DNA from: an uncultured virus (IMG/VR IMGVR_UViG_3300036760_001400) | Lineage: Duplodnaviria > Heunggongvirae > Uroviricota > Caudoviricetes | Strand: one strand, 5' to 3' | DNA: 64,000 nt | Virus record (IMG/VR): IMGVR_UViG_3300036760_001400 | In this document: piece after piece, positions 1 through 64,000 of the stretch | Position numbering within the stretch: the stretch's first letter is position 1 | Layout: each line of letters starts with the position of its first letter | Position numbers and translations under genes: made by a program | The notes under the pieces: model-generated | The model's input: only the letters and a program-made list of their open reading frames with translations | What the model was told of the DNA's origin: nothing | Database searches by the model: none

Positions 1-4
1 CGAC

Positions 5-352
5 GTGGTTATCTCTACCGAGATGCTGGAGCACGCGGAAAACTGGAGGTCATCCATCAGCAACATGAAGCGTGCCCTGAAATCCCTCGGACTTATTGTC
101 ATCACGACACGCTCTCCAGGATTCCCTTACCATGGGCACCCTGGAGATTATTGGAGGTTTACAAGGAACATCATGTCAGAAGTCTTCTCCGACATGAGTA
201 TAAAGATCCTTGTTGACGATCCCCTGAGGGGATTCCCTGGAATCTTCATGAAGGCTTGGAAGGCAAAGGGAATCAAGGAAGTAGACCTCACTTCCATCAG
301 CGCCATTCCCGCTCCACCGGATCCTGCCCGTGAAAATAAGGATCAGCGGTAA
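5..352 (+). CDS. SAM-dependent methyltransferase, C-terminal part (gene probably starts before the window)
   Basis: EMLEH...LIVITT...FPYHGHPGDYWRFT is typical of type 11 methyltransferases. Confidence 0.7.
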   Translation: MVISTEMLEHAENWRSSISNMKRALKSLGLIVITTRSPGFPYHGHPGDYWRFTRNIMSEVFSDMSIKILVDDPLRGFPGIFMKAWKAKGIKEVDLTSISAIPAPPDPARENKDQR

Positions 353-566
353 AAATCCAGACGGTAAACATCACATACTCTATACTCCAGAAGGGATGTC
401 AAACCAACTTCTTGAGGAGTTATGGAGTCTTTCTGAAGACAAGGCAATCGAGTACCCGATCTCATTGAAGCTCGGGACAACGACCGCTTATATAGAAGAC
501 AGGAGCTACCTTCTATCGTTTCTCTGTGGACTTCAGACTGGGTTTGAAATGAACCGTGTTTTTTAG
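330..566 (+). CDS. hypothetical protein
   Basis: 78-aa ORF overlapping the upstream gene. Confidence 0.5.
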   Translation: MKIRISGKNPDGKHHILYTPEGMSNQLLEELWSLSEDKAIEYPISLKLGTTTAYIEDRSYLLSFLCGLQTGFEMNRVF

Positions 567-603
567 GAGTCGGCCCTAAAGGCGGACTCCCCTCACTCTA
601 CAC

Positions 604-637
604 AGCCAGGGTGGATCCCTAGGGATCCACCCTGGCT
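604..637. repeat. perfect 34-bp palindrome, intergenic
   Basis: AGCCAGGGTGGATCCCT followed by its exact reverse complement AGGGATCCACCCTGGCT, no loop. Confidence 0.9.
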
Positions 638-658
638 CATTATTACACAGGAGACGCT

Positions 659-982
659 ATGGAAAAAGAGACTCTAGCGAATCGATGCTTCAAAATCGGT
701 GAGCAAGCAGGCCTGAAACTCATCGACACGCTCATCCGGAAGGTAAAGAAGGAACATCCCAAACCGAACCGTGTTGAAGGGCTAAGCGCCCTTCTGGCGG
801 GCATTTCCTCATGTCTCCTGTTCAGGGGACATCGGGAAATAGAGCGGATGCTGTTCGAGGAAAAGATGGAGATCAAGACTGCAGACCAATGGATGCAGGC
901 GACGATCTCGAAAGTGATCGAGGCTCTTGAAAGGGATAAGGTTCCCGTTGAAGCGAGGTTTTTTATCGGGAGGAAAAAATGA
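659..982 (+). CDS. hypothetical protein
   Basis: AGGAG Shine-Dalgarno before the ATG; 107 aa. Confidence 0.7.
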   Translation: MEKETLANRCFKIGEQAGLKLIDTLIRKVKKEHPKPNRVEGLSALLAGISSCLLFRGHREIERMLFEEKMEIKTADQWMQATISKVIEALERDKVPVEARFFIGRKK

Positions 983-1060
983 CCCGATGACTTGAAGTCA
1001 CCCCCCCCGTCACACCGACCTGTACTTCTTTTTTCACTCTTTTTATTCAAGGAGATCCCC

Positions 1061-1519
1061 ATGTCAAACCCTGTCATTGTCCCCATTTCCGAGTGGGACT
1101 CGAACTCGAAATGCCATAAGTGCGAATCTCAGGGAGACGACCTCTCGATCATCTGGATCAAGACCGGAGAGGGAAAGGTGAACGGGGTCGATTACGCCTT
1201 CGAGGACATGAGGAAGGGCGTTCCCTACGAGCACCTCATGTATTCCTGCAAGGTATGTGGTTACCAGTGGCTTTCGGAAACATCCGACTCTAGCGACCGG
1301 TCCGAAGCCATGGATAAGGAATCCGTAGCTGAGGACCTGAAAGCAAAGGACGCCGAAGCCATGACTCCCGATGAAGAAACGCCCAGCGTGTCGGAAGGTA
1401 AGGCTGAACCTTCCATCAAAGGTCATCTCAGAAGGATGATGTCCCTCCGCTCTCGGCCAGCCTTTCCTCGACCTGGAAAGGGCTCGGGTACACCAAGCAT
1501 TCCTGACATCAGCATGTAA
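1061..1519 (+). CDS. zinc-ribbon protein (CHKC...CKVC) with low-complexity tail
   Basis: AAGGAG SD before ATG 1061; two CxxC pairs. Confidence 0.6.
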   Translation: MSNPVIVPISEWDSNSKCHKCESQGDDLSIIWIKTGEGKVNGVDYAFEDMRKGVPYEHLMYSCKVCGYQWLSETSDSSDRSEAMDKESVAEDLKAKDAEAMTPDEETPSVSEGKAEPSIKGHLRRMMSLRSRPAFPRPGKGSGTPSIPDISM

Positions 1520-1550
1520 TGGCCAACCTTCCAACTTAAGGAAAGATCCA

Positions 1551-2705
1551 GTGGATGAAACTCATGTCTTCCAGTCTGAAAACGAACTGAAGTATTTCCA
1601 GCACAAGCTCTTCCTGAAGTCCATGGGGAATGACTTCTACGCCACCTCTATTGGGAGAATCCCCGGCTTCGAAATCGATCCGAAGATCCCGATCGAAGAA
1701 ATCCTCAAGCTCTTCGATAAATTGGAATCAAGCTTAGAAGTCATCTACAGGCAGGTGAGCGGACCTAAGAACTCCAGTTATTTCCTTAAGGGTTTCGATT
1801 CGACCGTCTTCGTGATGGCTGAATTAAGGGACACGCGTCTAAGCTGCGATGTCATCTCATCATCTCTGCCGGCAGGCAAGGTTGTAAATGAGATGCTGAA
1901 GACCTTGGAGCCTGTCGCCTTCAAGAACAAGAATGAGCCTGGAGTCTGGATCGATGTCACCTACTGGAATGATGAAGAGGTCTGTCATTCCAAGCAGTTC
2001 ATACGATGCCCGTACTGGAACGATATCCGTATGAATTACGCCGCTTCCTCCCAGAAGAAGGTCGAGGCCCTGATGGGGCTCAAAGAACCTTATCATCACG
2101 GGAAGATCGTCATCTGGAACGGACTTCCTGGAACCGGAAAGACCTTTGCAATCCGATCCATCATGATGCATTGGAAAGACCAGTTCCAGTATACGGTGAT
2201 TTCTGATCCAGAGATCTTCGCTCAAAACCCGGCTTACTATCATGCGATTGCCGGGGATTCCGAAGGCCAGTATGAGTACGGGGATCACGGGGAACCTACC
2301 CGTGTAAAAGCGAACAGGAAGCGAAGCGTCTTCATCATGGAGGACTCGGCTGATCTCATCATCAGCGAATCTCGTTCCAATCATTTCGACAAGATTGGGA
2401 AGCTCCTCAATATGACCGACGGCTTGATCGGACAGGGAAGAGAGGACGTGTTCTTGATCACATTCAACGAGCAGATCCAGGCTATCGACAAAGCGTTCCT
2501 TCGGCCTGGACGATGCATCATGCAGCACGAGTTCTCCCCCTTCTCGGTCAGCGAGGCCAACGAGTGGATGGCAGCAAAGAGTTCGGCGTATAGGTTCGCT
2601 CAGAGGCATGGGAACGAGATCACGCTGGCGGAAATGTATTCCAAGCTGAGCTCGGAAGACACCGGGAGGAGCGACCCAAAGGAAGCTAGGATTTCGATCA
2701 TTTGA
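1551..2705 (+). CDS. AAA+ ATPase
   Basis: Walker A GLPGTGKT, Walker B-like FIMEDS, LLNMTDG and second-region DKAFLRPGRC. Confidence 0.85.
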   Translation: MDETHVFQSENELKYFQHKLFLKSMGNDFYATSIGRIPGFEIDPKIPIEEILKLFDKLESSLEVIYRQVSGPKNSSYFLKGFDSTVFVMAELRDTRLSCDVISSSLPAGKVVNEMLKTLEPVAFKNKNEPGVWIDVTYWNDEEVCHSKQFIRCPYWNDIRMNYAASSQKKVEALMGLKEPYHHGKIVIWNGLPGTGKTFAIRSIMMHWKDQFQYTVISDPEIFAQNPAYYHAIAGDSEGQYEYGDHGEPTRVKANRKRSVFIMEDSADLIISESRSNHFDKIGKLLNMTDGLIGQGREDVFLITFNEQIQAIDKAFLRPGRCIMQHEFSPFSVSEANEWMAAKSSAYRFAQRHGNEITLAEMYSKLSSEDTGRSDPKEARISII

Positions 2706-2719
2706 CACGGAGGTTGGTT

Positions 2720-2857
2720 ATGCCTAACTGGAAAGACTGGGTGGTGAAGATACTCGCCACCCTCATCCTTCTCGCTGGAACAGGAGAGCTGTCCAAGATG
2801 TCCAGGGATGTCGTAAAGGGAAAGTTCATGAAAGCCATTGAAAGGATTCTTCCGTGA
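2720..2857 (+). CDS. small membrane protein, 45 aa (not in the ORF track)
   Basis: GGAGG SD; MPNWKDWVVKILATLILLAG...; stop overlaps the next GTG (GTGA). Confidence 0.5.
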   Translation: MPNWKDWVVKILATLILLAGTGELSKMSRDVVKGKFMKAIERILP

Positions 2858-3078
2858 CGATCGAGATACGCTACGAGGAAAAAGGTCGCAAGAAGGTGAC
2901 CTACGATCCCCTCAATCCGAGGATCTATACCGAAGAGTGGAAGTGCCATGAGTGCCAGACGTGGATCGATCAGGATGAAATAGTCTGGGCCATGGAGAAC
3001 GGAACGCTTTCGACAGACCGTGGTAATCCATACTGCGTGGAATGCTGTCCACAGGAGGAACCCAGTGCCGGAAAATGA
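2854..3078 (+). CDS. small zinc-finger protein
   Basis: CHEC...CVEC. Confidence 0.6.
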   Translation: MTIEIRYEEKGRKKVTYDPLNPRIYTEEWKCHECQTWIDQDEIVWAMENGTLSTDRGNPYCVECCPQEEPSAGK

Positions 3079-3367
3079 AGTGGTCTACACCATCACCTGG
3101 TATGACCGGACGGACGAAAGACTCCCTAAGGATCCGGTCTGCGACTACTGCAGTTCACCCCTTGAAGTATTCCCCGTCCCTGTCCTTACGGACAGGGACG
3201 GACTCGACCCTCATGCCCTCTGCGAAGTGTGCACAAACAGATCGTTTATCAAGGAGGGAGATGATGAGTATTTCGAGACCCTGGAGTACCAGATTGACCT
3301 TAAAAAGGCAGGGGAGCAGGGTGTTGATTTCGGAGGAAGGAAGCGTACAAGGAGAGAGAGCCCGTGA
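3065..3367 (+). CDS. small zinc-finger protein
   Basis: CDYC...CEVC; AGGAGG SD before GTG 3065. Confidence 0.55.
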   Translation: MPENEVVYTITWYDRTDERLPKDPVCDYCSSPLEVFPVPVLTDRDGLDPHALCEVCTNRSFIKEGDDEYFETLEYQIDLKKAGEQGVDFGGRKRTRRESP

Positions 3368-3562
3368 ACTTCACCATCTTTGGAATCCCTTTTCACATCT
3401 GCCAGGATGAGATCCAGCAGATAGCCCTCATAGGCCCGTTTCTCGCCGGCACAATTGCCATCTTGATCAGACGCTTCAAGAAAAAAAGACAGTGTTCGGG
3501 AAAGTGAAGTTCATCCGGCCATAAGGGTAGAGCTATCATCTGACTTAGAGATAGGAGGAGCA

Positions 3563-3994
3563 GTGTTACACAACAGGTTCACCGTAAACAACTTCTGCCC
3601 AGGCTTCAGAGACGATGAGGAGGGGCCAAGGTGCTTTTCCATCCTGATGTCTCAAGATACGGCGAAGCGGTACATGAAGATGATGGACCTCTTTCTGAAT
3701 ATACAGAAGGTCGATCCATCAATCAAAAGCCTTACGTTCAGCGAGAACAAAGGTTCGTACCACAGTTACTTTCCTGATGAAGCAAATATTTCCTCAGAGC
3801 CTGTAGACCCATGGGATGATAGCCAATTCGAAACGGGATGTGTTGTGGTAACAGATGGGGGCGTTTACTTCACCAGCTTTTTTTCCGATGACACTTCAGG
3901 AGCATCCGTTATCATGGAAAGTGACCTGATCACAAAATCGGAGATCGAGACTCTAGCCAATAGGGTTATCACCCTAAGTCAGGAGAACGCATGA
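3563..3994 (+). CDS. hypothetical protein
   Basis: AGGAGG SD; 143 aa; ATGA coupling to the next gene. Confidence 0.65.
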   Translation: MLHNRFTVNNFCPGFRDDEEGPRCFSILMSQDTAKRYMKMMDLFLNIQKVDPSIKSLTFSENKGSYHSYFPDEANISSEPVDPWDDSQFETGCVVVTDGGVYFTSFFSDDTSGASVIMESDLITKSEIETLANRVITLSQENA

Positions 3995-4278
3995 ACCATT
4001 CGTTGGATGTGAAGAAGCGAGCCATTCGAATGTCGAGGGCTTTCAGCCAGGCGGTGACCTTCAAGCTGAGGGTTCTGGGGAAATCATTCTCCTGGCTGGC
4101 TAAAAAATCAAACGTCTCAAGAGCCAACGTCTCCTTTCATATGTCCGGAAAGAAGCCGGTGACAATGACGACGATGGCGAAGTATGAGAAGGCTCTAGGG
4201 GTTACGTGGCTTATCGTAGCCTTTAGTCCCGAAGGAGAAAAAACCCGAGGATCACCAGCCCGACGCCTCCGGCGATGA
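3991..4278 (+). CDS. XRE/Cro-like helix-turn-helix protein
   Basis: SFSWLAKKSNVSRANVSFHMSGKKPVTMTTMAKYEKALGV fits the XRE HTH pattern. Confidence 0.75.
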   Translation: MNHSLDVKKRAIRMSRAFSQAVTFKLRVLGKSFSWLAKKSNVSRANVSFHMSGKKPVTMTTMAKYEKALGVTWLIVAFSPEGEKTRGSPARRLRR

Positions 4279-5062
4279 ACAAAGGGTTGATGCTGCTGGA
4301 GGTTTCAAAGGGGGCGATTGTACCGGAGCTCGTAATCACGCCAGAATTGTCCGGTACATAAGGACCTGGAGACCCCGGAAGAGTCGATGCCACTTTGGCC
4401 AGCGTATCCTGCTGCTGAGGAATCGTCATGGCAACGAAGCTGTCGCGGCTGACCCCGTGCTCTTCCATGCTGGGTTTATTCTTATCGTAAATGACGATGT
4501 TCAGAAACCGCGTCTTGTCCTCGATCGACAGCTTCCCCCACTTATCCGGAGTCATCTGGTATGCGGAAGTGAAGTAGACTTCCCCGCTCTTGTAAGCCTT
4601 GTCGAGGGCTTTATTGGCTTCAGCATTCGCGACGACTTCTTCTTTGGCTATCTCAGCTTCTTCACTGGCGGAGACCTTCTTCATCTTCCTCTTTGCATCC
4701 TTGGCCTGCTTCATGGCAATAGCCGTAGCAGCCGCGCTGATGGCCAGGCTCACGAGAACTCCAAGTCCTGGAACGAGAAGGTTGAGGACCTGGGCTGCGA
4801 TGGAAAGGAAGGGGGCAGCCTTCAGGAAGAACTTCGTTGTCATGTACCTGCGGATGGGAGGAGGCAGCTTCTTTACGATTCTCCGGTGAAGCTGCATGGT
4901 AGGTTGGAAGGCCTGCTTGAGCCTGTCTTTGAACGATATCCCAAGGCCATCGATATCAGACAGCCCGGAGAACAAGGCAGGGCGGGAGACAATGAGGCTC
5001 AGGACATCATGATCGCTGAGCCACTCGAGATTCTCGAACCCCTTGTTCTCAAGGACAATCAA
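4223..5062 (-). CDS. putative virion membrane protein
   Basis: likely TTG start coupled to the upstream TGA; internal hydrophobic segment; C-terminal TM (FIAGGVGLVILGFFLL); DGLG motif. Confidence 0.6.
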   Translation of the reverse strand: MIVLENKGFENLEWLSDHDVLSLIVSRPALFSGLSDIDGLGISFKDRLKQAFQPTMQLHRRIVKKLPPPIRRYMTTKFFLKAAPFLSIAAQVLNLLVPGLGVLVSLAISAAATAIAMKQAKDAKRKMKKVSASEEAEIAKEEVVANAEANKALDKAYKSGEVYFTSAYQMTPDKWGKLSIEDKTRFLNIVIYDKNKPSMEEHGVSRDSFVAMTIPQQQDTLAKVASTLPGSPGPYVPDNSGVITSSGTIAPFETSSSINPLFIAGGVGLVILGFFLLRD

Positions 5063-5607
5063 GCCTTGGCCTTCCTCTTCTTCCAGTAGATGTATCCACC
5101 GATGGCAATGGCAACCGCGCCTCCAACCCACAAGGTCCAGTTCGACCCGGTCATTTCCGTAGGGGCAAGAGTGGGGGAACCTTTCTTCTTTGGCGTGGGA
5201 CCGGTATCAGCGGCAGGAGCCTGACCGCCCTCTTCCCCTTCCTCGCCCTCCTCGGGAGCTCCCTCTTCTTCAGAGGCTTCTGGGTAGGAATCGGGAGCGC
5301 TGCCGCCTCCTTTAGAACCTCCGCCACCCCCAGAAGGCCCAGACGGATCGTAGTAAGGCTCTGGAGCGGGATTCAGAGTCTCGTCCACTGCGACCGATGC
5401 TCCGCCACCACTATGCTTCTTCTTCTGTGGGCGGATCAGCCTGTGAAGAGGGTTTATCTTTCTGTGCATCTTCGAGAGCATGCGAAGAGGGGAAAGTTTC
5501 TTGAGCTTCTTGAAGAAGCTCTTCTTCCCAAGTCCTTCCGCCTCTCCAGCCTCGCCGAGACTGTAGAGGGCGAACTGTTCGAGTCCCATGTCTTCCCGGA
5601 TGACCAT
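5059..5607 (-). CDS. putative virion membrane protein
   Basis: EGLG then a basic amphipathic segment, acidic/Gly linker, C-terminal TM and basic tail. Confidence 0.65.
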   Translation of the reverse strand: MVIREDMGLEQFALYSLGEAGEAEGLGKKSFFKKLKKLSPLRMLSKMHRKINPLHRLIRPQKKKHSGGGASVAVDETLNPAPEPYYDPSGPSGGGGGSKGGGSAPDSYPEASEEEGAPEEGEEGEEGGQAPAADTGPTPKKKGSPTLAPTEMTGSNWTLWVGGAVAIAIGGYIYWKKRKAKA

Positions 5608-5615
5608 GACGCCTC

Positions 5616-6452
5616 CTAGATGACGTTAACCCTGATCTTTTCTGGACGGATGATCTTACCACGCCTGGCTCTTGCCCCAACCTGGGCCAGCACAAAAAGA
5701 AGCTCGTCGGCAAGGTCGTGAGCCGTACGCTCGTTGACCGATCCTTCCAAAGCCTTCTTCCTGAACTTCTCTATAACGGAGGAAAGAATGATCCGGGCAC
5801 CCTGAGGAATGTCCCCAGCCGTGGCCGCAAGGGCGATATTTTCAAGGAGGGTCAGAAGATCGCGCTTCATGCCTTCCTTGAAAAGGCGTTCACTCTCGGA
5901 CCTCTCGACCGCGATCCCGAAATCGATGATCACCGCGCCTGTCGGGGTGAGGAGGATGTTCCTGGCTTCCAGATCTCGGTGGGCAATGCCCTCCGTGTGG
6001 ATCTTAGAAACCATGAGTGCCGTCGCGACGACGACGGAAAGGATTTCCCTTGCCTCAAGCCCTTTCTTGGAGAGGATCTTAAGCATCGATTCCCCAAGAG
6101 CATCCTCTTGGACAAAATAGTCCGATCCCACCTCGATCAGGCGCGGGATGAAAGGAAAAGCCTGAAGCTTGCCAAGAATGACGAATTCCCTGTAAAGCGC
6201 CTCGTAAGCCTCTCTCATCGAGACAACGCCCCGCTCCCCGTGGGCTGTCTTGACAATGACCTTATCCCTTCCGAGGATCGCCGAATAGGCTTTTCCGAAG
6301 GACCCCTGTCCAAGGAACTTGATGTCCTTGAATCTTCTCTTGGACTTCTCCCAGGGATACTCCGCCCTTTCCACCTTGGGCAGATTGATCCTCATCCTGG
6401 GCATGGCCTGCCCAAGGAGCGGTATAGCGGTAATGGCGGCCATATCAGGCAT
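5616..6452 (-). CDS. Hanks-type Ser/Thr protein kinase
   Basis: LGQGSFG loop, VIVK, HRDLEARNILL catalytic loop, DFG. Confidence 0.9.
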   Translation of the reverse strand: MPDMAAITAIPLLGQAMPRMRINLPKVERAEYPWEKSKRRFKDIKFLGQGSFGKAYSAILGRDKVIVKTAHGERGVVSMREAYEALYREFVILGKLQAFPFIPRLIEVGSDYFVQEDALGESMLKILSKKGLEAREILSVVVATALMVSKIHTEGIAHRDLEARNILLTPTGAVIIDFGIAVERSESERLFKEGMKRDLLTLLENIALAATAGDIPQGARIILSSVIEKFRKKALEGSVNERTAHDLADELLFVLAQVGARARRGKIIRPEKIRVNVI

Positions 6453-6711
6453 CGGATACCGTCCGCTTCTTACGAATGCTGACGATGACTACGATGCCGA
6501 TGAGCACGACCCCGGATCCAATGATGTATGGAAGGTAGCTCATCCACCCGTCAGCTTCTCCCGCAGGAGCGATTCCGGGAATCGAGCCGTCTTTTGCAAC
6601 TCCCCCGGGAGCCGGGATTGAGAAGGGCGACTTGATAGACAGGGGGAGAGCCGACTTCTTTTTCTTCTTCCCGAAGAGATTCTTGAGCGAGAACCCAAGG
6701 TCGTCCATCAC
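6445..6711 (-). CDS. small membrane protein
   Basis: DDLG-FSLK N-terminus; C-terminal TM followed by RKKR. Confidence 0.65.
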   Translation of the reverse strand: MMDDLGFSLKNLFGKKKKKSALPLSIKSPFSIPAPGGVAKDGSIPGIAPAGEADGWMSYLPYIIGSGVVLIGIVVIVSIRKKRTVSDA

Positions 6712-6716
6712 CTCTC

Positions 6717-7193
6717 CTAGTCGCCGAAGAGAAGCCAGGTACCCACAAGAAGGATTATAGCTCCCCCGATGATAAGATACTCCTTCGGAATGGGCTCAGT
6801 GACCACATGAACACCGCTTCCGCAGGAAATGAGAGTTTTCCCGCTGTCATCAAAGCTCGTGGTAAGCTTCACTGACTTCATGAAGTACTCACCCACCAGC
6901 AGCTGGACATTCGGAATACTCACCGATCCAACCATGACGGGGACCGGTTTCGACGGGGACCCCAAAGAACAACCGGATACTCCTGTGATGGAAATGTTGT
7001 CCACGGTGGACTTGAATCCCACATCACTTCCGGCAATCCCGTTATAGCCTACCGCTTCACCCGTAAGCAGCCCAAGCTGACTGGCGATAGACTTATCGAT
7101 AAAGGCAAAGGTCTCCGCTCCCGTGTCATGGAGGGCGCGGGCAGATATGCTTCGACCTTTGTACGTGATCGTGACCGGAAGGGTGATCTGCAC
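6717..7193 (-). CDS. retropepsin-like aspartic protease with C-terminal membrane anchor
   Basis: ALHDTGAE catalytic motif, LLVGEYFM motif, C-terminal TM. Confidence 0.8.
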   Translation of the reverse strand: MQITLPVTITYKGRSISARALHDTGAETFAFIDKSIASQLGLLTGEAVGYNGIAGSDVGFKSTVDNISITGVSGCSLGSPSKPVPVMVGSVSIPNVQLLVGEYFMKSVKLTTSFDDSGKTLISCGSGVHVVTEPIPKEYLIIGGAIILLVGTWLLFGD

Positions 7194-7196
7194 GCT

Positions 7197-7421
7197 TTAG
7201 AAGAGGCTTGCCTCTTCTTCAGCAGCTCCAAAACCCTTCATTTCATTCGCCTTCATCTTGGGACTTCCGGAAGCCATCAAGGCTGCCTGACGCCCCTTCG
7301 GAACATACCGGAACTCGGAATTCACGATCTTCACATGCCCCCAAACGTGAGCGACCACCTGCCCATTTCCGTTGAGGATGACTCCGGGATGACGACCCCT
7401 GCCTTCAAGACCGATAGCCAT
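7197..7421 (-). CDS. hypothetical protein
   Basis: AAAGGAG SD; KGFG motif near the C-terminus. Confidence 0.55.
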   Translation of the reverse strand: MAIGLEGRGRHPGVILNGNGQVVAHVWGHVKIVNSEFRYVPKGRQAALMASGSPKMKANEMKGFGAAEEEASLF

Positions 7422-7436
7422 GGTGCAATCTCCTTT

Positions 7437-7799
7437 CTATTTCTTAACCCTAAGCATCTTGATCTGTTTCTTGATCGAATGAAGACCTTCTGTTCCATGA
7501 TTCATGGCCGTCATGATGGCCAGCATCTCATCGCACTTCATAAGAGGGAGGATCTTCCCGATCTCCATCATGGCGATCTTACCATCAAAAGATCTCTTTC
7601 CGTGACGGTTTACGATGAGCGCCATCTGAACCGCCTTCTGACCGGCCCATGAGAACTTCGGAAAGAGCATGTAGATGTTCTTTTCATCCTGATGCGAGGA
7701 GCACCCAACCAGTGATTTCATGGCCTTGCCGCTGATGACGGTCCCCTTGGAAAGCTCAACCAAGGCTCCAACCAGCTCAAGTTTCCTGAGTGCTTTCAT
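7437..7799 (-). CDS. hypothetical protein
   Basis: ATGA-coupled ORF in the operon. Confidence 0.55.
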   Translation of the reverse strand: MKALRKLELVGALVELSKGTVISGKAMKSLVGCSSHQDEKNIYMLFPKFSWAGQKAVQMALIVNRHGKRSFDGKIAMMEIGKILPLMKCDEMLAIMTAMNHGTEGLHSIKKQIKMLRVKK

Positions 7800-8032
7800 G
7801 GACGTTTCCAGATGTCGTAGAACATCTTGACGGTCGTGACTCCGAAGAAAACAAGAAATCCAACCGTCAGACCCTGCTGCAGGCCTTCTTTACGAAAGAC
7901 CGAGTATCCGGCAATCGTACCTGAAATGACACCGGACGAAAGAAGGCCAAAAGCATCGCCTGGATTAGAAGATACGGAAGTAGCCTTAACGGCGGGGTCA
8001 CCCTGGGAAAGACCCGCCTTGAACATACTCAT
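7796..8032 (-). CDS. small membrane protein
   Basis: two hydrophobic segments. Confidence 0.55.
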   Translation of the reverse strand: MSMFKAGLSQGDPAVKATSVSSNPGDAFGLLSSGVISGTIAGYSVFRKEGLQQGLTVGFLVFFGVTTVKMFYDIWKRP

Positions 8033-8647
8033 CTATCCACGCTTCCTCATCTGAATCGCGCGCTCCTGTCGGATGGCCTTCCGCTTGGACGAGTGCCGGC
8101 CCAGGACCTTCTTTCCCTTGGAATCCATGAGACACCACTTCTGAGAGCGCCTGGGACGGCTTTTCCTGATCTGCTTGGAGTCACATGGCTCGATAATGCC
8201 AAGCCATCCCAAGCCATCCATGATGTTGTTCTGGTACTTCTTCCAGATGATCCACCCCACGACTCCTGCGATCCCAAGTGGAATAGCCCACTTCAGGACC
8301 GTGTCCACGCTGGTTGAGGCAATCGAAGGTCCTCCGCCAGCCGGAAGATTAAGGGTGACCATGTTGTCCCGGGCTTCATTGGTCGATGAAACCGTAAGCC
8401 CATGAGCTGTCACCACATTTTCCATTCCGGGAACGGCGACCGTGATCGAGCTGACCTTTGGAATCAGGAACGAAGCTACGATGATCCCGTTTCCATCGGC
8501 AGTGCCCCCTTTGACCTTCTTTCCGTCATCATCCAGGAAGGAGACGGGCCCGGAGTAGGGAGCTCCTCCACGGGTGATCCTGGCCGCGAGGAAGGACGTG
8601 TAGCCCTCCCCCTGGTCAAGGCCTGAGATTTCCATGATTTCACCCAT
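8033..8647 (-). CDS. membrane protein: beta-rich ectodomain, TM, basic C-terminal domain
   Basis: TM WAIPLGIAGVVGWIIW; DGLG; basic tail KWCLMDSKGKKVLGRHSSKRKAIRQERAI. Confidence 0.6.
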   Translation of the reverse strand: MGEIMEISGLDQGEGYTSFLAARITRGGAPYSGPVSFLDDDGKKVKGGTADGNGIIVASFLIPKVSSITVAVPGMENVVTAHGLTVSSTNEARDNMVTLNLPAGGGPSIASTSVDTVLKWAIPLGIAGVVGWIIWKKYQNNIMDGLGWLGIIEPCDSKQIRKSRPRRSQKWCLMDSKGKKVLGRHSSKRKAIRQERAIQMRKRG

Positions 8648-9242
8648 TAGGCGTTCTCCTTGCCTTCCAGTAGTTCATGATAACGGGTATGAGAAAGTAC
8701 GCAGCTACGAATGTCCCGACTCCAGTCAAGGCAAGAATCCATGACGGATCGATACCTTTATCCACGCCAGACGAGACGGGTGTTTTCTGTGGGTTGGCTG
8801 GAAAAGATTGAGAAGGGGGAGGGGCTACAGCAGAAGGTTGCTCATTAAGACCTCCGCCCGGCTTCAGAACGATATCAACAACGCTTGATCTATTTGAACT
8901 GAAGGTAAAGGGTACCTGCCAGATGATGGCCCGGTTAACCGGGCCATCTGGATACTGAAGGAGCGGTGTTATTGATACCTTTCGTTCCTTGAATTCAGAG
9001 CTTGGAACATTGACTTCAAGAAGGCCTTGATCGTCTGTCGTTACCCTATAGGAATATTCATAGGATGCGTTATACCCAGGAGGGGCGTAAACGTCAATCC
9101 AGAATGGAGCATTGGAGACAACGGCCCCCCTTGGATCCTTGACCCGGAACATGACGTACATGTACGACGTGTCCCTGAGTCCAAGAACCCTCTCGGAACG
9201 ATCAAAGGCCGTCTTCACTACTTCCTCAGGAAGAGGGCCCAC
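8640..9242 (-). CDS. membrane-anchored beta-sandwich protein
   Basis: FRVKDPRGAVVSNA...TTDDQG resembles a prealbumin-like fold; C-terminal TM. Confidence 0.55.
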   Translation of the reverse strand: MGPLPEEVVKTAFDRSERVLGLRDTSYMYVMFRVKDPRGAVVSNAPFWIDVYAPPGYNASYEYSYRVTTDDQGLLEVNVPSSEFKERKVSITPLLQYPDGPVNRAIIWQVPFTFSSNRSSVVDIVLKPGGGLNEQPSAVAPPPSQSFPANPQKTPVSSGVDKGIDPSWILALTGVGTFVAAYFLIPVIMNYWKARRTPNG

Positions 9243-9457
9243 GCCAGGATTCCAACCCCAAGCACCCCCACCGTAATGGGAACCCAGTCGATCGTAGTCG
9301 ATGTTGGGGCAAGGGTGGCGGGCATCAGGGGCCCAGATGGCGTTGAATCAGGCTTCCTAAGCGTCAGCAAGGCTTCCTTTACCTTGGAGAAAGCGTTTCC
9401 AACTCTATCGGAAACCCCTAGGCCCGAGAACTCGAATGTATCGTTGACCCGGAGCAT
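9218..9457 (-). CDS. small membrane protein
   Basis: FSGLG motif; C-terminal TM. Confidence 0.6.
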   Translation of the reverse strand: MLRVNDTFEFSGLGVSDRVGNAFSKVKEALLTLRKPDSTPSGPLMPATLAPTSTTIDWVPITVGVLGVGILAWALFLRK

Positions 9458-9469
9458 GGCATCCCCTTG

Positions 9470-9775
9470 CTAAGAAACAGCCGCGGGAGCAATCGCGACA
9501 TACACTCTCCTCGCACGCTCCACCTCTTGGGCCATGCCTGCCCCGAACTCTATTTCAAGTACTCCAAGTATCTTTGAGGCCTCGCGAGCCTCCTTCTTGG
9601 CGTGTTTATAGTAGTTCCTCGCCCACTGGTCTTTCCCGGCCCCTCTGGCTTCCCTGTATAAGGAAGCTAGTTTCTCCGCTTTCGTAAGAGTGGCAACAAG
9701 CCTTGCCTTCCACACGTCAATGGCGCGGACTTCCTCTCCAAAGTCAGAATCCGAGACTCGAGGAATCCGAGCCAA
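9470..9775 (-). CDS. hypothetical helical protein
   Basis: GAGGAG SD; starts MARIPRVSDSDFG. Confidence 0.55.
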   Translation of the reverse strand: MARIPRVSDSDFGEEVRAIDVWKARLVATLTKAEKLASLYREARGAGKDQWARNYYKHAKKEAREASKILGVLEIEFGAGMAQEVERARRVYVAIAPAAVS

Positions 9776-9789
9776 TTACCCGCTCCTCG

Positions 9790-10260
9790 TTACGCGAGGA
9801 CCCGGTTGGCAAAGCCAACGATCGCCATTCCGCCGGCCACAACGCCCATCCCGTTGGCAAGGTTCTTCAGGTTGCCCTTCAGGAAGTAGGCGCCGCCGAG
9901 GAGGGCAGCCGCCGCAATGAAGCTGCTCCATTGCGCCATGGGCGAATCACCGAAGTATCCCATGCTCTCGGTGTCGGGGATCCGGACCGTGCCCATGCTC
10001 TCGGTGTCGGGGATGCGAACGGTCCCGAAATCGGAGAGGGGGTTCGAAGCGTAGTCTCCGCGCACGACGCCGGGGAACATGACATTGTCCATACCGAAAA
10101 GCTCCTCAGAACTCCCACCATAGGGATTGTTAGGATCCTGGCACGACTCCTCAAACGCATCCGACGGGCAATACGTCATGCGTGCTCCGGGCACGCGACC
10201 TCCCCTGGGGTGCGTCTGACCCAGGTTCGACCACACGGGGGTTACATCGTTGACAACCAT
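9790..10260 (-). CDS. putative virion membrane protein with tandem TVRIPDTESMG repeat
   Basis: 33-nt tandem repeat at about 9960-10026; two C-terminal hydrophobic helices. Confidence 0.65.
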   Translation of the reverse strand: MVVNDVTPVWSNLGQTHPRGGRVPGARMTYCPSDAFEESCQDPNNPYGGSSEELFGMDNVMFPGVVRGDYASNPLSDFGTVRIPDTESMGTVRIPDTESMGYFGDSPMAQWSSFIAAAALLGGAYFLKGNLKNLANGMGVVAGGMAIVGFANRVLA

Positions 10261-10289
10261 GACGCTTCTCCTAGAAAACAGAAATACAG

Positions 10290-10493
10290 TCAATAACCGC
10301 AACAAGACTCATTTTCGTCATGCTTCTTCTTGGTCTCCGCGATCAGGAGATCAATGTACTTCTTCAGCGCGCTTTCCTGCTCCCCGCTGAGCTTCCCGCT
10401 CTTGAGAAGGAGGAAAAGCTCGCTGATCTCAGTTCGGATCTTGTCTTCAGCCTCCACGCTTGCCTGAACCGTACGCCTGAGTGCGGTAGCCAT
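10290..10493 (-). CDS. hypothetical protein
   Basis: TAATG coupling to the upstream gene. Confidence 0.5.
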   Translation of the reverse strand: MATALRRTVQASVEAEDKIRTEISELFLLLKSGKLSGEQESALKKYIDLLIAETKKKHDENESCCGY

Positions 10494-10747
10494 TAGCGGC
10501 CCCCTTCCTTATCCTTGTCAAACTCGTTACGGAGTGTCCGTAGAAGCGCCAACTGAGCCTCCGTAAACTGTTTTCGGTCTTCCTGACATTTCTGAAGATC
10601 CTTGTACAGTTTCGCGATCACCCCTCCAAGGGTAAGGATGAAACCAGCCATGGCCGTAATAATGATCCACGAGTAGTTATTAAGGTCAGGCTTCTTAGAC
10701 TCCCCATCTACAATGAAAGCAAATATCGTACCAAAGATGTAAGACAT
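10493..10747 (-). CDS. small membrane protein with coiled-coil tail
   Basis: TM WIIITAMAGFILTLGGVIAKL followed by a heptad-like helix. Confidence 0.55.
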   Translation of the reverse strand: MSYIFGTIFAFIVDGESKKPDLNNYSWIIITAMAGFILTLGGVIAKLYKDLQKCQEDRKQFTEAQLALLRTLRNEFDKDKEGGR

Positions 10748-10749
10748 TG

Positions 10750-11112
10750 TTATTCCTCATCTTCCTCTTCCCCGGCGTCATCCTCTAGATCCTCATCCTC
10801 GACGCCTTCTTCAGCATCATCAAGATCACCATCCTGACCGTCATCATCTTCATCGAAATCATCTTCCTCTTCATCATCGATATCGTCGAGATCATCGAAA
10901 TCCCTGCTCTTATTCGAAGAGGCAGAAGAGAGTGCCCAAGCCAGGATCCCAAGCCCCCCAAGGCCAAGAATGATGGCAAGGGGCATGGGCACCCCAAAAA
11001 CATTGGGGGGCTGAGGAGCCTGCTGGAGCGATGAAAGCGGAAGGGCTTGGATCGGGAGATTGATTCCGGACTCATCTTCCATGCTGTTACCGTAGTCCCT
11101 GAACATAGTCAT
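10750..11112 (-). CDS. membrane protein with poly-acidic tail
   Basis: single TM then about 45 mostly D/E residues. Confidence 0.65.
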   Translation of the reverse strand: MTMFRDYGNSMEDESGINLPIQALPLSSLQQAPQPPNVFGVPMPLAIILGLGGLGILAWALSSASSNKSRDFDDLDDIDDEEEDDFDEDDDGQDGDLDDAEEGVEDEDLEDDAGEEEDEE

Positions 11113-11154
11113 CTTTCGTCCCCAAAAAAAATGGGACCTATGGAATTATACACG

Positions 11155-11856
11155 CTAAGGCTTAGAAAGGGCACTTCCAGCTGAGTGAACAAGGCCGATG
11201 GTTCCGATACCGCCCATGATGAGGGCAATGACGCCAAGCCCCTGCCTGAGCATCTTATCCTTCACCATGGGAGCCCCAAAAAATCCAAGCGCAGCCCCGA
11301 TACCGGTCATGAGAACGGAATCGATGAGCATCTCCTTGGGGCTGCATGGAAGAGCGGGTGCAGCCTGCCCCATGAACGGTCCAGGGTACGCCTGGTAAGC
11401 CACTTCAGAAGGATCTCTGTAGAACATCAGGGGGTCATCACCCGACATCCCACCATACTTCCAATACTGGGCGGGACCACGATAACCAGAACGGGAACGG
11501 AGAATCTGGTCTCCACGATCCTGGATCCTGGGGATCCGGTCTTCAAAATCGATGTTCTGAGTGTCTGCGGGAGCGGGATAGACTCCAGGAAAGACGTTTG
11601 TCGCTTCGGGCCCAAGGGGTGTAAGGGGCGTGATTTCCCCCTCATTCATGAGAACCTGCTCCCCGGGGTTAACCCAGGAAGTCTTGATTCCCATAGGCAG
11701 CCCGTCATAGGGCGCCAACGAAGGCCGCATCCCAGCTTTTCTAAGTGCCGCTTCCGTTGAATACTGGTTAACATCATTCTCAACTCTAAGCTGTCCGAAT
11801 GATGCCGTGCCTTCAGAAATACGAATCATTTGATCATGTTCCTTTCGTGAGGGCAC
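11155..11856 (-). CDS. putative virion membrane protein
   Basis: SFGQ and FMGQ motifs; two C-terminal TMs. Confidence 0.6.
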   Translation of the reverse strand: MPSRKEHDQMIRISEGTASFGQLRVENDVNQYSTEAALRKAGMRPSLAPYDGLPMGIKTSWVNPGEQVLMNEGEITPLTPLGPEATNVFPGVYPAPADTQNIDFEDRIPRIQDRGDQILRSRSGYRGPAQYWKYGGMSGDDPLMFYRDPSEVAYQAYPGPFMGQAAPALPCSPKEMLIDSVLMTGIGAALGFFGAPMVKDKMLRQGLGVIALIMGGIGTIGLVHSAGSALSKP

Positions 11857-11961
11857 TGCCCATAGAAACCTCTAGCAAGATTGCAATTATGGCAGAGTAC
11901 CCGAAATTCACTCGGGCTGTATCAAGCCTTAAGCTCTTCTCAGACTCTGTAAGATACCAGA

Positions 11962-12231
11962 TCACGCTAACCTTCTCAGTCTTGCCTGGTGGATGACAAC
12001 GCCCATGACTAATGTACGCGCGTCCTGGATCAAATTATCCGCGTACCTCTTGATCGTCTTGTTTGACGTACGGGCCGCAACCACCGAGGCCTGCACAACC
12101 GCCGTCATCGCCCTTGAAACCCCAAGCCTGAGATCCCCTCTCAAAGCCGCGCTCTTAGCCAGTGTCATGGTCTTCCTGGCCATGGCCAGTGTCTGCCTCT
12201 CAACGAGAAGGGGAGATATCCCTAAGTTCAA
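11962..12231 (-). CDS. hypothetical basic helical protein
   Basis: TTGA-coupled ORF. Confidence 0.5.
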   Translation of the reverse strand: MNLGISPLLVERQTLAMARKTMTLAKSAALRGDLRLGVSRAMTAVVQASVVAARTSNKTIKRYADNLIQDARTLVMGVVIHQARLRRLA

Positions 12232-12737
12232 GAGACGCCACCCTTCTTGAGCTTCTTCAAGAAAGCAGCCGCACCCTTCTTACGGGTATCCTGGGCTTTA
12301 TGAAACGATTTCTCATGATGGATCATGGACTTGGCCGCTACGGCCTTCATGACGTGCTTGATCCCCTCGGTCGACTTCGAGATGACCGTATCCATATCCG
12401 CTACAACCGCCTGTGGAATCGGCAGGTGCTCGACCTTGGATGTGAAGATGACATTGGTCGCAATAGCTGCCGCCTTGAAATAGCTCTCGATCGACGAATG
12501 CCACTCCATCTTCGAGAAATGCTTCTGAGCATTCATGAGAAGCCTGCAGGCAAGCTCAGCTTCCCGGACAAGGACAAGAGGATCCGCATGACCAAGGCCG
12601 TTCATCCTGACCAAGGTCTTGGCCGCAGGCCCTCGAGACGCCGGCTTTTTAAGGGAACGAACATCCCTTCTTCCCTTGGCAAGAAGGCCGCGGGAGCGGG
12701 CAAGGTCCTGAAGCATGACAAGAGCTTTCGCGTTCAT
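12228..12737 (-). CDS. hypothetical basic protein
   Basis: MNGLG motif; ATGA coupling. Confidence 0.55.
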   Translation of the reverse strand: MNAKALVMLQDLARSRGLLAKGRRDVRSLKKPASRGPAAKTLVRMNGLGHADPLVLVREAELACRLLMNAQKHFSKMEWHSSIESYFKAAAIATNVIFTSKVEHLPIPQAVVADMDTVISKSTEGIKHVMKAVAAKSMIHHEKSFHKAQDTRKKGAAAFLKKLKKGGVS

Positions 12738-13114
12738 GCCGATCTTACCTTGAAATCACAGTCCGTGACATACTCCTCGAGACCCGCCGAGATGATCTCG
12801 CTCATGAGCCCGGAGAGCTCTTCTGAGGTCGCGTCAGCGAGGGACTCGATCTGATCGCCGTACATATTAAGGGCGACATCCTCAAGGGAGGTTTTAGGAA
12901 TCTCGACCACAAACCCCTGCTTCGAAGGGGTAACGGTAAAATCATCCGCCTCGCCCAGGTGCTCTTCCAATCCATCCATGATGACCCGCTCGAGAAGCTG
13001 CCCCAAGGCCTTCGGGCTCGTGCCCTGGATCGATTCGAAGCCGCCCAGGTTAAGGGCCAGGTCCTCCATGGTTTGACGGGGAACTTCAACCATGAAAGTA
13101 AAGGTTTCGCTCAT
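12734..13114 (-). CDS. acidic protein with an internal duplication
   Basis: FMVEVPRQTMEDLALN...GLEEH versus FVVEIPKTSLEDVALN...GLEEY. Confidence 0.6.
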   Translation of the reverse strand: MSETFTFMVEVPRQTMEDLALNLGGFESIQGTSPKALGQLLERVIMDGLEEHLGEADDFTVTPSKQGFVVEIPKTSLEDVALNMYGDQIESLADATSEELSGLMSEIISAGLEEYVTDCDFKVRSA

Positions 13115-13299
13115 ACCTCGACCTTTCCGCTAAAAAGCTTCTCCACCTGATTGATCCTGAGTTTCACCTTCTCAATCGTGCCTTGCACAAGGGGGCCCGT
13201 CATCTGAGCCATCGTGAGAAGATCGGTTATATCCTTGGAAACCTCTCCAAGGAGACATTTTGCATCCTCAACCCTGTCGTTGAAATCAGACATGTTCAC
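13111..13299 (-). CDS. hypothetical protein
   Basis: translationally coupled on both sides. Confidence 0.5.
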   Translation of the reverse strand: MNMSDFNDRVEDAKCLLGEVSKDITDLLTMAQMTGPLVQGTIEKVKLRINQVEKLFSGKVEV

Positions 13300-13901
13300 C
13301 GGCGTTTCCTTCCGGTAAAGAACTCAAACTCCTTAGGGCTTCCATCTTCTTTGGAAGCGCCTCCAGTAAAGACAGCCGCTATCGCTTTCAAAGACTCCTT
13401 CACTTCCCTCAGATGCCCTTCAAGCACCTTGATATCAAGGGACCCATTCATCGAGTCCATCGTTGAACGGACCTTGTGTGCAATCGTTTCAACATCACCC
13501 GCCATTCCCTTGGCGCGAGTAACGATTTCCTCTACATTATTAGCGATCGGAATCGCTTTGTCCATAATTGACTTTGCATTCTCAAGAAGATGGGGAGCTT
13601 TCTCCTGGGCGGTCTTAAGACCATCGACCGCATAGGAAAGACGTTCCGCCTGCTCAACTCCAAGGTAATAGCCCTTGACGGAAAGCCGGATCAGGGTCGT
13701 AAAGGCCGGGAAACTGTAGGCAAAGGCTCCTACGATGACAATGACATGGAAGAGCTTCTCTGGTGAAGGAGGGGTCAGCCTCCAATAAAGGACTGCTGAA
13801 GTAAGAGCCACGATGATTCCGAAAGCGAATGCGATCACCATGAATCTTGTCTGCTGACGAACAGCCTTCTCATAGACACTTCCAACTTGGACGCTTTCCA
13901 T
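13296..13901 (-). CDS. two-TM membrane protein with coiled coil
   Basis: two hydrophobic helices then an amphipathic helix. Confidence 0.6.
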   Translation of the reverse strand: MESVQVGSVYEKAVRQQTRFMVIAFAFGIIVALTSAVLYWRLTPPSPEKLFHVIVIVGAFAYSFPAFTTLIRLSVKGYYLGVEQAERLSYAVDGLKTAQEKAPHLLENAKSIMDKAIPIANNVEEIVTRAKGMAGDVETIAHKVRSTMDSMNGSLDIKVLEGHLREVKESLKAIAAVFTGGASKEDGSPKEFEFFTGRKRR

Positions 13902-13910
13902 CCGTCCCTC

Positions 13911-14453
13911 CTAAGCCACAGGCTTCTTTGAAAGATACTGATACAGAAAGTAGCCGCCTACAGCGACGGCCCCAAGAAGAATGATCGAGCCCATATCAAC
14001 ACCACCATCAGACATAGGCGGACCTTCTCCTGGAGCGGTCCCATGGAATATGAAAGAAGTACTCTTATTCCAGTCCCAACTGTTCTTGAAAAGGTACGCA
14101 AACGCTCCAACGGAAATCTGAAACGGAGTAACCACGGCATACGGAGGCGAGTATCCAGGAGCGGAAATAGTTATCTGGGATCCTTCTTTAAGATCAAAAT
14201 AGACTCGCCCTGCCGAATCCGTCATTTTTACAAGGCTTCCACCCTGAGGATTGGCGAGAAGAATTTTACCCGTAGCGTCATAGACGCTTACCTGAGCGCC
14301 AGCAACCGGAGTACCATCTGCCTTCTTGAGAATAGCAGATACCCGGTAAGGCAGTCCCATGACCTCGGGTGGGTTCTCAGGATACTGCATGCCTTGATCC
14401 ACCTGAGCCAGATCATCGATCTGGGCCAGCGACAGGTGCTCGGAAACCATCAT
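13911..14453 (-). CDS. membrane-anchored protein with carboxypeptidase-regulatory-like beta domain
   Basis: DGTPVAGAQVSV...TDSAGR...ISAPGY pattern; C-terminal TM. Confidence 0.6.
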   Translation of the reverse strand: MMVSEHLSLAQIDDLAQVDQGMQYPENPPEVMGLPYRVSAILKKADGTPVAGAQVSVYDATGKILLANPQGGSLVKMTDSAGRVYFDLKEGSQITISAPGYSPPYAVVTPFQISVGAFAYLFKNSWDWNKSTSFIFHGTAPGEGPPMSDGGVDMGSIILLGAVAVGGYFLYQYLSKKPVA

Positions 14454-14455
14454 GA

Positions 14456-14845
14456 TCAGTCCCTCTTGGGCAGAAGTTCACGAATGACAAAGACTCCAGC
14501 GATGACGAGAACGGCGATCGTGATCGAGATCTGCATCCAGTTCATGCCGGGCTTTTCGACAGAAGCCTGACCAAGGGTTTCCTTTCGACCCAGGTTATAG
14601 GCGCTCTTGACGGCATTCCTGGCCTTATCAAGCGCGTTATCTACATAGGTCTTAGCCTGGCCAGCCACCAAGGTCACCTGACCTTGAAGACGGGCACGCT
14701 CATCCTCCAGACGCTTTCCGATCACCTGGGAGAGATCCTGGATCTCACTCTCGATCTTCTCGAGGATAAAACCCTTGTCGTCCATTGGAATCTTGTACCG
14801 GTCCAAGATCTGGCCGATCTCTGTTTTCAGGGATTCCGTTTCCAT
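14456..14845 (-). CDS. coiled-coil membrane protein
   Basis: TLGQ motif; C-terminal TM. Confidence 0.6.
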   Translation of the reverse strand: METESLKTEIGQILDRYKIPMDDKGFILEKIESEIQDLSQVIGKRLEDERARLQGQVTLVAGQAKTYVDNALDKARNAVKSAYNLGRKETLGQASVEKPGMNWMQISITIAVLVIAGVFVIRELLPKRD

Positions 14846-14848
14846 GAC

Positions 14849-15403
14849 CTACCTCATATACGAAGGGCTGGGGACCTGGCTTGCCCCGTAGTAACGGCTG
14901 GTCAGCTGCTTCAAGAAACGCCTGGAGTAGCCGTACATGGGCTCGTCCGGATACCACTCATCAGCGGCCCCGAGAAGAAATGACCCAGGTATAGGACCTG
15001 GAATAGCAGGATGAGGAACAATCGTACCAGACGGTATCTCCTGCGGTACCGCCGCCTTCTTCTGGAACCCCTGGATGATGTCCCAAAGGCCGATCAGCCC
15101 GATTGCCCCAGCCGCCAGCTTGATCAGCACATCAGACTGTCCCTTGAATCCAAGACCCTTCCAGGCCACCAGGCTTCCAAGTCCGACCATGGAAGCGTTC
15201 TTCACGTTGATCGGAGGGCACGTGCATCCCTCATCCCCGAGACCGAAGATATCCTCGCTCTCAGCGAAAGGGTAGGCGTACCTGACATTCCCTTCCTCGT
15301 GATGCGGGACACCGAGTCCGAACAAATCACACCTCCGCTCATCCATACCCGTCACGACCGCAATGTTCCCTCGGCCGTGAGTGGGAGTCGTCTGCCCGAT
15401 CAC
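14849..15403 (-). CDS. putative virion membrane protein
   Basis: two FGLG motifs; hydrophobic hairpin. Confidence 0.55.
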   Translation of the reverse strand: MIGQTTPTHGRGNIAVVTGMDERRCDLFGLGVPHHEEGNVRYAYPFAESEDIFGLGDEGCTCPPINVKNASMVGLGSLVAWKGLGFKGQSDVLIKLAAGAIGLIGLWDIIQGFQKKAAVPQEIPSGTIVPHPAIPGPIPGSFLLGAADEWYPDEPMYGYSRRFLKQLTSRYYGASQVPSPSYMR

Positions 15404-15780
15404 TTCTTTCCCCTACACCGAAGGGCCTTCGTCCTTGTAAAAGTCGCGATCTCCATTCGCGCCTTCTGCATGAAGTCGTATCCCAAGATGGCCTTGATTC
15501 CGGTGCCCGGGAAGATGTTCCCTTTCCCGAAGATCCAGACCATCATGGGTCCGCTCTTGCAGAGCCTGGAACCGGGTACCGAGATCGAGGAAACGCGGCC
15601 CACCAGCACGACAGCGCGTCCGGCTCCTTTGACGGACACCTCCCCAAATACAGGAGTCCCGATCTTCTTGGCCACCTCTTGAGGAATGAGGCTCATCTCA
15701 GCCCCGGTATCAATCAGGGTTGCCACGGTCTGACGACCCCTGGGGCCAACGAAAGTGACCGGGACGACCAGTGAAGCCAT
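15400..15780 (-). CDS. retropepsin-like aspartic protease
   Basis: LIDTGAEMSLI catalytic motif and ILGYDFM motif. Confidence 0.88.
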   Translation of the reverse strand: MASLVVPVTFVGPRGRQTVATLIDTGAEMSLIPQEVAKKIGTPVFGEVSVKGAGRAVVLVGRVSSISVPGSRLCKSGPMMVWIFGKGNIFPGTGIKAILGYDFMQKARMEIATFTRTKALRCRGKK

Positions 15781-15782
15781 CT

Positions 15783-16061
15783 TTAGAAGACGTCTTCCTC
15801 GTCAACATCATCCCCTTCAGGCCTCGCGTTTCTTTCAACGGCTTCCGTGACCTCTTCCTCGACAGGATTATAGGCAGGAGCCACGATGGCCTCGTATCCA
15901 CCGCTGGGAGATACCGTGACGCCACGATTGCCCTTCTGACCCCTGTACCCAAGACCCTTGAGGGGAGTAGAGGGAGCAGGGGCTGCGTTACCCTTCCAGA
16001 TGAAGTAAGCGATAGTGGCTACAACACCGCCTACAGCCACCCACAACCAGTTGATCTTCAT
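15783..16061 (-). CDS. small membrane protein
   Basis: N-terminal TM; KGLG motif; acidic tail. Confidence 0.6.
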   Translation of the reverse strand: MKINWLWVAVGGVVATIAYFIWKGNAAPAPSTPLKGLGYRGQKGNRGVTVSPSGGYEAIVAPAYNPVEEEVTEAVERNARPEGDDVDEEDVF

Positions 16062-16070
16062 AGTTCCCTC

Positions 16071-16496
16071 TTACCACAGGCCGAGGTGACGGCCCATGTA
16101 GATCATCTCGATGTCGCCGAAACCGGCCGCGGTCTTGAGCACGGCCTCTCCGCGAACAGCCTTGATGATTTCATGGGCACGACGAATGACGGCCGACTTT
16201 CCGGCCGCTCTACCCTTGTTCTCAGCCTGGCGGGCCCAGGCGATGGCGAGGGGCTTCTTGCCCTCGGCCAGCATCTTCTCGGCGATCTCGAGCGCACGCT
16301 CGGCGGTCGGCCCAGGAAGGGCGCGGACGCCACGGGATACGGGAGCGTGAGTCATGCGCTTCTTCCGGTGCTTCTTGGCCTTCTTGGCTACCCCAAGAGC
16401 ATTCCTGAGATCCATGAGTCCAGCCATCTTCCTACGGCGACGCTGAATACCCCTTCTCCCGGACAGCAGCCCGGAGATTTCCATGATGGACGGCAT
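16071..16496 (-). CDS. basic (Arg/Lys-rich) protein
   Basis: RRRRK and KKAKKHRKKR tracts; GGAGG SD. Confidence 0.6.
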   Translation of the reverse strand: MPSIMEISGLLSGRRGIQRRRRKMAGLMDLRNALGVAKKAKKHRKKRMTHAPVSRGVRALPGPTAERALEIAEKMLAEGKKPLAIAWARQAENKGRAAGKSAVIRRAHEIIKAVRGEAVLKTAAGFGDIEMIYMGRHLGLW

Positions 16497-16499
16497 ATT

Positions 16500-19400
16500 C
16501 TACCTCCAGAACGAGAATCCAATGAGCCCAGGCGGGACAGACTGTCCACGCTCCCTGGCGCGCTCGATCTTCTTCTTGATACGGCTTTCAGCCTGGACAT
16601 TCCCTTCAGCCCTGGCTTTCTCGAGGTCATTAGCTGCCTGCTCAAGGTCGATGGGCGCTCCGCGACCTTTGAGCTTCCTATCACTGTCGTCACCACCACC
16701 GGCAGGACGACCCCGCTTCCCCTTACCCTTCTTTCCAACCCAGGGAGCAAGGCTTACGACAGTCTTAAAGCCGGAGGTAAAAGTTCTCATGACCTCGGTA
16801 ATGGCTGGAAAGAGCTTCCCGCCATAAAAAACCATGGCAATGGCGAGGGCTGTCCAAAAGAGACCGCCCATACCCCCGCTAGAAGCACCGCCTTCCCCAG
16901 CCTTATCTCCAATCTTTGGGGATGGAAGAAGGCCAAAAATCCACTTGAACCCGTTGGCGACCCAGGTGATCGGATTGTAATCCCTGACACTTTCCGGAAG
17001 AATATACCAAGCGAGACCTGCAGCAATCCAGAAGGGGCCGACCAAAAGGGGTCCAACCAGGATAAGGGCAATCCCCGCTCCGACAGCCCCCTTCTTTCCA
17101 AGCTCGGTGACCGTATCGATCGAGAACTTGAAGTACGCCTTGACCATTCCAGCGACCTTGATTCTTACCCGATTCAGCGTCATTTCCTGGAGAGCTGACT
17201 CGACCGCCTGCTGGGCAGACGTTACCTCGAGCGTCGCTTTCCTGACGTTCTCCATGGCATTTCGGACGATTTCCATCGAGATCTCGCCCGTCTGGATCTT
17301 GGCCTGAGCTTCAAGGGTCGTATACAACTTAAGAGTGGCTACATACCCCGTAAGAGCATCGATTGCACTCTTGAGAGTAGAGCCGAGTCCTTTGTTCTTA
17401 TCGAGCGACATGACCACAACATAGTCCAGCTTGGAATTCTGCCCGGAGATCGTGCTGTAAATATCATTAGCCCGCTTGACCGTGGATTCAGCAATCGCCT
17501 GGATACCTTTGGCTGTATCCACCTGCTCTTGGGTCACCGGAGCTGTTTCTCCACGCCCCTTAGCCGCTTTGATGACATCGTCGTAGCTGACAATAGCTCT
17601 CGAGTAGTTGCTGACCATCCGCTCAGGAGAGCCTTTGATCGCAAAGACGCCAAGCAGCGTTTCATACAGGTCCCGCTCAGCTTCTTTCCGTTTCTTTTCA
17701 GAGGGGTCAAAGGTAAAGGAGTACTCTTCGGTCCTCCCTCCCCCAATATCCCTTACCCGAGTGGTTCGGGTGTTTGAAATTTCATCATTGAGCTTGTCAA
17801 TCCTGGCCTGGAGCTTGGATGAGAAGGCATCTTCATCGACCCCAAGATGCGTGGTAAGAGCGTCTCCGATCCCGACAATGGTGCCGTCACTGAAGAGGTC
17901 AGATTCAACCGCAGACTCAAAAATATTCATCAGGATAGTATCCTGAAGCTTTGGATCATCCATCAGGCCCCTTGCCATGATGTTGGTGACGATCTCTTCG
18001 TAATCGTTTTCTCCCTTTGGACGATTTTCGATTACGGTAAAGGCTTCGGTAAAAGCCTTGGCAACAAGCTCTCCGGCATCTTCTCGCATTTTCTTGAAGG
18101 CCGGAAGGCACCACTCATTGCCCGGCTTCGACCAATCACTTGGAGGAACTACACGTCCATCAGCATCCTTGACGATGCCGGAGAACCCAAGGTCAGCCTG
18201 ATTAAGGAAGTCAACAAACTGATCAAGCCCCTTTCGAAGCCCGGTTTCAGGGGCAAAATCCACGATCCTAATCGCATTACGCCCACTCTCTCTCGAAGCC
18301 CTGTCAGTTTCAGAAATGCCGGCTACCGATCGGTGGGCTTCCATGATGGGATTTTGGATCACGTCAATCGGAGGAGCCATCTCGATTGAAGGATTATCCT
18401 TGATAATCTGAATGGCTACATTCTTTAAGGTAGACAGCTTTTTCCGAATTATCGCCGCCGCATCTCCAGTACCAAGATCCTTAGCCAACGTCTTCTGCTG
18501 GGACAGGATATCGTTCTTAAGATTATCCTGAAGCTTCTTCCGATTCCCGAATCCGGCTGCCATTATCGAAAGAAGGGATGGGGTGAGGATAGTGGGGATC
18601 TGACCAGATCCACCCATTCCTTCAATACATTCCATGTCAGAGTTCAAAAGAATGGACTTGATGTCTGAACGGATAGACAGGCACCGATCCGCGTTGACCT
18701 TGAGCATCATTCCATAGAAAGACGAGTAGGTATAGAGTGATCCAGGAGAATAATCCTTAAGATCACTCGATACCCACTGGTTCTTGAAGGTATCGTAGTT
18801 CGCCTGAACGCTGACCCTAGAAAGCTGGTAACTCGAAATGAGCGCCGCTACCTGAGAAGCTGCGCTCTCAGGAGAAGCACCTTGAGCTACGATCAGTTTG
18901 GTCATAGCCGCCTGGTTCTGGCTGAGCATACCGTAGGCGGTAGACGACCAGCTCACCACGTCATTAAAGATCTTGTTGGCCAGGAACCCGCTCACAGCAA
19001 GGTTCTGCTGGTTGTAGAGAGAGGCTCGAGCCAGCATAATCGACCAGTAAGCCCTCATGACGGAGCACTCGTCAGCCTTCTTCTGGAAGGCCTCAATCTT
19101 CGCTTCATCCGTAGATCCTTTGAAGGCCAAAAGATCGTTAAACAGGTCTACGGACTTGGAGAAAATGTCTCCTGAGATCCTGACTAGAATCTTGAGCTCC
19201 TTGATTCCGATTCTCCCAAAATCATAGGCCCAGCCGATCATGTCGATAGCATCAGCTGCTATGCCAAGAGCAACGGACGTCTGGACCAGGATATCATTGT
19301 AATTAGCGGACCAGGATCCAGCTTGACTGGCTCCATTCAGCGTGGCCAGCGAGAATCCAGCTTGGTCAATGGCTGTATAGAGCCAGGTAAAGTCCGTTCT

Positions 19401-19967
19401 CCAAAACTGCCCATCATCTACCTTTGGCGTAGGATAAGGATGGATGGAGTACTCAACGATCAGATAGTACTCGATCGGAACCATCTGAAAATCAGAGAGT
19501 AGCGCAGGGCTTCCAGATCCATCCGACTGGATCAAGACCTCGATATACGAACCCGCTCCTTTTCCTTCCATAACCGCCAAGCGAGTCATGGCAGGGTTAT
19601 TGTCTGTCGACGGCCTGTAAGCCACTCGGAACAGAGTGTCGGGGAAACGGTCCGAGATCACGAACATCCCAGGGTAGACATGACTCTTCGGGTCCCCTTC
19701 TTTACGAACGAACGTGAACCCGGAGAGAGACGTAGCGTATCTCCTGGCTTGTCGATACGCAACACCTTGAGTGGCAACAGTTTGCTGAGTAGAAGATGGA
19801 TTTGGAATCGCATCATCACCTAGCAGAAGAGAGCGGCGATGTCTCTTAGGGGTATTCTCCATCATTGGCCTATAACGGTCGATGGTCCCAACCGCCCTCT
19901 TCCCGTTGTAGGATCGGCCGTCGGCATCGATGATGCCGCCGTCCTCACCGATTGTAGCAGCTCTCAT
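16500..19967 (-). CDS. large helical membrane protein (1155 aa), probably structural
   Basis: long ORF with coiled-coil segments and several C-terminal hydrophobic helices. Confidence 0.7.
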   Translation of the reverse strand: MRAATIGEDGGIIDADGRSYNGKRAVGTIDRYRPMMENTPKRHRRSLLLGDDAIPNPSSTQQTVATQGVAYRQARRYATSLSGFTFVRKEGDPKSHVYPGMFVISDRFPDTLFRVAYRPSTDNNPAMTRLAVMEGKGAGSYIEVLIQSDGSGSPALLSDFQMVPIEYYLIVEYSIHPYPTPKVDDGQFWRTDFTWLYTAIDQAGFSLATLNGASQAGSWSANYNDILVQTSVALGIAADAIDMIGWAYDFGRIGIKELKILVRISGDIFSKSVDLFNDLLAFKGSTDEAKIEAFQKKADECSVMRAYWSIMLARASLYNQQNLAVSGFLANKIFNDVVSWSSTAYGMLSQNQAAMTKLIVAQGASPESAASQVAALISSYQLSRVSVQANYDTFKNQWVSSDLKDYSPGSLYTYSSFYGMMLKVNADRCLSIRSDIKSILLNSDMECIEGMGGSGQIPTILTPSLLSIMAAGFGNRKKLQDNLKNDILSQQKTLAKDLGTGDAAAIIRKKLSTLKNVAIQIIKDNPSIEMAPPIDVIQNPIMEAHRSVAGISETDRASRESGRNAIRIVDFAPETGLRKGLDQFVDFLNQADLGFSGIVKDADGRVVPPSDWSKPGNEWCLPAFKKMREDAGELVAKAFTEAFTVIENRPKGENDYEEIVTNIMARGLMDDPKLQDTILMNIFESAVESDLFSDGTIVGIGDALTTHLGVDEDAFSSKLQARIDKLNDEISNTRTTRVRDIGGGRTEEYSFTFDPSEKKRKEAERDLYETLLGVFAIKGSPERMVSNYSRAIVSYDDVIKAAKGRGETAPVTQEQVDTAKGIQAIAESTVKRANDIYSTISGQNSKLDYVVVMSLDKNKGLGSTLKSAIDALTGYVATLKLYTTLEAQAKIQTGEISMEIVRNAMENVRKATLEVTSAQQAVESALQEMTLNRVRIKVAGMVKAYFKFSIDTVTELGKKGAVGAGIALILVGPLLVGPFWIAAGLAWYILPESVRDYNPITWVANGFKWIFGLLPSPKIGDKAGEGGASSGGMGGLFWTALAIAMVFYGGKLFPAITEVMRTFTSGFKTVVSLAPWVGKKGKGKRGRPAGGGDDSDRKLKGRGAPIDLEQAANDLEKARAEGNVQAESRIKKKIERARERGQSVPPGLIGFSFWR

Positions 19968-21184
19968 GACTTCCCCTTACGGAAGTAGTAGACCACCCAG
20001 GCAAGGCCAGCGCCAACAAGGGAAGCAAGAAGGACATGGGCGGGATCAGGTCCCGTTGGAAGACCCCGCTTTGCCTTCTCAGCATCGAAGAATTTTTTCA
20101 GCTTATCCGCTGCACCCTCTTGTCCAGAAATCACTTTCTCAAGACCACCCACGGTATTGATCGTATTCTCTATCTGGGCGTCAATCTCTCCCTTTTGCTG
20201 TTTGGCCTTGAGTTCCGCAACAGCAGCATCAGTCACTTCCTTCTTATACAGAGCTTCAGCGACAGTTTTTTCTCTAAGATCGCGGACCATGATGGCTACC
20301 CTATCGATCTTGGCTTCAGCTTTCTCCTTTGCTTCCCTCTCCCTTTTCTCGTTAAGCCGAACGAGCCACCCAAGGCCAACGAGAGTGGCCGTAGTAGGAG
20401 CAAAGGCAGCAAAAAGCCCTATGCCGGAGATGGCAGCCAGAATAGCCCTGACAATAAGATAAATTCTCCAGACGGTCAAGCCCACAGTAAATCCGAGAAT
20501 CATCTTATCCGCCTGTCCTAGTCCAGCTTCCTTGGCTGCTGCAGCCTGAAAATTGGTTACCGAAAGACCTGTTGCCTGCATGGAAGATTCGATCTGGAGC
20601 TTCATGATCCGGACCTTATCAACCTCGATCTTGTAGGCATCGATATAAGACTGAGCGATCCCGGGTGTTCCAGAGAGGGATACGATAAGGTTATCGGCAC
20701 TCATCACATAATTCGAGATGGCCTGGTAAGCCTTGAGCGTATCCTTCCACTTGCTTGAGACAAAATTGAGCACGGGAATTATGATGCTCTCTAAGGATTT
20801 CTTGATCTTCTCCCAGTATGAAAGAAAGAAAGACTGACCTCTCTGGATGGCTTCAGCCGCCAGTCCATCCGCATCGGCTAGAGGCTTCATAACAGAATCG
20901 ACCAGGCCAGAAGCGTCATCAGCCGATATAAAGCCCTGGACCTTCGCCTGCCTGAGAAGGTCGAAAGCCTTGGCTCTTGATTCCCTGGCGCTCGAAAGTT
21001 CCTGCCGAGCTACGTCCAGGTTATAGCCTGACTGGGCCGTATCCAGAGAGAGGGAAATCTGTTCATATGTCCGATTCACTGCAGTAAAGAAGTCGACAAA
21101 AGGGCTCATCCCTTCCACAGGCGTGGCCATGGAAGGCAGTGGAAGATTCACCTGTGAAAGGAAGCCAGATGAACGCTTCCTCAT
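19964..21184 (-). CDS. coiled-coil membrane protein
   Basis: likely start MRKRSSGFLSQ; AGLGQ motif; internal and C-terminal TMs. Confidence 0.65.
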   Translation of the reverse strand: MRKRSSGFLSQVNLPLPSMATPVEGMSPFVDFFTAVNRTYEQISLSLDTAQSGYNLDVARQELSSARESRAKAFDLLRQAKVQGFISADDASGLVDSVMKPLADADGLAAEAIQRGQSFFLSYWEKIKKSLESIIIPVLNFVSSKWKDTLKAYQAISNYVMSADNLIVSLSGTPGIAQSYIDAYKIEVDKVRIMKLQIESSMQATGLSVTNFQAAAAKEAGLGQADKMILGFTVGLTVWRIYLIVRAILAAISGIGLFAAFAPTTATLVGLGWLVRLNEKREREAKEKAEAKIDRVAIMVRDLREKTVAEALYKKEVTDAAVAELKAKQQKGEIDAQIENTINTVGGLEKVISGQEGAADKLKKFFDAEKAKRGLPTGPDPAHVLLASLVGAGLAWVVYYFRKGKS

Positions 21185-21252
21185 GTGCCAGACTGCTTTC
21201 AAGGCAAGGAATCTCCTTTCCAATATTATATAGGCATGGACTAGATAGTGCA

Positions 21253-21280
21253 AGGGGGCACCCCTTACGAGGTGCCCCCT
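21253..21280. terminator. GC-rich hairpin, possible terminator
   Basis: AGGGGGCACC/GGTGCCCCCT stem, intergenic; no clear U tract. Confidence 0.4.
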
Positions 21281-21309
21281 ATCCTAACCTGGGGGAGGAA
21301 GGTACCGGT

Positions 21310-21645
21310 TCAGACTGCAGCTACGATCGCCGGAAGGACCTTGATCAAGGTGCTCATGGCTACGCCCAGGATCTGCTTGAAAAGATCCCTCGACGCAGCA
21401 GCCGCATTAACGGCAATCGTGGTAAGCTGATTTTCGGTTGCCACGAGAGCGAACTCCATGTTCTCCTTGATCTGAGCCTTATCAGAATCTGGAGCCATGG
21501 TGTACTCGTACGTCAGCCGGGCAAGCCGTTCCGCGCGCTCGTAGAGAAAGGCCTTAGCGTCCGCGTTATCCGAGAGAAAACCTTTGGCTCTCGTTTCCAC
21601 GGTATCGATCAGGGCTTTCTTGATCTCATCAAGGGTATTCGGCAT
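21310..21645 (-). CDS. hypothetical helical protein
   Basis: AGGAG SD; amphipathic C-terminus. Confidence 0.6.
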   Translation of the reverse strand: MPNTLDEIKKALIDTVETRAKGFLSDNADAKAFLYERAERLARLTYEYTMAPDSDKAQIKENMEFALVATENQLTTIAVNAAAASRDLFKQILGVAMSTLIKVLPAIVAAV

Positions 21646-21653
21646 AGGCTCTC

Positions 21654-21890
21654 CTATTTCGCAGAATTCTTGATGGCTTCCAGGAGCTGCTGACGGCTCT
21701 CCACCAGCTTGTGACGGTCCGCCTTCTCATCGGCCTTAAGGCTGGCGTCCGCATCGACGTACTTCAAATACGCCGGGATAACCAGCTTGTCATTCGCCTC
21801 AAGCTGGGCGATGGCTCTCTGTTCTACGGAGCAACAGGCTCCCATAAAGAGACCCAAACCGATCGTAGCAAGAAACGCGACCTTTTTCAT
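21654..21890 (-). CDS. putative lipoprotein
   Basis: MKK, hydrophobic core and lipobox-like MGAC. Confidence 0.65.
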   Translation of the reverse strand: MKKVAFLATIGLGLFMGACCSVEQRAIAQLEANDKLVIPAYLKYVDADASLKADEKADRHKLVESRQQLLEAIKNSAK

Positions 21891-21923
21891 ATCGCCTCCT
21901 AAAGTAATTCGGTTTGGGGTGGG

Positions 21924-22343
21924 TCAGGCCGACGGAGGATCCTTGTGGATGAAGCTCCGAACGAACCCCGTGACAGTGGGCCCGATGTTCCGCCAGGCAG
22001 CCTTTCCGAGCAGCTCAGCCAGAAGAACCGCGGTACCCGCCTGATACCAATCTTCTGGTTTTGTGAGATCGCTCTTATGGAATCCGGCGGCGCCACCCAT
22101 GACTGCTCCCACGAGGAGGGTGACCCCCGCCTGCTTGGAATCCCACTTTTTGGCCGGATCTTTGTCCTTCAGGAATCCAAGGTAGCTGACCGAAAGGCCG
22201 GCCAGAACGCCAGCACCAATGCCCTTGACGAGGCCTTTCCAGCTCTCAAAACCGCCTGGAACGGTAGCGGCAGCCTGATCCACGGCAAAGGCGATCCCGC
22301 ACAGGACAAAAACTCCCAGGAATGCAAACATGTATCTCTTCAT
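21924..22343 (-). CDS. multi-pass membrane protein (holin-like)
   Basis: signal-like N-terminus plus three hydrophobic segments; next to the lipoprotein. Confidence 0.45.
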   Translation of the reverse strand: MKRYMFAFLGVFVLCGIAFAVDQAAATVPGGFESWKGLVKGIGAGVLAGLSVSYLGFLKDKDPAKKWDSKQAGVTLLVGAVMGGAAGFHKSDLTKPEDWYQAGTAVLLAELLGKAAWRNIGPTVTGFVRSFIHKDPPSA

Positions 22344-22364
22344 CGTACTATCTCCAAAAGAACC

Positions 22365-22997
22365 CTAGATGAGCTCGGTCGGAGGTTCGGCGACAAACTG
22401 CCCGTTCTCATCCGACCAGCCATAGCCCATGTGCCTGCACCTTACCCCAGTATGGGCCATGATCCTAAGCCCCGCTTGACGGGCCTTCTTGGAAAAATTA
22501 AAGTCTTCCCCAACTCGATCCTGAGGAGGCAGATCTTCTTTATCCACCTTCCATTCGAACCAGGGATATCTTATCCGCTCAAACACTGAACGGTGACAGA
22601 GAAGGCACCCTCCCCCCGCATAGTCTACTTCAATGATGGGATTTCCACCAGTAGGGAGTATAGCGGGAGTCGGTAGAGGGTTGGATTCTCTATATATAGT
22701 CGGGGTTATTCTCCCCTGGCGCTTGAAGTAAAGTCCGGTCACGATCTCGCAGGGCACGGCAGACAGTTTCTCAAAAGCATCCACCGGAGGAAGGACATCG
22801 TCATCCAGGAATAGAAGGTACTTGGAGTTATCCCTCAGGAACATCCTGACCATCTGGTTTCTGGCGTGATCGAAAGGAAGTCCAGGCGTGGTCCTGAAAA
22901 TCGTCCCCTCTGGCAGTCTAAGACGCCTCAAGGACATCGCCCACTCGGTTGGAACGATGCCTCGGGTCAGGATTCCGACAGTCAGCGGAGCATTCAA
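22365..22997 (-). CDS. GT-A fold glycosyltransferase (GT2-like)
   Basis: ARNQMV...LLFLDDD, GGGCLL, GEDFNF motifs. Confidence 0.8.
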   Translation of the reverse strand: MNAPLTVGILTRGIVPTEWAMSLRRLRLPEGTIFRTTPGLPFDHARNQMVRMFLRDNSKYLLFLDDDVLPPVDAFEKLSAVPCEIVTGLYFKRQGRITPTIYRESNPLPTPAILPTGGNPIIEVDYAGGGCLLCHRSVFERIRYPWFEWKVDKEDLPPQDRVGEDFNFSKKARQAGLRIMAHTGVRCRHMGYGWSDENGQFVAEPPTELI

Positions 22998-23596
22998 GGA
23001 ATCTCGTGCCCTATGGTACCTACCCCTCCAACCCCTTGAATGAGAATGAGTTCCTCTCTCCACACGGGGCCTTCGGGATAGTGTTTCAGCGTGCTCTCTA
23101 CATAATCAAAGTCAGCGGAATACTTCCCGCTCCACCGACCCAGACGTTCCTTGGTATTGGGGGCAATGAACATCTGCCCACCCAAGTTCCCAAGTTTCAC
23201 TTCCCGGGTTTCCCAGATAAGCCTGTCTAAGTGCTTCATCCTGAACACGATAGGACGTCCACGGTTTACAACAACAGCTTCTTTGACCGTACGGATGGCA
23301 TCCAGCGTAGGAAGGTCATCATCGTCAACAAACATGATATGGCTTCCCTTGGCTCTAGCCATGGCCAGATTCCGCTGCGGATTCCCATAGTTCCAGATCG
23401 GCCCGTGTTCCCAGTACTGAATAATCGGACTCTTGAGCTGATCTACGATCCCCCTCGCATTAGGCTGTGGGCCATCTCCAATGATAAGCACTTCGTCATG
23501 AAGCAAGGAGAGCTGAGGAAGAAGGCATTCGAGCATTGCCCCAAGGCTGTCTCTACCGATCGTTGGGGTTATGATCGAAAGGGAGGCTACATCCAT
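22994..23596 (-). CDS. glycosyltransferase family 2
   Basis: SIITPTIGR, RNLAM...MFVDDDD. Confidence 0.85.
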   Translation of the reverse strand: MDVASLSIITPTIGRDSLGAMLECLLPQLSLLHDEVLIIGDGPQPNARGIVDQLKSPIIQYWEHGPIWNYGNPQRNLAMARAKGSHIMFVDDDDLPTLDAIRTVKEAVVVNRGRPIVFRMKHLDRLIWETREVKLGNLGGQMFIAPNTKERLGRWSGKYSADFDYVESTLKHYPEGPVWREELILIQGVGGVGTIGHEIP

Positions 23597-24672
23597 TCCG
23601 AGACCGCTACGGCAATCTTCTCGCGATCTTCTTTGGTGACCCACCAGCCTACGGGAATCGAAACCTGTTCCTTAGAAAATTCATCGACTCCAGGAAGATT
23701 TCTCCGATAGGCCGAAAAGGCCGTGTGGATATCATTACGGACATGAACCTGAGAAACCATAATGCCTTCCTTCTTCATGTATTCCTGGAAGGACTCCCTA
23801 TCATTCACCCGGATTGTATAGAGCCAATAGCTCGATAGCCTGTCTTTCTCGTACCGAAGAAGGAAGCTATCCGGAAGAGCTGAGTTATAGAAGTCCGCAT
23901 TCTCACGATGCTTGGCAATGATATCTCCCACGTACTTCAGCTGTTCAAGACCGATGACGGCACTTACGTCTGACATATGGTGCTTGTATCCGAACTCCTT
24001 GATGTCCTCTTCACAGCGGAGATCCTTCCTTGGAACTTCGCGATCGATTCCGAACCATCGGAGAAGCTTCCCTCTTTTGTAGTCATCCGCATCCTTAAGA
24101 GCCAGGAGACCCCCATCTACCGTGGTCAGATGCTTGATAGCCTGAAAGCTGAAGCAAACATAATCACTGTGACTTCCGATCGGTTTCCCTTGATAGGAAG
24201 CCCCAAACGCATGGGCTGCATCTTCGATAAGCGCGATTCCGTATTTATCGGAGATCTTCTGAAGCCTGTCAATATCACAGGGATAGCCGCCCCAGTGAAT
24301 AGCCACGATAGCCCGCGTCTTCTTCGTGATCTTCCTCTCTACATCGAGGGGATCGATGCATCCCGTCCACGGATGGATATCCGCCCAGACGATATCGGCT
24401 CCACGTTCCATGGCTGGCATGATGGTAGCGGCGCAGGTCATGGGACTGACGATCACCTCGGTATCCCTCTCCACTCCCGCGAGGCGCATGGCCAGATGGA
24501 GAGAGGACGTTCCGGAATTGACCGTAAGCACATGGGTGTTCCCGACCCAGGGAGAAAGAGCCTTCTCGAACTCCTCGACTTTAGGACCCTGGCCGATATA
24601 GCCAGACATAAGGACGGCATTCAGAGGAGCAAGAACGCTCTCGGGCATGTGAACACGGAATAATGGGATCAA
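23587..24672 (-). CDS. DegT/DnrJ/EryC1/StrS NDP-sugar aminotransferase
   Basis: NSGTSSLHLA, EDAAHAFG, FSFQAIKHLTTVDGG with PLP lysine. Confidence 0.92.
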   Translation of the reverse strand: MIPLFRVHMPESVLAPLNAVLMSGYIGQGPKVEEFEKALSPWVGNTHVLTVNSGTSSLHLAMRLAGVERDTEVIVSPMTCAATIMPAMERGADIVWADIHPWTGCIDPLDVERKITKKTRAIVAIHWGGYPCDIDRLQKISDKYGIALIEDAAHAFGASYQGKPIGSHSDYVCFSFQAIKHLTTVDGGLLALKDADDYKRGKLLRWFGIDREVPRKDLRCEEDIKEFGYKHHMSDVSAVIGLEQLKYVGDIIAKHRENADFYNSALPDSFLLRYEKDRLSSYWLYTIRVNDRESFQEYMKKEGIMVSQVHVRNDIHTAFSAYRRNLPGVDEFSKEQVSIPVGWWVTKEDREKIAVAVSEWM

Positions 24673-25190
24673 GAGTATTCCCTTTCCAGAACGGACATCA
24701 GGATGTAGTCCAGGTATTCCCCGTGCCTGAAGACGGCTTCCCTGTAGCGTCCCTCAACACAAAAGCCGACCTTCTTGTAGAGTGCCATGGCCGCCTTGTT
24801 GGACTCAAGGACAGCCAGCCAGATCCTATGGCAATTAAGGTAATCGAAACAGTACCTCTTGAGAGTCTCATAGATCTTGTGACCGTAGCCTTGGCGTCTG
24901 AGCCTGACGGCCACGTCAGCGCCGATCCGAATGCTTCTATTCTGCTTGTCCCATTCATCCATCCTGACGAGACCAATGAACGGATGTATCTCATCGCATG
25001 CGATGAGATACATCCTTCCGGTAGACCACGAAAGTCCATCCAACCACTTCTTCTCATCGAGATCGGTGAGAATCGTAGGATCGGTCAACATCGACCAGGT
25101 CGAGAACTCGTTCCTGAGAGAACGGATCTCCTTCAGGTCCCCTTCCTTGGGAAGCCTGAGATCAAGTCCACCGCATGAAAAGATGGCCAT
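24669..25190 (-). CDS. GNAT N-acetyltransferase (RimJ/RimL or PseH-like)
   Basis: RRQGYG and NKAAMALYKKVGF motifs; adjacent to the aminotransferase. Confidence 0.85.
   Translation of the reverse strand: MAIFSCGGLDLRLPKEGDLKEIRSLRNEFSTWSMLTDPTILTDLDEKKWLDGLSWSTGRMYLIACDEIHPFIGLVRMDEWDKQNRSIRIGADVAVRLRRQGYGHKIYETLKRYCFDYLNCHRIWLAVLESNKAAMALYKKVGFCVEGRYREAVFRHGEYLDYILMSVLEREYS
24982..25015. repeat. perfect 34-bp palindrome inside the GNAT gene
   Basis: GGATGTATCTCATCGCA followed by TGCGATGAGATACATCC; both strands encode MYLIACDEIHP. Confidence 0.9.
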
Positions 25191-26084
25191 TTAACCTACC
25201 AACCTGAAATCCATCAGGATCCTCTTCATACGCTCCATGTAAGTATGGTTCTCGAGGAAATAAGCGTGGCCCGCCTTTGCAATCTTCTCGCGCTCCTCGT
25301 CATGAGCCAGGTAGTACCGGAGCTTCTTCTCGAAGTCCACGTACGTGTCATCAAAGGAAACGTAGTGGATTCCGTCCTGAGCCAGCATCTCGATCCCTGA
25401 ATAGGACTTGAGACGGTTCATGAGCGTAAAGCCGCCTGATCCGATGATTTCAAAGAAGCGCGTTCCAACGGATGGGAAGACCGTCCGTTCAAACAGGACC
25501 TTCGCATCGTTATAAATTCCGTTCACTTCATGGGAGTAGATGCCTTGACCCATGTATCCACGGATTCCATCGGCTTGTCCAAGCTTCGACAGGAACGTGT
25601 TCTTAGTATCCCCATTCCTGTAAATCCACCCGTCCCTCTGTCCGATGAACGCGTAGTCATGGACCTTCTGATGGCCGAGGGGATAAAAGACCTCAGGCAG
25701 GTAGGCCGGAGGAAGCCAGGTCACCGGAAGGCCGTACGCCCTTGCTAGAACGGCCGATACGTACTCGAAGAAGTAGCATCGATCAAAGCTTTCGCAGACC
25801 TGAAGGACGATCGCCTGGCTCATATGGTGGCTGTCCCACCAGACAAAGGCCATGTTCTTAAAGTAGCCCTTCGGGATGGAATAAAGGGATGGGTGGAAGT
25901 CGACAAAGAGATAAAGGTCGTGGGTCTTCTGAATATCCTTCATCTCACTCCAGAGATAGCGGGTCATCTTGCACCCGAGCTTTTCTACCGCAGATTCCCA
26001 GTAGGAATGGTGGGTATGGAACTTTTGATCGTTCCGGTGCTCGCCCCAGATGATGGCGATATCAAGCACGGTGATCACCCCCAT
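25191..26084 (-). CDS. CgeB-like GT-B glycosyltransferase
   Basis: RFFEIIGSGGF...YYLAHDEEREKIAKAG...HTY C-terminal signature. Confidence 0.8.
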   Translation of the reverse strand: MGVITVLDIAIIWGEHRNDQKFHTHHSYWESAVEKLGCKMTRYLWSEMKDIQKTHDLYLFVDFHPSLYSIPKGYFKNMAFVWWDSHHMSQAIVLQVCESFDRCYFFEYVSAVLARAYGLPVTWLPPAYLPEVFYPLGHQKVHDYAFIGQRDGWIYRNGDTKNTFLSKLGQADGIRGYMGQGIYSHEVNGIYNDAKVLFERTVFPSVGTRFFEIIGSGGFTLMNRLKSYSGIEMLAQDGIHYVSFDDTYVDFEKKLRYYLAHDEEREKIAKAGHAYFLENHTYMERMKRILMDFRLVG

Positions 26085-26150
26085 TACCGCCGTTGGCGGT
26101 AATGGGGGTGCCTTTGATGGCAGCCAGGAACTTGAGAAACCCTCTTCTAT

Positions 26151-26939
26151 TCATCGTCTACGAAGCCTCCCAGGCATATTTTCGAGCCTCCACGGCACGG
26201 CCGTAATGGGGACGGCCCGTCTGAAGCTCTCAGGGTTCATGGGATGCAGGTTCTCCATCTCCGGCGTCCAGTTGAGCCAGACCCGGTCGATCCACTCCTC
26301 TTTGACGTCAGGAGCATGAGTGAACCACGAGAAGCGCCGGCGCATCGCGGCGGGGTCTCTGACGTAGGACATGTGATGGCAGATCAAGCTGTCCGCGTTA
26401 ATGTCGGTAAAGACACCGCCGAGAACATTGAAGTTCTTTGCCGAGACGAAAGCGACATCCCCGGGGTTCGTTGAAACGAAATGCGGCATATGGCCCGTCA
26501 GATTCTCGATCACCGTCTCCCGGTCCTTCCAATAGATCAGCTGCTGAACAACAAAAGCGGACGCGCGGCCGTTCGCGTACATGGCCTGCGAGATGTTTCC
26601 CATCATGGTCCACAGCTCGCTCCGGTTGTACATCTCGTCGTCGTCGACCAGGAGGCACCATTCGCAGCCAAGATCGTGAAGTACTCGAAGGCCCTCATTT
26701 CTCTGCTGGTGTTCACTTTCCCAGTGCTTGCTCATGATTACGAACTTGTGCTCGGGATCGTCCATGTCCATGATCTTGGATAAGGTAGCCTTCGGGAAGG
26801 CCCGGTCCCCGACACCCTTCCATGGATCGATCCCGACCATGAAAAGGATCTTGTGAACCAATGGATAGATGCGGAGAACGCTTTCAGCGAGAAAGCCAGA
26901 GTCTTCGTAAACGACGTACTGAGCTCCAAAGTGCTTCAC
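26151..26939 (-). CDS. GT-A fold glycosyltransferase
   Basis: EHQQRN...LLVDDDE; HHMSYVR. Confidence 0.7.
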   Translation of the reverse strand: MKHFGAQYVVYEDSGFLAESVLRIYPLVHKILFMVGIDPWKGVGDRAFPKATLSKIMDMDDPEHKFVIMSKHWESEHQQRNEGLRVLHDLGCEWCLLVDDDEMYNRSELWTMMGNISQAMYANGRASAFVVQQLIYWKDRETVIENLTGHMPHFVSTNPGDVAFVSAKNFNVLGGVFTDINADSLICHHMSYVRDPAAMRRRFSWFTHAPDVKEEWIDRVWLNWTPEMENLHPMNPESFRRAVPITAVPWRLENMPGRLRRR

Positions 26940-27769
26940 TTGAGATTGGCCTTTCTCCACTCATAGTGGCTCGAGATAATAGCCCTTAGATCAAAAGATG
27001 GTTTCCACCCGAAGTCCTTCGAGATTCTCGAGATATCGGCTACAAGGGACTTTGGATCCCCTTGCCTCTCTGGCATAAACTTGATGGCGATCTTCTTCCC
27101 GGTCACTTCCTCTGTCACGCTGACCACGTCAAAGACGGAATGTCCAACGCCGGTCCCGACGTCATAAATCCCCTTCTTTTCCATGGCCATGAAGGTGACT
27201 TTAGCCACATCATCAACATGGATGTAATCGCGGATCAGGTGCTGCCCATTTCCGTAGACTTCAAAGGGTTCGTCTTTAAGAGCAGCCATGACAACCCTTG
27301 GAATGATATGGGTTTCATTCTTGTGATCCTCGTCCCCTCCAGCTACATTGAAGTACCTGAGGATGGAGGCATCAGGAAAGAGATCCATGACCATCTGTTC
27401 GCAGGCATACTTGGACTGGCCATACGGGGTCATCTGATGATAGATTGCCGCGGAAGAAGCGAGCACGATCTTCTTATCCGTAGCCTCCCTGAGGAAAAGC
27501 ATTGGAGCTGCCACGTTATTCCACCAGTATGTCCACGGGACAGAACGGGATTGCGAGGCATCGATAAGTCCCGCACAATGAATAACGGTTGAAACTTTAG
27601 TCCAATCGACAGCGGAGCCAGCGGCATCTATATCCTCTTCAATTAGATCGTGGCTTCCGACCCTATCGCGGCTACCCTCCATAAGATTATCAACAGCAAC
27701 ACCCTCATGCCCCATAAGCTCAAGGACATGATGGCCGATATAACCGGCTCCACCTGTAACCAGAATCAT
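26936..27769 (-). CDS. NAD-dependent epimerase/dehydratase (GalE-like)
   Basis: start MILVTGGAGYIG at 27769; YGQSK; LRYFNVAG; RDYIHVDD. Confidence 0.9.
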   Translation of the reverse strand: MILVTGGAGYIGHHVLELMGHEGVAVDNLMEGSRDRVGSHDLIEEDIDAAGSAVDWTKVSTVIHCAGLIDASQSRSVPWTYWWNNVAAPMLFLREATDKKIVLASSAAIYHQMTPYGQSKYACEQMVMDLFPDASILRYFNVAGGDEDHKNETHIIPRVVMAALKDEPFEVYGNGQHLIRDYIHVDDVAKVTFMAMEKKGIYDVGTGVGHSVFDVVSVTEEVTGKKIAIKFMPERQGDPKSLVADISRISKDFGWKPSFDLRAIISSHYEWRKANLK

Positions 27770-30207
27770 GAAGGCACCGAAAGTCCAACCAGGTTCAGCC
27801 ACTCGTTCACAATGCCCTCCCACGAATAGGCCTTGGCTTTCTTGATGGACTTCTCGCTGTAGTACCGCCACTTGTCCTTATCCGAGAGCATCGAAACGAC
27901 TTCATCGATGAATCTCGCCTTGTATTCCGGAGTATGATTGACCCCTCCGATCAGGATGCCAGCGTCTCCGATCGTCGTCGAGAGTGCAGCGAGGTCCGAC
28001 GTGATGACAGGATTCCCGGCCGCCATCTGCTCGGCCCCCGTGATGCAGAACGTCTCCGTGAACTGCGTCGGGAAAGCGAACAGTTCCGCCTTCAGCATTT
28101 CCTTGGCAAGCTGCGTCTGGCCAACGCGCTCCCTGTAGACAACGCCGGGGTCGTCCAGCCTGGCCTTTATCGAATTCATCCACTCAAGCTCTCCGGGCCG
28201 TCCGCCGCGATGCTTGATCGCTTTTTCCCAATTTTGGAATCCATAGAACACGTGGACGTTCGCGTGCGGAACGCGCTTCCGGATCTCCGGAAGGCAGTCG
28301 AGCAGCACGTCAAGGCCCCGATCCGGAGAGCTGGAATAGACCATGCGCCCGGGCTCCTTGGGCAGCCTGCGCTCGAACCTTCCAAGATCGATGCCGTCGC
28401 GCGAGACCACCGTCTTCGAAGGGTCGGCGTTCTTGTGGTGCTTCAGGAAGAACTCTTTGTGCCACGGCGACAGGACAAAGAACTTATCGACGTTCTGGGT
28501 CCAGAGGTTCGCGTTGGGGTCCTGGGAAAGCCAGATGTCATGCACGATGATGGCCTTCTTGTCGGCCATGATCGGATGTTCAAAGATATCCGCCCTGCGG
28601 GACGACACGAAGAACTGGAACCGGTTCGCCTTCCTAAACTCGTCCCACTTCGTGTAGTGAATGTACTCGACGCCGTCGTACACCCCCTCCATCCCGTCGC
28701 AGTCGCCGATCACGACCGACCGGTACCCTCGCTTGGCAAACTCTCGTGCCGTGCAGATGGTGGCCGTTTCGCTGCCGCCAATCCCGCCTTCGTCGATCGA
28801 TTTTGGGCTCCAGCGCTCCCAGCCCTGGCCGGTGTAGATGCCGAAGAGCGGCCTGAAGTCCGTGACGATCGCACGGGTCGCGACCCTGAGGTCTGATGGA
28901 GCAGGCGTTTCAGGAGGCTTCTCGAGAGGAACAAGCTCATCCCGGAACTCAGGAGAGCCCGGCGAGATGCCCCACTTTTTCATGAAGTAGCCGTGATTCT
29001 TCAGGTCTTCTTCGTGATGCAGGGCATGGTTCTGGTCCTCGGCCTTCTTCCGGGTCTTTCCACCGAAGTGAAAAACCCAGCTGTCGAACGTCTGGACCAT
29101 CCTGTACCCGGCGTCACGGAGGCGCTTGCAGTAGTCGAGATCTTCGTCCCCGGATAGGAACCCTTCGTCAAGCAGGCCGACCTTGTCTACGGCCTCGCGC
29201 GGCATGAGCGTGCAGTAGAAGGCGAGCCACTTCCGGACGTGAGTTTCCTTCCTGTGCCAGTAGTCCCGGATCTGAGGCTCGATGCCGGCCACGTCCTCTT
29301 TGGTCATGCCGGGCCTGAGCGTGCGGCCGCCGATTACGATGTTTTCTTGATGCCGCCAACCCATGTCACAGTTACTGAACGGCCCGACGGCGCCGACGCC
29401 CGGCTTTTGGGCCTCATGCATGAGGGCCGTCAGCCAGCCTTTACCGACGATCGTATCGTCGTTCAGGAGACAGACGTACTTTTCCTTCGCGATATTGAGC
29501 CCGACGTTGTTCGCCGCCGAGAAATGGAGTCTCGCCGGAGAGCAGGCGTGAATGACATCGGGCTGCTGCTTGATCCACTCGAACGATCCGTCGCTATTGT
29601 TCGAAGCCACGATGATGATATTGTGCGGCCAGTCCGTCGCCAAGCGGATCGACTCCACGCACAGCTTCAGGTACTCAAGGTTGCCGTAGGTTGGAATGAT
29701 GATGTCTACTTTCGGGGGGCGGCAGTTCCGCAGCGCCCTGCGCTTAATGAGGTCGGACCACTGGGCGCCGATCGTGTCGATGGAAAAAGCGTCCTTGACG
29801 GACTCCTTTGCGGCCTGCCCCATGGACAGGCGAAGGCTTTCGTTTTCGTTCAGACGTCTAAGCGCCTGCTTCCAGTCTTCGTCGGACCTGCAGATGAATC
29901 CGTTCACCCCGTTCTGGATGATCTCCTCGTAGGCGGGGAGCGGAGACGCGAGGACTGGTTTCCCGAGGGACATGGCCTGGACCGCGCGGTTCGCGCTCTT
30001 CCCGGGCTGGATGTCATGCCGTGCCACGCAGACCACGACGTCGGCCTTCCTCAGCTCGTCCAGCCAGGTCTCCCTGGACCACTTGATGTCGTGGTCCTTC
30101 CATTCGCTCATGGTCCTGAAGTCCATCCCAAGCTCACGGCAGATCGGGCGTAGGAACTCGGAGATGCCGACGTTTCCGCCCATTGCGCTTGAGGTAACCT
30201 TAAGCAT
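27766..30207 (-). CDS. multidomain glycosyltransferase (GT4 part + GT2 + GT4)
   Basis: AMSLGKPV, DIIIPTY...LLNDDT, YSSSPDRGL...ETFCIT. Confidence 0.85.
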   Translation of the reverse strand: MLKVTSSAMGGNVGISEFLRPICRELGMDFRTMSEWKDHDIKWSRETWLDELRKADVVVCVARHDIQPGKSANRAVQAMSLGKPVLASPLPAYEEIIQNGVNGFICRSDEDWKQALRRLNENESLRLSMGQAAKESVKDAFSIDTIGAQWSDLIKRRALRNCRPPKVDIIIPTYGNLEYLKLCVESIRLATDWPHNIIIVASNNSDGSFEWIKQQPDVIHACSPARLHFSAANNVGLNIAKEKYVCLLNDDTIVGKGWLTALMHEAQKPGVGAVGPFSNCDMGWRHQENIVIGGRTLRPGMTKEDVAGIEPQIRDYWHRKETHVRKWLAFYCTLMPREAVDKVGLLDEGFLSGDEDLDYCKRLRDAGYRMVQTFDSWVFHFGGKTRKKAEDQNHALHHEEDLKNHGYFMKKWGISPGSPEFRDELVPLEKPPETPAPSDLRVATRAIVTDFRPLFGIYTGQGWERWSPKSIDEGGIGGSETATICTAREFAKRGYRSVVIGDCDGMEGVYDGVEYIHYTKWDEFRKANRFQFFVSSRRADIFEHPIMADKKAIIVHDIWLSQDPNANLWTQNVDKFFVLSPWHKEFFLKHHKNADPSKTVVSRDGIDLGRFERRLPKEPGRMVYSSSPDRGLDVLLDCLPEIRKRVPHANVHVFYGFQNWEKAIKHRGGRPGELEWMNSIKARLDDPGVVYRERVGQTQLAKEMLKAELFAFPTQFTETFCITGAEQMAAGNPVITSDLAALSTTIGDAGILIGGVNHTPEYKARFIDEVVSMLSDKDKWRYYSEKSIKKAKAYSWEGIVNEWLNLVGLSVPS

Positions 30208-30314
30208 GAATAAGCCAACCTTTCATGGTGAGATCCGTTCCAATACCAACAACGAGCGAGACTACCCGATCTGCAGCAAAAATGTCCTTCGCCATAATCA
30301 GCCCTCCTATACCA

Positions 30315-32345
30315 CTAGGTCGTGGTCTCGTAGGCGTCCGAGATCACGATCGTACGGCCGTACTTTGTGGCCTTCTCGGCAAGCGTCTTTGAGCAGCAGA
30401 CGATGACCTGTGCGGCCTCAAGGCACGGCGCGATCTCCGGGTGCAGGTCGACCAGGTCCTCGTTGTAGTCGACCATGGTCGTGACGCCGGTAAGATTCAG
30501 CTTCTCCATGACCCGGCGCTCGAGATCCGACAGGTACGTGAAGACGACCACGTCGAAGTGGCGCACCTGGCTCACGATACCGCCCTCGTCCTTCACATGG
30601 TAGTTCGGCACGAGCTCGCTCTGGATGCCGTGCGTGGCGAGCCATCTTGAGATGTTCGTCCTGCGGATCCGGGTCGACGGGTCGTCCTCGTTCCCGGAGC
30701 GGAGCATCCAGGCGACTCTGGGTTCTTTTGCAGTCTGGATCGCTTCAACCTCAAGGCTGGGCGTCCCGAACCCGTCGTACGTTTCGGCCTTCAGGATCTC
30801 AAACCCGCTTGTCTTAAGAAGCCTCGTGAGTCCAGGCAGCGTGAACCCCGTTCTGTGGTACTGTCCGTCATCAGGTTCGTGAGCCTGACCCACCTGGATA
30901 CCGTAAATCGTGTACTTGTACCATTCCTTCTGGGTCCAGCGTTCGCCGGCCTTGCGCGGCCGGTCCTCGCTCTCCACGAACTTTTTGCAGCATTCATCGA
31001 GGTCCGGGACCATGAGATGCAGGTGACCGCCGTAGCGGAGCGCGCGGGCCCATTCCCCAACGGTCTCCTCGGCCCTGTAGTGGCTGTCGGAGTGTTCAAG
31101 TGCGTGTTCGCTGCGGATCGCATGGACCACGCCGTCATCGTAAGGAATAAGGGACTGGTCCATCTGGAACTGGACGCCATCGCCCATGTAGAGGTCGCAG
31201 TTCCGCCATCCGGAAGCGGGCTTGCCGCCTGAACCAAGGTTCAGGCGCACCGGCCTCGGGGACAGTCTGTCGTACAAGTTGTCCCGAAGGAAGTGCCGGT
31301 TGAACAGAAGCCTTTTGTCTTCAGGACGGTACGAGAGCGACGACTCATTCCACTCGTAGGCTTTCCGGACGTTCCCGATCTCACTGTAGCATTTGCAAAG
31401 CCGGTCTCTGGGCACCCAGGTATAGTTGTCCAAAATGACCGTGCCCCAGGTCTCCGGCACCGGACACGAAGCCGCGATCTCGAACCAGCGGATCGCGGTC
31501 CCCCAGTCAGACCGATCGTAGTAGATCTGGCCGATCAGGCAGTAGAACTCGGCCCAGCGCGGGTCGAGCTTTACCCCGCGCAGGGCCGCATCGATGGCCT
31601 TATCTTCCTTTTTCTGCGTCAGGTAATCCATGGCCAGCCAGAAGTAGGCGTTGACCTGGTTCTCGTGCCAGTCGCCTTTCGTGAGATAGTCCTCGAGGAT
31701 CCGGATCGACTCTTCCTGAGAACCCTCGTTGTAAAGCTCCTTGCCAAGATAGAACTTAACCCTTTGATTATCAGGATGTTGAATGAGCGCCTTCCGAAGC
31801 ATTCGAATATTACGACCTCTGTCCGCCGTTGCCCCCTCGCCCGTTCGACGATGCGTTATGACGACATTCGTCATCGCCTCTTTAGTGCCTGGAATAATGC
31901 ATAGGTGCTCGTGAATCGGAAGTTCCCAACGAACGCGTGGATTAGTCTTAACGATTCGATGCCTGTAGAACTTGCAGATGGGCTTGTCGAACTCGTCCTG
32001 GGCATAGTCGTACATCATGAGATATGCGTCAGCCTTGCCCAGCTCAGGCTTGAGCGCAATCAAGCGCGCACGGTCCTCTGGACGGAGCTCATCATCCGCG
32101 TCCATCCACATCGTCCACTCGGAGGTGACCTTGGAGAATGAAAAGTTTCTAGCTGCCGCGAAGTCATCGATCCATTCGAAGTCATAAACCTTGGCGCCGT
32201 ATGAGATAGCGATCTCCTTGGTACGGTCAGAACTGCCCGTATCAATGATCACCATTTCATCAAAACAGCCTTTAATGCTCTCAAGAAGACGAGGAAGACT
32301 CTTTTCCTCATTCTTCGCGATCATGGCCAGGCCAAGAGTAGGCAT
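30315..32345 (-). CDS. GT2 + TPR + methyltransferase-like fusion protein
   Basis: AMIAKNEE, DTGSSDRT, DFAAARN, MDADD; TPR-like helices; LNLGSG...HALEH. Confidence 0.88.
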   Translation of the reverse strand: MPTLGLAMIAKNEEKSLPRLLESIKGCFDEMVIIDTGSSDRTKEIAISYGAKVYDFEWIDDFAAARNFSFSKVTSEWTMWMDADDELRPEDRARLIALKPELGKADAYLMMYDYAQDEFDKPICKFYRHRIVKTNPRVRWELPIHEHLCIIPGTKEAMTNVVITHRRTGEGATADRGRNIRMLRKALIQHPDNQRVKFYLGKELYNEGSQEESIRILEDYLTKGDWHENQVNAYFWLAMDYLTQKKEDKAIDAALRGVKLDPRWAEFYCLIGQIYYDRSDWGTAIRWFEIAASCPVPETWGTVILDNYTWVPRDRLCKCYSEIGNVRKAYEWNESSLSYRPEDKRLLFNRHFLRDNLYDRLSPRPVRLNLGSGGKPASGWRNCDLYMGDGVQFQMDQSLIPYDDGVVHAIRSEHALEHSDSHYRAEETVGEWARALRYGGHLHLMVPDLDECCKKFVESEDRPRKAGERWTQKEWYKYTIYGIQVGQAHEPDDGQYHRTGFTLPGLTRLLKTSGFEILKAETYDGFGTPSLEVEAIQTAKEPRVAWMLRSGNEDDPSTRIRRTNISRWLATHGIQSELVPNYHVKDEGGIVSQVRHFDVVVFTYLSDLERRVMEKLNLTGVTTMVDYNEDLVDLHPEIAPCLEAAQVIVCCSKTLAEKATKYGRTIVISDAYETTT

Positions 32346-32474
32346 TACGAAACCTCGATTACCTTGAAAGGCCACATAAAGATGCGAAGGAAGGTTTCTT
32401 CAAGAGTCTTCTGTTCGCGATGAGCGACAGATCAAGCGTATTCATGGGCCCTTATGTCCCCTTAAGTAAAAGGG

Positions 32475-32503
32475 ATGTTATCAGCATGAATAACGTAATG
32501 CAA
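32475..32503 (-). promoter_or_regulatory. sigma70-type promoter for the glycosylation operon
   Basis: TTGCAT-17-TAACAT with extended TG. Confidence 0.5.
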
Positions 32504-32540
32504 GAAAAATATTTAGGTATAATCTTCTAGGTAGATGATA

Positions 32541-32618
32541 ATGAACGACTTCATCCACTCGAGGGATTGTAGAAACTGGCTGTGCCGGCTGATCTGGTGG
32601 ATCTGCGGCCGTAGGTAA
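32541..32618 (+). CDS. 25-aa Cys/Trp-rich peptide (not in the ORF track)
   Basis: MNDFIHSRDCRNWLCRLIWWICGRR exactly fills the gap between repeat copies 1 and 2. Confidence 0.4.
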   Translation: MNDFIHSRDCRNWLCRLIWWICGRR

Positions 32619-32650
32619 TCTTTCTGACCGAAGATTATAGGAGAACCAAA

Positions 32651-32857
32651 ATGAGTGACCGGAAGATCCTTGGCTTTGTTGACCGAGAGGTCATGGGCGA
32701 TCCGAATTCATTCGGCACCTTCTTGGTAGGGTTAAAACATTCTGCCGAGGATCTTGCGATCTATGCGAACGAAAGAGACAACGATAAAAAAGCCGCTAGA
32801 TACTGGAATTCTCTCGCAACTGACATCGAAAAATTGAAAACAAAGTACAATCTCTAG
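32651..32857 (+). CDS. hypothetical protein (array unit)
   Basis: AGGAG SD directly after the repeat. Confidence 0.65.
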   Translation: MSDRKILGFVDREVMGDPNSFGTFLVGLKHSAEDLAIYANERDNDKKAARYWNSLATDIEKLKTKYNL

Positions 32858-32897
32858 ATAATCGTCCAACGGAAGATAAAAAGGAGGTATTGGTACT

Positions 32898-33119
32898 ATG
32901 GAAATTCCGAAATCCTTTTACAGCTTTACCACCGACCCCGAAACTCAGAAGATCCGTAGTGTCACTTGCGACTTGTGCAAAGAGAGGATTTTTGACGTCA
33001 CGTTCTTCTCGAGAAGGTACGACGCCGCAATCGCATCACACATGCGCGGGAAACACGGGCCTTTCGTAAAGGCTCTGGCGCTTCAGAAGCTCGCGCTTCC
33101 TCCTAGCTGGATAGAGTAA
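32898..33119 (+). CDS. C2H2-type zinc-finger protein (array unit)
   Basis: CDLC...HMRGKH; AGGAGGT SD. Confidence 0.6.
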   Translation: MEIPKSFYSFTTDPETQKIRSVTCDLCKERIFDVTFFSRRYDAAIASHMRGKHGPFVKALALQKLALPPSWIE

Positions 33120-33165
33120 GACGGCTCCATGTATAATCTTCCCAACGGAAGATAAAGAGGTACGA

Positions 33166-33402
33166 ATGATTGATGCGAAGAAGGAGCTAACGACTCCTGA
33201 CCTGTGCGTGAAGATCTGCCAGGAGGCGCGAGCTTCGGGGTACCAGTCGTCTGTCTGTTACGATCTCACGTCGAACCACAAGACCGCAGTCGTTGTCATA
33301 TCCAACCCTGAACGCATGTTTGGTGGAGGCGACGTGATTGCGCCGAGGTTCTGTGTCACAAAGATTCACCTCGGGAAGATTGTGTCGGAGCAGTTTGTCT
33401 AG
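33166..33402 (+). CDS. hypothetical protein (array unit)
   Basis: GAGGT SD; stop abuts the next repeat. Confidence 0.6.
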   Translation: MIDAKKELTTPDLCVKICQEARASGYQSSVCYDLTSNHKTAVVVISNPERMFGGGDVIAPRFCVTKIHLGKIVSEQFV

Positions 33403-33437
33403 GTAATCTTCCAACGGGAAGATAATAGGAGAGAAAT

Positions 33438-33680
33438 ATGTCTACTTTACTCACAAGAGACGGCCGGGTTCCGAAGAACAAGTGGGTTGTTCTGTCGTAT
33501 TCCGGAGGCCGCCCCCTCTCGAAGCATCAGTTCAAAAGCTCAGCGATTGATAAGGCGCTCATGAAGACCTACCAGACCGGAAATCGGTATGTGGTTTGCG
33601 AGATAATGGTAGCGCCATCCGGAAAGCCATTCTTGGCAATCGCCTACGACACGAGGCGTGAGGCCGACGCTCGTAGGTAA
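33438..33680 (+). CDS. hypothetical basic protein (array unit)
   Basis: AGGAG SD; TAA stop supplied by the repeat. Confidence 0.6.
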   Translation: MSTLLTRDGRVPKNKWVVLSYSGGRPLSKHQFKSSAIDKALMKTYQTGNRYVVCEIMVAPSGKPFLAIAYDTRREADARR

Positions 33681-33702
33681 TCTTAGTGGAAGAAGATTAT
33701 AA

Positions 33703-34161
33703 ATGACCCGAAGGAACCCAGAAAAGGTCGAGTTGGAGACAGACTTCTCCGACCCTGAACTCGGTCAGGTCGGGAGCGTGGACGTCTGGCTCTCTGATGA
33801 CCGGGACCAAACATATCTTGGTGGCTGGTACGGCTACGCCGACGAACTCGCCAGAAGACTCGAGGAGGACGAATACTTCGGACTGTCATCGTATCTTCAG
33901 AAAGTCGACGGTCATCAGGTAGGCTATATCGCCGGAATGGAGGTTCGTCAGGATCTCACGGGCCGCGGAATCGGTACTGCGATGATCGAAGCGTGCCTCG
34001 ATATCATGAGGCAGAAGCAAGTAGATGTCGTCTTCCTTCATCGTAGCGCAGGGAATCGTTCCAGCGACGAACAGCTCGAGAAGCTGTATAAACGGATCGG
34101 CTTCAGAAACGTGAAGTGTTGTGCGAGAGACATATGGCCGGTGATGAGGATGGATCTTTAG
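33703..34161 (+). CDS. GNAT acetyltransferase (array unit)
   Basis: VRQDLTGRGIGT motif A and LYKRIGF. Confidence 0.8.
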   Translation: MTRRNPEKVELETDFSDPELGQVGSVDVWLSDDRDQTYLGGWYGYADELARRLEEDEYFGLSSYLQKVDGHQVGYIAGMEVRQDLTGRGIGTAMIEACLDIMRQKQVDVVFLHRSAGNRSSDEQLEKLYKRIGFRNVKCCARDIWPVMRMDL

Positions 34162-34213
34162 TCCCTAGGTAATCTTCTCGGCAGAAGATAAAAAGAGTGC
34201 TAGGAGAGGAAGA

Positions 34214-34525
34214 ATGACCCATACGCCGGGCCCGTGGACCATGAAGCCTGGAGAGCCTGAACTTCGGGAGGGCTGGAGCATCGAAGCGCCAAATGCTTCC
34301 CACCCTCTCGGAGCTAAGTATGTCCGCGAAGACAACGTGGTCGGGAAATGTTGCTCTGCTGGCGTATACCGCGAAGAGGACGCCCGGCTAATCTGCGCTG
34401 CCCCTGAACTTCTGGAGGCGCTCAAATACGTGCGTTCGGAATGGTCCGTTCACCCACCGTGCGCTCCGTTCCTGGTCGAGAAGGTAAACGCCGCCATCGC
34501 CAAGGCTGAAGCGGTCGTAGGATAA
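34214..34525 (+). CDS. conserved phage-type protein (array unit)
   Basis: MTHTPGPW...DARLICAAPELLEALK pattern familiar from phage early genes; stop inside the repeat. Confidence 0.7.
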   Translation: MTHTPGPWTMKPGEPELREGWSIEAPNASHPLGAKYVREDNVVGKCCSAGVYREEDARLICAAPELLEALKYVRSEWSVHPPCAPFLVEKVNAAIAKAEAVVG

Positions 34526-34559
34526 TCTTCCAACGGGAAAATAAAAGAGAGGTGAACTC

Positions 34560-34841
34560 GTGGATCGTAGATCCTTTTTCAGGCTGATCGGAAGGGTCGC
34601 CGCGGCCGGCGTGGCGGCAAAGGTCGCACCCGGACTCCTCGTCGCTCAGGCTTCTTCCGAGTGTCCAATCGGGCTTCCAGGAGTCACTGGGGCTCAGGGC
34701 GTCCAAGGTTCGATCGGAGTCGCTTACAACTGGACCGGATGGAACTGTCAGCCTAAGGCCATCAGGTTCCCGTGTACTCGACAATCAGCTGCACTCTCAA
34801 GTTCGATGCTCCGGTCGCCACCTGAGGAACCTGCACGCTGA
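34560..34841 (+). CDS. protein with twin-arginine-like N-terminus and short collagen-like segment
   Basis: MDRRSFF...; GLPGVTGAQGVQG; 3' end overlaps the convergent gene. Confidence 0.45.
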   Translation: MDRRSFFRLIGRVAAAGVAAKVAPGLLVAQASSECPIGLPGVTGAQGVQGSIGVAYNWTGWNCQPKAIRFPCTRQSAALSSSMLRSPPEEPAR

Positions 34842-37263
34842 AGACGTCGCCCTTCTTGAAGGCCGTGATGTCCGGCAACGCGGTGTCGCGATTCCTGTTG
34901 GTCGACGCCGCGGTCGCGCCGATCATGGGCCGGTTTCCCGCCGTCGTAAAGACGGTTCCAAAGGTGACTTCATAAGGCGTCGTGGACAGCGTGCCGGTCC
35001 CGCGCATCATGTCCACGATGGTCGTGCCTGCGGTTCCGTTCGCCTGAAGCGACATCAGGACATCCTTGATCGTTCCGAAACGGGGCATGATCGCGTGGTT
35101 GTCCATGCCGGTGATGATGGTGACCGCGCTCAAGTTCCAGTCGATGCCCAGGACATTCACCTGGGCGCCCGTCAAGCCCTGGACGCCCGTGACGGACTGC
35201 GCTCCGGTCAGGCCGTCAATGCCCGTCAGGCCCTGAATGCCTGTGGGCCGTGCTCCGGTCGGCGCAAAGCCGGTGATCCCCTGGATCCCGGTGAGGCCTT
35301 GAACCCCGGTCAGCCCTTTGATACCCGTGATCCCCTGAGTCCCCGTGGGCTGTTCGCCCGTGACGCTCTGGACTCCGGTCACGCTCTGGATTCCCGTGAA
35401 GCCGTACCCGGTGATACCTTGCACGCCGGTCAGACCATGAGCACCCGGAAGCCCCAGGATGCCGGTCGGCTGATTTCCAGTGATGCCTTGAGCGCCTGTG
35501 GATACCCCCGGAGCTCCGGTCGGCTGATTTCCCGTGATCCCCTGGACCCCGGTGAGCCCTTTGATGCCGGTGATCCCCTGGTTCATGCGGCCATCAGCGC
35601 CCGTCAGGCCTTTGACGCCGGTGATCCCCTGGCGGCCTGTGGGAGAAATTCCAGTGATACCTTGAATGCCGGTGAGCAGACCTTGGGCTCCAGTCAGACC
35701 TTTGACTCCGGTAGGTGAAGCCCCAGTCGGAGAATTACCCGTGATGCCCTGAACTCCAGTCACGCCCTGGATCCCAGTCAAACCCTGGATGCCGGTGATT
35801 CCCTGGATGCCGGTGGGCTGTTCTCCGGTGAGCCCTTTGACGCCCGTGATACCCCAAGTTCCCATGTACCCGTCGACAACCGAGTCCTGGAGCGACACGA
35901 AGTCGACGCAGATCTTCGTGTAAGGCGGAGTCTGGGTCATCCTCCACTTCGTTCCGCCCACCGTCGACGCGAGAGTCACCAGCTTGCCGGATGCGCCCAG
36001 GACCGTGAGCGTCGTTATGGTTGTCCTGGACCCCGCTGTGAACAGGATCGAGTGGACGGCTGTCGCGTCGTCAGACCTGAAATCCGTGAACGTGTTGTTG
36101 CCGGAGAGAGTGAGAGTGGCAGTCCCAGAACCGCTACGACGGAACTTTCCGAACTTCAGGCCTCCGAGCGCAAAGGTCCTACCAGTCGAGGCGGTGCTGT
36201 TGAACGTGATATCGAACACCGCAGGGATCGTTGCGCCGGCGGTAAACGTGATCCCAGACAGCTCAGCTTTAACACCAGATCCGTTGGTGATGACCCCGGT
36301 CGCACTAACGCTAAGCGACGTAGCAATAGCCGAGACAAAATCACAGGTCCCCGTGAAGTCGAGCGTGCCGTTGACGGTAAGAGCCCCGGCCATCGTGACC
36401 GTGGGGTTTGCTCCAAGCGGGATCGTCGTCCCCGAACTGATGGTCATTATGGATGACCCGGTCTTCGTGATTATCCACGTGCCCCAGGTCGTGGCCGGAC
36501 TGTCGATGATCTGACTGGGGGAACCGCCGCTTGCGAGTACAGCGATTCCGTTTGGAAATATGGCAGTCGAGCTGATCGTGACGCTGCCCGTTATCTCCAT
36601 GGTGCCAGGAGTCGTCCAGGTTACCGTGCCTGTGCTGCCGACGGTTAGATTGTTTGTCGATCCAGTCAAAGTAAACGTTCCGGTCAATGTGAGGGTTCCA
36701 TTGATAGTCAATGTCCCGTTAAGCGAGATTGCCGGGTTCGTTCCAAACGGGACCGTCGTACCTGAAGAGACGGTAAGGTTGTTCGAACTTACAACAACGG
36801 TACATAGATTGAACGACACTCCCGCGGCATCTACGATCTGCGTCGCTACCCCCTGATTAAAGGTCACCGTTCCGCTGTTATGCGTGAACGAGCCCGCTGA
36901 TATTGTGAAGTTTCCTCCAACTCCCATCGTGGCGCTCGTCGCCGTGAAGGCTCCGCCTGTCTGCGTAAACGTGCCGGTGGTCGAGGCAGTCCATGCCGCT
37001 CCGCTTGTGTCGAGCCACGTGCCTCCGGCGATCGAGAAGTTCGACGTGGTCATGGACACGGTTTTCGTGATCGTGCCGCTGTAAGCCGAGGTGATCGTGA
37101 ACGTGCCGCCGCTCCATGTGCCAAGATTGTCTATAGTGCAGTTTTTTACAGACGTTCCGTCAAACGTGATGGTATCGACCGTCAGTGGAACCGTACCGCC
37201 GTTCCAGGCTGCACCGGTAGACCAGTTGTCGTCGACCGTTGCAGACCAAGTTTTCGCAGCCAT
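34762..37263 (-). CDS. fibre protein: T/G-rich beta-repeat domain, collagen-like region, C-terminal globular domain
   Basis: G-X-T repeats; C-terminal domain paralogous to that of 41517-44330. Confidence 0.8.
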   Translation of the reverse strand: MAAKTWSATVDDNWSTGAAWNGGTVPLTVDTITFDGTSVKNCTIDNLGTWSGGTFTITSAYSGTITKTVSMTTSNFSIAGGTWLDTSGAAWTASTTGTFTQTGGAFTATSATMGVGGNFTISAGSFTHNSGTVTFNQGVATQIVDAAGVSFNLCTVVVSSNNLTVSSGTTVPFGTNPAISLNGTLTINGTLTLTGTFTLTGSTNNLTVGSTGTVTWTTPGTMEITGSVTISSTAIFPNGIAVLASGGSPSQIIDSPATTWGTWIITKTGSSIMTISSGTTIPLGANPTVTMAGALTVNGTLDFTGTCDFVSAIATSLSVSATGVITNGSGVKAELSGITFTAGATIPAVFDITFNSTASTGRTFALGGLKFGKFRRSGSGTATLTLSGNNTFTDFRSDDATAVHSILFTAGSRTTITTLTVLGASGKLVTLASTVGGTKWRMTQTPPYTKICVDFVSLQDSVVDGYMGTWGITGVKGLTGEQPTGIQGITGIQGLTGIQGVTGVQGITGNSPTGASPTGVKGLTGAQGLLTGIQGITGISPTGRQGITGVKGLTGADGRMNQGITGIKGLTGVQGITGNQPTGAPGVSTGAQGITGNQPTGILGLPGAHGLTGVQGITGYGFTGIQSVTGVQSVTGEQPTGTQGITGIKGLTGVQGLTGIQGITGFAPTGARPTGIQGLTGIDGLTGAQSVTGVQGLTGAQVNVLGIDWNLSAVTIITGMDNHAIMPRFGTIKDVLMSLQANGTAGTTIVDMMRGTGTLSTTPYEVTFGTVFTTAGNRPMIGATAASTNRNRDTALPDITAFKKGDVFSVQVPQVATGASNLRVQLIVEYTGT

Positions 37264-37266
37264 GGT

Positions 37267-37467
37267 CTATTCCAGGCCATCCTTCTTAGGCGTCATGTTC
37301 TTGATCGATCTGGAAACGGCGTTCGGGAACCGCTTTTCCGACAACCTCATCGCCTCCATGAAGTCGAAGGCCGGAATGACGATGGTCGTCTCTTTCCGGA
37401 CGGCCAGCGGTTTGCCAGGCACCCGCTCGAACCATTCCGCATGGACCTGATACTTGATGGCTTTCAT
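37267..37467 (-). CDS. hypothetical protein, 66 aa
   Basis: AAGGA SD before MKAIKYQV. Confidence 0.5.
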   Translation of the reverse strand: MKAIKYQVHAEWFERVPGKPLAVRKETTIVIPAFDFMEAMRLSEKRFPNAVSRSIKNMTPKKDGLE

Positions 37468-37475
37468 AGCGTCCT

Positions 37476-40400
37476 TTATGGCGGACAGGCCGCAAAGATC
37501 CAGTTGGCATTCCCGGAGACGTCGACCGAGTTCGCCCCGGCATACCATCCGGCGGTGGGCCCTCCCACGCCGGTGATGCCGATATCAAGCCCGGTGATCC
37601 CCATCAGTCCCGTAATACCTTTGATTCCGGTCGGCTGGAATCCAGTGATCCCCTGGACTCCGGTCAGACCCTTGATACCCGTGATACCGCGAGAGCCGGT
37701 CAGGCCAATCACGCCGGTGGGCTGGGTCCCGGTGACACCTTGGATCCCGGTGAGACCCTGGACTCCGGTCAGGCCCTTGATGCCGACGAAAACGACAGGC
37801 GCCATGGATACCGCAAAGAGCGAGCGTTCGGCCGTGCCTTGAGAACCCGTCAAGCCGCTCATCGTCAGATCGAACTGGGTAGAGGCACTTCTCCTTTTCA
37901 CGGTCATCCATTGACCGGGCAGAAGATCGCTTGTACTGAAGCTCTTTCCGCTGTTGGTCGCGTCGCCCTGGCTTACGCCCGCCATGAGCAGGTCCGGGAT
38001 CAGACTTTCATCGACCGCGCCAAAGCTCACCTGGCCGGATCCGAACGCCCAGATATCGGCCGTCCGGGTCGGAACCAGCGTCACGGTCTGGACTGTCGCC
38101 GCGGCCGTCGAGGCCTCGGTGTAGGCATTCTGGTGATCGAGGAACTTGTTGAGGTCGATCGCGAATACAGCCGAAGCTTCCCGGGTCGCCGACCCTGCCG
38201 GAGTCGTCCGGCTCTCCTCCGTGAACGACTGGGCGGCTATCGCGAGCGCCGGGAACACCCTCATGTTCACGAACGGGATGATGGGGGCCACCAGGTCCCC
38301 GGAATCCTGAGTCTCGCACTGGGTCGAAAGGAACGGCAGCGTGTCCGTGACCGTCCCCGTGCTCTCCATTCTCGACTGATTTTCGTGAGTCGTCGCGACG
38401 GCCGGAACAAGGCTGGACAAGGTGAATACGAGCCAGTCATGACCGGCCACAGAAGGCGAGAACGAGACGCTGGCATTGTTCGAAGCCGACCAGGCTCCGG
38501 AACTCAGATCCGTGCTGGCAAGAACGGCATTGTAGTACCAGTCCGTGTTCTCCTGGAGCTGCTCGCTGATCTCGATGGCCAGGAGCTTGAAGGTATAAAC
38601 CGACGTGGTCCCTCCCGGGGAATCTGAATTTATGACCGCGAGATCCACATCGCCGCCGTCTGCGGTCCAGACCGTGAAATACGTGTACTGCCTGTTGAAT
38701 CCGTTTCTTAGATTCAGGGCGTGGAACCATTCTCTTGATCCATCAAATGGAGTACCCCCTCCGTGGATCGTCTCGATCTGCGAGACATTCGGATTTAATG
38801 TCTTTCCGCCTCCGTAGACGGCGGTCGCCACGATGAGGTACCTGCGGTTCGTGATAAAGAATGAAGACGGTATATGTGCGCCCGGCACCAGGGTCAACGT
38901 GCCGTTTGTCGTACTAAACGGCGTCGTCGACTCCGCCGTATAATGAGGAATCTGGCTGGGCTCCCCGTCCACGTCGACCCCGGTGACGCCTTTGATGCCG
39001 GTGATCCCTACGGCACTCGTCAGTCCCTGAACGCCGGTGGGCTGGTTGCCTGTGATGCCCTTGACCCCCGTAACCTGGACTCCGGTGATTCCAGAAACTC
39101 CCGTCAAACCCTGAACGCCTGTCCCACGGTTTCCCGTGATCCCCTGAACGCCGGTCATGCCCTGGACTCGCGCACCGACCGGAGTCGCAAGATCGGTGGT
39201 GATGGCGATGATCTGACGAAACTCTGCGGTCGCGCTGGTTGCGGCCTGATTATTGCCGTCTACCGTAATGGTGTGGCTCGACGACCGAAGATCCCCGAAA
39301 TACTGGAACTGGACGGGACCCACCTGATTGACGTTGACGTTTTTTTCTATGGAAAGGTTGGCTGCCGTCTGACCTGCCGGTGTGTCCACCCCGTCGGTCT
39401 GAAGCCTCGCGTTGATCGGGAAGTCTGAGGCCGGCGCGGTAAAGCCAAAAGACGACAGAGCCCATGTTTTCCCGTCCCACGTTGGATTGATTGATCCCGT
39501 CTGGATATTGGTCCCAAAGCTCGGGGGATCAAGGGTCACCCCGCCGTCGGTATACGTCGCCAGGTGGTTCTTGAATTTTGAGAGGTTAAGCGCAAAGACT
39601 GCCGAGTACGTCCTTGTTCCGTCTGGGCCACCGAGATCGCACCTCGACTCTTCCGTGAACGTGTTTGAAACGTTACTGAGGTTGAACGCCCTGACATTGC
39701 TTAAAAGGTTAATCCACGGGAAAGCCACATGGTAGCCTTGCACATACTCAAGATAAGGCGTGGTCGATGAAGCCTCTCCAGAACGATTGAGCCTGGTCGT
39801 TACGAGAGAAAAGGGCGGACCTGTAAGGACAGATTCAGAAAGGACAAGCCAGTCATCCCCGGCGTTCTGCGGAGTAAAGGTGACTGAAGCATTGTTGTAG
39901 GTCGAGAATTCGGTCGGCACGAGATCCGTGGTCTCATCGACCACATTCGAATACCAGTCTTTGTTTTCCTGGAGGAACTCCGAGATCTCCATCGCAAACA
40001 TTGTGATCTGGTCAAGAGTGGCCGAGGCTCCGGCGTTCGTGGCTTTTAGCTGAAGAGTTATCGACTCCCCTGCAATGGCCGTCCAGACATTGAAGTAGGT
40101 GTAGGTGTAGGTTGACCCTGCGTTGGTCTGCTCATTTACGAACTTCCTTGATCCTTGGAAGTCCGTAGTCCCATGGACAAGTTTTGTATTGTTCCCTGTA
40201 GCGTTTGTGCTGATGCCCATGAGCGCGTTGATGACGAGGAGATACTTCCTTCCAGCCACGAAGTTCGCGGAGCTGATCGTCGCTGCCGTGACATAAGTCA
40301 GGCTGCTGGTCGCCTGCTGGGTCATCTGCTCCGTGTAGGCCGTCGGAAGCGCCGTCGGCGTGACGCCTGTCACACCCTGGACTCCGATCCCTCCGATTCC

Positions 40401-41513
40401 GGTGATGCCCTGCACACCTGTATCGATTCCCAGAGCACCGGCGGGAGAAGCTCCCGTGGGAGCTTCGCCCGTCAGACCTCTTTGGCCGGTCAGCCCCTGA
40501 ACTCCAGTCAGTCCCTGGACTCCGGTGAGTCCCTGCACGCTGAGACCGGTATTGCCGAGGATCCCCTGGGCACCCGTGATGCCCCTAGTTCCTGTCAGGC
40601 CTTTGACCCCGGTGAGCCCCTGCTCGCCGATCGGAGACGCGCCCGTGATGCCGACCGTTCCGGTCAGGCCTTTGACGCCGGTGATTCCTTGAGTTCCAGT
40701 AAGGCCCTGCACGCCCGTCAGCCCCTGGACGCCCGTGATCGCGTTTGCGCCGGTCTCACCTTTGGCGCCGGTCAGGCCTTTGATTCCCGTCAATCCCTGA
40801 ACTCCAGTCGGAGCTTCTCCAGGAACTCCCTGCGCTCCGGTGGGCTTGAATCCAAGGACTCCGCCCGCCGCGCCGGTCAGGCCCTGGACTCCGGTCGGCT
40901 GCGCTCCCGTGGGAGCAATGCCGGTCACGCCCTGGACGCCGGTCGCACCGCTCATGACACCGGTCAGGCCCACGAAGCCCTGAGCTCCCGTCAGCCCTTG
41001 ATATCCCGTGCCGATGAAGCCGGTCGCGCCTTTTACCCCGGTGATGAACTGGATTCCGGTCAGGCCCTGAACCCCGGTGAGCCCCTGAACGCCGGTCTGG
41101 CCTTTTACGCCCGGGAATCCCACGCCGGTCAGCCCTTTGATACCGGTCGGGCCGCGGATCCCGGTTGGCCCCTTGACCCCCGTCAGGCCGTCCACGCCGG
41201 TGAGTCCTGAGATGCCGGTGTCTCCGGAAAGCCCGGTGCCGCCGACGGACCCTGTGTCTGAACCTTGAGGGCCGGTCAGGCCTTTGATTCCCGTCAATCC
41301 CTGGACGCCCGTCAGGCCTTTTGTTCCAGTCAGACCTTGAGCGCCGGTCAGGCCATCCACACCGGTCAGACCTTGAACTCCAGTCAGACCTTGAGATGAG
41401 CCAGAAACGCCGGTGATCCCAACGACGCCGGTTCCACCTGGAGACGGAGCGGCAGCTCCGGTCAGGCCTTGGATGCCGGTAAGACCTCTGACGCCCGTGA
41501 TCCCTTGAGCCAT
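37476..41513 (-). CDS. collagen-like fibre protein with two paralogous globular domains
   Basis: GLTG/GITG repeats; duplicated domain (RKYLLV/RRYLIV, EISEFLQENKDWY/EISEQLQENTDWY, SAVFALNL/SAVFAIDL). Confidence 0.85.
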   Translation of the reverse strand: MAQGITGVRGLTGIQGLTGAAAPSPGGTGVVGITGVSGSSQGLTGVQGLTGVDGLTGAQGLTGTKGLTGVQGLTGIKGLTGPQGSDTGSVGGTGLSGDTGISGLTGVDGLTGVKGPTGIRGPTGIKGLTGVGFPGVKGQTGVQGLTGVQGLTGIQFITGVKGATGFIGTGYQGLTGAQGFVGLTGVMSGATGVQGVTGIAPTGAQPTGVQGLTGAAGGVLGFKPTGAQGVPGEAPTGVQGLTGIKGLTGAKGETGANAITGVQGLTGVQGLTGTQGITGVKGLTGTVGITGASPIGEQGLTGVKGLTGTRGITGAQGILGNTGLSVQGLTGVQGLTGVQGLTGQRGLTGEAPTGASPAGALGIDTGVQGITGIGGIGVQGVTGVTPTALPTAYTEQMTQQATSSLTYVTAATISSANFVAGRKYLLVINALMGISTNATGNNTKLVHGTTDFQGSRKFVNEQTNAGSTYTYTYFNVWTAIAGESITLQLKATNAGASATLDQITMFAMEISEFLQENKDWYSNVVDETTDLVPTEFSTYNNASVTFTPQNAGDDWLVLSESVLTGPPFSLVTTRLNRSGEASSTTPYLEYVQGYHVAFPWINLLSNVRAFNLSNVSNTFTEESRCDLGGPDGTRTYSAVFALNLSKFKNHLATYTDGGVTLDPPSFGTNIQTGSINPTWDGKTWALSSFGFTAPASDFPINARLQTDGVDTPAGQTAANLSIEKNVNVNQVGPVQFQYFGDLRSSSHTITVDGNNQAATSATAEFRQIIAITTDLATPVGARVQGMTGVQGITGNRGTGVQGLTGVSGITGVQVTGVKGITGNQPTGVQGLTSAVGITGIKGVTGVDVDGEPSQIPHYTAESTTPFSTTNGTLTLVPGAHIPSSFFITNRRYLIVATAVYGGGKTLNPNVSQIETIHGGGTPFDGSREWFHALNLRNGFNRQYTYFTVWTADGGDVDLAVINSDSPGGTTSVYTFKLLAIEISEQLQENTDWYYNAVLASTDLSSGAWSASNNASVSFSPSVAGHDWLVFTLSSLVPAVATTHENQSRMESTGTVTDTLPFLSTQCETQDSGDLVAPIIPFVNMRVFPALAIAAQSFTEESRTTPAGSATREASAVFAIDLNKFLDHQNAYTEASTAAATVQTVTLVPTRTADIWAFGSGQVSFGAVDESLIPDLLMAGVSQGDATNSGKSFSTSDLLPGQWMTVKRRSASTQFDLTMSGLTGSQGTAERSLFAVSMAPVVFVGIKGLTGVQGLTGIQGVTGTQPTGVIGLTGSRGITGIKGLTGVQGITGFQPTGIKGITGLMGITGLDIGITGVGGPTAGWYAGANSVDVSGNANWIFAACPP

Positions 41514-41516
41514 CGT

Positions 41517-44330
41517 CTAGGTCCCGGTGTACTGGACGATCAGTTCGACCCTCAAACCAATGGCGGCGGTTGCGATCTGAGGGACATCGACACTGAAGAC
41601 GTCCCCCTTCTTGAAAGCGGTGATATCGGGAGCAACCGCATTGCGGGCACGGTTGCCTTGAGTCACAGCAGACCCAATCATGGGACGGTTCGCAGCCGTC
41701 GTGAAGATCGTCCCGAACGTGACTTCATAGGGCGTGGTCGAGAGCGTGCCCGTGCCCAAGTTGACGTCGACGATCGTAGTGCCGGCGGTTCCCTGGGCCT
41801 GGACACTCATGAGAACGTCCACGATCGTGCCAAACCTTGGAGCGATCGTGTTCTGATCGATGCCGGAGGAGATTACGACAGTCGAAAGATTCCAGGCCAG
41901 CGTGTCAAGCGCGATGCCGGCGCCCGTGACGCCCTGGATACCCGTCGCTCCCTGGATTCCAGTGGTACCGGCTACTCCTGTAGTCCCGCGGATTCCTGTC
42001 GCACCTTGATTGCCGGTCGCTCCCTGGATTCCAGTTTCCCCTTGAACGCCCGTCCTGCCCTGGACTCCGGTCGCTCCAGCGACTCCTGTGGCACCCTGGA
42101 CGCCGGTCGCACCTTTTGCTCCAGTCGCACCCTGCACGCCGGTCGCCCCCTGAACTCCGGTCGCTCCTGCAGTTCCCGTAGCACCCTGAATGCCTGTGGC
42201 GCCATCTGTCCCGGTCTGCCCAATCGTTCCGGTGACTCCCTGGAGTCCGGTGACCCCCTGGATCCCGATGGGGCCCACTCCGGTCGTACCTTGTAGGCCA
42301 GTAGCGCCCTGAATGCCGGTTGCACCCGCCACGCCGGTCATGCCCTGGATGCCGGTGGTTCCCTGGATGCCCGTCGCCCCAGCCACACCGGTTGCGCCCT
42401 GAGCTCCGGTCGCGCCAATGACTCCGGTAGCACCCTGGATGCCGGTCGCGCCTCCTGTTCCGGTCGTGCCCTGGCCGCCGGTCGCTCCGATGACTCCAGT
42501 TGCTCCCTGAGCTCCGGTCGCGCCCTGGATGCCGGTTGCACCGTTAACGCCCGTCGCTCCAGAGACTCCCGTAGTCCCGCGGACTCCGGTGGTTCCTTGA
42601 GGGGCGGTGGCACCCGCGACTCCAGTCATGCCCTGCTGCCCGGTAGCCCCTTGAGTGCCCGTGGCCCCCTGCACGCCGGTCGCTCCGGCGACTCCCGTGG
42701 CGCCTTGCACGCCGGTGGTTCCTTGAGCCCCGGTGGCTCCCGCGACCCCCGTCGCGCCCGCCACGCCCGTGAACCCTTGGAGGCCGGTAATGCCCGCGAC
42801 TCCGGTCGCGCCTTTCGCCCCCGTCGCGCCCGCGACTCCCGTAGCGCCCGCGACTCCCGTCGAACCTTGGACGCCGGTGGTACCAAGAATTCCAGTCACG
42901 CCCTGCAGACCGGTCGCACCCTGGACGCCGGTTTCACCCTGAACCGCTACGCCCGCGACTCCTGTCGCGCCTTTTGCTCCAGTCGCACCCTGCACGCCGG
43001 TCGCGCCCGCAATACCTGTCTCGCCCGCGACTCCGGTCATGCCCCGAATACCAGTCGCGCCCTGAGTTCCGGTCGTACCCTGAATGCCTTGAGCTCCGGT
43101 CACACCCAAGAGGCCGGTCGCACCTTGAGTGCCGGTTGCTCCTTGGATGCCGGTCGCGCCTCCTGTTCCTGTTGAGCCTTGAGGGCCTGTGGGGCCGCCT
43201 GCACCAGTCGCGCCTTGAGCACCTGTGGCACCCTGCGCTCCGGTGGCACCCTGGACTCCTGTGGCACCCGCCACTCCAGTGGCACCGGCCACTCCTGTGG
43301 CTCCCTGCGGCCCGGTCACTCCTTGATTGCCGGTGGCACCCTGAACACCGGTCATTCCCCGAAGGCCCGTGATCCCGTCCACGCCGGTGGCACCTTGAAT
43401 TCCGGTCGCGCCTTGATCTCCGGTGTCTCCGATGAGGCCGGTGACTCCCGCGACCCCGGTCATGCCTTGGAGGCCGGTGATCCCACGGACTCCGGTCGCA
43501 CCCTTGATCCCGGTTGCTCCTGGATCAGGGCCCGTCTCGCCCGCGACTCCGGTTGTGCCGTCCACGCCGGTCGCACCGGCCACTCCCGTCGCTCCAACCT
43601 GTCCGGTTGCACCCTGGACTCCGGTCGTGCCTTGAAGTCCGGTAGCGCCCTGCACCCCTGTGGCGCCGGCGACTCCCGTGGCACCTTGCGGTCCAGTGAC
43701 TCCTGAGATGCCCGTGGCCCCTTGCGGCCCCGTCTGGCCCTGGCCTGATGCTCCGGTACTTCCCTGGATGCCGGTCACCCCTTGCGTGCCGGTGGGCCCT
43801 GGGATTCCAGTGGCGCCATCGATGCCGGTTGCACCCTGGACGCTTGTGGCGCCCTGCACGCCGGTCGCGCCTGAGACGCCCGTTTCACCTTGAAGTCCTG
43901 TTGAGCCGAACGTCCCCGTGATGCCCTGGACTCCGGTCGAGCCTTTCGCTCCGGTTGCGCCGTCCGTGCCGGTCGCGCCGTCCATCCCGGTCTCGCCCGC
44001 GACGCCGGTGGCCCCCACGGCTCCCGTGACGCCAATGGGGCCCGTCGCACCCTGGATGCCGGTCGCACCCCGTACGCCGGTCTCTCCACGGATTCCAGTT
44101 GAGCCGTCGATGCCGGTTGCACCATCGACGCCCGTTGCACCCTTGATTCCGGTAACACCATTAACGCCGGTAACTCCAAGAATGCCCGTCACCCCAGCAG
44201 GTCCGGTTGCACCCTGAAGGCCTGTCACACCCAGTGCTGAAGGGCCGGTTGTACCGTTGATTCCGGTAAAACCCTGAAGGCCGGTGACACCTTGAGTGCC
44301 ACCGCCCCCGCCCCCACCCATATCAGACAT
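41517..44330 (-). CDS. long collagen-like protein
   Basis: about 800 aa of [12 protein letters not shown] triplets plus a C-terminal globular domain. Confidence 0.9.
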
Positions 44331-44493
44331 ATATATTCTTCTTCGACTTTACATTGACCAGAAGCTGCCTTGACTTTTGATAGCAGGGAACACAGTAGCC
44401 GGTCGACTTCTTTCCGGGACCTCTGGGATCAATGGATCCCCAGCCCAGGAGCTTCCCGCACAGGATGCACTCGACCTTGTATCGGACATTCAC
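44323..44493 (-). CDS. 56-aa zinc-finger protein (not in the ORF track)
   Basis: AAGGA SD, GTG start, CILC...CVPC. Confidence 0.55.
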
Positions 44494-44504
44494 GACGAGT
44501 TCCT

Positions 44505-46250
44505 TTAGACGACAGCCACGACGTTATGCGAGATGCCTGCAGAGCCAGCCGTTCCATTCACACACACGATACCATTGTTGCCTGGATTCAGCCCCTTTAG
44601 CCCGCCGGCGCCTCCCGCTGCGGAAACAGTTGCCGTGCTTCCTGGAGGACCGATGAAGATGGAGAGGCCGCCGCCACCGCCACCGCCACCGCCGCCGCCA
44701 GGAGACCATAGGGTCGTACCCGGCAGATACGTATCACCGCCTGCGCCCCCGGCTCCGCCGGAAGCTAGGATACTCGGGCTGCCGGAGATCGTATTGCAGA
44801 TCACCACCGTGATGGCTCCGCCTCCGCCGCCTCCGCCTCCGCCGCCCGCACCGCCGGCGCCAGGGTTCACTCCTTGGAACCCCTCCCCGCCGCCTCCGCC
44901 GGCTCCGCCATCCCCGATCCCGCCGCCTCCGCCGCCCCCGCCTCCACTGTCCGATGAGCGGTTGACGCCGTCATTGTTGTCGTCCGTTCCAGACGATCCT
45001 CCCGCACCAGCCGATCCGGTGAAATGGAATGGGTCGTTATCGCTGAACCCGTTCGGAATGTAGATGTGATGCGGAGACCGGACAAAGCGAAGGTAATCCC
45101 TGCAGGTCCGGAGGACGTTGGTGACGGCTCCGTTTCCGATGCCCTTCGCTCCGCCGACGCTTGGCACGAATTGATATCCGGGAGCTGTAGCCGCCTTGCC
45201 TCCGGTCGTGGTGGAAATCTGGACACTCCATCCCATAAAATAATCTTCGACGCCGTCGATGTTCCCTTGTGCTCCGTTGGTAAGCCCTCCGGAGATAGCT
45301 CCGTTGGCTCCGTTCTGCCCGGCCTGGCCGCCGCCGATGTTTCCGCTGCCCACGAGGTGATTCGCAAACACGTAGAGGGCACCGGACTGGGCGCCTCCAT
45401 TCCCGCCGGCGCCAGCGCCGAATGTAGCCACACCCCCAGCGGGAGCAGTGCCGACCTTGGAGAAGATGGACCCACCGTTCAGCGTAAGCGTATCGCTGAT
45501 GTAGAGGACCATCCCCGTGTCTGAAGTGTCATGCGACAAGCTGAAACCTTGCAGATCGACGTTGGCGTAGCTCTTGATGTTGCTTCCGGCAGCCAGGACC
45601 GTGTTCGCACCCAGCGTCAGATCTCCGTCTGCACCGGACCCGAAGACCTCCCGGAACGAGTACCCGGCAATCGCCTGGCGAAGCTGGGTAGAAAGCGGCT
45701 GGGTGATGTCCCCGCCGATGTTATTGATGGTGGCACTGGATCCAGCCACGCCGGTAGCCCCCTGAGAGCCGGCAGTTCCGACGCCTGTCGCGCCTTTAGG
45801 GCCTGTAGCTCCAGCGCTTCCAACACCCGTCTGACCTTGGATTCCCGTGACTCCCTGAGTGCCTGTAGCCCCTTGAGGACCCCCTAAGGGGCCGGTACTT
45901 CCTTGGACACCGGTAGCTCCCTGAGCTCCTCCAGAAGGACCCGTAGGTCCAGCGCTTCCGATACCCGTTGATCCTTTAAGGCCTGTAATTCCTTGAACAC
46001 CCGTCGTACCTTGAGCGCCCGTGGAACCTACGAGACCCACGCCCGTCTGACCTTGAATCCCGGTTACACCCTTAGCGCCCGTAAATCCAGTGGCTCCCTG
46101 AACTCCGGTAGCTCCAACAGGCCCTCCAGAAGGGCCCGTAGGACCTTGAGTTCCGGTGGCTCCGATGGGACCTGCGGAAGGTCCAGTCAAGCCACGAAGA
46201 CCGGTAACCCCCTGGGCTCCGATTCCACCACCACCGCCGATTCTTGACAT
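44505..46250 (-). CDS. collagen-like protein with glycine-rich C-terminal domain
   Basis: G-X-T repeats, [10 protein letters not shown], poly-Gly tracts. Confidence 0.8.
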
Positions 46251-46279
46251 TCTTTTACCCTATGCCCAACTTAGAAGGC

Positions 46280-47296
46280 CTAGCTCACGACAAAGCTCAT
46301 TACGAACCCTACGGTCCAGTTCACAGAGTTAACATCATTCAAGAGGACACGGCCGGCAGCAAAGATCACATCTCCATCCCAGCCAAGATTGACTCCTGGA
46401 ACGGATGGATTGAAATAGGTCATGGATACGACCTGGGTTGGACTGTAATCAAAGAACCAGCTCATCTCCCCGGCATCGGCCTCCGCAGCCGTGACCGCAC
46501 GCATACAGAAGCTCATGGTTGGGGTGCCTGCGTTTGAACCCCCGAATGTCGACGCGCCTGCCCACGTTCCGCCGGTCAACGTATCGCTGCAAGTGACTCC
46601 GTTTGAAGCGGAGCCTACGGCATCGGCATAGATTGTGAGCTCGCCTCCAAAGATGGCTATGGCCGAGAAGGGCTCGGTCCCAACTCCATTGATGTCATCG
46701 ACAATAGCATCTACAAAGGCTGATGCCGTAAGCGTGACTACAAGGCCTACTGCGATATGACTTCCTGTGACTCCGTTACCTTTGAAGATCGTGTTTCCAT
46801 TGGCATGTGTCGCGGTGGTCGTATTACTCTGTCCACGAAGGAAGGTTACGTTATTCCCAGCGACCACGCTTACCCTAAGGATCTCATTCTCTATACGAAT
46901 AAGAACACCGACTGCAAACGTAACTCCACCGTACGTGGTGACTGCATTAACGACAGTCAGAGGATCTGTTGTATTATTGAAGTCACCCCCCGCCGTCGTA
47001 TTCCCAGAGCTGGTGTTTACAACCTCAACTTCATAGACATCGGCCCCGATGGTAACAGTCTGGCCATCACTGACGGTAGTAAGGTTTTCAAGAAAATTAG
47101 TGGCCTTCTGTCCAGGCTGAGCCATGCTACCGCTAGACCCGACACCCGTTACGCCCTGGATACCGGTGGATCCGAGAACTCCAGTAACTCCTCGAACACC
47201 GGTAGCTCCCTGAGCTCCTCCAGAAGGACCCGTAGCACCCTGAAGTCCCGTTACACCTTGGATTCCCATTCCACCACCACCACCCATATCAGCCAT
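46280..47296 (-). CDS. structural protein with short collagen-like N-terminus
   Basis: MADMGGGGG; IRIENEILRV...RGQSNTTATH beta-domain motif. Confidence 0.7.
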   Translation of the reverse strand: MADMGGGGGMGIQGVTGLQGATGPSGGAQGATGVRGVTGVLGSTGIQGVTGVGSSGSMAQPGQKATNFLENLTTVSDGQTVTIGADVYEVEVVNTSSGNTTAGGDFNNTTDPLTVVNAVTTYGGVTFAVGVLIRIENEILRVSVVAGNNVTFLRGQSNTTTATHANGNTIFKGNGVTGSHIAVGLVVTLTASAFVDAIVDDINGVGTEPFSAIAIFGGELTIYADAVGSASNGVTCSDTLTGGTWAGASTFGGSNAGTPTMSFCMRAVTAAEADAGEMSWFFDYSPTQVVSMTYFNPSVPGVNLGWDGDVIFAAGRVLLNDVNSVNWTVGFVMSFVVS

Positions 47297-47300
47297 AGCT

Positions 47301-47492
47301 TCACGAAGGATTTGTGATTGAGATCTTAAGGTCTGGATCAGAAGGAAAACGGGAAGGGCTGATGTGGAGGGTCTGGAAAACGTCCTGTTTGATATTTTCT
47401 ACAGCTACCCCGACATCATCTATAGTGTGCCCGAAAAGCCAGACAGGACCTTTAGACCTGGCCCCGCCACCCTTGATGGCAGTTCTGGACAT
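47301..47492 (-). CDS. hypothetical protein
   Basis: likely start MSRTAIKGGG right after the upstream stop. Confidence 0.45.
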   Translation of the reverse strand: MSRTAIKGGGARSKGPVWLFGHTIDDVGVAVENIKQDVFQTLHISPSRFPSDPDLKISITNPS

Positions 47493-47493
47493 G

Positions 47494-47928
47494 TTAGATC
47501 TCGACAAGCCACATGACCCCTTCGCCATTATTTGTGGCATCGATCCAAACCTCATCTACATTGGTGATGTAGAGAAGGATAAACTGTCCTGGAGCAAGAA
47601 TCGTAGCCTTGGCATGGTTTTCAGCGTCAACCTTGCTGGGGCCGACGTAGATGCTTCCGAGGTTTCCGTCAAAGGCCCTGACCGAGACTGAAAAAGAGTC
47701 CGGAATATCCTGGGACTGAAGCTGCTCCGCTGTTCCGGCGGCAGCCACGGTCTTCTGGTTTACACCAAACGAAGCCCGGTTTGGAACTCCACTTATGGTG
47801 ATCCCGCCGCTTCCGGAAACGACGATACGGACCCATTTAGTGCCGTCCCATCCATAGAGATCGGCCATGAGCCGCTCCTGGAGCTGGCCCCCAGGAAAAG
47901 TACCAGTATCAAGATCGGTTAAAGCCAC
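47494..47928 (-). CDS. small beta-sandwich structural protein
   Basis: VSVRAFDGNLGSIYVG...LAPGQFILLYITNVDEVWID alternating beta pattern; AGGAG SD. Confidence 0.55.
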   Translation of the reverse strand: MALTDLDTGTFPGGQLQERLMADLYGWDGTKWVRIVVSGSGGITISGVPNRASFGVNQKTVAAAGTAEQLQSQDIPDSFSVSVRAFDGNLGSIYVGPSKVDAENHAKATILAPGQFILLYITNVDEVWIDATNNGEGVMWLVEI

Positions 47929-47937
47929 GAGAGTCTC

Positions 47938-48723
47938 CTAGGGCTTCCGGGTCATTGCGTAAACGATCCCGACAAGAGCGGCAAGACCGCCCCCGATGAT
48001 GACCATGGTTGAGACATCCATACCGGCATTCCGTCCGGAAGGAGCGATGACCGTACCCTTGGAAGAGGCAAGTTGATCCATCTCAGCCATGATCTGACTC
48101 GCCGCATACTCGACCGTCGAGTTACCGGAAGCTGCTCCCGCATCCCGGGCACTCTCGGCCACAATCTTTGCAATGGCGGCATCCTGAGGATTCCCGGAAG
48201 CACGAGCCAGCTGAGCCTTTCCCTGAGCGAGCCGGAGAAGGCTTGCGGCACTGGTATCGACATCGTTGATCTTGATCTGAGTAGGAAGGATAATGAACCT
48301 TCCCATATAGCTCTCAAGAGCCCTCATGCCCTTCACAAAATCATTGAGCCTGTTCTCACGGATCCGGTTGACCGTGAAGTCAGGATTGAAATACACGAAC
48401 TGCTGATTAGGAAGTGCGGCATAGCCCGCGACAATGTCAGCCAGTTGAGCCAGGTTGTATTTTCCACCGAGGCCAAGGAAGGAGAGGGCTCCAACCTTGT
48501 ACCACTGGGTGTTCACGATATCCATCGCTCCCTGACGAACAGAGACATCCTGGATTCCCTGGATGAGGGGAAATAGAGTCCTGAACTGAGCGACTCTCCG
48601 TTTGGCGACTTCCACATCAGTCGCATTCGCATCGGACATGGGATCATCGCCCAGGTCATCAAACCCGAAGAGATCTCCCATGGGCCCGAAGACTCCGAGA
48701 GCGTCGCCAACATAAGAGTGCAT
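47938..48723 (-). CDS. putative virion membrane protein
   Basis: N-terminal cluster of VG/LG/MG/FG motifs; C-terminal TM. Confidence 0.6.
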   Translation of the reverse strand: MHSYVGDALGVFGPMGDLFGFDDLGDDPMSDANATDVEVAKRRVAQFRTLFPLIQGIQDVSVRQGAMDIVNTQWYKVGALSFLGLGGKYNLAQLADIVAGYAALPNQQFVYFNPDFTVNRIRENRLNDFVKGMRALESYMGRFIILPTQIKINDVDTSAASLLRLAQGKAQLARASGNPQDAAIAKIVAESARDAGAASGNSTVEYAASQIMAEMDQLASSKGTVIAPSGRNAGMDVSTMVIIGGGLAALVGIVYAMTRKP

Positions 48724-48726
48724 GGC

Positions 48727-49086
48727 CTATTTCCTCATCAGAAAGTATGCGATGGCAAGAGCAGCTACAACGCTGCCCCCGATGATAACGATGGTTCCAA
48801 TGGGAAGGCCGGCCTGAAGGGGAGCGTAGCTCCCACCGCTAGGGGGAGCGTAGCTCCCACCTCTAGGGGGAGCGTAGATCGGAACCTTTGGAGGCTTCGC
48901 CTTGATCGTGGAAGAATAGATCTGAGCCCCCTGCCCGACTACGTTCAAGAGTTTATCCCAAGCGGAGGGCTCCTTCACAGGAGCTGCCACGGGAGCCGTC
49001 ATGGGAGATACGCTGGGAGGAAGCATGACCGACGGCCCTTCCTGACCCATCGAAGCGGAAACGGGAATCCATTCAGCCATTCTCAC
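48727..49086 (-). CDS. small membrane protein with GGSYAP repeats
   Basis: SMGQ; 24-nt tandem repeat; C-terminal TM. Confidence 0.6.
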   Translation of the reverse strand: MRMAEWIPVSASMGQEGPSVMLPPSVSPMTAPVAAPVKEPSAWDKLLNVVGQGAQIYSSTIKAKPPKVPIYAPPRGGSYAPPSGGSYAPLQAGLPIGTIVIIGGSVVAALAIAYFLMRK

Positions 49087-49089
49087 GGG

Positions 49090-50043
49090 TCACCTTTTAA
49101 GAAGCATGTATCCGGCGATAACAAGAGCGAGGCCCCCGCCTCCATAGATAGCGATCTTTGTCCAATCGATTCCAGCGAAGGTGGGAGCAAGAGTATTCCC
49201 ACCTGAAGCCCTTGGAGCTACCGGAGCTTCTTGGGGGGCAAACTGATTTTGAAAGAGGGCGGCTGACTGGGCTGCCTGAGCCGCATTGGCTTGGGACGCC
49301 GCCTTACGCTCTTCCTTGGCCCTCTTGATATCGGCGTAAGCCTTAAACCCGGTAGCTCCCGCCTGGATTGCAGTCGAGGCTACAGTCAGAATAAGGTCAA
49401 ACTGACCGATCGACATTTTGTCGGGGATCCTGATCTGAGCTTCCTCGTTTCCCTCTTTATCGTAATCTTCATGGACTTCCTGACGCTCTCTCCAGGAAGG
49501 CCGCTTGGAGATAGGGTTGTCATACAACAGCTTGTCGGGAGCCTCCATCTCGGAGTTATCCGGGAAACTCTGCCAATAAGGACGGCCGGTCCTTGGACCG
49601 TGAGCCCTCCTCATCCTGGCCCTAAAGGAAGGGTTATCGTTGTAGATGGCGACTTCTCCCCTGGTCTTGACGGGTACAAGCTCGGTATCCAGGACTTTCC
49701 CCCGTACCGGGGAAAAGTCCGGGTCATCAGAAACTGGAGAGATCTGATTGTAGCCGGTGACCTTTACCGTATGCTGGGATGTGGAAACAAGACCTCCAGA
49801 CCTCGGGCGGACATACCGGTTTCTGGAAGGAACTTCATCGGCCTGGACTTCCGCTACACGAGGACGCATGGGAGACTGGCCCTCACGGGCCATAACATCA
49901 TCGTAGTCCATATTCTCAGCGGCCTGATTTCTGATCTGGCCACGGAGCACCTGATACCGACTCTTTTTCTTAGGGTAGACCGAGTCGATAACGTCAGACT
50001 GACCAAAAGCTTCTAGACCCATTCCTTCTGGAATCGTGATCAT
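49090..50043 (-). CDS. putative virion membrane protein
   Basis: AFGQ, RIPDKMSIGQ; C-terminal TM. Confidence 0.6.
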   Translation of the reverse strand: MITIPEGMGLEAFGQSDVIDSVYPKKKSRYQVLRGQIRNQAAENMDYDDVMAREGQSPMRPRVAEVQADEVPSRNRYVRPRSGGLVSTSQHTVKVTGYNQISPVSDDPDFSPVRGKVLDTELVPVKTRGEVAIYNDNPSFRARMRRAHGPRTGRPYWQSFPDNSEMEAPDKLLYDNPISKRPSWRERQEVHEDYDKEGNEEAQIRIPDKMSIGQFDLILTVASTAIQAGATGFKAYADIKRAKEERKAASQANAAQAAQSAALFQNQFAPQEAPVAPRASGGNTLAPTFAGIDWTKIAIYGGGGLALVIAGYMLLKR

Positions 50044-50651
50044 GCGTATTCCTCTCTACGACAGCCGCAGCCCAACCCTTCCTGAGTCGCTTGGGAAGAA
50101 GCTGCGGAAGCTGCCGCAGCTCCATGACCCATGAAACCAGGAAAGAAGGTCCTGATAACGAACACGGAGATAAAGGTTCCAAGGACTGCGTTTACCGTGA
50201 ACTGAAAGGCCCTTTCCGCAAGAGTCTTCCCGTCATTGGAAAAGACGCCATGAGCAACGCGGGAAAGAACCCCAAAAGAACCGTGAGCCTTCATACGCTC
50301 CACGTCCTTTCTGATCCTGTCCATTTGAGACTGACGACGTTTTCTAAGAGAGCCGTTCCGACATTCCCTGAGAAGACGCCTTGACTCCCCGCGACGATGC
50401 CATACTCGAAGGGCCCGCTGTCCGACGACACACTTCCCACGACGGGTCTTCCCACGAGGACAGGCGACAAGAAGACGGGTTCCTGGTTTACCTCCAGGAA
50501 CAATCCTGAAGTTCTCATAGAAATCCGGTTCACGGATGGTTCCCGGAGAAAGTCTTTCGTAAAGGAATCGCCCTCCGGAAGGGATCTCGAGGATTGGTCC
50601 TCCAGGGCAGGCGACCACGCGAACTCGAGAGGCACGCTTTCTCCTTGCCAC
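50040..50651 (-). CDS. basic Cys-containing membrane protein
   Basis: likely GTG start MARRKRAS; LVACPRG...KCVVG; TM; EGLGCGC. Confidence 0.55.
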   Translation of the reverse strand: MARRKRASRVRVVACPGGPILEIPSGGRFLYERLSPGTIREPDFYENFRIVPGGKPGTRLLVACPRGKTRRGKCVVGQRALRVWHRRGESRRLLRECRNGSLRKRRQSQMDRIRKDVERMKAHGSFGVLSRVAHGVFSNDGKTLAERAFQFTVNAVLGTFISVFVIRTFFPGFMGHGAAAASAASSQATQEGLGCGCRREEYA

Positions 50652-50658
50652 ATCATCT

Positions 50659-51036
50659 CTACTCGTTCGGACGAATGGACGCTCCAAACCGAAGGTCCAT
50701 GACTTCCGTCGCATCAACTCCAAACCGGGCCCTGATATAGGTAGCGACAATTCTGATCGAGAATGGAACGGCCCCTGTTGCAGGAAGCATTGAGTACGAG
50801 TTCGTAAGCTCCCAGTTGGTCGAGTCGACCGACTGCTCGATCAACAGAGTTCCGGGAACAATTCCAGGAGCTGCCGCCGTCACCCGGGCAATCCCGGATA
50901 GGACAGCGTGACCGAGACCGACTCTCGATCCCAGAAGACGCGTTTCCGCTGGAATGATAGCCCCGATTGCCGAGAAAGTGGTAACCCCGTTCCGGGTGAA
51001 CAGGACCGCGCTCTTCATGACCGAAACGTCCGACAT
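50659..51036 (-). CDS. small beta-sandwich (jelly-roll-like) protein
   Basis: GTLLIEQSVDSTNW...ATYIRARF pattern. Confidence 0.5.
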   Translation of the reverse strand: MSDVSVMKSAVLFTRNGVTTFSAIGAIIPAETRLLGSRVGLGHAVLSGIARVTAAAPGIVPGTLLIEQSVDSTNWELTNSYSMLPATGAVPFSIRIVATYIRARFGVDATEVMDLRFGASIRPNE

Positions 51037-51045
51037 ACGGTTTCC

Positions 51046-51918
51046 TTAGTGCTTGACCATCTGATCCCACATCAGGATCGACTCGATCCAGCCCAGGAGA
51101 CAAACCTCGACCTTACGGTCCACCTTGGCAAGGTTCGACGCTACGATTGAAACGTGGTGACGATCGGTGATCTCGATGAGCGTATTCCCGATCTGATCGG
51201 GGAGGCACTGAAGATCCTGGCTGTTCTGAGACTGGACCGTTCCGTAGATGATACCCCCGGACGTCACCGTAGAACCCTGGGACTGGGACATCCACTTGAT
51301 CCCGGATCCATCGACCTTGAATGTGACCCCGACCATAGAAGGACACAGGGCATCATAAACGAGCATCTTTGTCCACTTGAAGATGGTCCTCAAGTTGACA
51401 AAGGTATCGAAGGATCCGAGTTCTACTGTTCCGGGAATGACACCGTCCTCGGAAGCCGGGGCGTCCGCGCAGAAACTGTAACGAATGATCTCCGCATCAC
51501 GGGAAGGCTCGATGTGGATCTGCTTCTTGATGATCGGAAGCTGAGAGAAAGGCGGAGGGCATTCGAACGGAGCTATGGACGGACGGCAGTAAGGATTTTC
51601 AATCTGGGTCATCGCCTCAGACTCGACTCTCGGCTGGCGAAGCATCGCTTCCCCGGTCGGAATCATCTGAGCCTGAATTCCCCGACCCAGGATACGAGTC
51701 GGATCGTAGAGGATCTCGTCAGGCGTAGTATCTACATACCTGCGAGGGAATCCACGTTTGAACGATGGGTAGACTGGACTGTTGAACTTCTGGTACTGGG
51801 CCTCGGTCCGGACCCCATCATCAGGAATCTTCGCGTCATTGTCGTAGACGGAGGGACCCCTGTCTTCACTGGAATCAGAACCAGGGCGCCCAGGTTCGGG
51901 TCGCTTGAACATACTCAT
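51046..51918 (-). CDS. putative minor capsid protein with C-terminal jelly-roll-like domain
   Basis: C-terminal IEITDRHHVSIVASN...VEVCLLGW parallels the ends of the two upstream capsid-like genes. Confidence 0.45.
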   Translation of the reverse strand: MSMFKRPEPGRPGSDSSEDRGPSVYDNDAKIPDDGVRTEAQYQKFNSPVYPSFKRGFPRRYVDTTPDEILYDPTRILGRGIQAQMIPTGEAMLRQPRVESEAMTQIENPYCRPSIAPFECPPPFSQLPIIKKQIHIEPSRDAEIIRYSFCADAPASEDGVIPGTVELGSFDTFVNLRTIFKWTKMLVYDALCPSMVGVTFKVDGSGIKWMSQSQGSTVTSGGIIYGTVQSQNSQDLQCLPDQIGNTLIEITDRHHVSIVASNLAKVDRKVEVCLLGWIESILMWDQMVKH

Positions 51919-51944
51919 GACAACGCCTCCTTGAGTATGAGCGA

Positions 51945-52457
51945 CTACCGAGTAAAAACTTTAATTCCGTGAATGACCAGCTCGATCGTCAGCGTCGCGC
52001 TTGCGCTCGTGTTGGTGATCTCCACCTGGATGGCAATGTTGGCACGGAAACGCCGACGTCCCTTGATGATGTAGGGACGCTGGGCGGTACCCGCGCCGTT
52101 ATCCGCATCAATGAAGTCGCCGTCCTGGGTCAGCGTCCGACCGACCGCTTCGCCTTCCTTGATCCTGAACCTGAAGGCATTCGTCGCCACGGGAGGCGTA
52201 GCCGCATCGACCGCCGTATAGGTGATCTCGATTGCGTCATAAGGGCCGTCGCCCGAGACGGTCTTCGTGATGACCGCCGTACCTCCGGGAGCGATCGAGA
52301 GAAACCGGAACGGAAAGAGAACCCAGTCCTCTGTCACATCCTCGGCAACTTTGAGGCGGCCAAGCTGGCCGATATATTGCTCGATACCGTTGATTCTATC
52401 GGCGATCTCCCCAAGCGAAGGCTCAGCGCCGAAACCGTTTCCACGTCGTCCGTTCAT
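51945..52457 (-). CDS. putative single-jelly-roll capsid protein
   Basis: all-beta 170 aa; GTAQRPYII...IQVEITNTS...IELVIHGIK; AGGAG SD; follows the putative MCP. Confidence 0.55.
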   Translation of the reverse strand: MNGRRGNGFGAEPSLGEIADRINGIEQYIGQLGRLKVAEDVTEDWVLFPFRFLSIAPGGTAVITKTVSGDGPYDAIEITYTAVDAATPPVATNAFRFRIKEGEAVGRTLTQDGDFIDADNGAGTAQRPYIIKGRRRFRANIAIQVEITNTSASATLTIELVIHGIKVFTR

Positions 52458-52499
52458 CGTCGTCTCCTAAGCACTCACTTGGACAGGTTTAAGGGAGAG

Positions 52500-52527
52500 C
52501 CCGGCTCCCCCTTTCGGGGGAGCCGGG
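52500..52527 (-). terminator. 12-bp hairpin downstream of the putative MCP gene
   Basis: CCCGGCTCCCCC/GGGGGAGCCGGG with GAAA loop on the - strand; no U tract. Confidence 0.5.
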
Positions 52528-52591
52528 ACTTGACTCCACATGGACAGCTACTTCATGTCTCAGTCGGCCGGCAATCAAGCCGACCTGACGG

Positions 52592-54621
52592 TTACATGAT
52601 GGGCTTCGTCCGGCGTCCGAGGAAGAGCACGCGCAGGCGGACCGACTCCGTAGGAGCGATACCGCCCGACCAATCCAGCAGCACCGTGAAGGTGTCGCCC
52701 GGATCGATCGTCACCAGGAACGGCCTCGTGAACGAGAGGACGTTGGTGATGTTGCCCGGCCCGGCAACCGACCGGAACTCGGGAGCCGCCGCGGCCCCGC
52801 GGACGGACTCGAGGAGCGACGCCCCGCCCATGACGAACTCGATGGGGATCGGATCGGGGATGTCGACAGAGTTGATGACCAGCGTGAAGCTGCCGTTCTG
52901 GACCAGCTTCGCGTTGGCGGTGAGGGTCAAGTCCTCCATTTTCACTCAGCGTATCCACGTCTTCTATTATGCACGTGGGCCGGACTGTATATTCGCCGGA
53001 TCTCGGCGGCCTTGTCAGTCTCTAGCGCGTGGATCCATTGTTTTCACGCGACGGTCTCGTGCCCGCTTGGGCTTTAACCGTTATTCGGCTGTTGCATGAA
53101 GGCTTCCGCCTTCAAGGGGCAATGTTAGTTTACCCAGGACCTGATCTGGAAGGCATTGACACCTGTGAGCTGTCCACCGCAGTCTGTTACTTTAATTGAC
53201 CAGAACCAAGGTTCTGGCGGTCACCTATTTCTAAGTGACTCCCGCTGTTTCCAGCGGGTTCAGAACGTATCATCGACTCGGCTTCGAGTCGCCCTTTGTC
53301 CTGAGGAGAACCAAGTTTGTGGCGGAGAGAAGGAACAAAATATTGTTCCAAGCGAGGAGCCATCTTATCTCGCCAGTCTTTCCATCGGAAATAGATGTTG
53401 AAGTAGACGCGCAGTGTTCCATCCTTCAGATAGTTCTTGTCTTTGTAAACTACCGAAGAAATTCCATACCGCAAGTCAAGCCAACCGCTGATAAGCTTGT
53501 TCTCTTCCTCCGTATAGCCATGAGTACAAAGCTTAACATTGTGGTTGACTACCTTGAGCTTATCCTTGCGATACTTGTGGCTAGAACTCCCATCGTCCAT
53601 AAACCAGATAGCCATTCCATGATCATCAAGCTGATCAAGAATCCTCTGGTTAACAGTCTTATAGAGCTTTCTGGTACCGTTCGAGTAATGCTCTACACGA
53701 CAGTTCTCATGAAAGATAGACCACAACTTCTGCCACTCAACATCACCTGATGTTCGGAATCTCCAAGTTGGCCATTCCTTCCCATTTACGGAAGACATGA
53801 TCATTTTTGGAGCAGCACGTACCATAGGCTTCAGCAGATCATATTTGTAAAACACATACTCCTTCTGGGCTTCTGAATGACCCAGCTCCATCATTGCCTT
53901 CTTGCCACGAGGATTAATGCTGGCGTCACCAAGCATCATCCCGTACAAAATGCTTCGATGGGTGTTTACAAAACGACGAACTGTCAGCGTATCTACATGC
54001 TTAACATCAGCGTTTCCCACAAAGGTTCTCCTGGTTCGTTCGGGCGGAGTTCCCTTTGATCCAAGGGGTTTCCGCCACGGTATTGTCTCAACGCGCTCAC
54101 TACACGTCAAGAGTTCCACCGTTATTAGGGTTCTCATCCAAGGTTACCCTTGGAGAGGGCCGAAGTTGACCTGCATGTTGGTTTCGGTCGCGGTCTTTCC
54201 GCCCTGCCCTTCGGGAACAGAGAAATACCTCTGCTCCGTGGTCAGGGTCGGCGTGGCTGCAACCGTGTTGGTATCATACAACCCGCTTGTTACCAATGAC
54301 TTGCGTCATTGGGATAGATCCTTTCGGTCTACCTCTTGCAGTTCGTTTTCTGCAAGTCCAGACTGTTGCATCACCCCGAAGGGTGCCCTCTCGCTCAGTC
54401 GTTCACGGTGACCATGATTATAATCGTGATCTTCCGCCTCGTTGGCATCTCAGCGTTCGAGTCAATCAGAGAGAGTTTTACAGGCGCCAGTTGCACAAAC
54501 GCCTGGTACACGTTTTTCGCCGGATCGTAACGTGTTGAAATTCAAGGACTTATTGTCCTTGGTCCCACGGTTTCATGAGGTTTCACTCAAGAAGGGCGCG
54601 ATCACCCTTGACGCGAGACAT
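52592..54621 (-). CDS. putative major capsid protein (single-jelly-roll type), spliced from five exons, 185 aa
   Basis: exons 54604-54621, 54499-54520, 54169-54283, 53132-53179, 52592-52946 total 558 nt and read MSRVKGAKNVYQAWLYDT...YFSVPEGQGGKTATETNMQVGGQL...FQIRSWVVKMEDL...LRVLFLGRRTKPIM without stops; AGGAG SD; high GC3. Confidence 0.7.
52947..53131 (-). mobile_element. group I intron 4, 185 nt, no ORF
   Basis: exon GGGU pairs with GCCC (U-G); P10 CAUU/AGUG; P7 GACUG/CAGUC; P9 CCACGU/ACGUGG; terminal G. Confidence 0.8.
53180..54168 (-). mobile_element. group I intron 3, 989 nt, with homing endonuclease
   Basis: exon ends in U, P1 GGUC/GGCC; P4 CGGU/ACCG; P7-like GAACG/CGUUC; ends GUAACAGACUG; removal restores MQV-GGQL. 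Confidence 0.8.
53187..54020 (-). CDS. intron-encoded LAGLIDADG homing endonuclease (two motifs)
   Basis: ILYGMMLGDASI and MAIWFMDDGS; AGGAG SD before GTG 54020; AT-richer than the exons. Confidence 0.88.
   Translation of the reverse strand: MGNADVKHVDTLTVRRFVNTHRSILYGMMLGDASINPRGKKAMMELGHSEAQKEYVFYKYDLLKPMVRAAPKMIMSSVNGKEWPTWRFRTSGDVEWQKLWSIFHENCRVEHYSNGTRKLYKTVNQRILDQLDDHGMAIWFMDDGSSSHKYRKDKLKVVNHNVKLCTHGYTEEENKLISGWLDLRYGISSVVYKDKNYLKDGTLRVYFNIYFRWKDWRDKMAPRLEQYFVPSLRHKLGSPQDKGRLEAESMIRSEPAGNSGSHLEIGDRQNLGSGQLK
54284..54498 (-). mobile_element. group I intron 2, about 215 nt, no ORF
   Basis: P1 CAGGCGU/GCGCCUG; P10 UGCAACU/GGUUGUA; P7 GACUG/CAGUC; ends GUAACAAGCG; junctions uncertain by 1-2 nt. 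Confidence 0.8.
54521..54603 (-). mobile_element. 83-nt group-I-like mini-intron (intron 1) with no visible catalytic core
   Basis: P1 AAGGGU/GCCCUU; P10 UCGC/GCGA; terminal G; unspliced frame hits TGA; removal restores the frame. Confidence 0.6.
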
Positions 54622-54795
54622 ACAAAACTCCTGAAACGTTCGACGGGTTGTAAGCGGGTTATCCCGTCAATCCCGCATATACCCAATCTCCAGCTGATCA
54701 GGCTGGAGAAAGAGATCATCTTTCTTTACCAGACGAAGCCCGTTTTTCAAAGATCCATGACGATCTTTCCATCGCCATGTACAACCAATCAATAT

Positions 54796-54870
54796 TGGTA
54801 GCGAGTCTTGGAGTCGCACCAGGTCCTCCGGCTTATGAAACCGGCGAAGCACCTCGGCTTCCGACTCGCG
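54796..54870 (-). tRNA. tRNA-Met (CAT), initiator-like
   Basis: acceptor GCGAGT/ACTCGC with 1:72 mismatch, anticodon arm CCGGT-TTCATAA-GCCGG, T-loop TGCGACT, encoded CCA. Confidence 0.85.
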
Positions 54871-54890
54871 CTATCTATCACAGAGCAAAC

Positions 54891-54925
54891 AAAAAAGGCC
54901 CGGAGAGCTTTCGCTCTCGGGCCTT
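54891..54925 (-). terminator. intrinsic terminator between the promoter and the tRNA/MCP
   Basis: GGCCCGAGAGC-GAAA-GCTCTCCGGGCC followed by TTTTTT. Confidence 0.75.
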
Positions 54926-54962
54926 GTGTGCCCCGCGTTGGACCTGTTGTCCCTTGGTGATG

Positions 54963-54990
54963 ATTATACGGTATGGCCGGTTAAGATCAA
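54963..54990 (-). promoter_or_regulatory. sigma70-type promoter
   Basis: TTGATC-16-TATAAT. Confidence 0.55.
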
Positions 54991-55014
54991 GAACTAAAAT
55001 GAAAGGAGAGCGTT

Positions 55015-55428
55015 ATGCGATTCACGGTAAACTTCGACCCGAAAAACCTCAGCGTGAAAAAGCCTGAATTCGAGGTAGAGAATTTCTTCATCATTCCCGG
55101 CTCAAGGATCGAAAATCTCAAGGAAGGCTATGGTCTGAAGATCTCCAGCATGGTCTGCATCCGATGTGAACGCGATATCATCCAGATCTCCGCATGTTCA
55201 AACGGAACCGGAAGTCTCGTGTGCCAATGTTCCTACTGGTCTTCCGATATATCCCCTTTCAGTGGGACAGCCCATGTCCAGGGGAGCTTGAAACACGAGT
55301 CTATCATGAGTGTCGAACAAAAAGCAGAGATGCTTCTCAGAGAGCTTACGAACGATCGCGACAATATCTATCAGGAAAGAAAGGGATTCACCCCTGAAGT
55401 CCGCAGAGCTCTCAAGGAGCTTCTTTGA
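55015..55428 (+). CDS. Cys-containing hypothetical protein, divergent from the capsid operon
   Basis: AAAGGAG SD; CIRC...CQC. Confidence 0.6.
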   Translation: MRFTVNFDPKNLSVKKPEFEVENFFIIPGSRIENLKEGYGLKISSMVCIRCERDIIQISACSNGTGSLVCQCSYWSSDISPFSGTAHVQGSLKHESIMSVEQKAEMLLRELTNDRDNIYQERKGFTPEVRRALKELL

Positions 55429-55443
55429 TCACGGCATGAGTAG

Positions 55444-55478
55444 AAAAAGAAAGGGCCCCCCTTTCGGGGGGCCCTTCT
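55444..55478 (-). terminator. intrinsic terminator between convergent genes
   Basis: GGGCCCCCC/GGGGGGCCC stem with a U-rich tail on the - strand. Confidence 0.7.
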
Positions 55479-55498
55479 ATCTACAAGCCCTGGAGGCT

Positions 55499-56815
55499 TT
55501 AGAACATCGCCGAGTCTTCGCTCGGCTCCTCGTCCCCTACGTCACCCAGGAGCTCCTCCTCGGTCACGATCCGCTGCCCGACATCGCTGACATCCCGGAG
55601 TTCATCCTGATCCGGAATGCGGGCCTGCGAAAGGTAACCCAGGTCGCGGAGTTCATCCTGGTCGGGAATCCGTGCCTGACCCAGACCGAACCCGGAGAGA
55701 CCCGGGATCTTCGGAAGGACATACGGCTTGACGAGCTCATCCTCGATGAACCGGCCGAAAGCGTACATCGCGCCGTACTGAGCCAGATTCCCGGACCCGA
55801 CGAGCCGGCCCAGCTCCCACGAGCCGACCGCCGACAGCGCCACGGGCGCGAACCTGGACAGAAGACCCATGATCCCCGGATCAGCGGGCTTGAGGAACGT
55901 GAGCATCCCGGTCAGTTTCTTCGCCGCCGCCGTGATGATGGGCGAGAGAGAAACGCCGCCGAGAGCCTCAAGACCGGACATGGAGGCAGCCATCTGGAAG
56001 GGCCCGACGATCGGCATGGAACCGGCCACCGAAGCGTCGGCGAGGCCAGCCATCATGCTCGAGTATCCGAGACCCTTGAGACCGAAGAACGACCCCAGGC
56101 CGCCCATCTTGCGACCGCCACGACGGCTACGACGCCGGGTGGAACGAGCCCGACGACTCCCACGACGGGAACGACGGGTCCGACGGGCCGCGCGATGACG
56201 ACGACGGGTCGCCTTCGCCTTACGACGGCTCTTCCGACGCTTCTTGTGGGACCCAAGGCCAGACAGGCCCTTGAGAGCCGCAAGCGTCTGGGACAGACCG
56301 CTCATGCGACGACGACGACCGCTGGACTTCCGACGCTTGTGACGACGGACCTTCGGTGCCGAGATCTTCGCGATGGTACGGGCAGCCGACTTCCGACGCC
56401 GACGGCTCCGACGCTTGGTCTTGGGAGCCTCGACAACAACCTGGCGATGACGCCGACGGCTGCTGCGACGACGACGGCCATGGACGCGAACCCGACGCGA
56501 ACGACGGGAACGCCGACGACCATGGGCGCGAACCCGACGGGAACGCCGACGGCTCTTCGACCGACGATGGCGCCGACGGCTCTTGACCCGACGAGCGCGG
56601 CCACGCGACCGATGCTTACGGCCCTTCCGACTCTTACGGCCCTTACGAGCCTTCCGCGTGCGACCGAGGCCTACATAGCCAAGGCCGTCCTCATCGTCCC
56701 CGTAATCACCGAGGCCGGAGAGGTCCGTGTCCAGGACATCCATGGGATCCATCTCATCGAGATCGATCTCATCTTCCCAGACAGGAGCGGAATTCGACAG
56801 GAGCTTCTTGGACAT
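55499..56815 (-). CDS. Arg/Ser-rich putative DNA-condensing core protein precursor
   Basis: AGGAG SD before MSKKLL; acidic N-terminus, about 180 aa of Arg-rich tracts punctuated by GLG/GLS, hydrophobic region, QARIPDQDELRD twice. Confidence 0.7.
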   Translation of the reverse strand: MSKKLLSNSAPVWEDEIDLDEMDPMDVLDTDLSGLGDYGDDEDGLGYVGLGRTRKARKGRKSRKGRKHRSRGRARRVKSRRRHRRSKSRRRSRRVRAHGRRRSRRSRRVRVHGRRRRSSRRRHRQVVVEAPKTKRRSRRRRKSAARTIAKISAPKVRRHKRRKSSGRRRRMSGLSQTLAALKGLSGLGSHKKRRKSRRKAKATRRRHRAARRTRRSRRGSRRARSTRRRSRRGGRKMGGLGSFFGLKGLGYSSMMAGLADASVAGSMPIVGPFQMAASMSGLEALGGVSLSPIITAAAKKLTGMLTFLKPADPGIMGLLSRFAPVALSAVGSWELGRLVGSGNLAQYGAMYAFGRFIEDELVKPYVLPKIPGLSGFGLGQARIPDQDELRDLGYLSQARIPDQDELRDVSDVGQRIVTEEELLGDVGDEEPSEDSAMF

Positions 56816-56905
56816 GTGTAATTCTCCTGGAAAACCACCTGCAAAGGGCGCTAAGCCCCAGGACATCCGTTCGAAGACGGCCCCAAACAAGGGGACATCT
56901 CAACG

Positions 56906-57247
56906 CTAGATCGGGGCATGAACCCGGTGATTCTCGGCCTTGCACCTATGGCACGTCGTCAGGAATTCCCAAGGCCCTTCTGCCTTAAGCTCTCCCAGGA
57001 AATGCTCACAAGCACGGCACGTGAGTCGGGTCGAACCCTCAAGCCTGGTCTTCCGAGGTCTTTTAGGAAGAGGCCTGTCGGATGTCCTTGGTTCGGATCC
57101 GGAGCTCACATTGGCCTGAGGCGCAGGCATCTTCTCAGGCTCCGGGCCAAGTACGTCCTTCGCGTCTGCTTTCTGCGAGACCTCACCATCAACAACTGGA
57201 TCCGGCTTCACGAAGAGCCCTTTCTGGCCCATAAGAGCCACTTTCAA
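56906..57247 (-). CDS. protein with C-terminal Com-like zinc ribbon
   Basis: LTCRACEHFLG...TCHRCKAEN resembles the Mu Com pattern. Confidence 0.6.
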   Translation of the reverse strand: MKVALMGQKGLFVKPDPVVDGEVSQKADAKDVLGPEPEKMPAPQANVSSGSEPRTSDRPLPKRPRKTRLEGSTRLTCRACEHFLGELKAEGPWEFLTTCHRCKAENHRVHAPI

Positions 57248-57307
57248 CCGGGCTCAACTACAAGCCCCTCTTCGCTACCAGACCCTTTACGGTCTCTCTG
57301 GATATTG

Positions 57308-57335
57308 ATTATAGCGTGAACGGTTTTCTACGCAA
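57308..57335 (-). promoter_or_regulatory. sigma70-type promoter
   Basis: TTGCGT-16-TATAAT. Confidence 0.5.
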
Positions 57336-57341
57336 GAGGAA

Positions 57342-57878
57342 TTAAGACAACTTCGATAAAACAACCAGGAAGGAATATCGGTCTGGTCCTATATCCGGCT
57401 CAAAAAGATCGATCGAAGTCTCTTTTAGCTGCTCGAGGTACCACATGAACACTTCCATCGTCAGGAAGTGGGCGTGAGCTGGATTCCTGACCTTTGGATT
57501 CGCGGGATCGTACTTGTAATGGACCTCGCTCGGCAGGTAAAGGATCATCTTTCCACCTGGCTTTACGAATGAAAGCCAGTACCTGAGGGTTTCGAGTATA
57601 GGGTTCTTCACATGCTCCAGTGCATGGCTCGAGAAAAGGACATCGTAGAACTGAGGTCTCTTTGAAACGAAAAGCTCATGGACAAGAACACCGGAGTGAT
57701 CAGGATCGATAGGAGACGCGATATCGATAGATGGAGGCTTCTTCGACCACTCCCTGGCGTCATCCACGCCGACAGCCCACGGTACGATCTTGGTGCCCCC
57801 GCATCCCAAATCGAGAACACTCTTTCCTTTGAGATAGGAAAGAACGCGTGGAAGAATCTTCTCGCCTTCAGTGGCCAC
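57342..57878 (-). CDS. class I SAM-dependent methyltransferase
   Basis: VLDLGCG, FSSHALEH, VKPGG. Confidence 0.85.
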   Translation of the reverse strand: MATEGEKILPRVLSYLKGKSVLDLGCGGTKIVPWAVGVDDAREWSKKPPSIDIASPIDPDHSGVLVHELFVSKRPQFYDVLFSSHALEHVKNPILETLRYWLSFVKPGGKMILYLPSEVHYKYDPANPKVRNPAHAHFLTMEVFMWYLEQLKETSIDLFEPDIGPDRYSFLVVLSKLS

Positions 57879-57886
57879 TTTCCGTC

Positions 57887-59455
57887 CTACGTGTAGAATC
57901 GTCTGGGAGAAATACCTTTAAGCTGGTATTCCCGGACAGAAGTCTCGCTTTCCGAGATCACCTGAGCAGGCTCAAGCTTGTCCATACAGTAGACCTTGTC
58001 CCTGAAGCATCCTGTCGTGACTCGTGGAGCTTGAAGGTAATGGTTGCATCCGAGGCAGCCGACATTTTCCGCCATCACACCACGAAAGTATGGAGTATCC
58101 GGAGGAAGCCTGTAAGCAGGATCAATACATCCAAAGACCGCTGCGATGGGAAGGTCAGCTGCAACCGCCAAGTGCATCGGAAACGAATCGATTCCAATAT
58201 AGAGAGAAGCCCGCCTCATCAGGCATGCCAGCTGATGCATGGTTGTCCGGTTCCTGAGATCAAGGTCACAGGGTACGGAGTTGTTGAGAATGAATCCGGT
58301 GAGTACCGTGAAGTAACCCTTTTTACGCCAGTAGTTCACGACTTCCGCGAACTTTACGTTGGTCCAGTTCCTCCCGACCCAGGCCGTGGGTCCAGGATTG
58401 ATGATCAGAATCGGCCTTCCCCTTGGAACGGTGGCATCAGCCCAACGGTCATCGTCAGAAGTCGGAAAGACCTCTGGAATATAGCTATCCAACTTGACGT
58501 CACAGGCTTCTGCATAAGCCTTGACGATATGGATCATAGGCCGGCGTTCATAGGCGAAGTCAAGGTCGTAGAAGTGGTCGTAGTTGGTGATGGGAAGCCT
58601 GAAACCGTTCTCGAGACGATCGATATTGGGGTTACGGGTCACGATATCCGGGAATCCGGTGATAAGCGAAATCTTCACATCAGGCCACTTCTTCCTGAGA
58701 GACCTGAAGATCGGGGTCACCAGAAGGACATCCCCGGTAGCTGAAGTCCTTCGGATCAAGACCGTCTTTGAGAAACTTCTCCGTTCAAGATAGTTCTTCC
58801 ACTGGTTCTTGAATATGGCCGCATTCCTGGCCTTGTATCCATCGAGATCAACGGTCTTTTTGACGAGTTCGGAAGTCTTTGATCCATGATGGAGGAGCTT
58901 CACATCGGCCTGGGAGATCAAGTAACCGGCTTCCCTCATCCGAAGCGAATAGTCCGCGTCCTCGTTATAAGCGAACCGATATATATCCAGGAAGAGCCCA
59001 TGCTTCCTGGCAAGGGAAACGGGGGTCATGAGACATGAACCCTCGATATATTCGACAACAGTTCCAGGGCATCCGACCCCTTCCTTTGTCAAGGCGGAAC
59101 ACTGGCCTTTGGTTCCTACGACAGCAACCTTCGGATCACTGAAACATGCTCCCATGGTCGTGAGCCAGCTTGGAGGGACTTCGACATCATTGTTAAGGAC
59201 AACGAAATACTCCCCCTTGGCCATCAGGAGAGCGTTGTTATGGGGAACCCCAAATCCAAGATTCTTCTCGTTCCGAACAACAATGACCCTGGGATCCGCT
59301 AAAGCCAGAGCATCCAGATAATCCAGGGTATCCTTCTCCGAAGCATTGTCCGTGACAATCAGCTCGAAATCAGAGCTATGCTTGAAAATGGAATCAAAAC
59401 ATCCCCGGGTGAATCCGAGGAGATTATGAACCGCGACAGAGATGGAGTATTTCAG
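57887..59455 (-). CDS. GT2 + GT9 fusion glycosyltransferase, probable CTG start
   Basis: frame stays open upstream of ATG 59224 as KYSISVAVHN...IVTDNAS...NLGFGVPHN; GT9 motifs GDVLL, IGIDSFPMHLA. Confidence 0.85.
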   Translation of the reverse strand: MKYSISVAVHNLLGFTRGCFDSIFKHSSDFELIVTDNASEKDTLDYLDALALADPRVIVVRNEKNLGFGVPHNNALLMAKGEYFVVLNNDVEVPPSWLTTMGACFSDPKVAVVGTKGQCSALTKEGVGCPGTVVEYIEGSCLMTPVSLARKHGLFLDIYRFAYNEDADYSLRMREAGYLISQADVKLLHHGSKTSELVKKTVDLDGYKARNAAIFKNQWKNYLERRSFSKTVLIRRTSATGDVLLVTPIFRSLRKKWPDVKISLITGFPDIVTRNPNIDRLENGFRLPITNYDHFYDLDFAYERRPMIHIVKAYAEACDVKLDSYIPEVFPTSDDDRWADATVPRGRPILIINPGPTAWVGRNWTNVKFAEVVNYWRKKGYFTVLTGFILNNSVPCDLDLRNRTTMHQLACLMRRASLYIGIDSFPMHLAVAADLPIAAVFGCIDPAYRLPPDTPYFRGVMAENVGCLGCNHYLQAPRVTTGCFRDKVYCMDKLEPAQVISESETSVREYQLKGISPRRFYT

Positions 59456-59463
59456 AAAACCGT

Positions 59464-59985
59464 CTAGAGAGATTCTGGAGCAATGTCGGAGAAAGAAGAC
59501 GGAAACGACGGGCGCTCCGGATCAGCGGGATATGCTGCATGGGCAATATAGTCCCCAACACCGACGGCTCCGCGATAATATCCATCATGGATGACCGTTC
59601 CATCCTGAACGATAGCCTCGGCTTTACTCGCAGATTCTTTGGCTGCTCCGAGAACTACCAAGAGAGCCTGGTTATCCGAAACTACAATCCTCTTCATGCT
59701 CCAAACCCACTCCTCTACAGCCTTGGGCTTCAAAGATTCCATCGCCTTCTCGATTCCGTCTTTCACAAGGTTCTTACGGCTTTCCTTACGCTCGTTCCAC
59801 GCTTCACCTTCAGACCCCGGGAGATTTTCAAGAATCTGAGGGAGCATGGAAACGAGAGCCTGGGTCATCGGATCCACGCGAGCTCCACCGACCATACGGG
59901 TTCGCTTGACAGGTTCCCTGTAGGATACGATCATCCCCTGGTCAAGAAGCTCGATTGAGACTGTGGAACGCAGCTCATAGTGCAT
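59464..59985 (-). CDS. hypothetical protein
   Basis: AAGGAGGT SD; 173 aa. Confidence 0.65.
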   Translation of the reverse strand: MHYELRSTVSIELLDQGMIVSYREPVKRTRMVGGARVDPMTQALVSMLPQILENLPGSEGEAWNERKESRKNLVKDGIEKAMESLKPKAVEEWVWSMKRIVVSDNQALLVVLGAAKESASKAEAIVQDGTVIHDGYYRGAVGVGDYIAHAAYPADPERPSFPSSFSDIAPESL

Positions 59986-59994
59986 GATACCTCC

Positions 59995-61620
59995 TTAAAA
60001 CTCCAAGTCCATTTTCTTAAAAATCACCGGACTCTGCCATCCCAATTTAGCTCCAGAGACAGTTGGATCGCTGGCAATCCATGGAGACCGTTCCGTAGGT
60101 TTCGCGACCACATATACGTGGGTATACTGCTCGGGTACTTCAGGATTTGCAGCAATTGCACGCGCTCCTACACCTGGGAAGCCAACCATGAGCAGCATGG
60201 CTCCTTCAAGCATGGTCTTATCGTCGCAGTTATGCTGAACGAGACCTTCCTCGGTAACCACATTGTGATTATCAAGAACGGTGATATCGCAACACTCGGC
60301 CTCTCCAGCCTCTTCAAACTTCTTAAGAGGAGCAGGAGCAAGGTCGGTAGAAACAGGCTTGTAGCCCCTGATATTTTTCCGCTCGATCAACCTCCAGATA
60401 GGAGAATGGCCAGCTCCCATATGGTTCATCTGGAGATACGGATGGAGTGTCCGTCCCATAACCAAATGAACAAGGCAAAGCATCCTGGCCAAGTGAGAAG
60501 AAGACGTGTTATGGATCAAGTTTGCATACTTAGCCCAAGCATGTTCGTCCTTGGGTTTGTAGGCATCTCCCAAAGCATAACCATCGATCAGAGCCTCGAG
60601 TTCAGACCTGGTCTTCGAGAGATAGTCCTCAGGAATCGTCTTCTCAAAAGACCCGCGTCCAAACTTCCTGAGGATCTCTTCTCGGAAGGCGTGATTCGAG
60701 GTACGCATGACCTTGACGCCATTGGACTGATGGGTCACGTAGTAAGGAACTCCGATCCGACCCATCGCGTCCGTAAGGAACGAAAAGAGAACAGGATCCT
60801 TGATCCCGATCGAAACGCGCTCATGGTTTCTATGATTCTTTTCATACCACCCTTCGGCCAAGTACATTCCTTCGATAAAGAGCCTGTCCGAAGTGGTCGC
60901 ATCAACGGAACCAAGCTCAGGAATCTTGAGAGCAAACGGAAGACGAGGAGCTCTCTTGTCTGTGAAGGACGAGAAGATCTCGTTAGCTCTTGCCTCCCGC
61001 TTACCAGGGCTCTTCCCTGAAGCCAGGAAGTAATCCATAAGATGCTGACTCGAGACCCTGAGTTCACGCGCGTTCTTCGTCCTGAGCTTGTATGTCTCCT
61101 TCACTCCCTTGTCATACCAGGCCACGATCGGCTTGAACTCAAAGGAGCTGATACCATAGTTGTACGAAAGAGCGTCATACTCGGCAAAGGAACCTTCGAG
61201 TTCACCGAGGCGCTTCACTCGATACGTATTATCGAGCTTCCTACGAAGGATAACCTTCGTATCTTTCTGGAAAGCATCCCCTCCTCCGATCATGAGCGTC
61301 CGGGCCGGCCAGACGAGCGTCTCGTGCTTCCGAGCATCACGCGTCCAACGGATATCGTCTCGAACAAAATCATGGATAGCCTTGTACTCACCAAGAAAAT
61401 CCTTCGGACGGACGCCGGCCTTCAGGATCGTGGCAATGGCCGCCTCACGGATGACCGGTCCATGCTCAGGGTGACGGACACTTTTCCAGACGATCTCTTT
61501 CATCCGGATCAGCGTGGCTTTCGTTCCCTTGTCTCCCCCTGGAATGGGAGTCAAGGTAAGACGTGAAGGAGGAAGAACACCAAGCCGGGTGGCTTGGGCA
61601 AGATTCCACATACGTGCCAT
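59995..61620 (-). CDS. transglutaminase-like cysteine protease containing an intein (192 aa after splicing)
   Basis: exteins join as GGGD-CDDK; THVY and SDPT complete a Cys-His-Asp triad; HDFVRDDIRW...D motif. Confidence 0.8.
   Translation of the reverse strand: MARMWNLAQATRLGVLPPSRLTLTPIPGGDKGTKATLIRMKEIVWKSVRHPEHGPVIREAAIATILKAGVRPKDFLGEYKAIHDFVRDDIRWTRDARKHETLVWPARTLMIGGGDAFQKDTKVILRRKLDNTYRVKRLGELEGSFAEYDALSYNYGISSFEFKPIVAWYDKGVKETYKLRTKNARELRVSSQHLMDYFLASGKSPGKREARANEIFSSFTDKRAPRLPFALKIPELGSVDATTSDRLFIEGMYLAEGWYEKNHRNHERVSIGIKDPVLFSFLTDAMGRIGVPYYVTHQSNGVKVMRTSNHAFREEILRKFGRGSFEKTIPEDYLSKTRSELEALIDGYALGDAYKPKDEHAWAKYANLIHNTSSSHLARMLCLVHLVMGRTLHPYLQMNHMGAGHSPIWRLIERKNIRGYKPVSTDLAPAPLKKFEEAGEAECCDITVLDNHNVVTEEGLVQHNCDDKTMLEGAMLLMVGFPGVGARAIAANPEVPEQYTHVYVVAKPTERSPWIASDPTVSGAKLGWQSPVIFKKMDLEF
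60229..61275 (-). mobile_element. intein, 349 aa, with LAGLIDADG-type domain and Ala at position 1
   Basis: block A AFQKDTKV, block B LRVSSQH, GMYLAEG and GYALGD, block F CCDITV..NHN, C-terminal HN then Cys. Confidence 0.85.
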
Positions 61621-61746
61621 AAGCTACCTCAAGAGAAACTTTCTCCATGGTAGCATATCGACGACTTCATGTCTAAGACGAAAAAAGCTCTCTTGCGGGA
61701 GCATGATACTCTGTAACAATACGACACCATTCCCTGTTGGCCACGT

Positions 61747-63738
61747 CTACTCCATGGGAACTTCAGGCTGAACAGGGGCCGGAACCGGAACCGGAGCAGG
61801 AACCGGCTTCACTACAGCCTTGGCATCGACAACCTTATCGACAGCGTCGTCGATCTCCTCCTCATCCTCCTCATCCACATCATCATCATCGCCTTCCATG
61901 TCAGCCTTCAGTTCCTCGATCATCAAGGCCTTGAGTTCATCGAACCAAGGCTTATGAGCATCGATAACTGCCTTTTCGGCAGGCGTGCAGGCACTCTTCA
62001 CAGCATTCATGAGCACGGCGGACGGGATATTGGCAATCAAGGCTTCCAAAGCAGGCTGATTGACATCGAGAAGAATGGGAAGGAAGAACTTAACCCCAAG
62101 CTTACCATCGATGTTTCCAAGCATGGCATACTTCACTTCGGGAAAACGCGTCAAGAAGTTCGAGATCATTGCAGCTGCTCCTTCCACTTTCTGTCCCTTC
62201 GGTGCAGGCGACATACCTGCAGCCGGCACCTCAACCTGGGGCCTAGAGGCCGCCTGAGGCGGCCGTGCCCCTCCCTGGCCTTTAAGGCTGGCCAGGATCG
62301 CATTTAGATCAATTCCAGGAGGAAGACCGGGAATTTGGGGCATTCCGCCCATCCCGCCCCCCATCTGCCCCATCATCTGAGGGACTCCACCCATGAAGGG
62401 AGCCATCATAGGGCCGGCGATAGCTCCAAGACCCTTCATGATCGATTCGAGACCGGAGGGCTTCTCATCGGGTTCCTGGCCATCCTTCATCCGTTCGGTG
62501 ATCGAGATGATGGCATCAGCAGCCTGCTGGGCCGTCTTCATCGAGTTAAGGCCCGATGAGGACATGATTCCAAAGACATCCTTCATCATCTCGAAATTAG
62601 AGTCCTTACCGTTCTTCATGAGTTCGAAGAACTTGAGCTGCATCTGCTGTTGATCGGAGATGGAGCTCTGGGAACCTTCCTTGGCGTTCTTGAGTTCCTG
62701 CTTCCGGAGCTCCATTTCAGCCTTAAAGCGCTCATCGCGTTCCTTGAGCTCGGCCATGAACCGTTCCCGATCGAGCCTAGCCTGCTCATCAGTCCTACGG
62801 CGCTCTTCCCGACGCTCGTCCTCCTGCTTCTGCTTCTCAGCCCTGGCTTCCTCGCGTCGGGTGACTTCCTGAGTCTCCCTGGCCCTATCCCGCTCTTCCT
62901 GGGCCTTTACCTGCATGGCAAACATGGTCTGAAGGGTAGACTCCTTTTCCTTCTGGGAGTCCTTTTCGACAAGGTGTTTAAGGAGCTCCCTGACCTCGCT
63001 ATCGGGTTTAGCGACCGCGGTCTGAGCCTGCTGCTGGCTTCGGACCAGGTCCTTGATCATGTCCTTGAGGTCCGAGATCTCAGAATTACCGGCTTTTTGG
63101 AGTGCCTGAGACGCTTGAGCCTCGATCTTGGCTTCCAGCTTGGCAACGGTTGCCTTCAGGTCAGCCGAGCTATCCTTACCTTTATCCTCAAACATGCTCT
63201 TATAGAGCAGAAGGTTATCCAACCCTCCCATCGAAGAAGTAGGAGCTTCCCTCACATCATCCTCCTCATCATCACCAGCCATCTGCTTCAGGAGCTTAGC
63301 CTGAGCCTTCATGGCCTGAATTTCCATTGAGTCCTTCTGACTCTTTTTCACCATGTTCATGACGTCTTTGAGGGGGTCGGTTGCAAGGCCACCGTTGACT
63401 TCCGCTGGAACGGGCACGGGGACCTCCTTTTCAGTGTATTCGATCTTGACCATGTCGACGCCCTTAAGCTCATGCTTTCGGTCGTCGCAGGGGATAGCGT
63501 AGTATCTAGAAGGGCCATGCTGCATGGCAAACTGATCTTTTATCCTACCCCTAAGACCCTCATAGCTCTCTTTTGCATCAAAAGAGATATGCCCAAGGAT
63601 GCTTTGAATCTCGCCTCCATGAGCGTGATCTTTGCCGATTTTTACCTTCCAGAAGCCTTGGCTCACCGCTTCTTCGGGCAAGCCCTCAAAAAACTCGGTG
63701 AATTTATCCATGCCGATGTGAGCTCGTCGTCCTGCCAT
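61747..63738 (-). CDS. large coiled-coil protein with acidic tail
   Basis: E/K/R/Q-rich helical centre, Met/Gly-rich segment; function unknown. Confidence 0.7.
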   Translation of the reverse strand: MAGRRAHIGMDKFTEFFEGLPEEAVSQGFWKVKIGKDHAHGGEIQSILGHISFDAKESYEGLRGRIKDQFAMQHGPSRYYAIPCDDRKHELKGVDMVKIEYTEKEVPVPVPAEVNGGLATDPLKDVMNMVKKSQKDSMEIQAMKAQAKLLKQMAGDDEEDDVREAPTSSMGGLDNLLLYKSMFEDKGKDSSADLKATVAKLEAKIEAQASQALQKAGNSEISDLKDMIKDLVRSQQQAQTAVAKPDSEVRELLKHLVEKDSQKEKESTLQTMFAMQVKAQEERDRARETQEVTRREEARAEKQKQEDERREERRRTDEQARLDRERFMAELKERDERFKAEMELRKQELKNAKEGSQSSISDQQQMQLKFFELMKNGKDSNFEMMKDVFGIMSSSGLNSMKTAQQAADAIISITERMKDGQEPDEKPSGLESIMKGLGAIAGPMMAPFMGGVPQMMGQMGGGMGGMPQIPGLPPGIDLNAILASLKGQGGARPPQAASRPQVEVPAAGMSPAPKGQKVEGAAAMISNFLTRFPEVKYAMLGNIDGKLGVKFFLPILLDVNQPALEALIANIPSAVLMNAVKSACTPAEKAVIDAHKPWFDELKALMIEELKADMEGDDDDVDEEDEEEIDDAVDKVVDAKAVVKPVPAPVPVPAPVQPEVPME

Positions 63739-63746
63739 TGACTGAA

Positions 63747-63775
63747 TTTATAGCAGACGCGCTAGAAGATATCAA
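63747..63775 (-). promoter_or_regulatory. sigma70-type promoter, probably leaderless transcript
   Basis: TTGATA-17-TATAAA with extended TG; ATG 8 nt downstream; no SD. Confidence 0.6.
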
Positions 63776-64000
63776 GACAATTTGACCACCCTCTACAATA
63801 ACGCCATCAGAGGGTTTGCAGGGTGTGTTCCGTAGGCCCGTTTCGTTATTCGGTTTGGGACGGTTAAGGAGGCTTAAATGCACTAAAAACTTCAGTAGTT
63901 CCTATCTATTGTAGTATAAAGGAGTTATGCGTATGAAGGTGTCCTAAGCATCTAGGAAGAGGGTATACAGATGGAGACGAGAGGGTCTTTAATGACCTGT

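Follow-up and report, generated by a model that had tools for sequence, protein, structure and literature searches.

How can a short viral gene be expressed when four inserts interrupt its first 203 coding nucleotides and one of these inserts is only 83 nt long? This question is raised by a locus in a metagenomic stretch of 64,000 nt (hereafter the window), which is part of a contig of ~148 kb. A preliminary description had read all four inserts as group I introns in a capsid-like gene. Here, we argue that four mobile introns have inserted into the first 203 coding nucleotides of a conserved gene for a 185-aa protein, carried by an uncultured large DNA virus from sediment, and that the shortest of them, intron 1, derives from a group I intron, having kept its substrate side and lost its catalytic core. 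We put the probability of this explanation as a whole at roughly 0.75.

A conserved gene in five exons

The split gene lies on the minus strand, as do all features within it, with exons of 18, 22, 115, 48 and 355 nt within positions 54621–52592. Joining the exons by script from their coordinates gives 558 nt, corresponding to 185 codons and a stop, and the joined translation contains the junction peptide TNMQVGGQL. A Shine-Dalgarno sequence, AGGAG, was read on the same strand at 54628–54632, 6 nt upstream of the ATG of exon 1, and intronless relatives show a matching arrangement 5′ of their start codons. Exon 1 (54604–54621, 18 nt) encodes MSRVKG, identical to the N-terminus of 185-aa homologues, and its final base is U.

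When the window was searched by tblastn with an uninterrupted 185-aa homologue (P0002), exon 3 (54169–54283, 115 nt) was matched by amino acids 8–58 (E 5e-17), exon 5 (52592–52946, 355 nt with the stop codon) by amino acids 65–185 (E 2e-68), and micro-exon 4 (53132–53179, 48 nt, GGQLTGVNAFQIRSWV) by amino acids 53–68, with 16 of 16 residues identical (E 2e-5). The other micro-exon, exon 2 (54499–54520, 22 nt), encodes AKNVYQA and contributes one base, the first, to the W14 codon; it gave a weak match alone (E 13) and is supported by alignment to intronless homologous genes. Compared with six uninterrupted homologous genes of 558 nt, the joined coding sequence is 71.9–82.1% identical, with no gap columns in five of the six alignments and two in that of L009. 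The GC content of the exons is 0.62, versus 0.47–0.55 in the inserts. The five-exon structure and stop-free 185-aa frame of the preliminary description are thereby confirmed as colinear with intronless homologues, and exon 5 is, as had been noted, the sole exon that appears in the ORF list.

An assembly artefact could in principle account for the interrupted gene, or for the shortness of intron 1, given that the window is metagenomic and that the conserved cores shared by related introns could mislead assemblers. However, an independent contig set, from the likely source run, contained the whole 2401-nt stretch without differences, and another sample contained identical pieces, one of which spans the border between intron 4 and exon 5. 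Had an assembler collapsed introns 1 and 2 into one, exon 2 would have been lost, yet exon 2 is present, and we give an artefact almost no credence. The contig is abundant (word depth ~79), and neither ligated exon junctions nor an intronless allele of the virus were found in the contigs of four DNA runs, with patchy cover outside the likely source run. No RNA run was listed as containing the stretch.

Elsewhere in the window, an intein-bearing ORF lies at 59995–61620. PDB sequence searches with three neighbouring ORFs returned a mini-intein match only, a tRNA scan found none, and terminase Pfam models had no match in the 106-kb record of a related virus, which is 65% complete.

The encoded protein is probably structural

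Relatives of the protein are 183–190 aa long in 35 of 43 cases, and the mean column identity of the gene family is 71%. The predicted structure (pLDDT 76.9) is a jelly roll, for which the best structural match was the coat protein of satellite panicum mosaic virus (Z 7.3), with further matches to the SPV1 capsid protein and a capsid component of PBCV-1 (Z 7.0 each); non-viral sandwiches reached up to Z 6.4. The best Foldseek matches had E-values of 5e-3 in the PDB and 2e-5, to an unnamed protein, in BFVD. Four full-length homologues, like exon 5 alone, matched no Pfam or PHROG family at E ≤ 0.1; an Atlas search with the protein returned only unnamed virus clusters, and no relationship emerged when its profile was compared with those of the 170-aa and 125-aa neighbours. 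The modelled fold suggests that this jelly-roll protein is probably structural. The earlier label 'capsid-like' is a guess at the level of the fold, drawn from the jelly roll, for a protein that belongs to no named capsid family.

Introns 2, 3 and 4 carry group I cores

At all four junctions (4/4), the last base of the 5′ exon is U and that of the insert is G, as had been stated beforehand. Junction 2 has zero positional freedom; junctions 1, 3 and 4 could each slide by one base, but only the placement originally proposed yields the U...G pattern, making it unique. We compared the P1 and P10 pairings with 30000 random U...G site pairs from the window. Those of intron 1 (6 + 4 bp, p ~0.019) and intron 2 (7 + 10 bp, p ~1.3e-4) exceeded chance, whereas those of intron 3 (3 + 3 bp, p 0.34) and intron 4 (4 + 4 bp, p 0.088), although present, lay within it; the preliminary description had called the pairings plausible throughout.

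Intron 2 (54284–54498, 215 nt) is ORF-less, has a P1 of 7 bp and no P2, and belongs to a family designated I2. It is matched by a profile from relatives at 54338–54481 (E 7.6e-30) and by this family's covariance model R2 at 54277–54396 (71.3 bits), and L018 has an I2-family intron at the identical site. In an alignment of 25 I2 introns, comprising that of the window, three from L018 and those of 19 of 29 IMG/VR loci (two represented twice), 97.7% of 771 cells pair, versus 35.5–48.9% with slid partners, and compensatory change is seen in 17 of 31 pairs, a score reached by none of 500 shuffles. This covariation spans the P3–P9 core, including the P3/P7 pseudoknot, with P7 seen as G-C, A-U and U-A. 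Covariation and the covariance model together assign intron 2 to group I. The I2 family is widespread among viruses.

Intron 4 (52947–53131, 185 nt) is also ORF-less and represents a second family, I4. A profile from relatives matches it at 52964–53122 (E 3e-19), and this family's covariance model R1, to which the window contributed no sequence, matches at 53014–53116 (51.9 bits, E 3.3e-10). R1 likewise matches the introns that interrupt the homologous genes in L005 and L017 (~1e-5), both of which pass the gathering score of the Rfam group I model RF00028 (51.1 and 55.7 bits versus 50). The I4 alignment (n = 14; the window and 13 of 55 IMG/VR loci) is 81.4% paired, against 31.3–43.9% with slid partners, and has compensatory change in 24 of 42 pairs; it is poor at P5 and P9 (53.6% and 60% paired), and its P7 is invariant by design, a P7 pattern having been used to collect the loci. 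Here too, covariation and a covariance model place the intron in group I.

Intron 3 (53180–54168, 989 nt) is matched in two parts. R1 matches its 5′ half at 54039–54156 (27.6 bits, E 5.4e-5; next match E 2.7), and R2 its 3′ half at 53178–53302 (50.1 bits, E 7e-13), with the end of the R2 match coinciding with the predicted 3′ splice site, the terminal G. A sequence-only I2 profile missed this 3′ half, which the covariance model matched. By eye, P7 reads GAACG/CGUUC and P3 CCCU/AGGG. A 17-nt pattern used to look for relatives had a single match, due to chance; in the absence of a close relative, the helices of intron 3 show no covariation of their own. Its assignment to group I comes from a core matched by models derived from other viruses' introns. 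Intron 3 is a mosaic, with a P2–P6 half of the intron 4 type and a P8–P9.2 half and 3′ tail of the intron 2 type.

The longest ORF in intron 3 (53187–54137, 316 aa) encodes a LAGLIDADG_2 domain at amino acids 61–251 (PF03161, 90.2 bits with the cut-off at 25, E 1.9e-25), making it, as previously described, the single endonuclease among the inserts. Both LAGLIDADG-type motifs, LYGMMLGDA and IWFMDDGSS, are present in the translation. A GTG at 54020 with AGGAG upstream is likely to be the true start, and the protein is conserved with its L021 homologue only at amino acids 53–276 (33% identity, E 1e-33). A 9-bp stem read from the sequence (54024–54032 with 53304–53312) closes the ORF loop, which contains an intact two-motif homing endonuclease together with its own ribosome-binding site. 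With this intact endonuclease, intron 3 would therefore be the mobile member of the set, presumably moving by homing. More distant LAGLIDADG relatives, at 25–27% identity, were also seen and were excluded from the ribozyme comparison.

Introns 2, 3 and 4 thus appear to be complete group I ribozymes that would excise themselves from the pre-mRNA, by guanosine-initiated two-step transesterification.

An insertion hotspot outside the reach of the public model

The Infernal search with a public group I model that the preliminary description had proposed as a check did not bear it out. No Rfam family, RF00028 included, had a match in the whole window at the gathering threshold, and a search of 52300–55100 with Rfam at E ≤ 10 gave two chance-level matches only, with RF00028 matching none of the inserts. 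RF00028 lacks sensitivity for these introns; it also failed to match the three intron-2-type introns of L018. Both the I2 and the I4 family escape it, so the intron content of viromes is under-counted, and both are common in environmental viruses.

The introns of the window gene follow coding nucleotides 18, 40, 155 and 203, and those found in relatives of the gene follow nucleotides 21, 31, 40 and ~551. The number of different insertion sites seen in the gene family is thus at least seven, and the first 40 nt account for four of these. With three sites occupied in relatives and not in the window gene, the hotspot that had been proposed from four inserts in 203 coding nucleotides is real; like the hotspot, the exon structure and intron classes are shown by the data above. 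The gene family offers a natural system for studying the choice of homing sites by introns.

Intron 1 retains a guide and lacks a core

Intron 1 (54521–54603, 83 nt) carries a guide sequence, two small hairpins and a terminal G. The guide, insert nucleotides 3–12, is complementary to the ligated junction, with a U.G pair in P1; this U.G position is the sole difference between the 10-nt guide and the exact complement of the junction. Past P1 and a P2-like hairpin, the insert consists of one 7-bp hairpin and a 22-nt tail. Inspection of the 83 nt revealed no P3, P4, P6, P7 or P8, and intron 1 has no guanosine-binding site because P7 is missing. The region nevertheless folds better than 200 of 200 shuffles (z −2.93), and the layout of its first 36 nt is similar to P1-P2-J2/3 in the L005 intron, a marginal match (p ~0.04) and the only one among nine local alignments. 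A 20-nt pattern for intron 1 found no relatives in viral contigs.

The reading first given, in which each insert is a group I intron that splices itself autonomously, would fit the U...G pattern at 4/4 junctions and the good P1 and P10 of intron 1. However, the complete ORF-less introns of this gene are 185–215 nt long, and models R1 and R2 match the other three inserts and never intron 1. Without a core, intron 1 cannot be an autonomous ribozyme, which makes the original reading scarcely tenable: the group I assignment holds for introns 2, 3 and 4, and 'four group I introns' was an overstatement because intron 1 lacks the P3–P9 core.

The reading frame from exon 1 meets a stop 21 nt inside intron 1. 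One alternative would leave intron 1 in the mRNA and have ribosomes pass over it, as they do over the 50-nt gap of T4 gene 60. Intron 1 is short, structured and contains this in-frame stop, and a degenerate group I origin has been put forward for the gene 60 gap itself (PMC5009743). But the take-off codon would be GGU, facing CCG before exon 2 with no matched landing codon, and the stop lies six codons past the take-off codon and not adjacent to it; landing at a nearby GGC would put the conserved AKNVYQA in the wrong frame. Judged by eye on its codons and stop, a gene 60-type bypass was rejected, and we regard it as very improbable.

We also compared intron 1, by eye, with the archaeal bulge-helix-bulge intron, which has two 3-nt bulges with cut sites placed symmetrically about a 4-bp helix, and an exon-exon helix on the flank. 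The 4-bp helix UCGC/GCGA of intron 1 has cut sites 2 nt and 0 nt away, and an exon-exon helix is absent; this class was set aside.

A more serious alternative is that intron 1 arose by a recent internal deletion that abolished splicing, leaving a defective or decaying gene copy that yields no full-length protein. We know of no splicing route for a core-less group I remnant, the insert is absent from relatives by the pattern search above, its stop closes the frame, and the 64 kb of the window, out of the ~148-kb contig, hold no second copy of the gene. Against this, the gene family is strongly conserved at the mean column identity given above, all five exons are intact and colinear, the contig is abundant with identical pieces in a second sample, and the guide still matches both exons perfectly. 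On balance, we consider a dead allele unlikely.

In our preferred reading, intron 1 is a group I derivative in which the guide sequence, P1, P10, the P2-like hairpin and the terminal G would have been retained while the core was lost. Tentatively, and at somewhat less than even odds, we infer that group I chemistry still removes it, with the core supplied by a nearby intron of the same pre-mRNA. In a more specific and somewhat less probable version, that core would dock the P1 helix and terminal G of intron 1, and intron 2, starting 22 nt downstream of intron 1, would be the most likely helper. Predicted duplexes between intron 1 and the other introns were no stronger than those of shuffles (z −1.2 to +1.0), a type of prediction that is uninformative on tertiary docking. 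Cross-talk between neighbouring phage group I introns is documented as exon skipping in a three-intron gene of phage Twort (PMC3073962).

Discussion

The arrangement described here implies that each ribozyme must fold and locate tiny exons amid three other structured RNAs on one transcript, in a gene of which gene callers detect the last exon only. If intron 1 is spliced, a group I intron can outlive the loss of its ribozyme by means of a neighbour's core; if the helper reading is true, it would be the first natural group I intron to rely on the catalytic core of another, an RNA counterpart of a miniature transposon that uses a borrowed transposase. Our search of the literature, mostly outside subscription journals, found no natural precedent for group I introns that are small, degenerate or dependent on a helper. 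A ribozyme class is also seemingly stripped down in the group III introns of Euglena chloroplasts, which are ~100 nt long and presumed to need help in trans. These are derivatives of group II introns in a eukaryotic organelle, whereas intron 1 is of the group I type.

Among phage systems, the Twort gene shares with ours several related, closely spaced group I introns in one gene, and it provides evidence that the splice sites of neighbouring introns can be combined (PMC3073962). Its three introns are complete, with no core-less member reported in the text available to us, in contrast to intron 1. The T4 gene 60 gap, with its suggested degenerate group I origin (PMC5009743), resembles intron 1 in being short, non-coding and set within a phage gene, but is bypassed with matched take-off and landing codons; intron 1 has none of these and keeps a full two-exon guide.

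Group I-type introns in virion genes are known from mycobacteriophages, where LittleE has an intron with a LAGLIDADG gene in its capsid gene and BAKA an ORF-less intron in a tail gene (Pope et al. 2013, PMC3706429). They were recognised, like those described here, through intronless relatives and the U...G pattern. They occur singly in their genes, and their splicing was proven by RT-PCR according to the same source, whereas splicing at our locus is predicted from DNA.

The closest parallel in gene structure is the cMAG of a Zeta-group crAss-like phage, in which the major capsid protein gene lies in five fragments (Yutin et al. 2021, PMC7886860). The statement in the preliminary description that multi-intron genes are uncommon needs qualifying in view of this published case. 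Both genes, of which ours is probably structural, have four inserts in an intron- and intein-rich genome. The crAss-like inserts interrupt a large capsid gene and were recognised by endonuclease domains in three of four cases, whereas three of the four inserts here are ORF-less. Here, moreover, the 558-nt gene has all its inserts in a span of 203 nt, with exons as short as 18, 22 and 48 nt; one of the inserts is core-less, and the protein stands outside recognised capsid families. Since phage virion genes with group I introns, and even a five-fragment capsid gene, were already known, the general phenomenon is not new; what is new at this locus is the density of the inserts, the micro-exons and the core-less insert.

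Reconstruction of a gene in five exons

The list of open reading frames holds only the last piece of the gene (52592..52945, 117 aa), and with this piece as query we found 43 relatives, of which 35 are 183–190 aa long and 20 exactly 185 aa, the window's own call among them being truncated (115 aa). The relatives begin with MSRVKGAKNVYQ.W and also contain VGGQLTGVNAFQIRSWVVKM; this is the product encoded by the first four exons of a minus-strand gene proposed in a preliminary description, with exons at 54621..54604, 54520..54499, 54283..54169, 53179..53132 and 52946..52592. Exon 1 starts with ATG at 54621, has AGGAG upstream, and encodes MSRVKG in 18 nt. A tblastn search of the window with P0002, an uninterrupted 185-aa homologue, matched exon 5 (E 2e-68), exon 3 (5e-17), exon 4 (2e-5, 16/16 identical) and, weakly, exon 2 (E 13). 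When joined by coordinates, the exons give 558 nt, or 185 codons and a stop, with 72–82% identity to six uninterrupted 558-nt homologous genes; five of these alignments have no gap columns and the sixth has two. The five-exon gene with its continuous 185-aa frame is thus borne out by tblastn, by the joined frame and by colinear intronless homologues. The DNA of this stretch is real: a second assembly has it unchanged at a depth of ~79, and identical pieces occur in another sample.

The preliminary description further regarded all four inserts as group I introns. The Rfam group I model RF00028 found no match at gathering score in the whole window, and none on 52300–55100 even at E<=10. Under the rule set by that description this null, beside homologues that are colinear with the reconstructed gene, amounts to half a refutation, and we therefore sought independent evidence.

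Splice junctions

At all four junctions the 5' exon ends in U and the insert in G, as had been proposed. Junction 2 is immovable, and junctions 1, 3 and 4 can slide by one base, obeying the rule only in the original placement. The G6 codon, whose last base is 54604, reads GGT in the window but GGA or GGC in six relatives without introns, so that only the intron-bearing allele supplies the U which the 5' splice site of intron 1 requires. We scored the guide-sequence pairing (P1 plus adjacent P10) against 30000 U...G site pairs drawn at random within the window. By this measure the suggested pairings are informative for intron 1 (6 + 4 bp, p ~0.019) and intron 2 (7 + 10 bp, p ~1e-4) but not for intron 3 (3 + 3 bp, p 0.34) or intron 4 (4 + 4 bp, p 0.088).

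Two intron families

Intron 2 (54284..54498, 215 nt) has group I topology. Its relatives came from 29 IMG/VR loci found by a 17-nt core motif, nearly all of them homologous. We aligned 25 sequences: the window's, three introns of the virus contig L018, and those of 19 IMG/VR loci, a second copy being taken from two of them. The ten loci left out were truncated or matched the motif only (L027, L028), had a displaced 5' part (L031, L053, L048, L050) or were near-duplicates (L047, L051, L054, L055). On a hand-drawn P3-P4-P6-P7-P8-P9 structure with a P3/P7 pseudoknot, 97.7% of 771 cells pair, compared to 35.5–48.9% when partners are slid by 1–3 columns; both sides change in 17 of 31 pairs, P7 occurring in G-C, A-U and U-A variants, and the covariation score was reached by none of 500 shuffles. 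RF00028 did not detect this family in its three L018 copies. The family, with its conserved motif GAACGACUGAGCGAGAG, is present in no fewer than 25 further virus contigs (L027–L055, IMG/VR), some of which have it twice (L033, L042).

For intron 4 (52947..53131, 185 nt), 55 IMG/VR loci were retrieved via a P7 / J8-7 pattern, and 13 were kept, most matching most or all of the profile length and a few about half or more. Across 14 sequences 81.4% of cells pair, compared to 31–44% when slid, with compensatory changes in 24 of 42 pairs; support is good for P2, P3, P4, P6 and P8, the alignment is poor at P5 and P9, and P7 is invariant owing to the way loci were selected. A covariance model of the P2–P6 half (R1), built from the 13 relatives with the window excluded, finds intron 4 with E 3.3e-10 (51.9 bits). 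It also matches, at ~1e-5, the introns of two contigs (L005, L017) that RF00028 certifies, which ties this family to recognised group I introns. A second model (R2), derived from 14 sequences that all come from other contigs, represents the P8–P9.2 half of the intron-2 family together with its tail. R2 also has a weak match elsewhere in the window (55411–55523, minus; E 0.053, 10 bits), where an Arg-rich 463-aa ORF (55499–56890) has its 3' end; this match may be chance.

Intron 3 and its endonuclease

Intron 3 (53180..54168, 989 nt) is, by sequence, a mosaic of the two families, since its 5' half matches R1 (54039–54156, 27.6 bits, E 5.4e-5; next match E 2.7) and its 3' half R2 (53178–53302, 50.1 bits, E 7e-13), the terminal-G position of R2 coinciding with the predicted 3' splice site. 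Its helices, drawn by eye and having no covariation of their own, comprise P7 (GAACG, 54041–54037, with CGUUC, 53267–53263), P3 (CCCU with AGGG) and a stem closing the ORF loop (AGGAGAACC, 54032–54024, with GGUUCUCCU, 53312–53304), which would sequester the ribosome-binding site of the endonuclease. Covariation or covariance models thus uphold the group I assignment for introns 2, 3 and 4; intron 1 has no core.

As the preliminary description had it, a single endonuclease is present among the four inserts: intron 3 contains an ORF of 316 codons in which aa 61–251 match LAGLIDADG_2 (90.2 bits), and the other three have no ORF. Only aa 53–276 are conserved with the homologous enzyme of contig L021 (33% identity, E 1e-33), for which reason the GTG at 54020, which follows AGGAG, is the probable start of the enzyme; the ends of the 316-codon frame are probably ribozyme sequence that stays open by chance. 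The L021 LAGLIDADG gene (1416–2099) lies ~190 nt downstream of an intronless homologue of the gene.

Intron 1, an insert lacking a core

Nucleotides 3–12 of intron 1 (54521..54603, 83 nt) match the reverse complement of the joined exon ends, save for one position that makes a U.G pair. A P2-like hairpin follows, and the region folds better than 200 of 200 shuffles (z -2.93); beyond it there are only a 7-bp hairpin and a short 3' end. We found neither P3–P8 nor P7 in it, hence no guanosine site, and no match to R1 or R2. Its 5' 36 nt weakly resemble P1-P2-J2/3 of the L005 intron (p ~0.04, one of nine comparisons). Intron 1 has the appearance of a group I intron from which the core has been lost. 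The bulge-helix-bulge motif does not fit, nor does bypassing of the gene 60 kind.

Two readings are left: this allele is dead, or intron 1 continues to be excised. In the latter case we prefer the reading that the core of a neighbouring intron may do this. In the three-intron gene of Twort, group I introns that lie next to each other show cross-talk (PMC3073962). Base-pairing between intron 1 and the other introns gave no signal, and we found no published natural precedent for a helper-dependent group I intron.

Introns in homologous genes

We examined 25 distinct contigs with a homologue (L002–L026; L001 is the same contig as L017). The gene is uninterrupted in 18 and interrupted in three, a contig end cuts it in L012, L024 and L025, and L022 is ambiguous. 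L005 and L017 have one intron each, within the Y11 codon after nt 31, both exceeding the RF00028 gathering score of 50 bits (51.1 and 55.7). L018 has three, of which two follow nt 21 and nt 40 and the third interrupts the V184 codon, all resembling intron 2 of the window, where insertion follows nt 18, 40, 155 and 203. Together these positions give the gene family at least seven different sites of insertion. Four fall in the first 40 nt of the gene, and the proposed intron hotspot is supported.

The L018 introns (3501–3746, 3766–3999, 4510–4746) are of one family, 77–90% identical to each other; a 19-nt exon separates the first two, and the third lies two codons before the stop. Contig L022 appears to open (1–150) inside the 3' part of a further intron, whose last bases, ...AAGACAAAUG, lie just ahead of codon F62 of the homologous gene; this part matches neither R1 nor R2 at default filters and may represent an eighth site.

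The protein and its genomic setting

An AlphaFold model of P0002 (38 sequences, pLDDT 76.9) is a jelly roll, whose best structural matches are small virus coat proteins (up to Z 7.3) and, at Z 7.0, the capsid protein of SPV1; such Z values are common, unrelated sandwiches scoring up to Z 6.4. The top Foldseek match has E 5e-3 in PDB and 2e-5, to an unnamed protein, in BFVD, and neither Pfam nor PHROG gave a family match. What the data show is a conserved jelly-roll protein of the structural module; the capsid-like role put forward earlier is possible but unproven.

The second gene downstream (51046–51918, minus; 290 aa) encodes a protein that is disordered in its N-terminal half and ends in a beta-sandwich (aa 124–282) similar to the 185-aa protein; its best matches include the same SPV1 capsid chain (Z 7.0). 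By eye, the neighbouring 170-aa (51945–52457, minus) and 125-aa proteins also look rich in beta structure. We recognised no terminase, portal or HK97 capsid in the window, and terminase Pfam models had no match in a 106-kb relative. Directly downstream of the small structural genes lie five consecutive large ORFs (34762–46250, minus; 338–1345 aa), all with tail-fibre PHROGs and three with collagen triple-helix repeats (up to E 9e-111). A dense glycosylation block (22365–32375, minus) contains multi-domain glycosyltransferases, a nucleotide-sugar epimerase, an aminotransferase and acetyltransferases, and a methyltransferase and a heptosyltransferase-like gene lie at 57342–59224. Another mobile element lies ~5 kb from the intron cluster: a 541-aa ORF (59995–61620, minus) appears to contain a LAGLIDADG-bearing intein, having sub-threshold Pfam Intein_splicing and LAGLIDADG_3 matches and a match to a DnaX mini-intein at aa 146–195 (E 7e-5).

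Comparison with known intron-bearing genes

Group I introns are described in virion genes (LittleE capsid, BAKA tail, Tuc2009 capsid; PMC3706429), genes with two or three introns in Twort and Bastillevirinae (PMC11878797), and a crAss-like capsid gene in five fragments (PMC7886860), and an arrangement of this kind is therefore already known. What is unusual here is the two intron families invisible to RF00028 (three copies for the intron-2 family), the absence of an ORF from three of the four inserts, the mosaic intron and the core-less insert, together with the placing of four inserts within 203 nt, among exons of 18, 22 and 48 nt.
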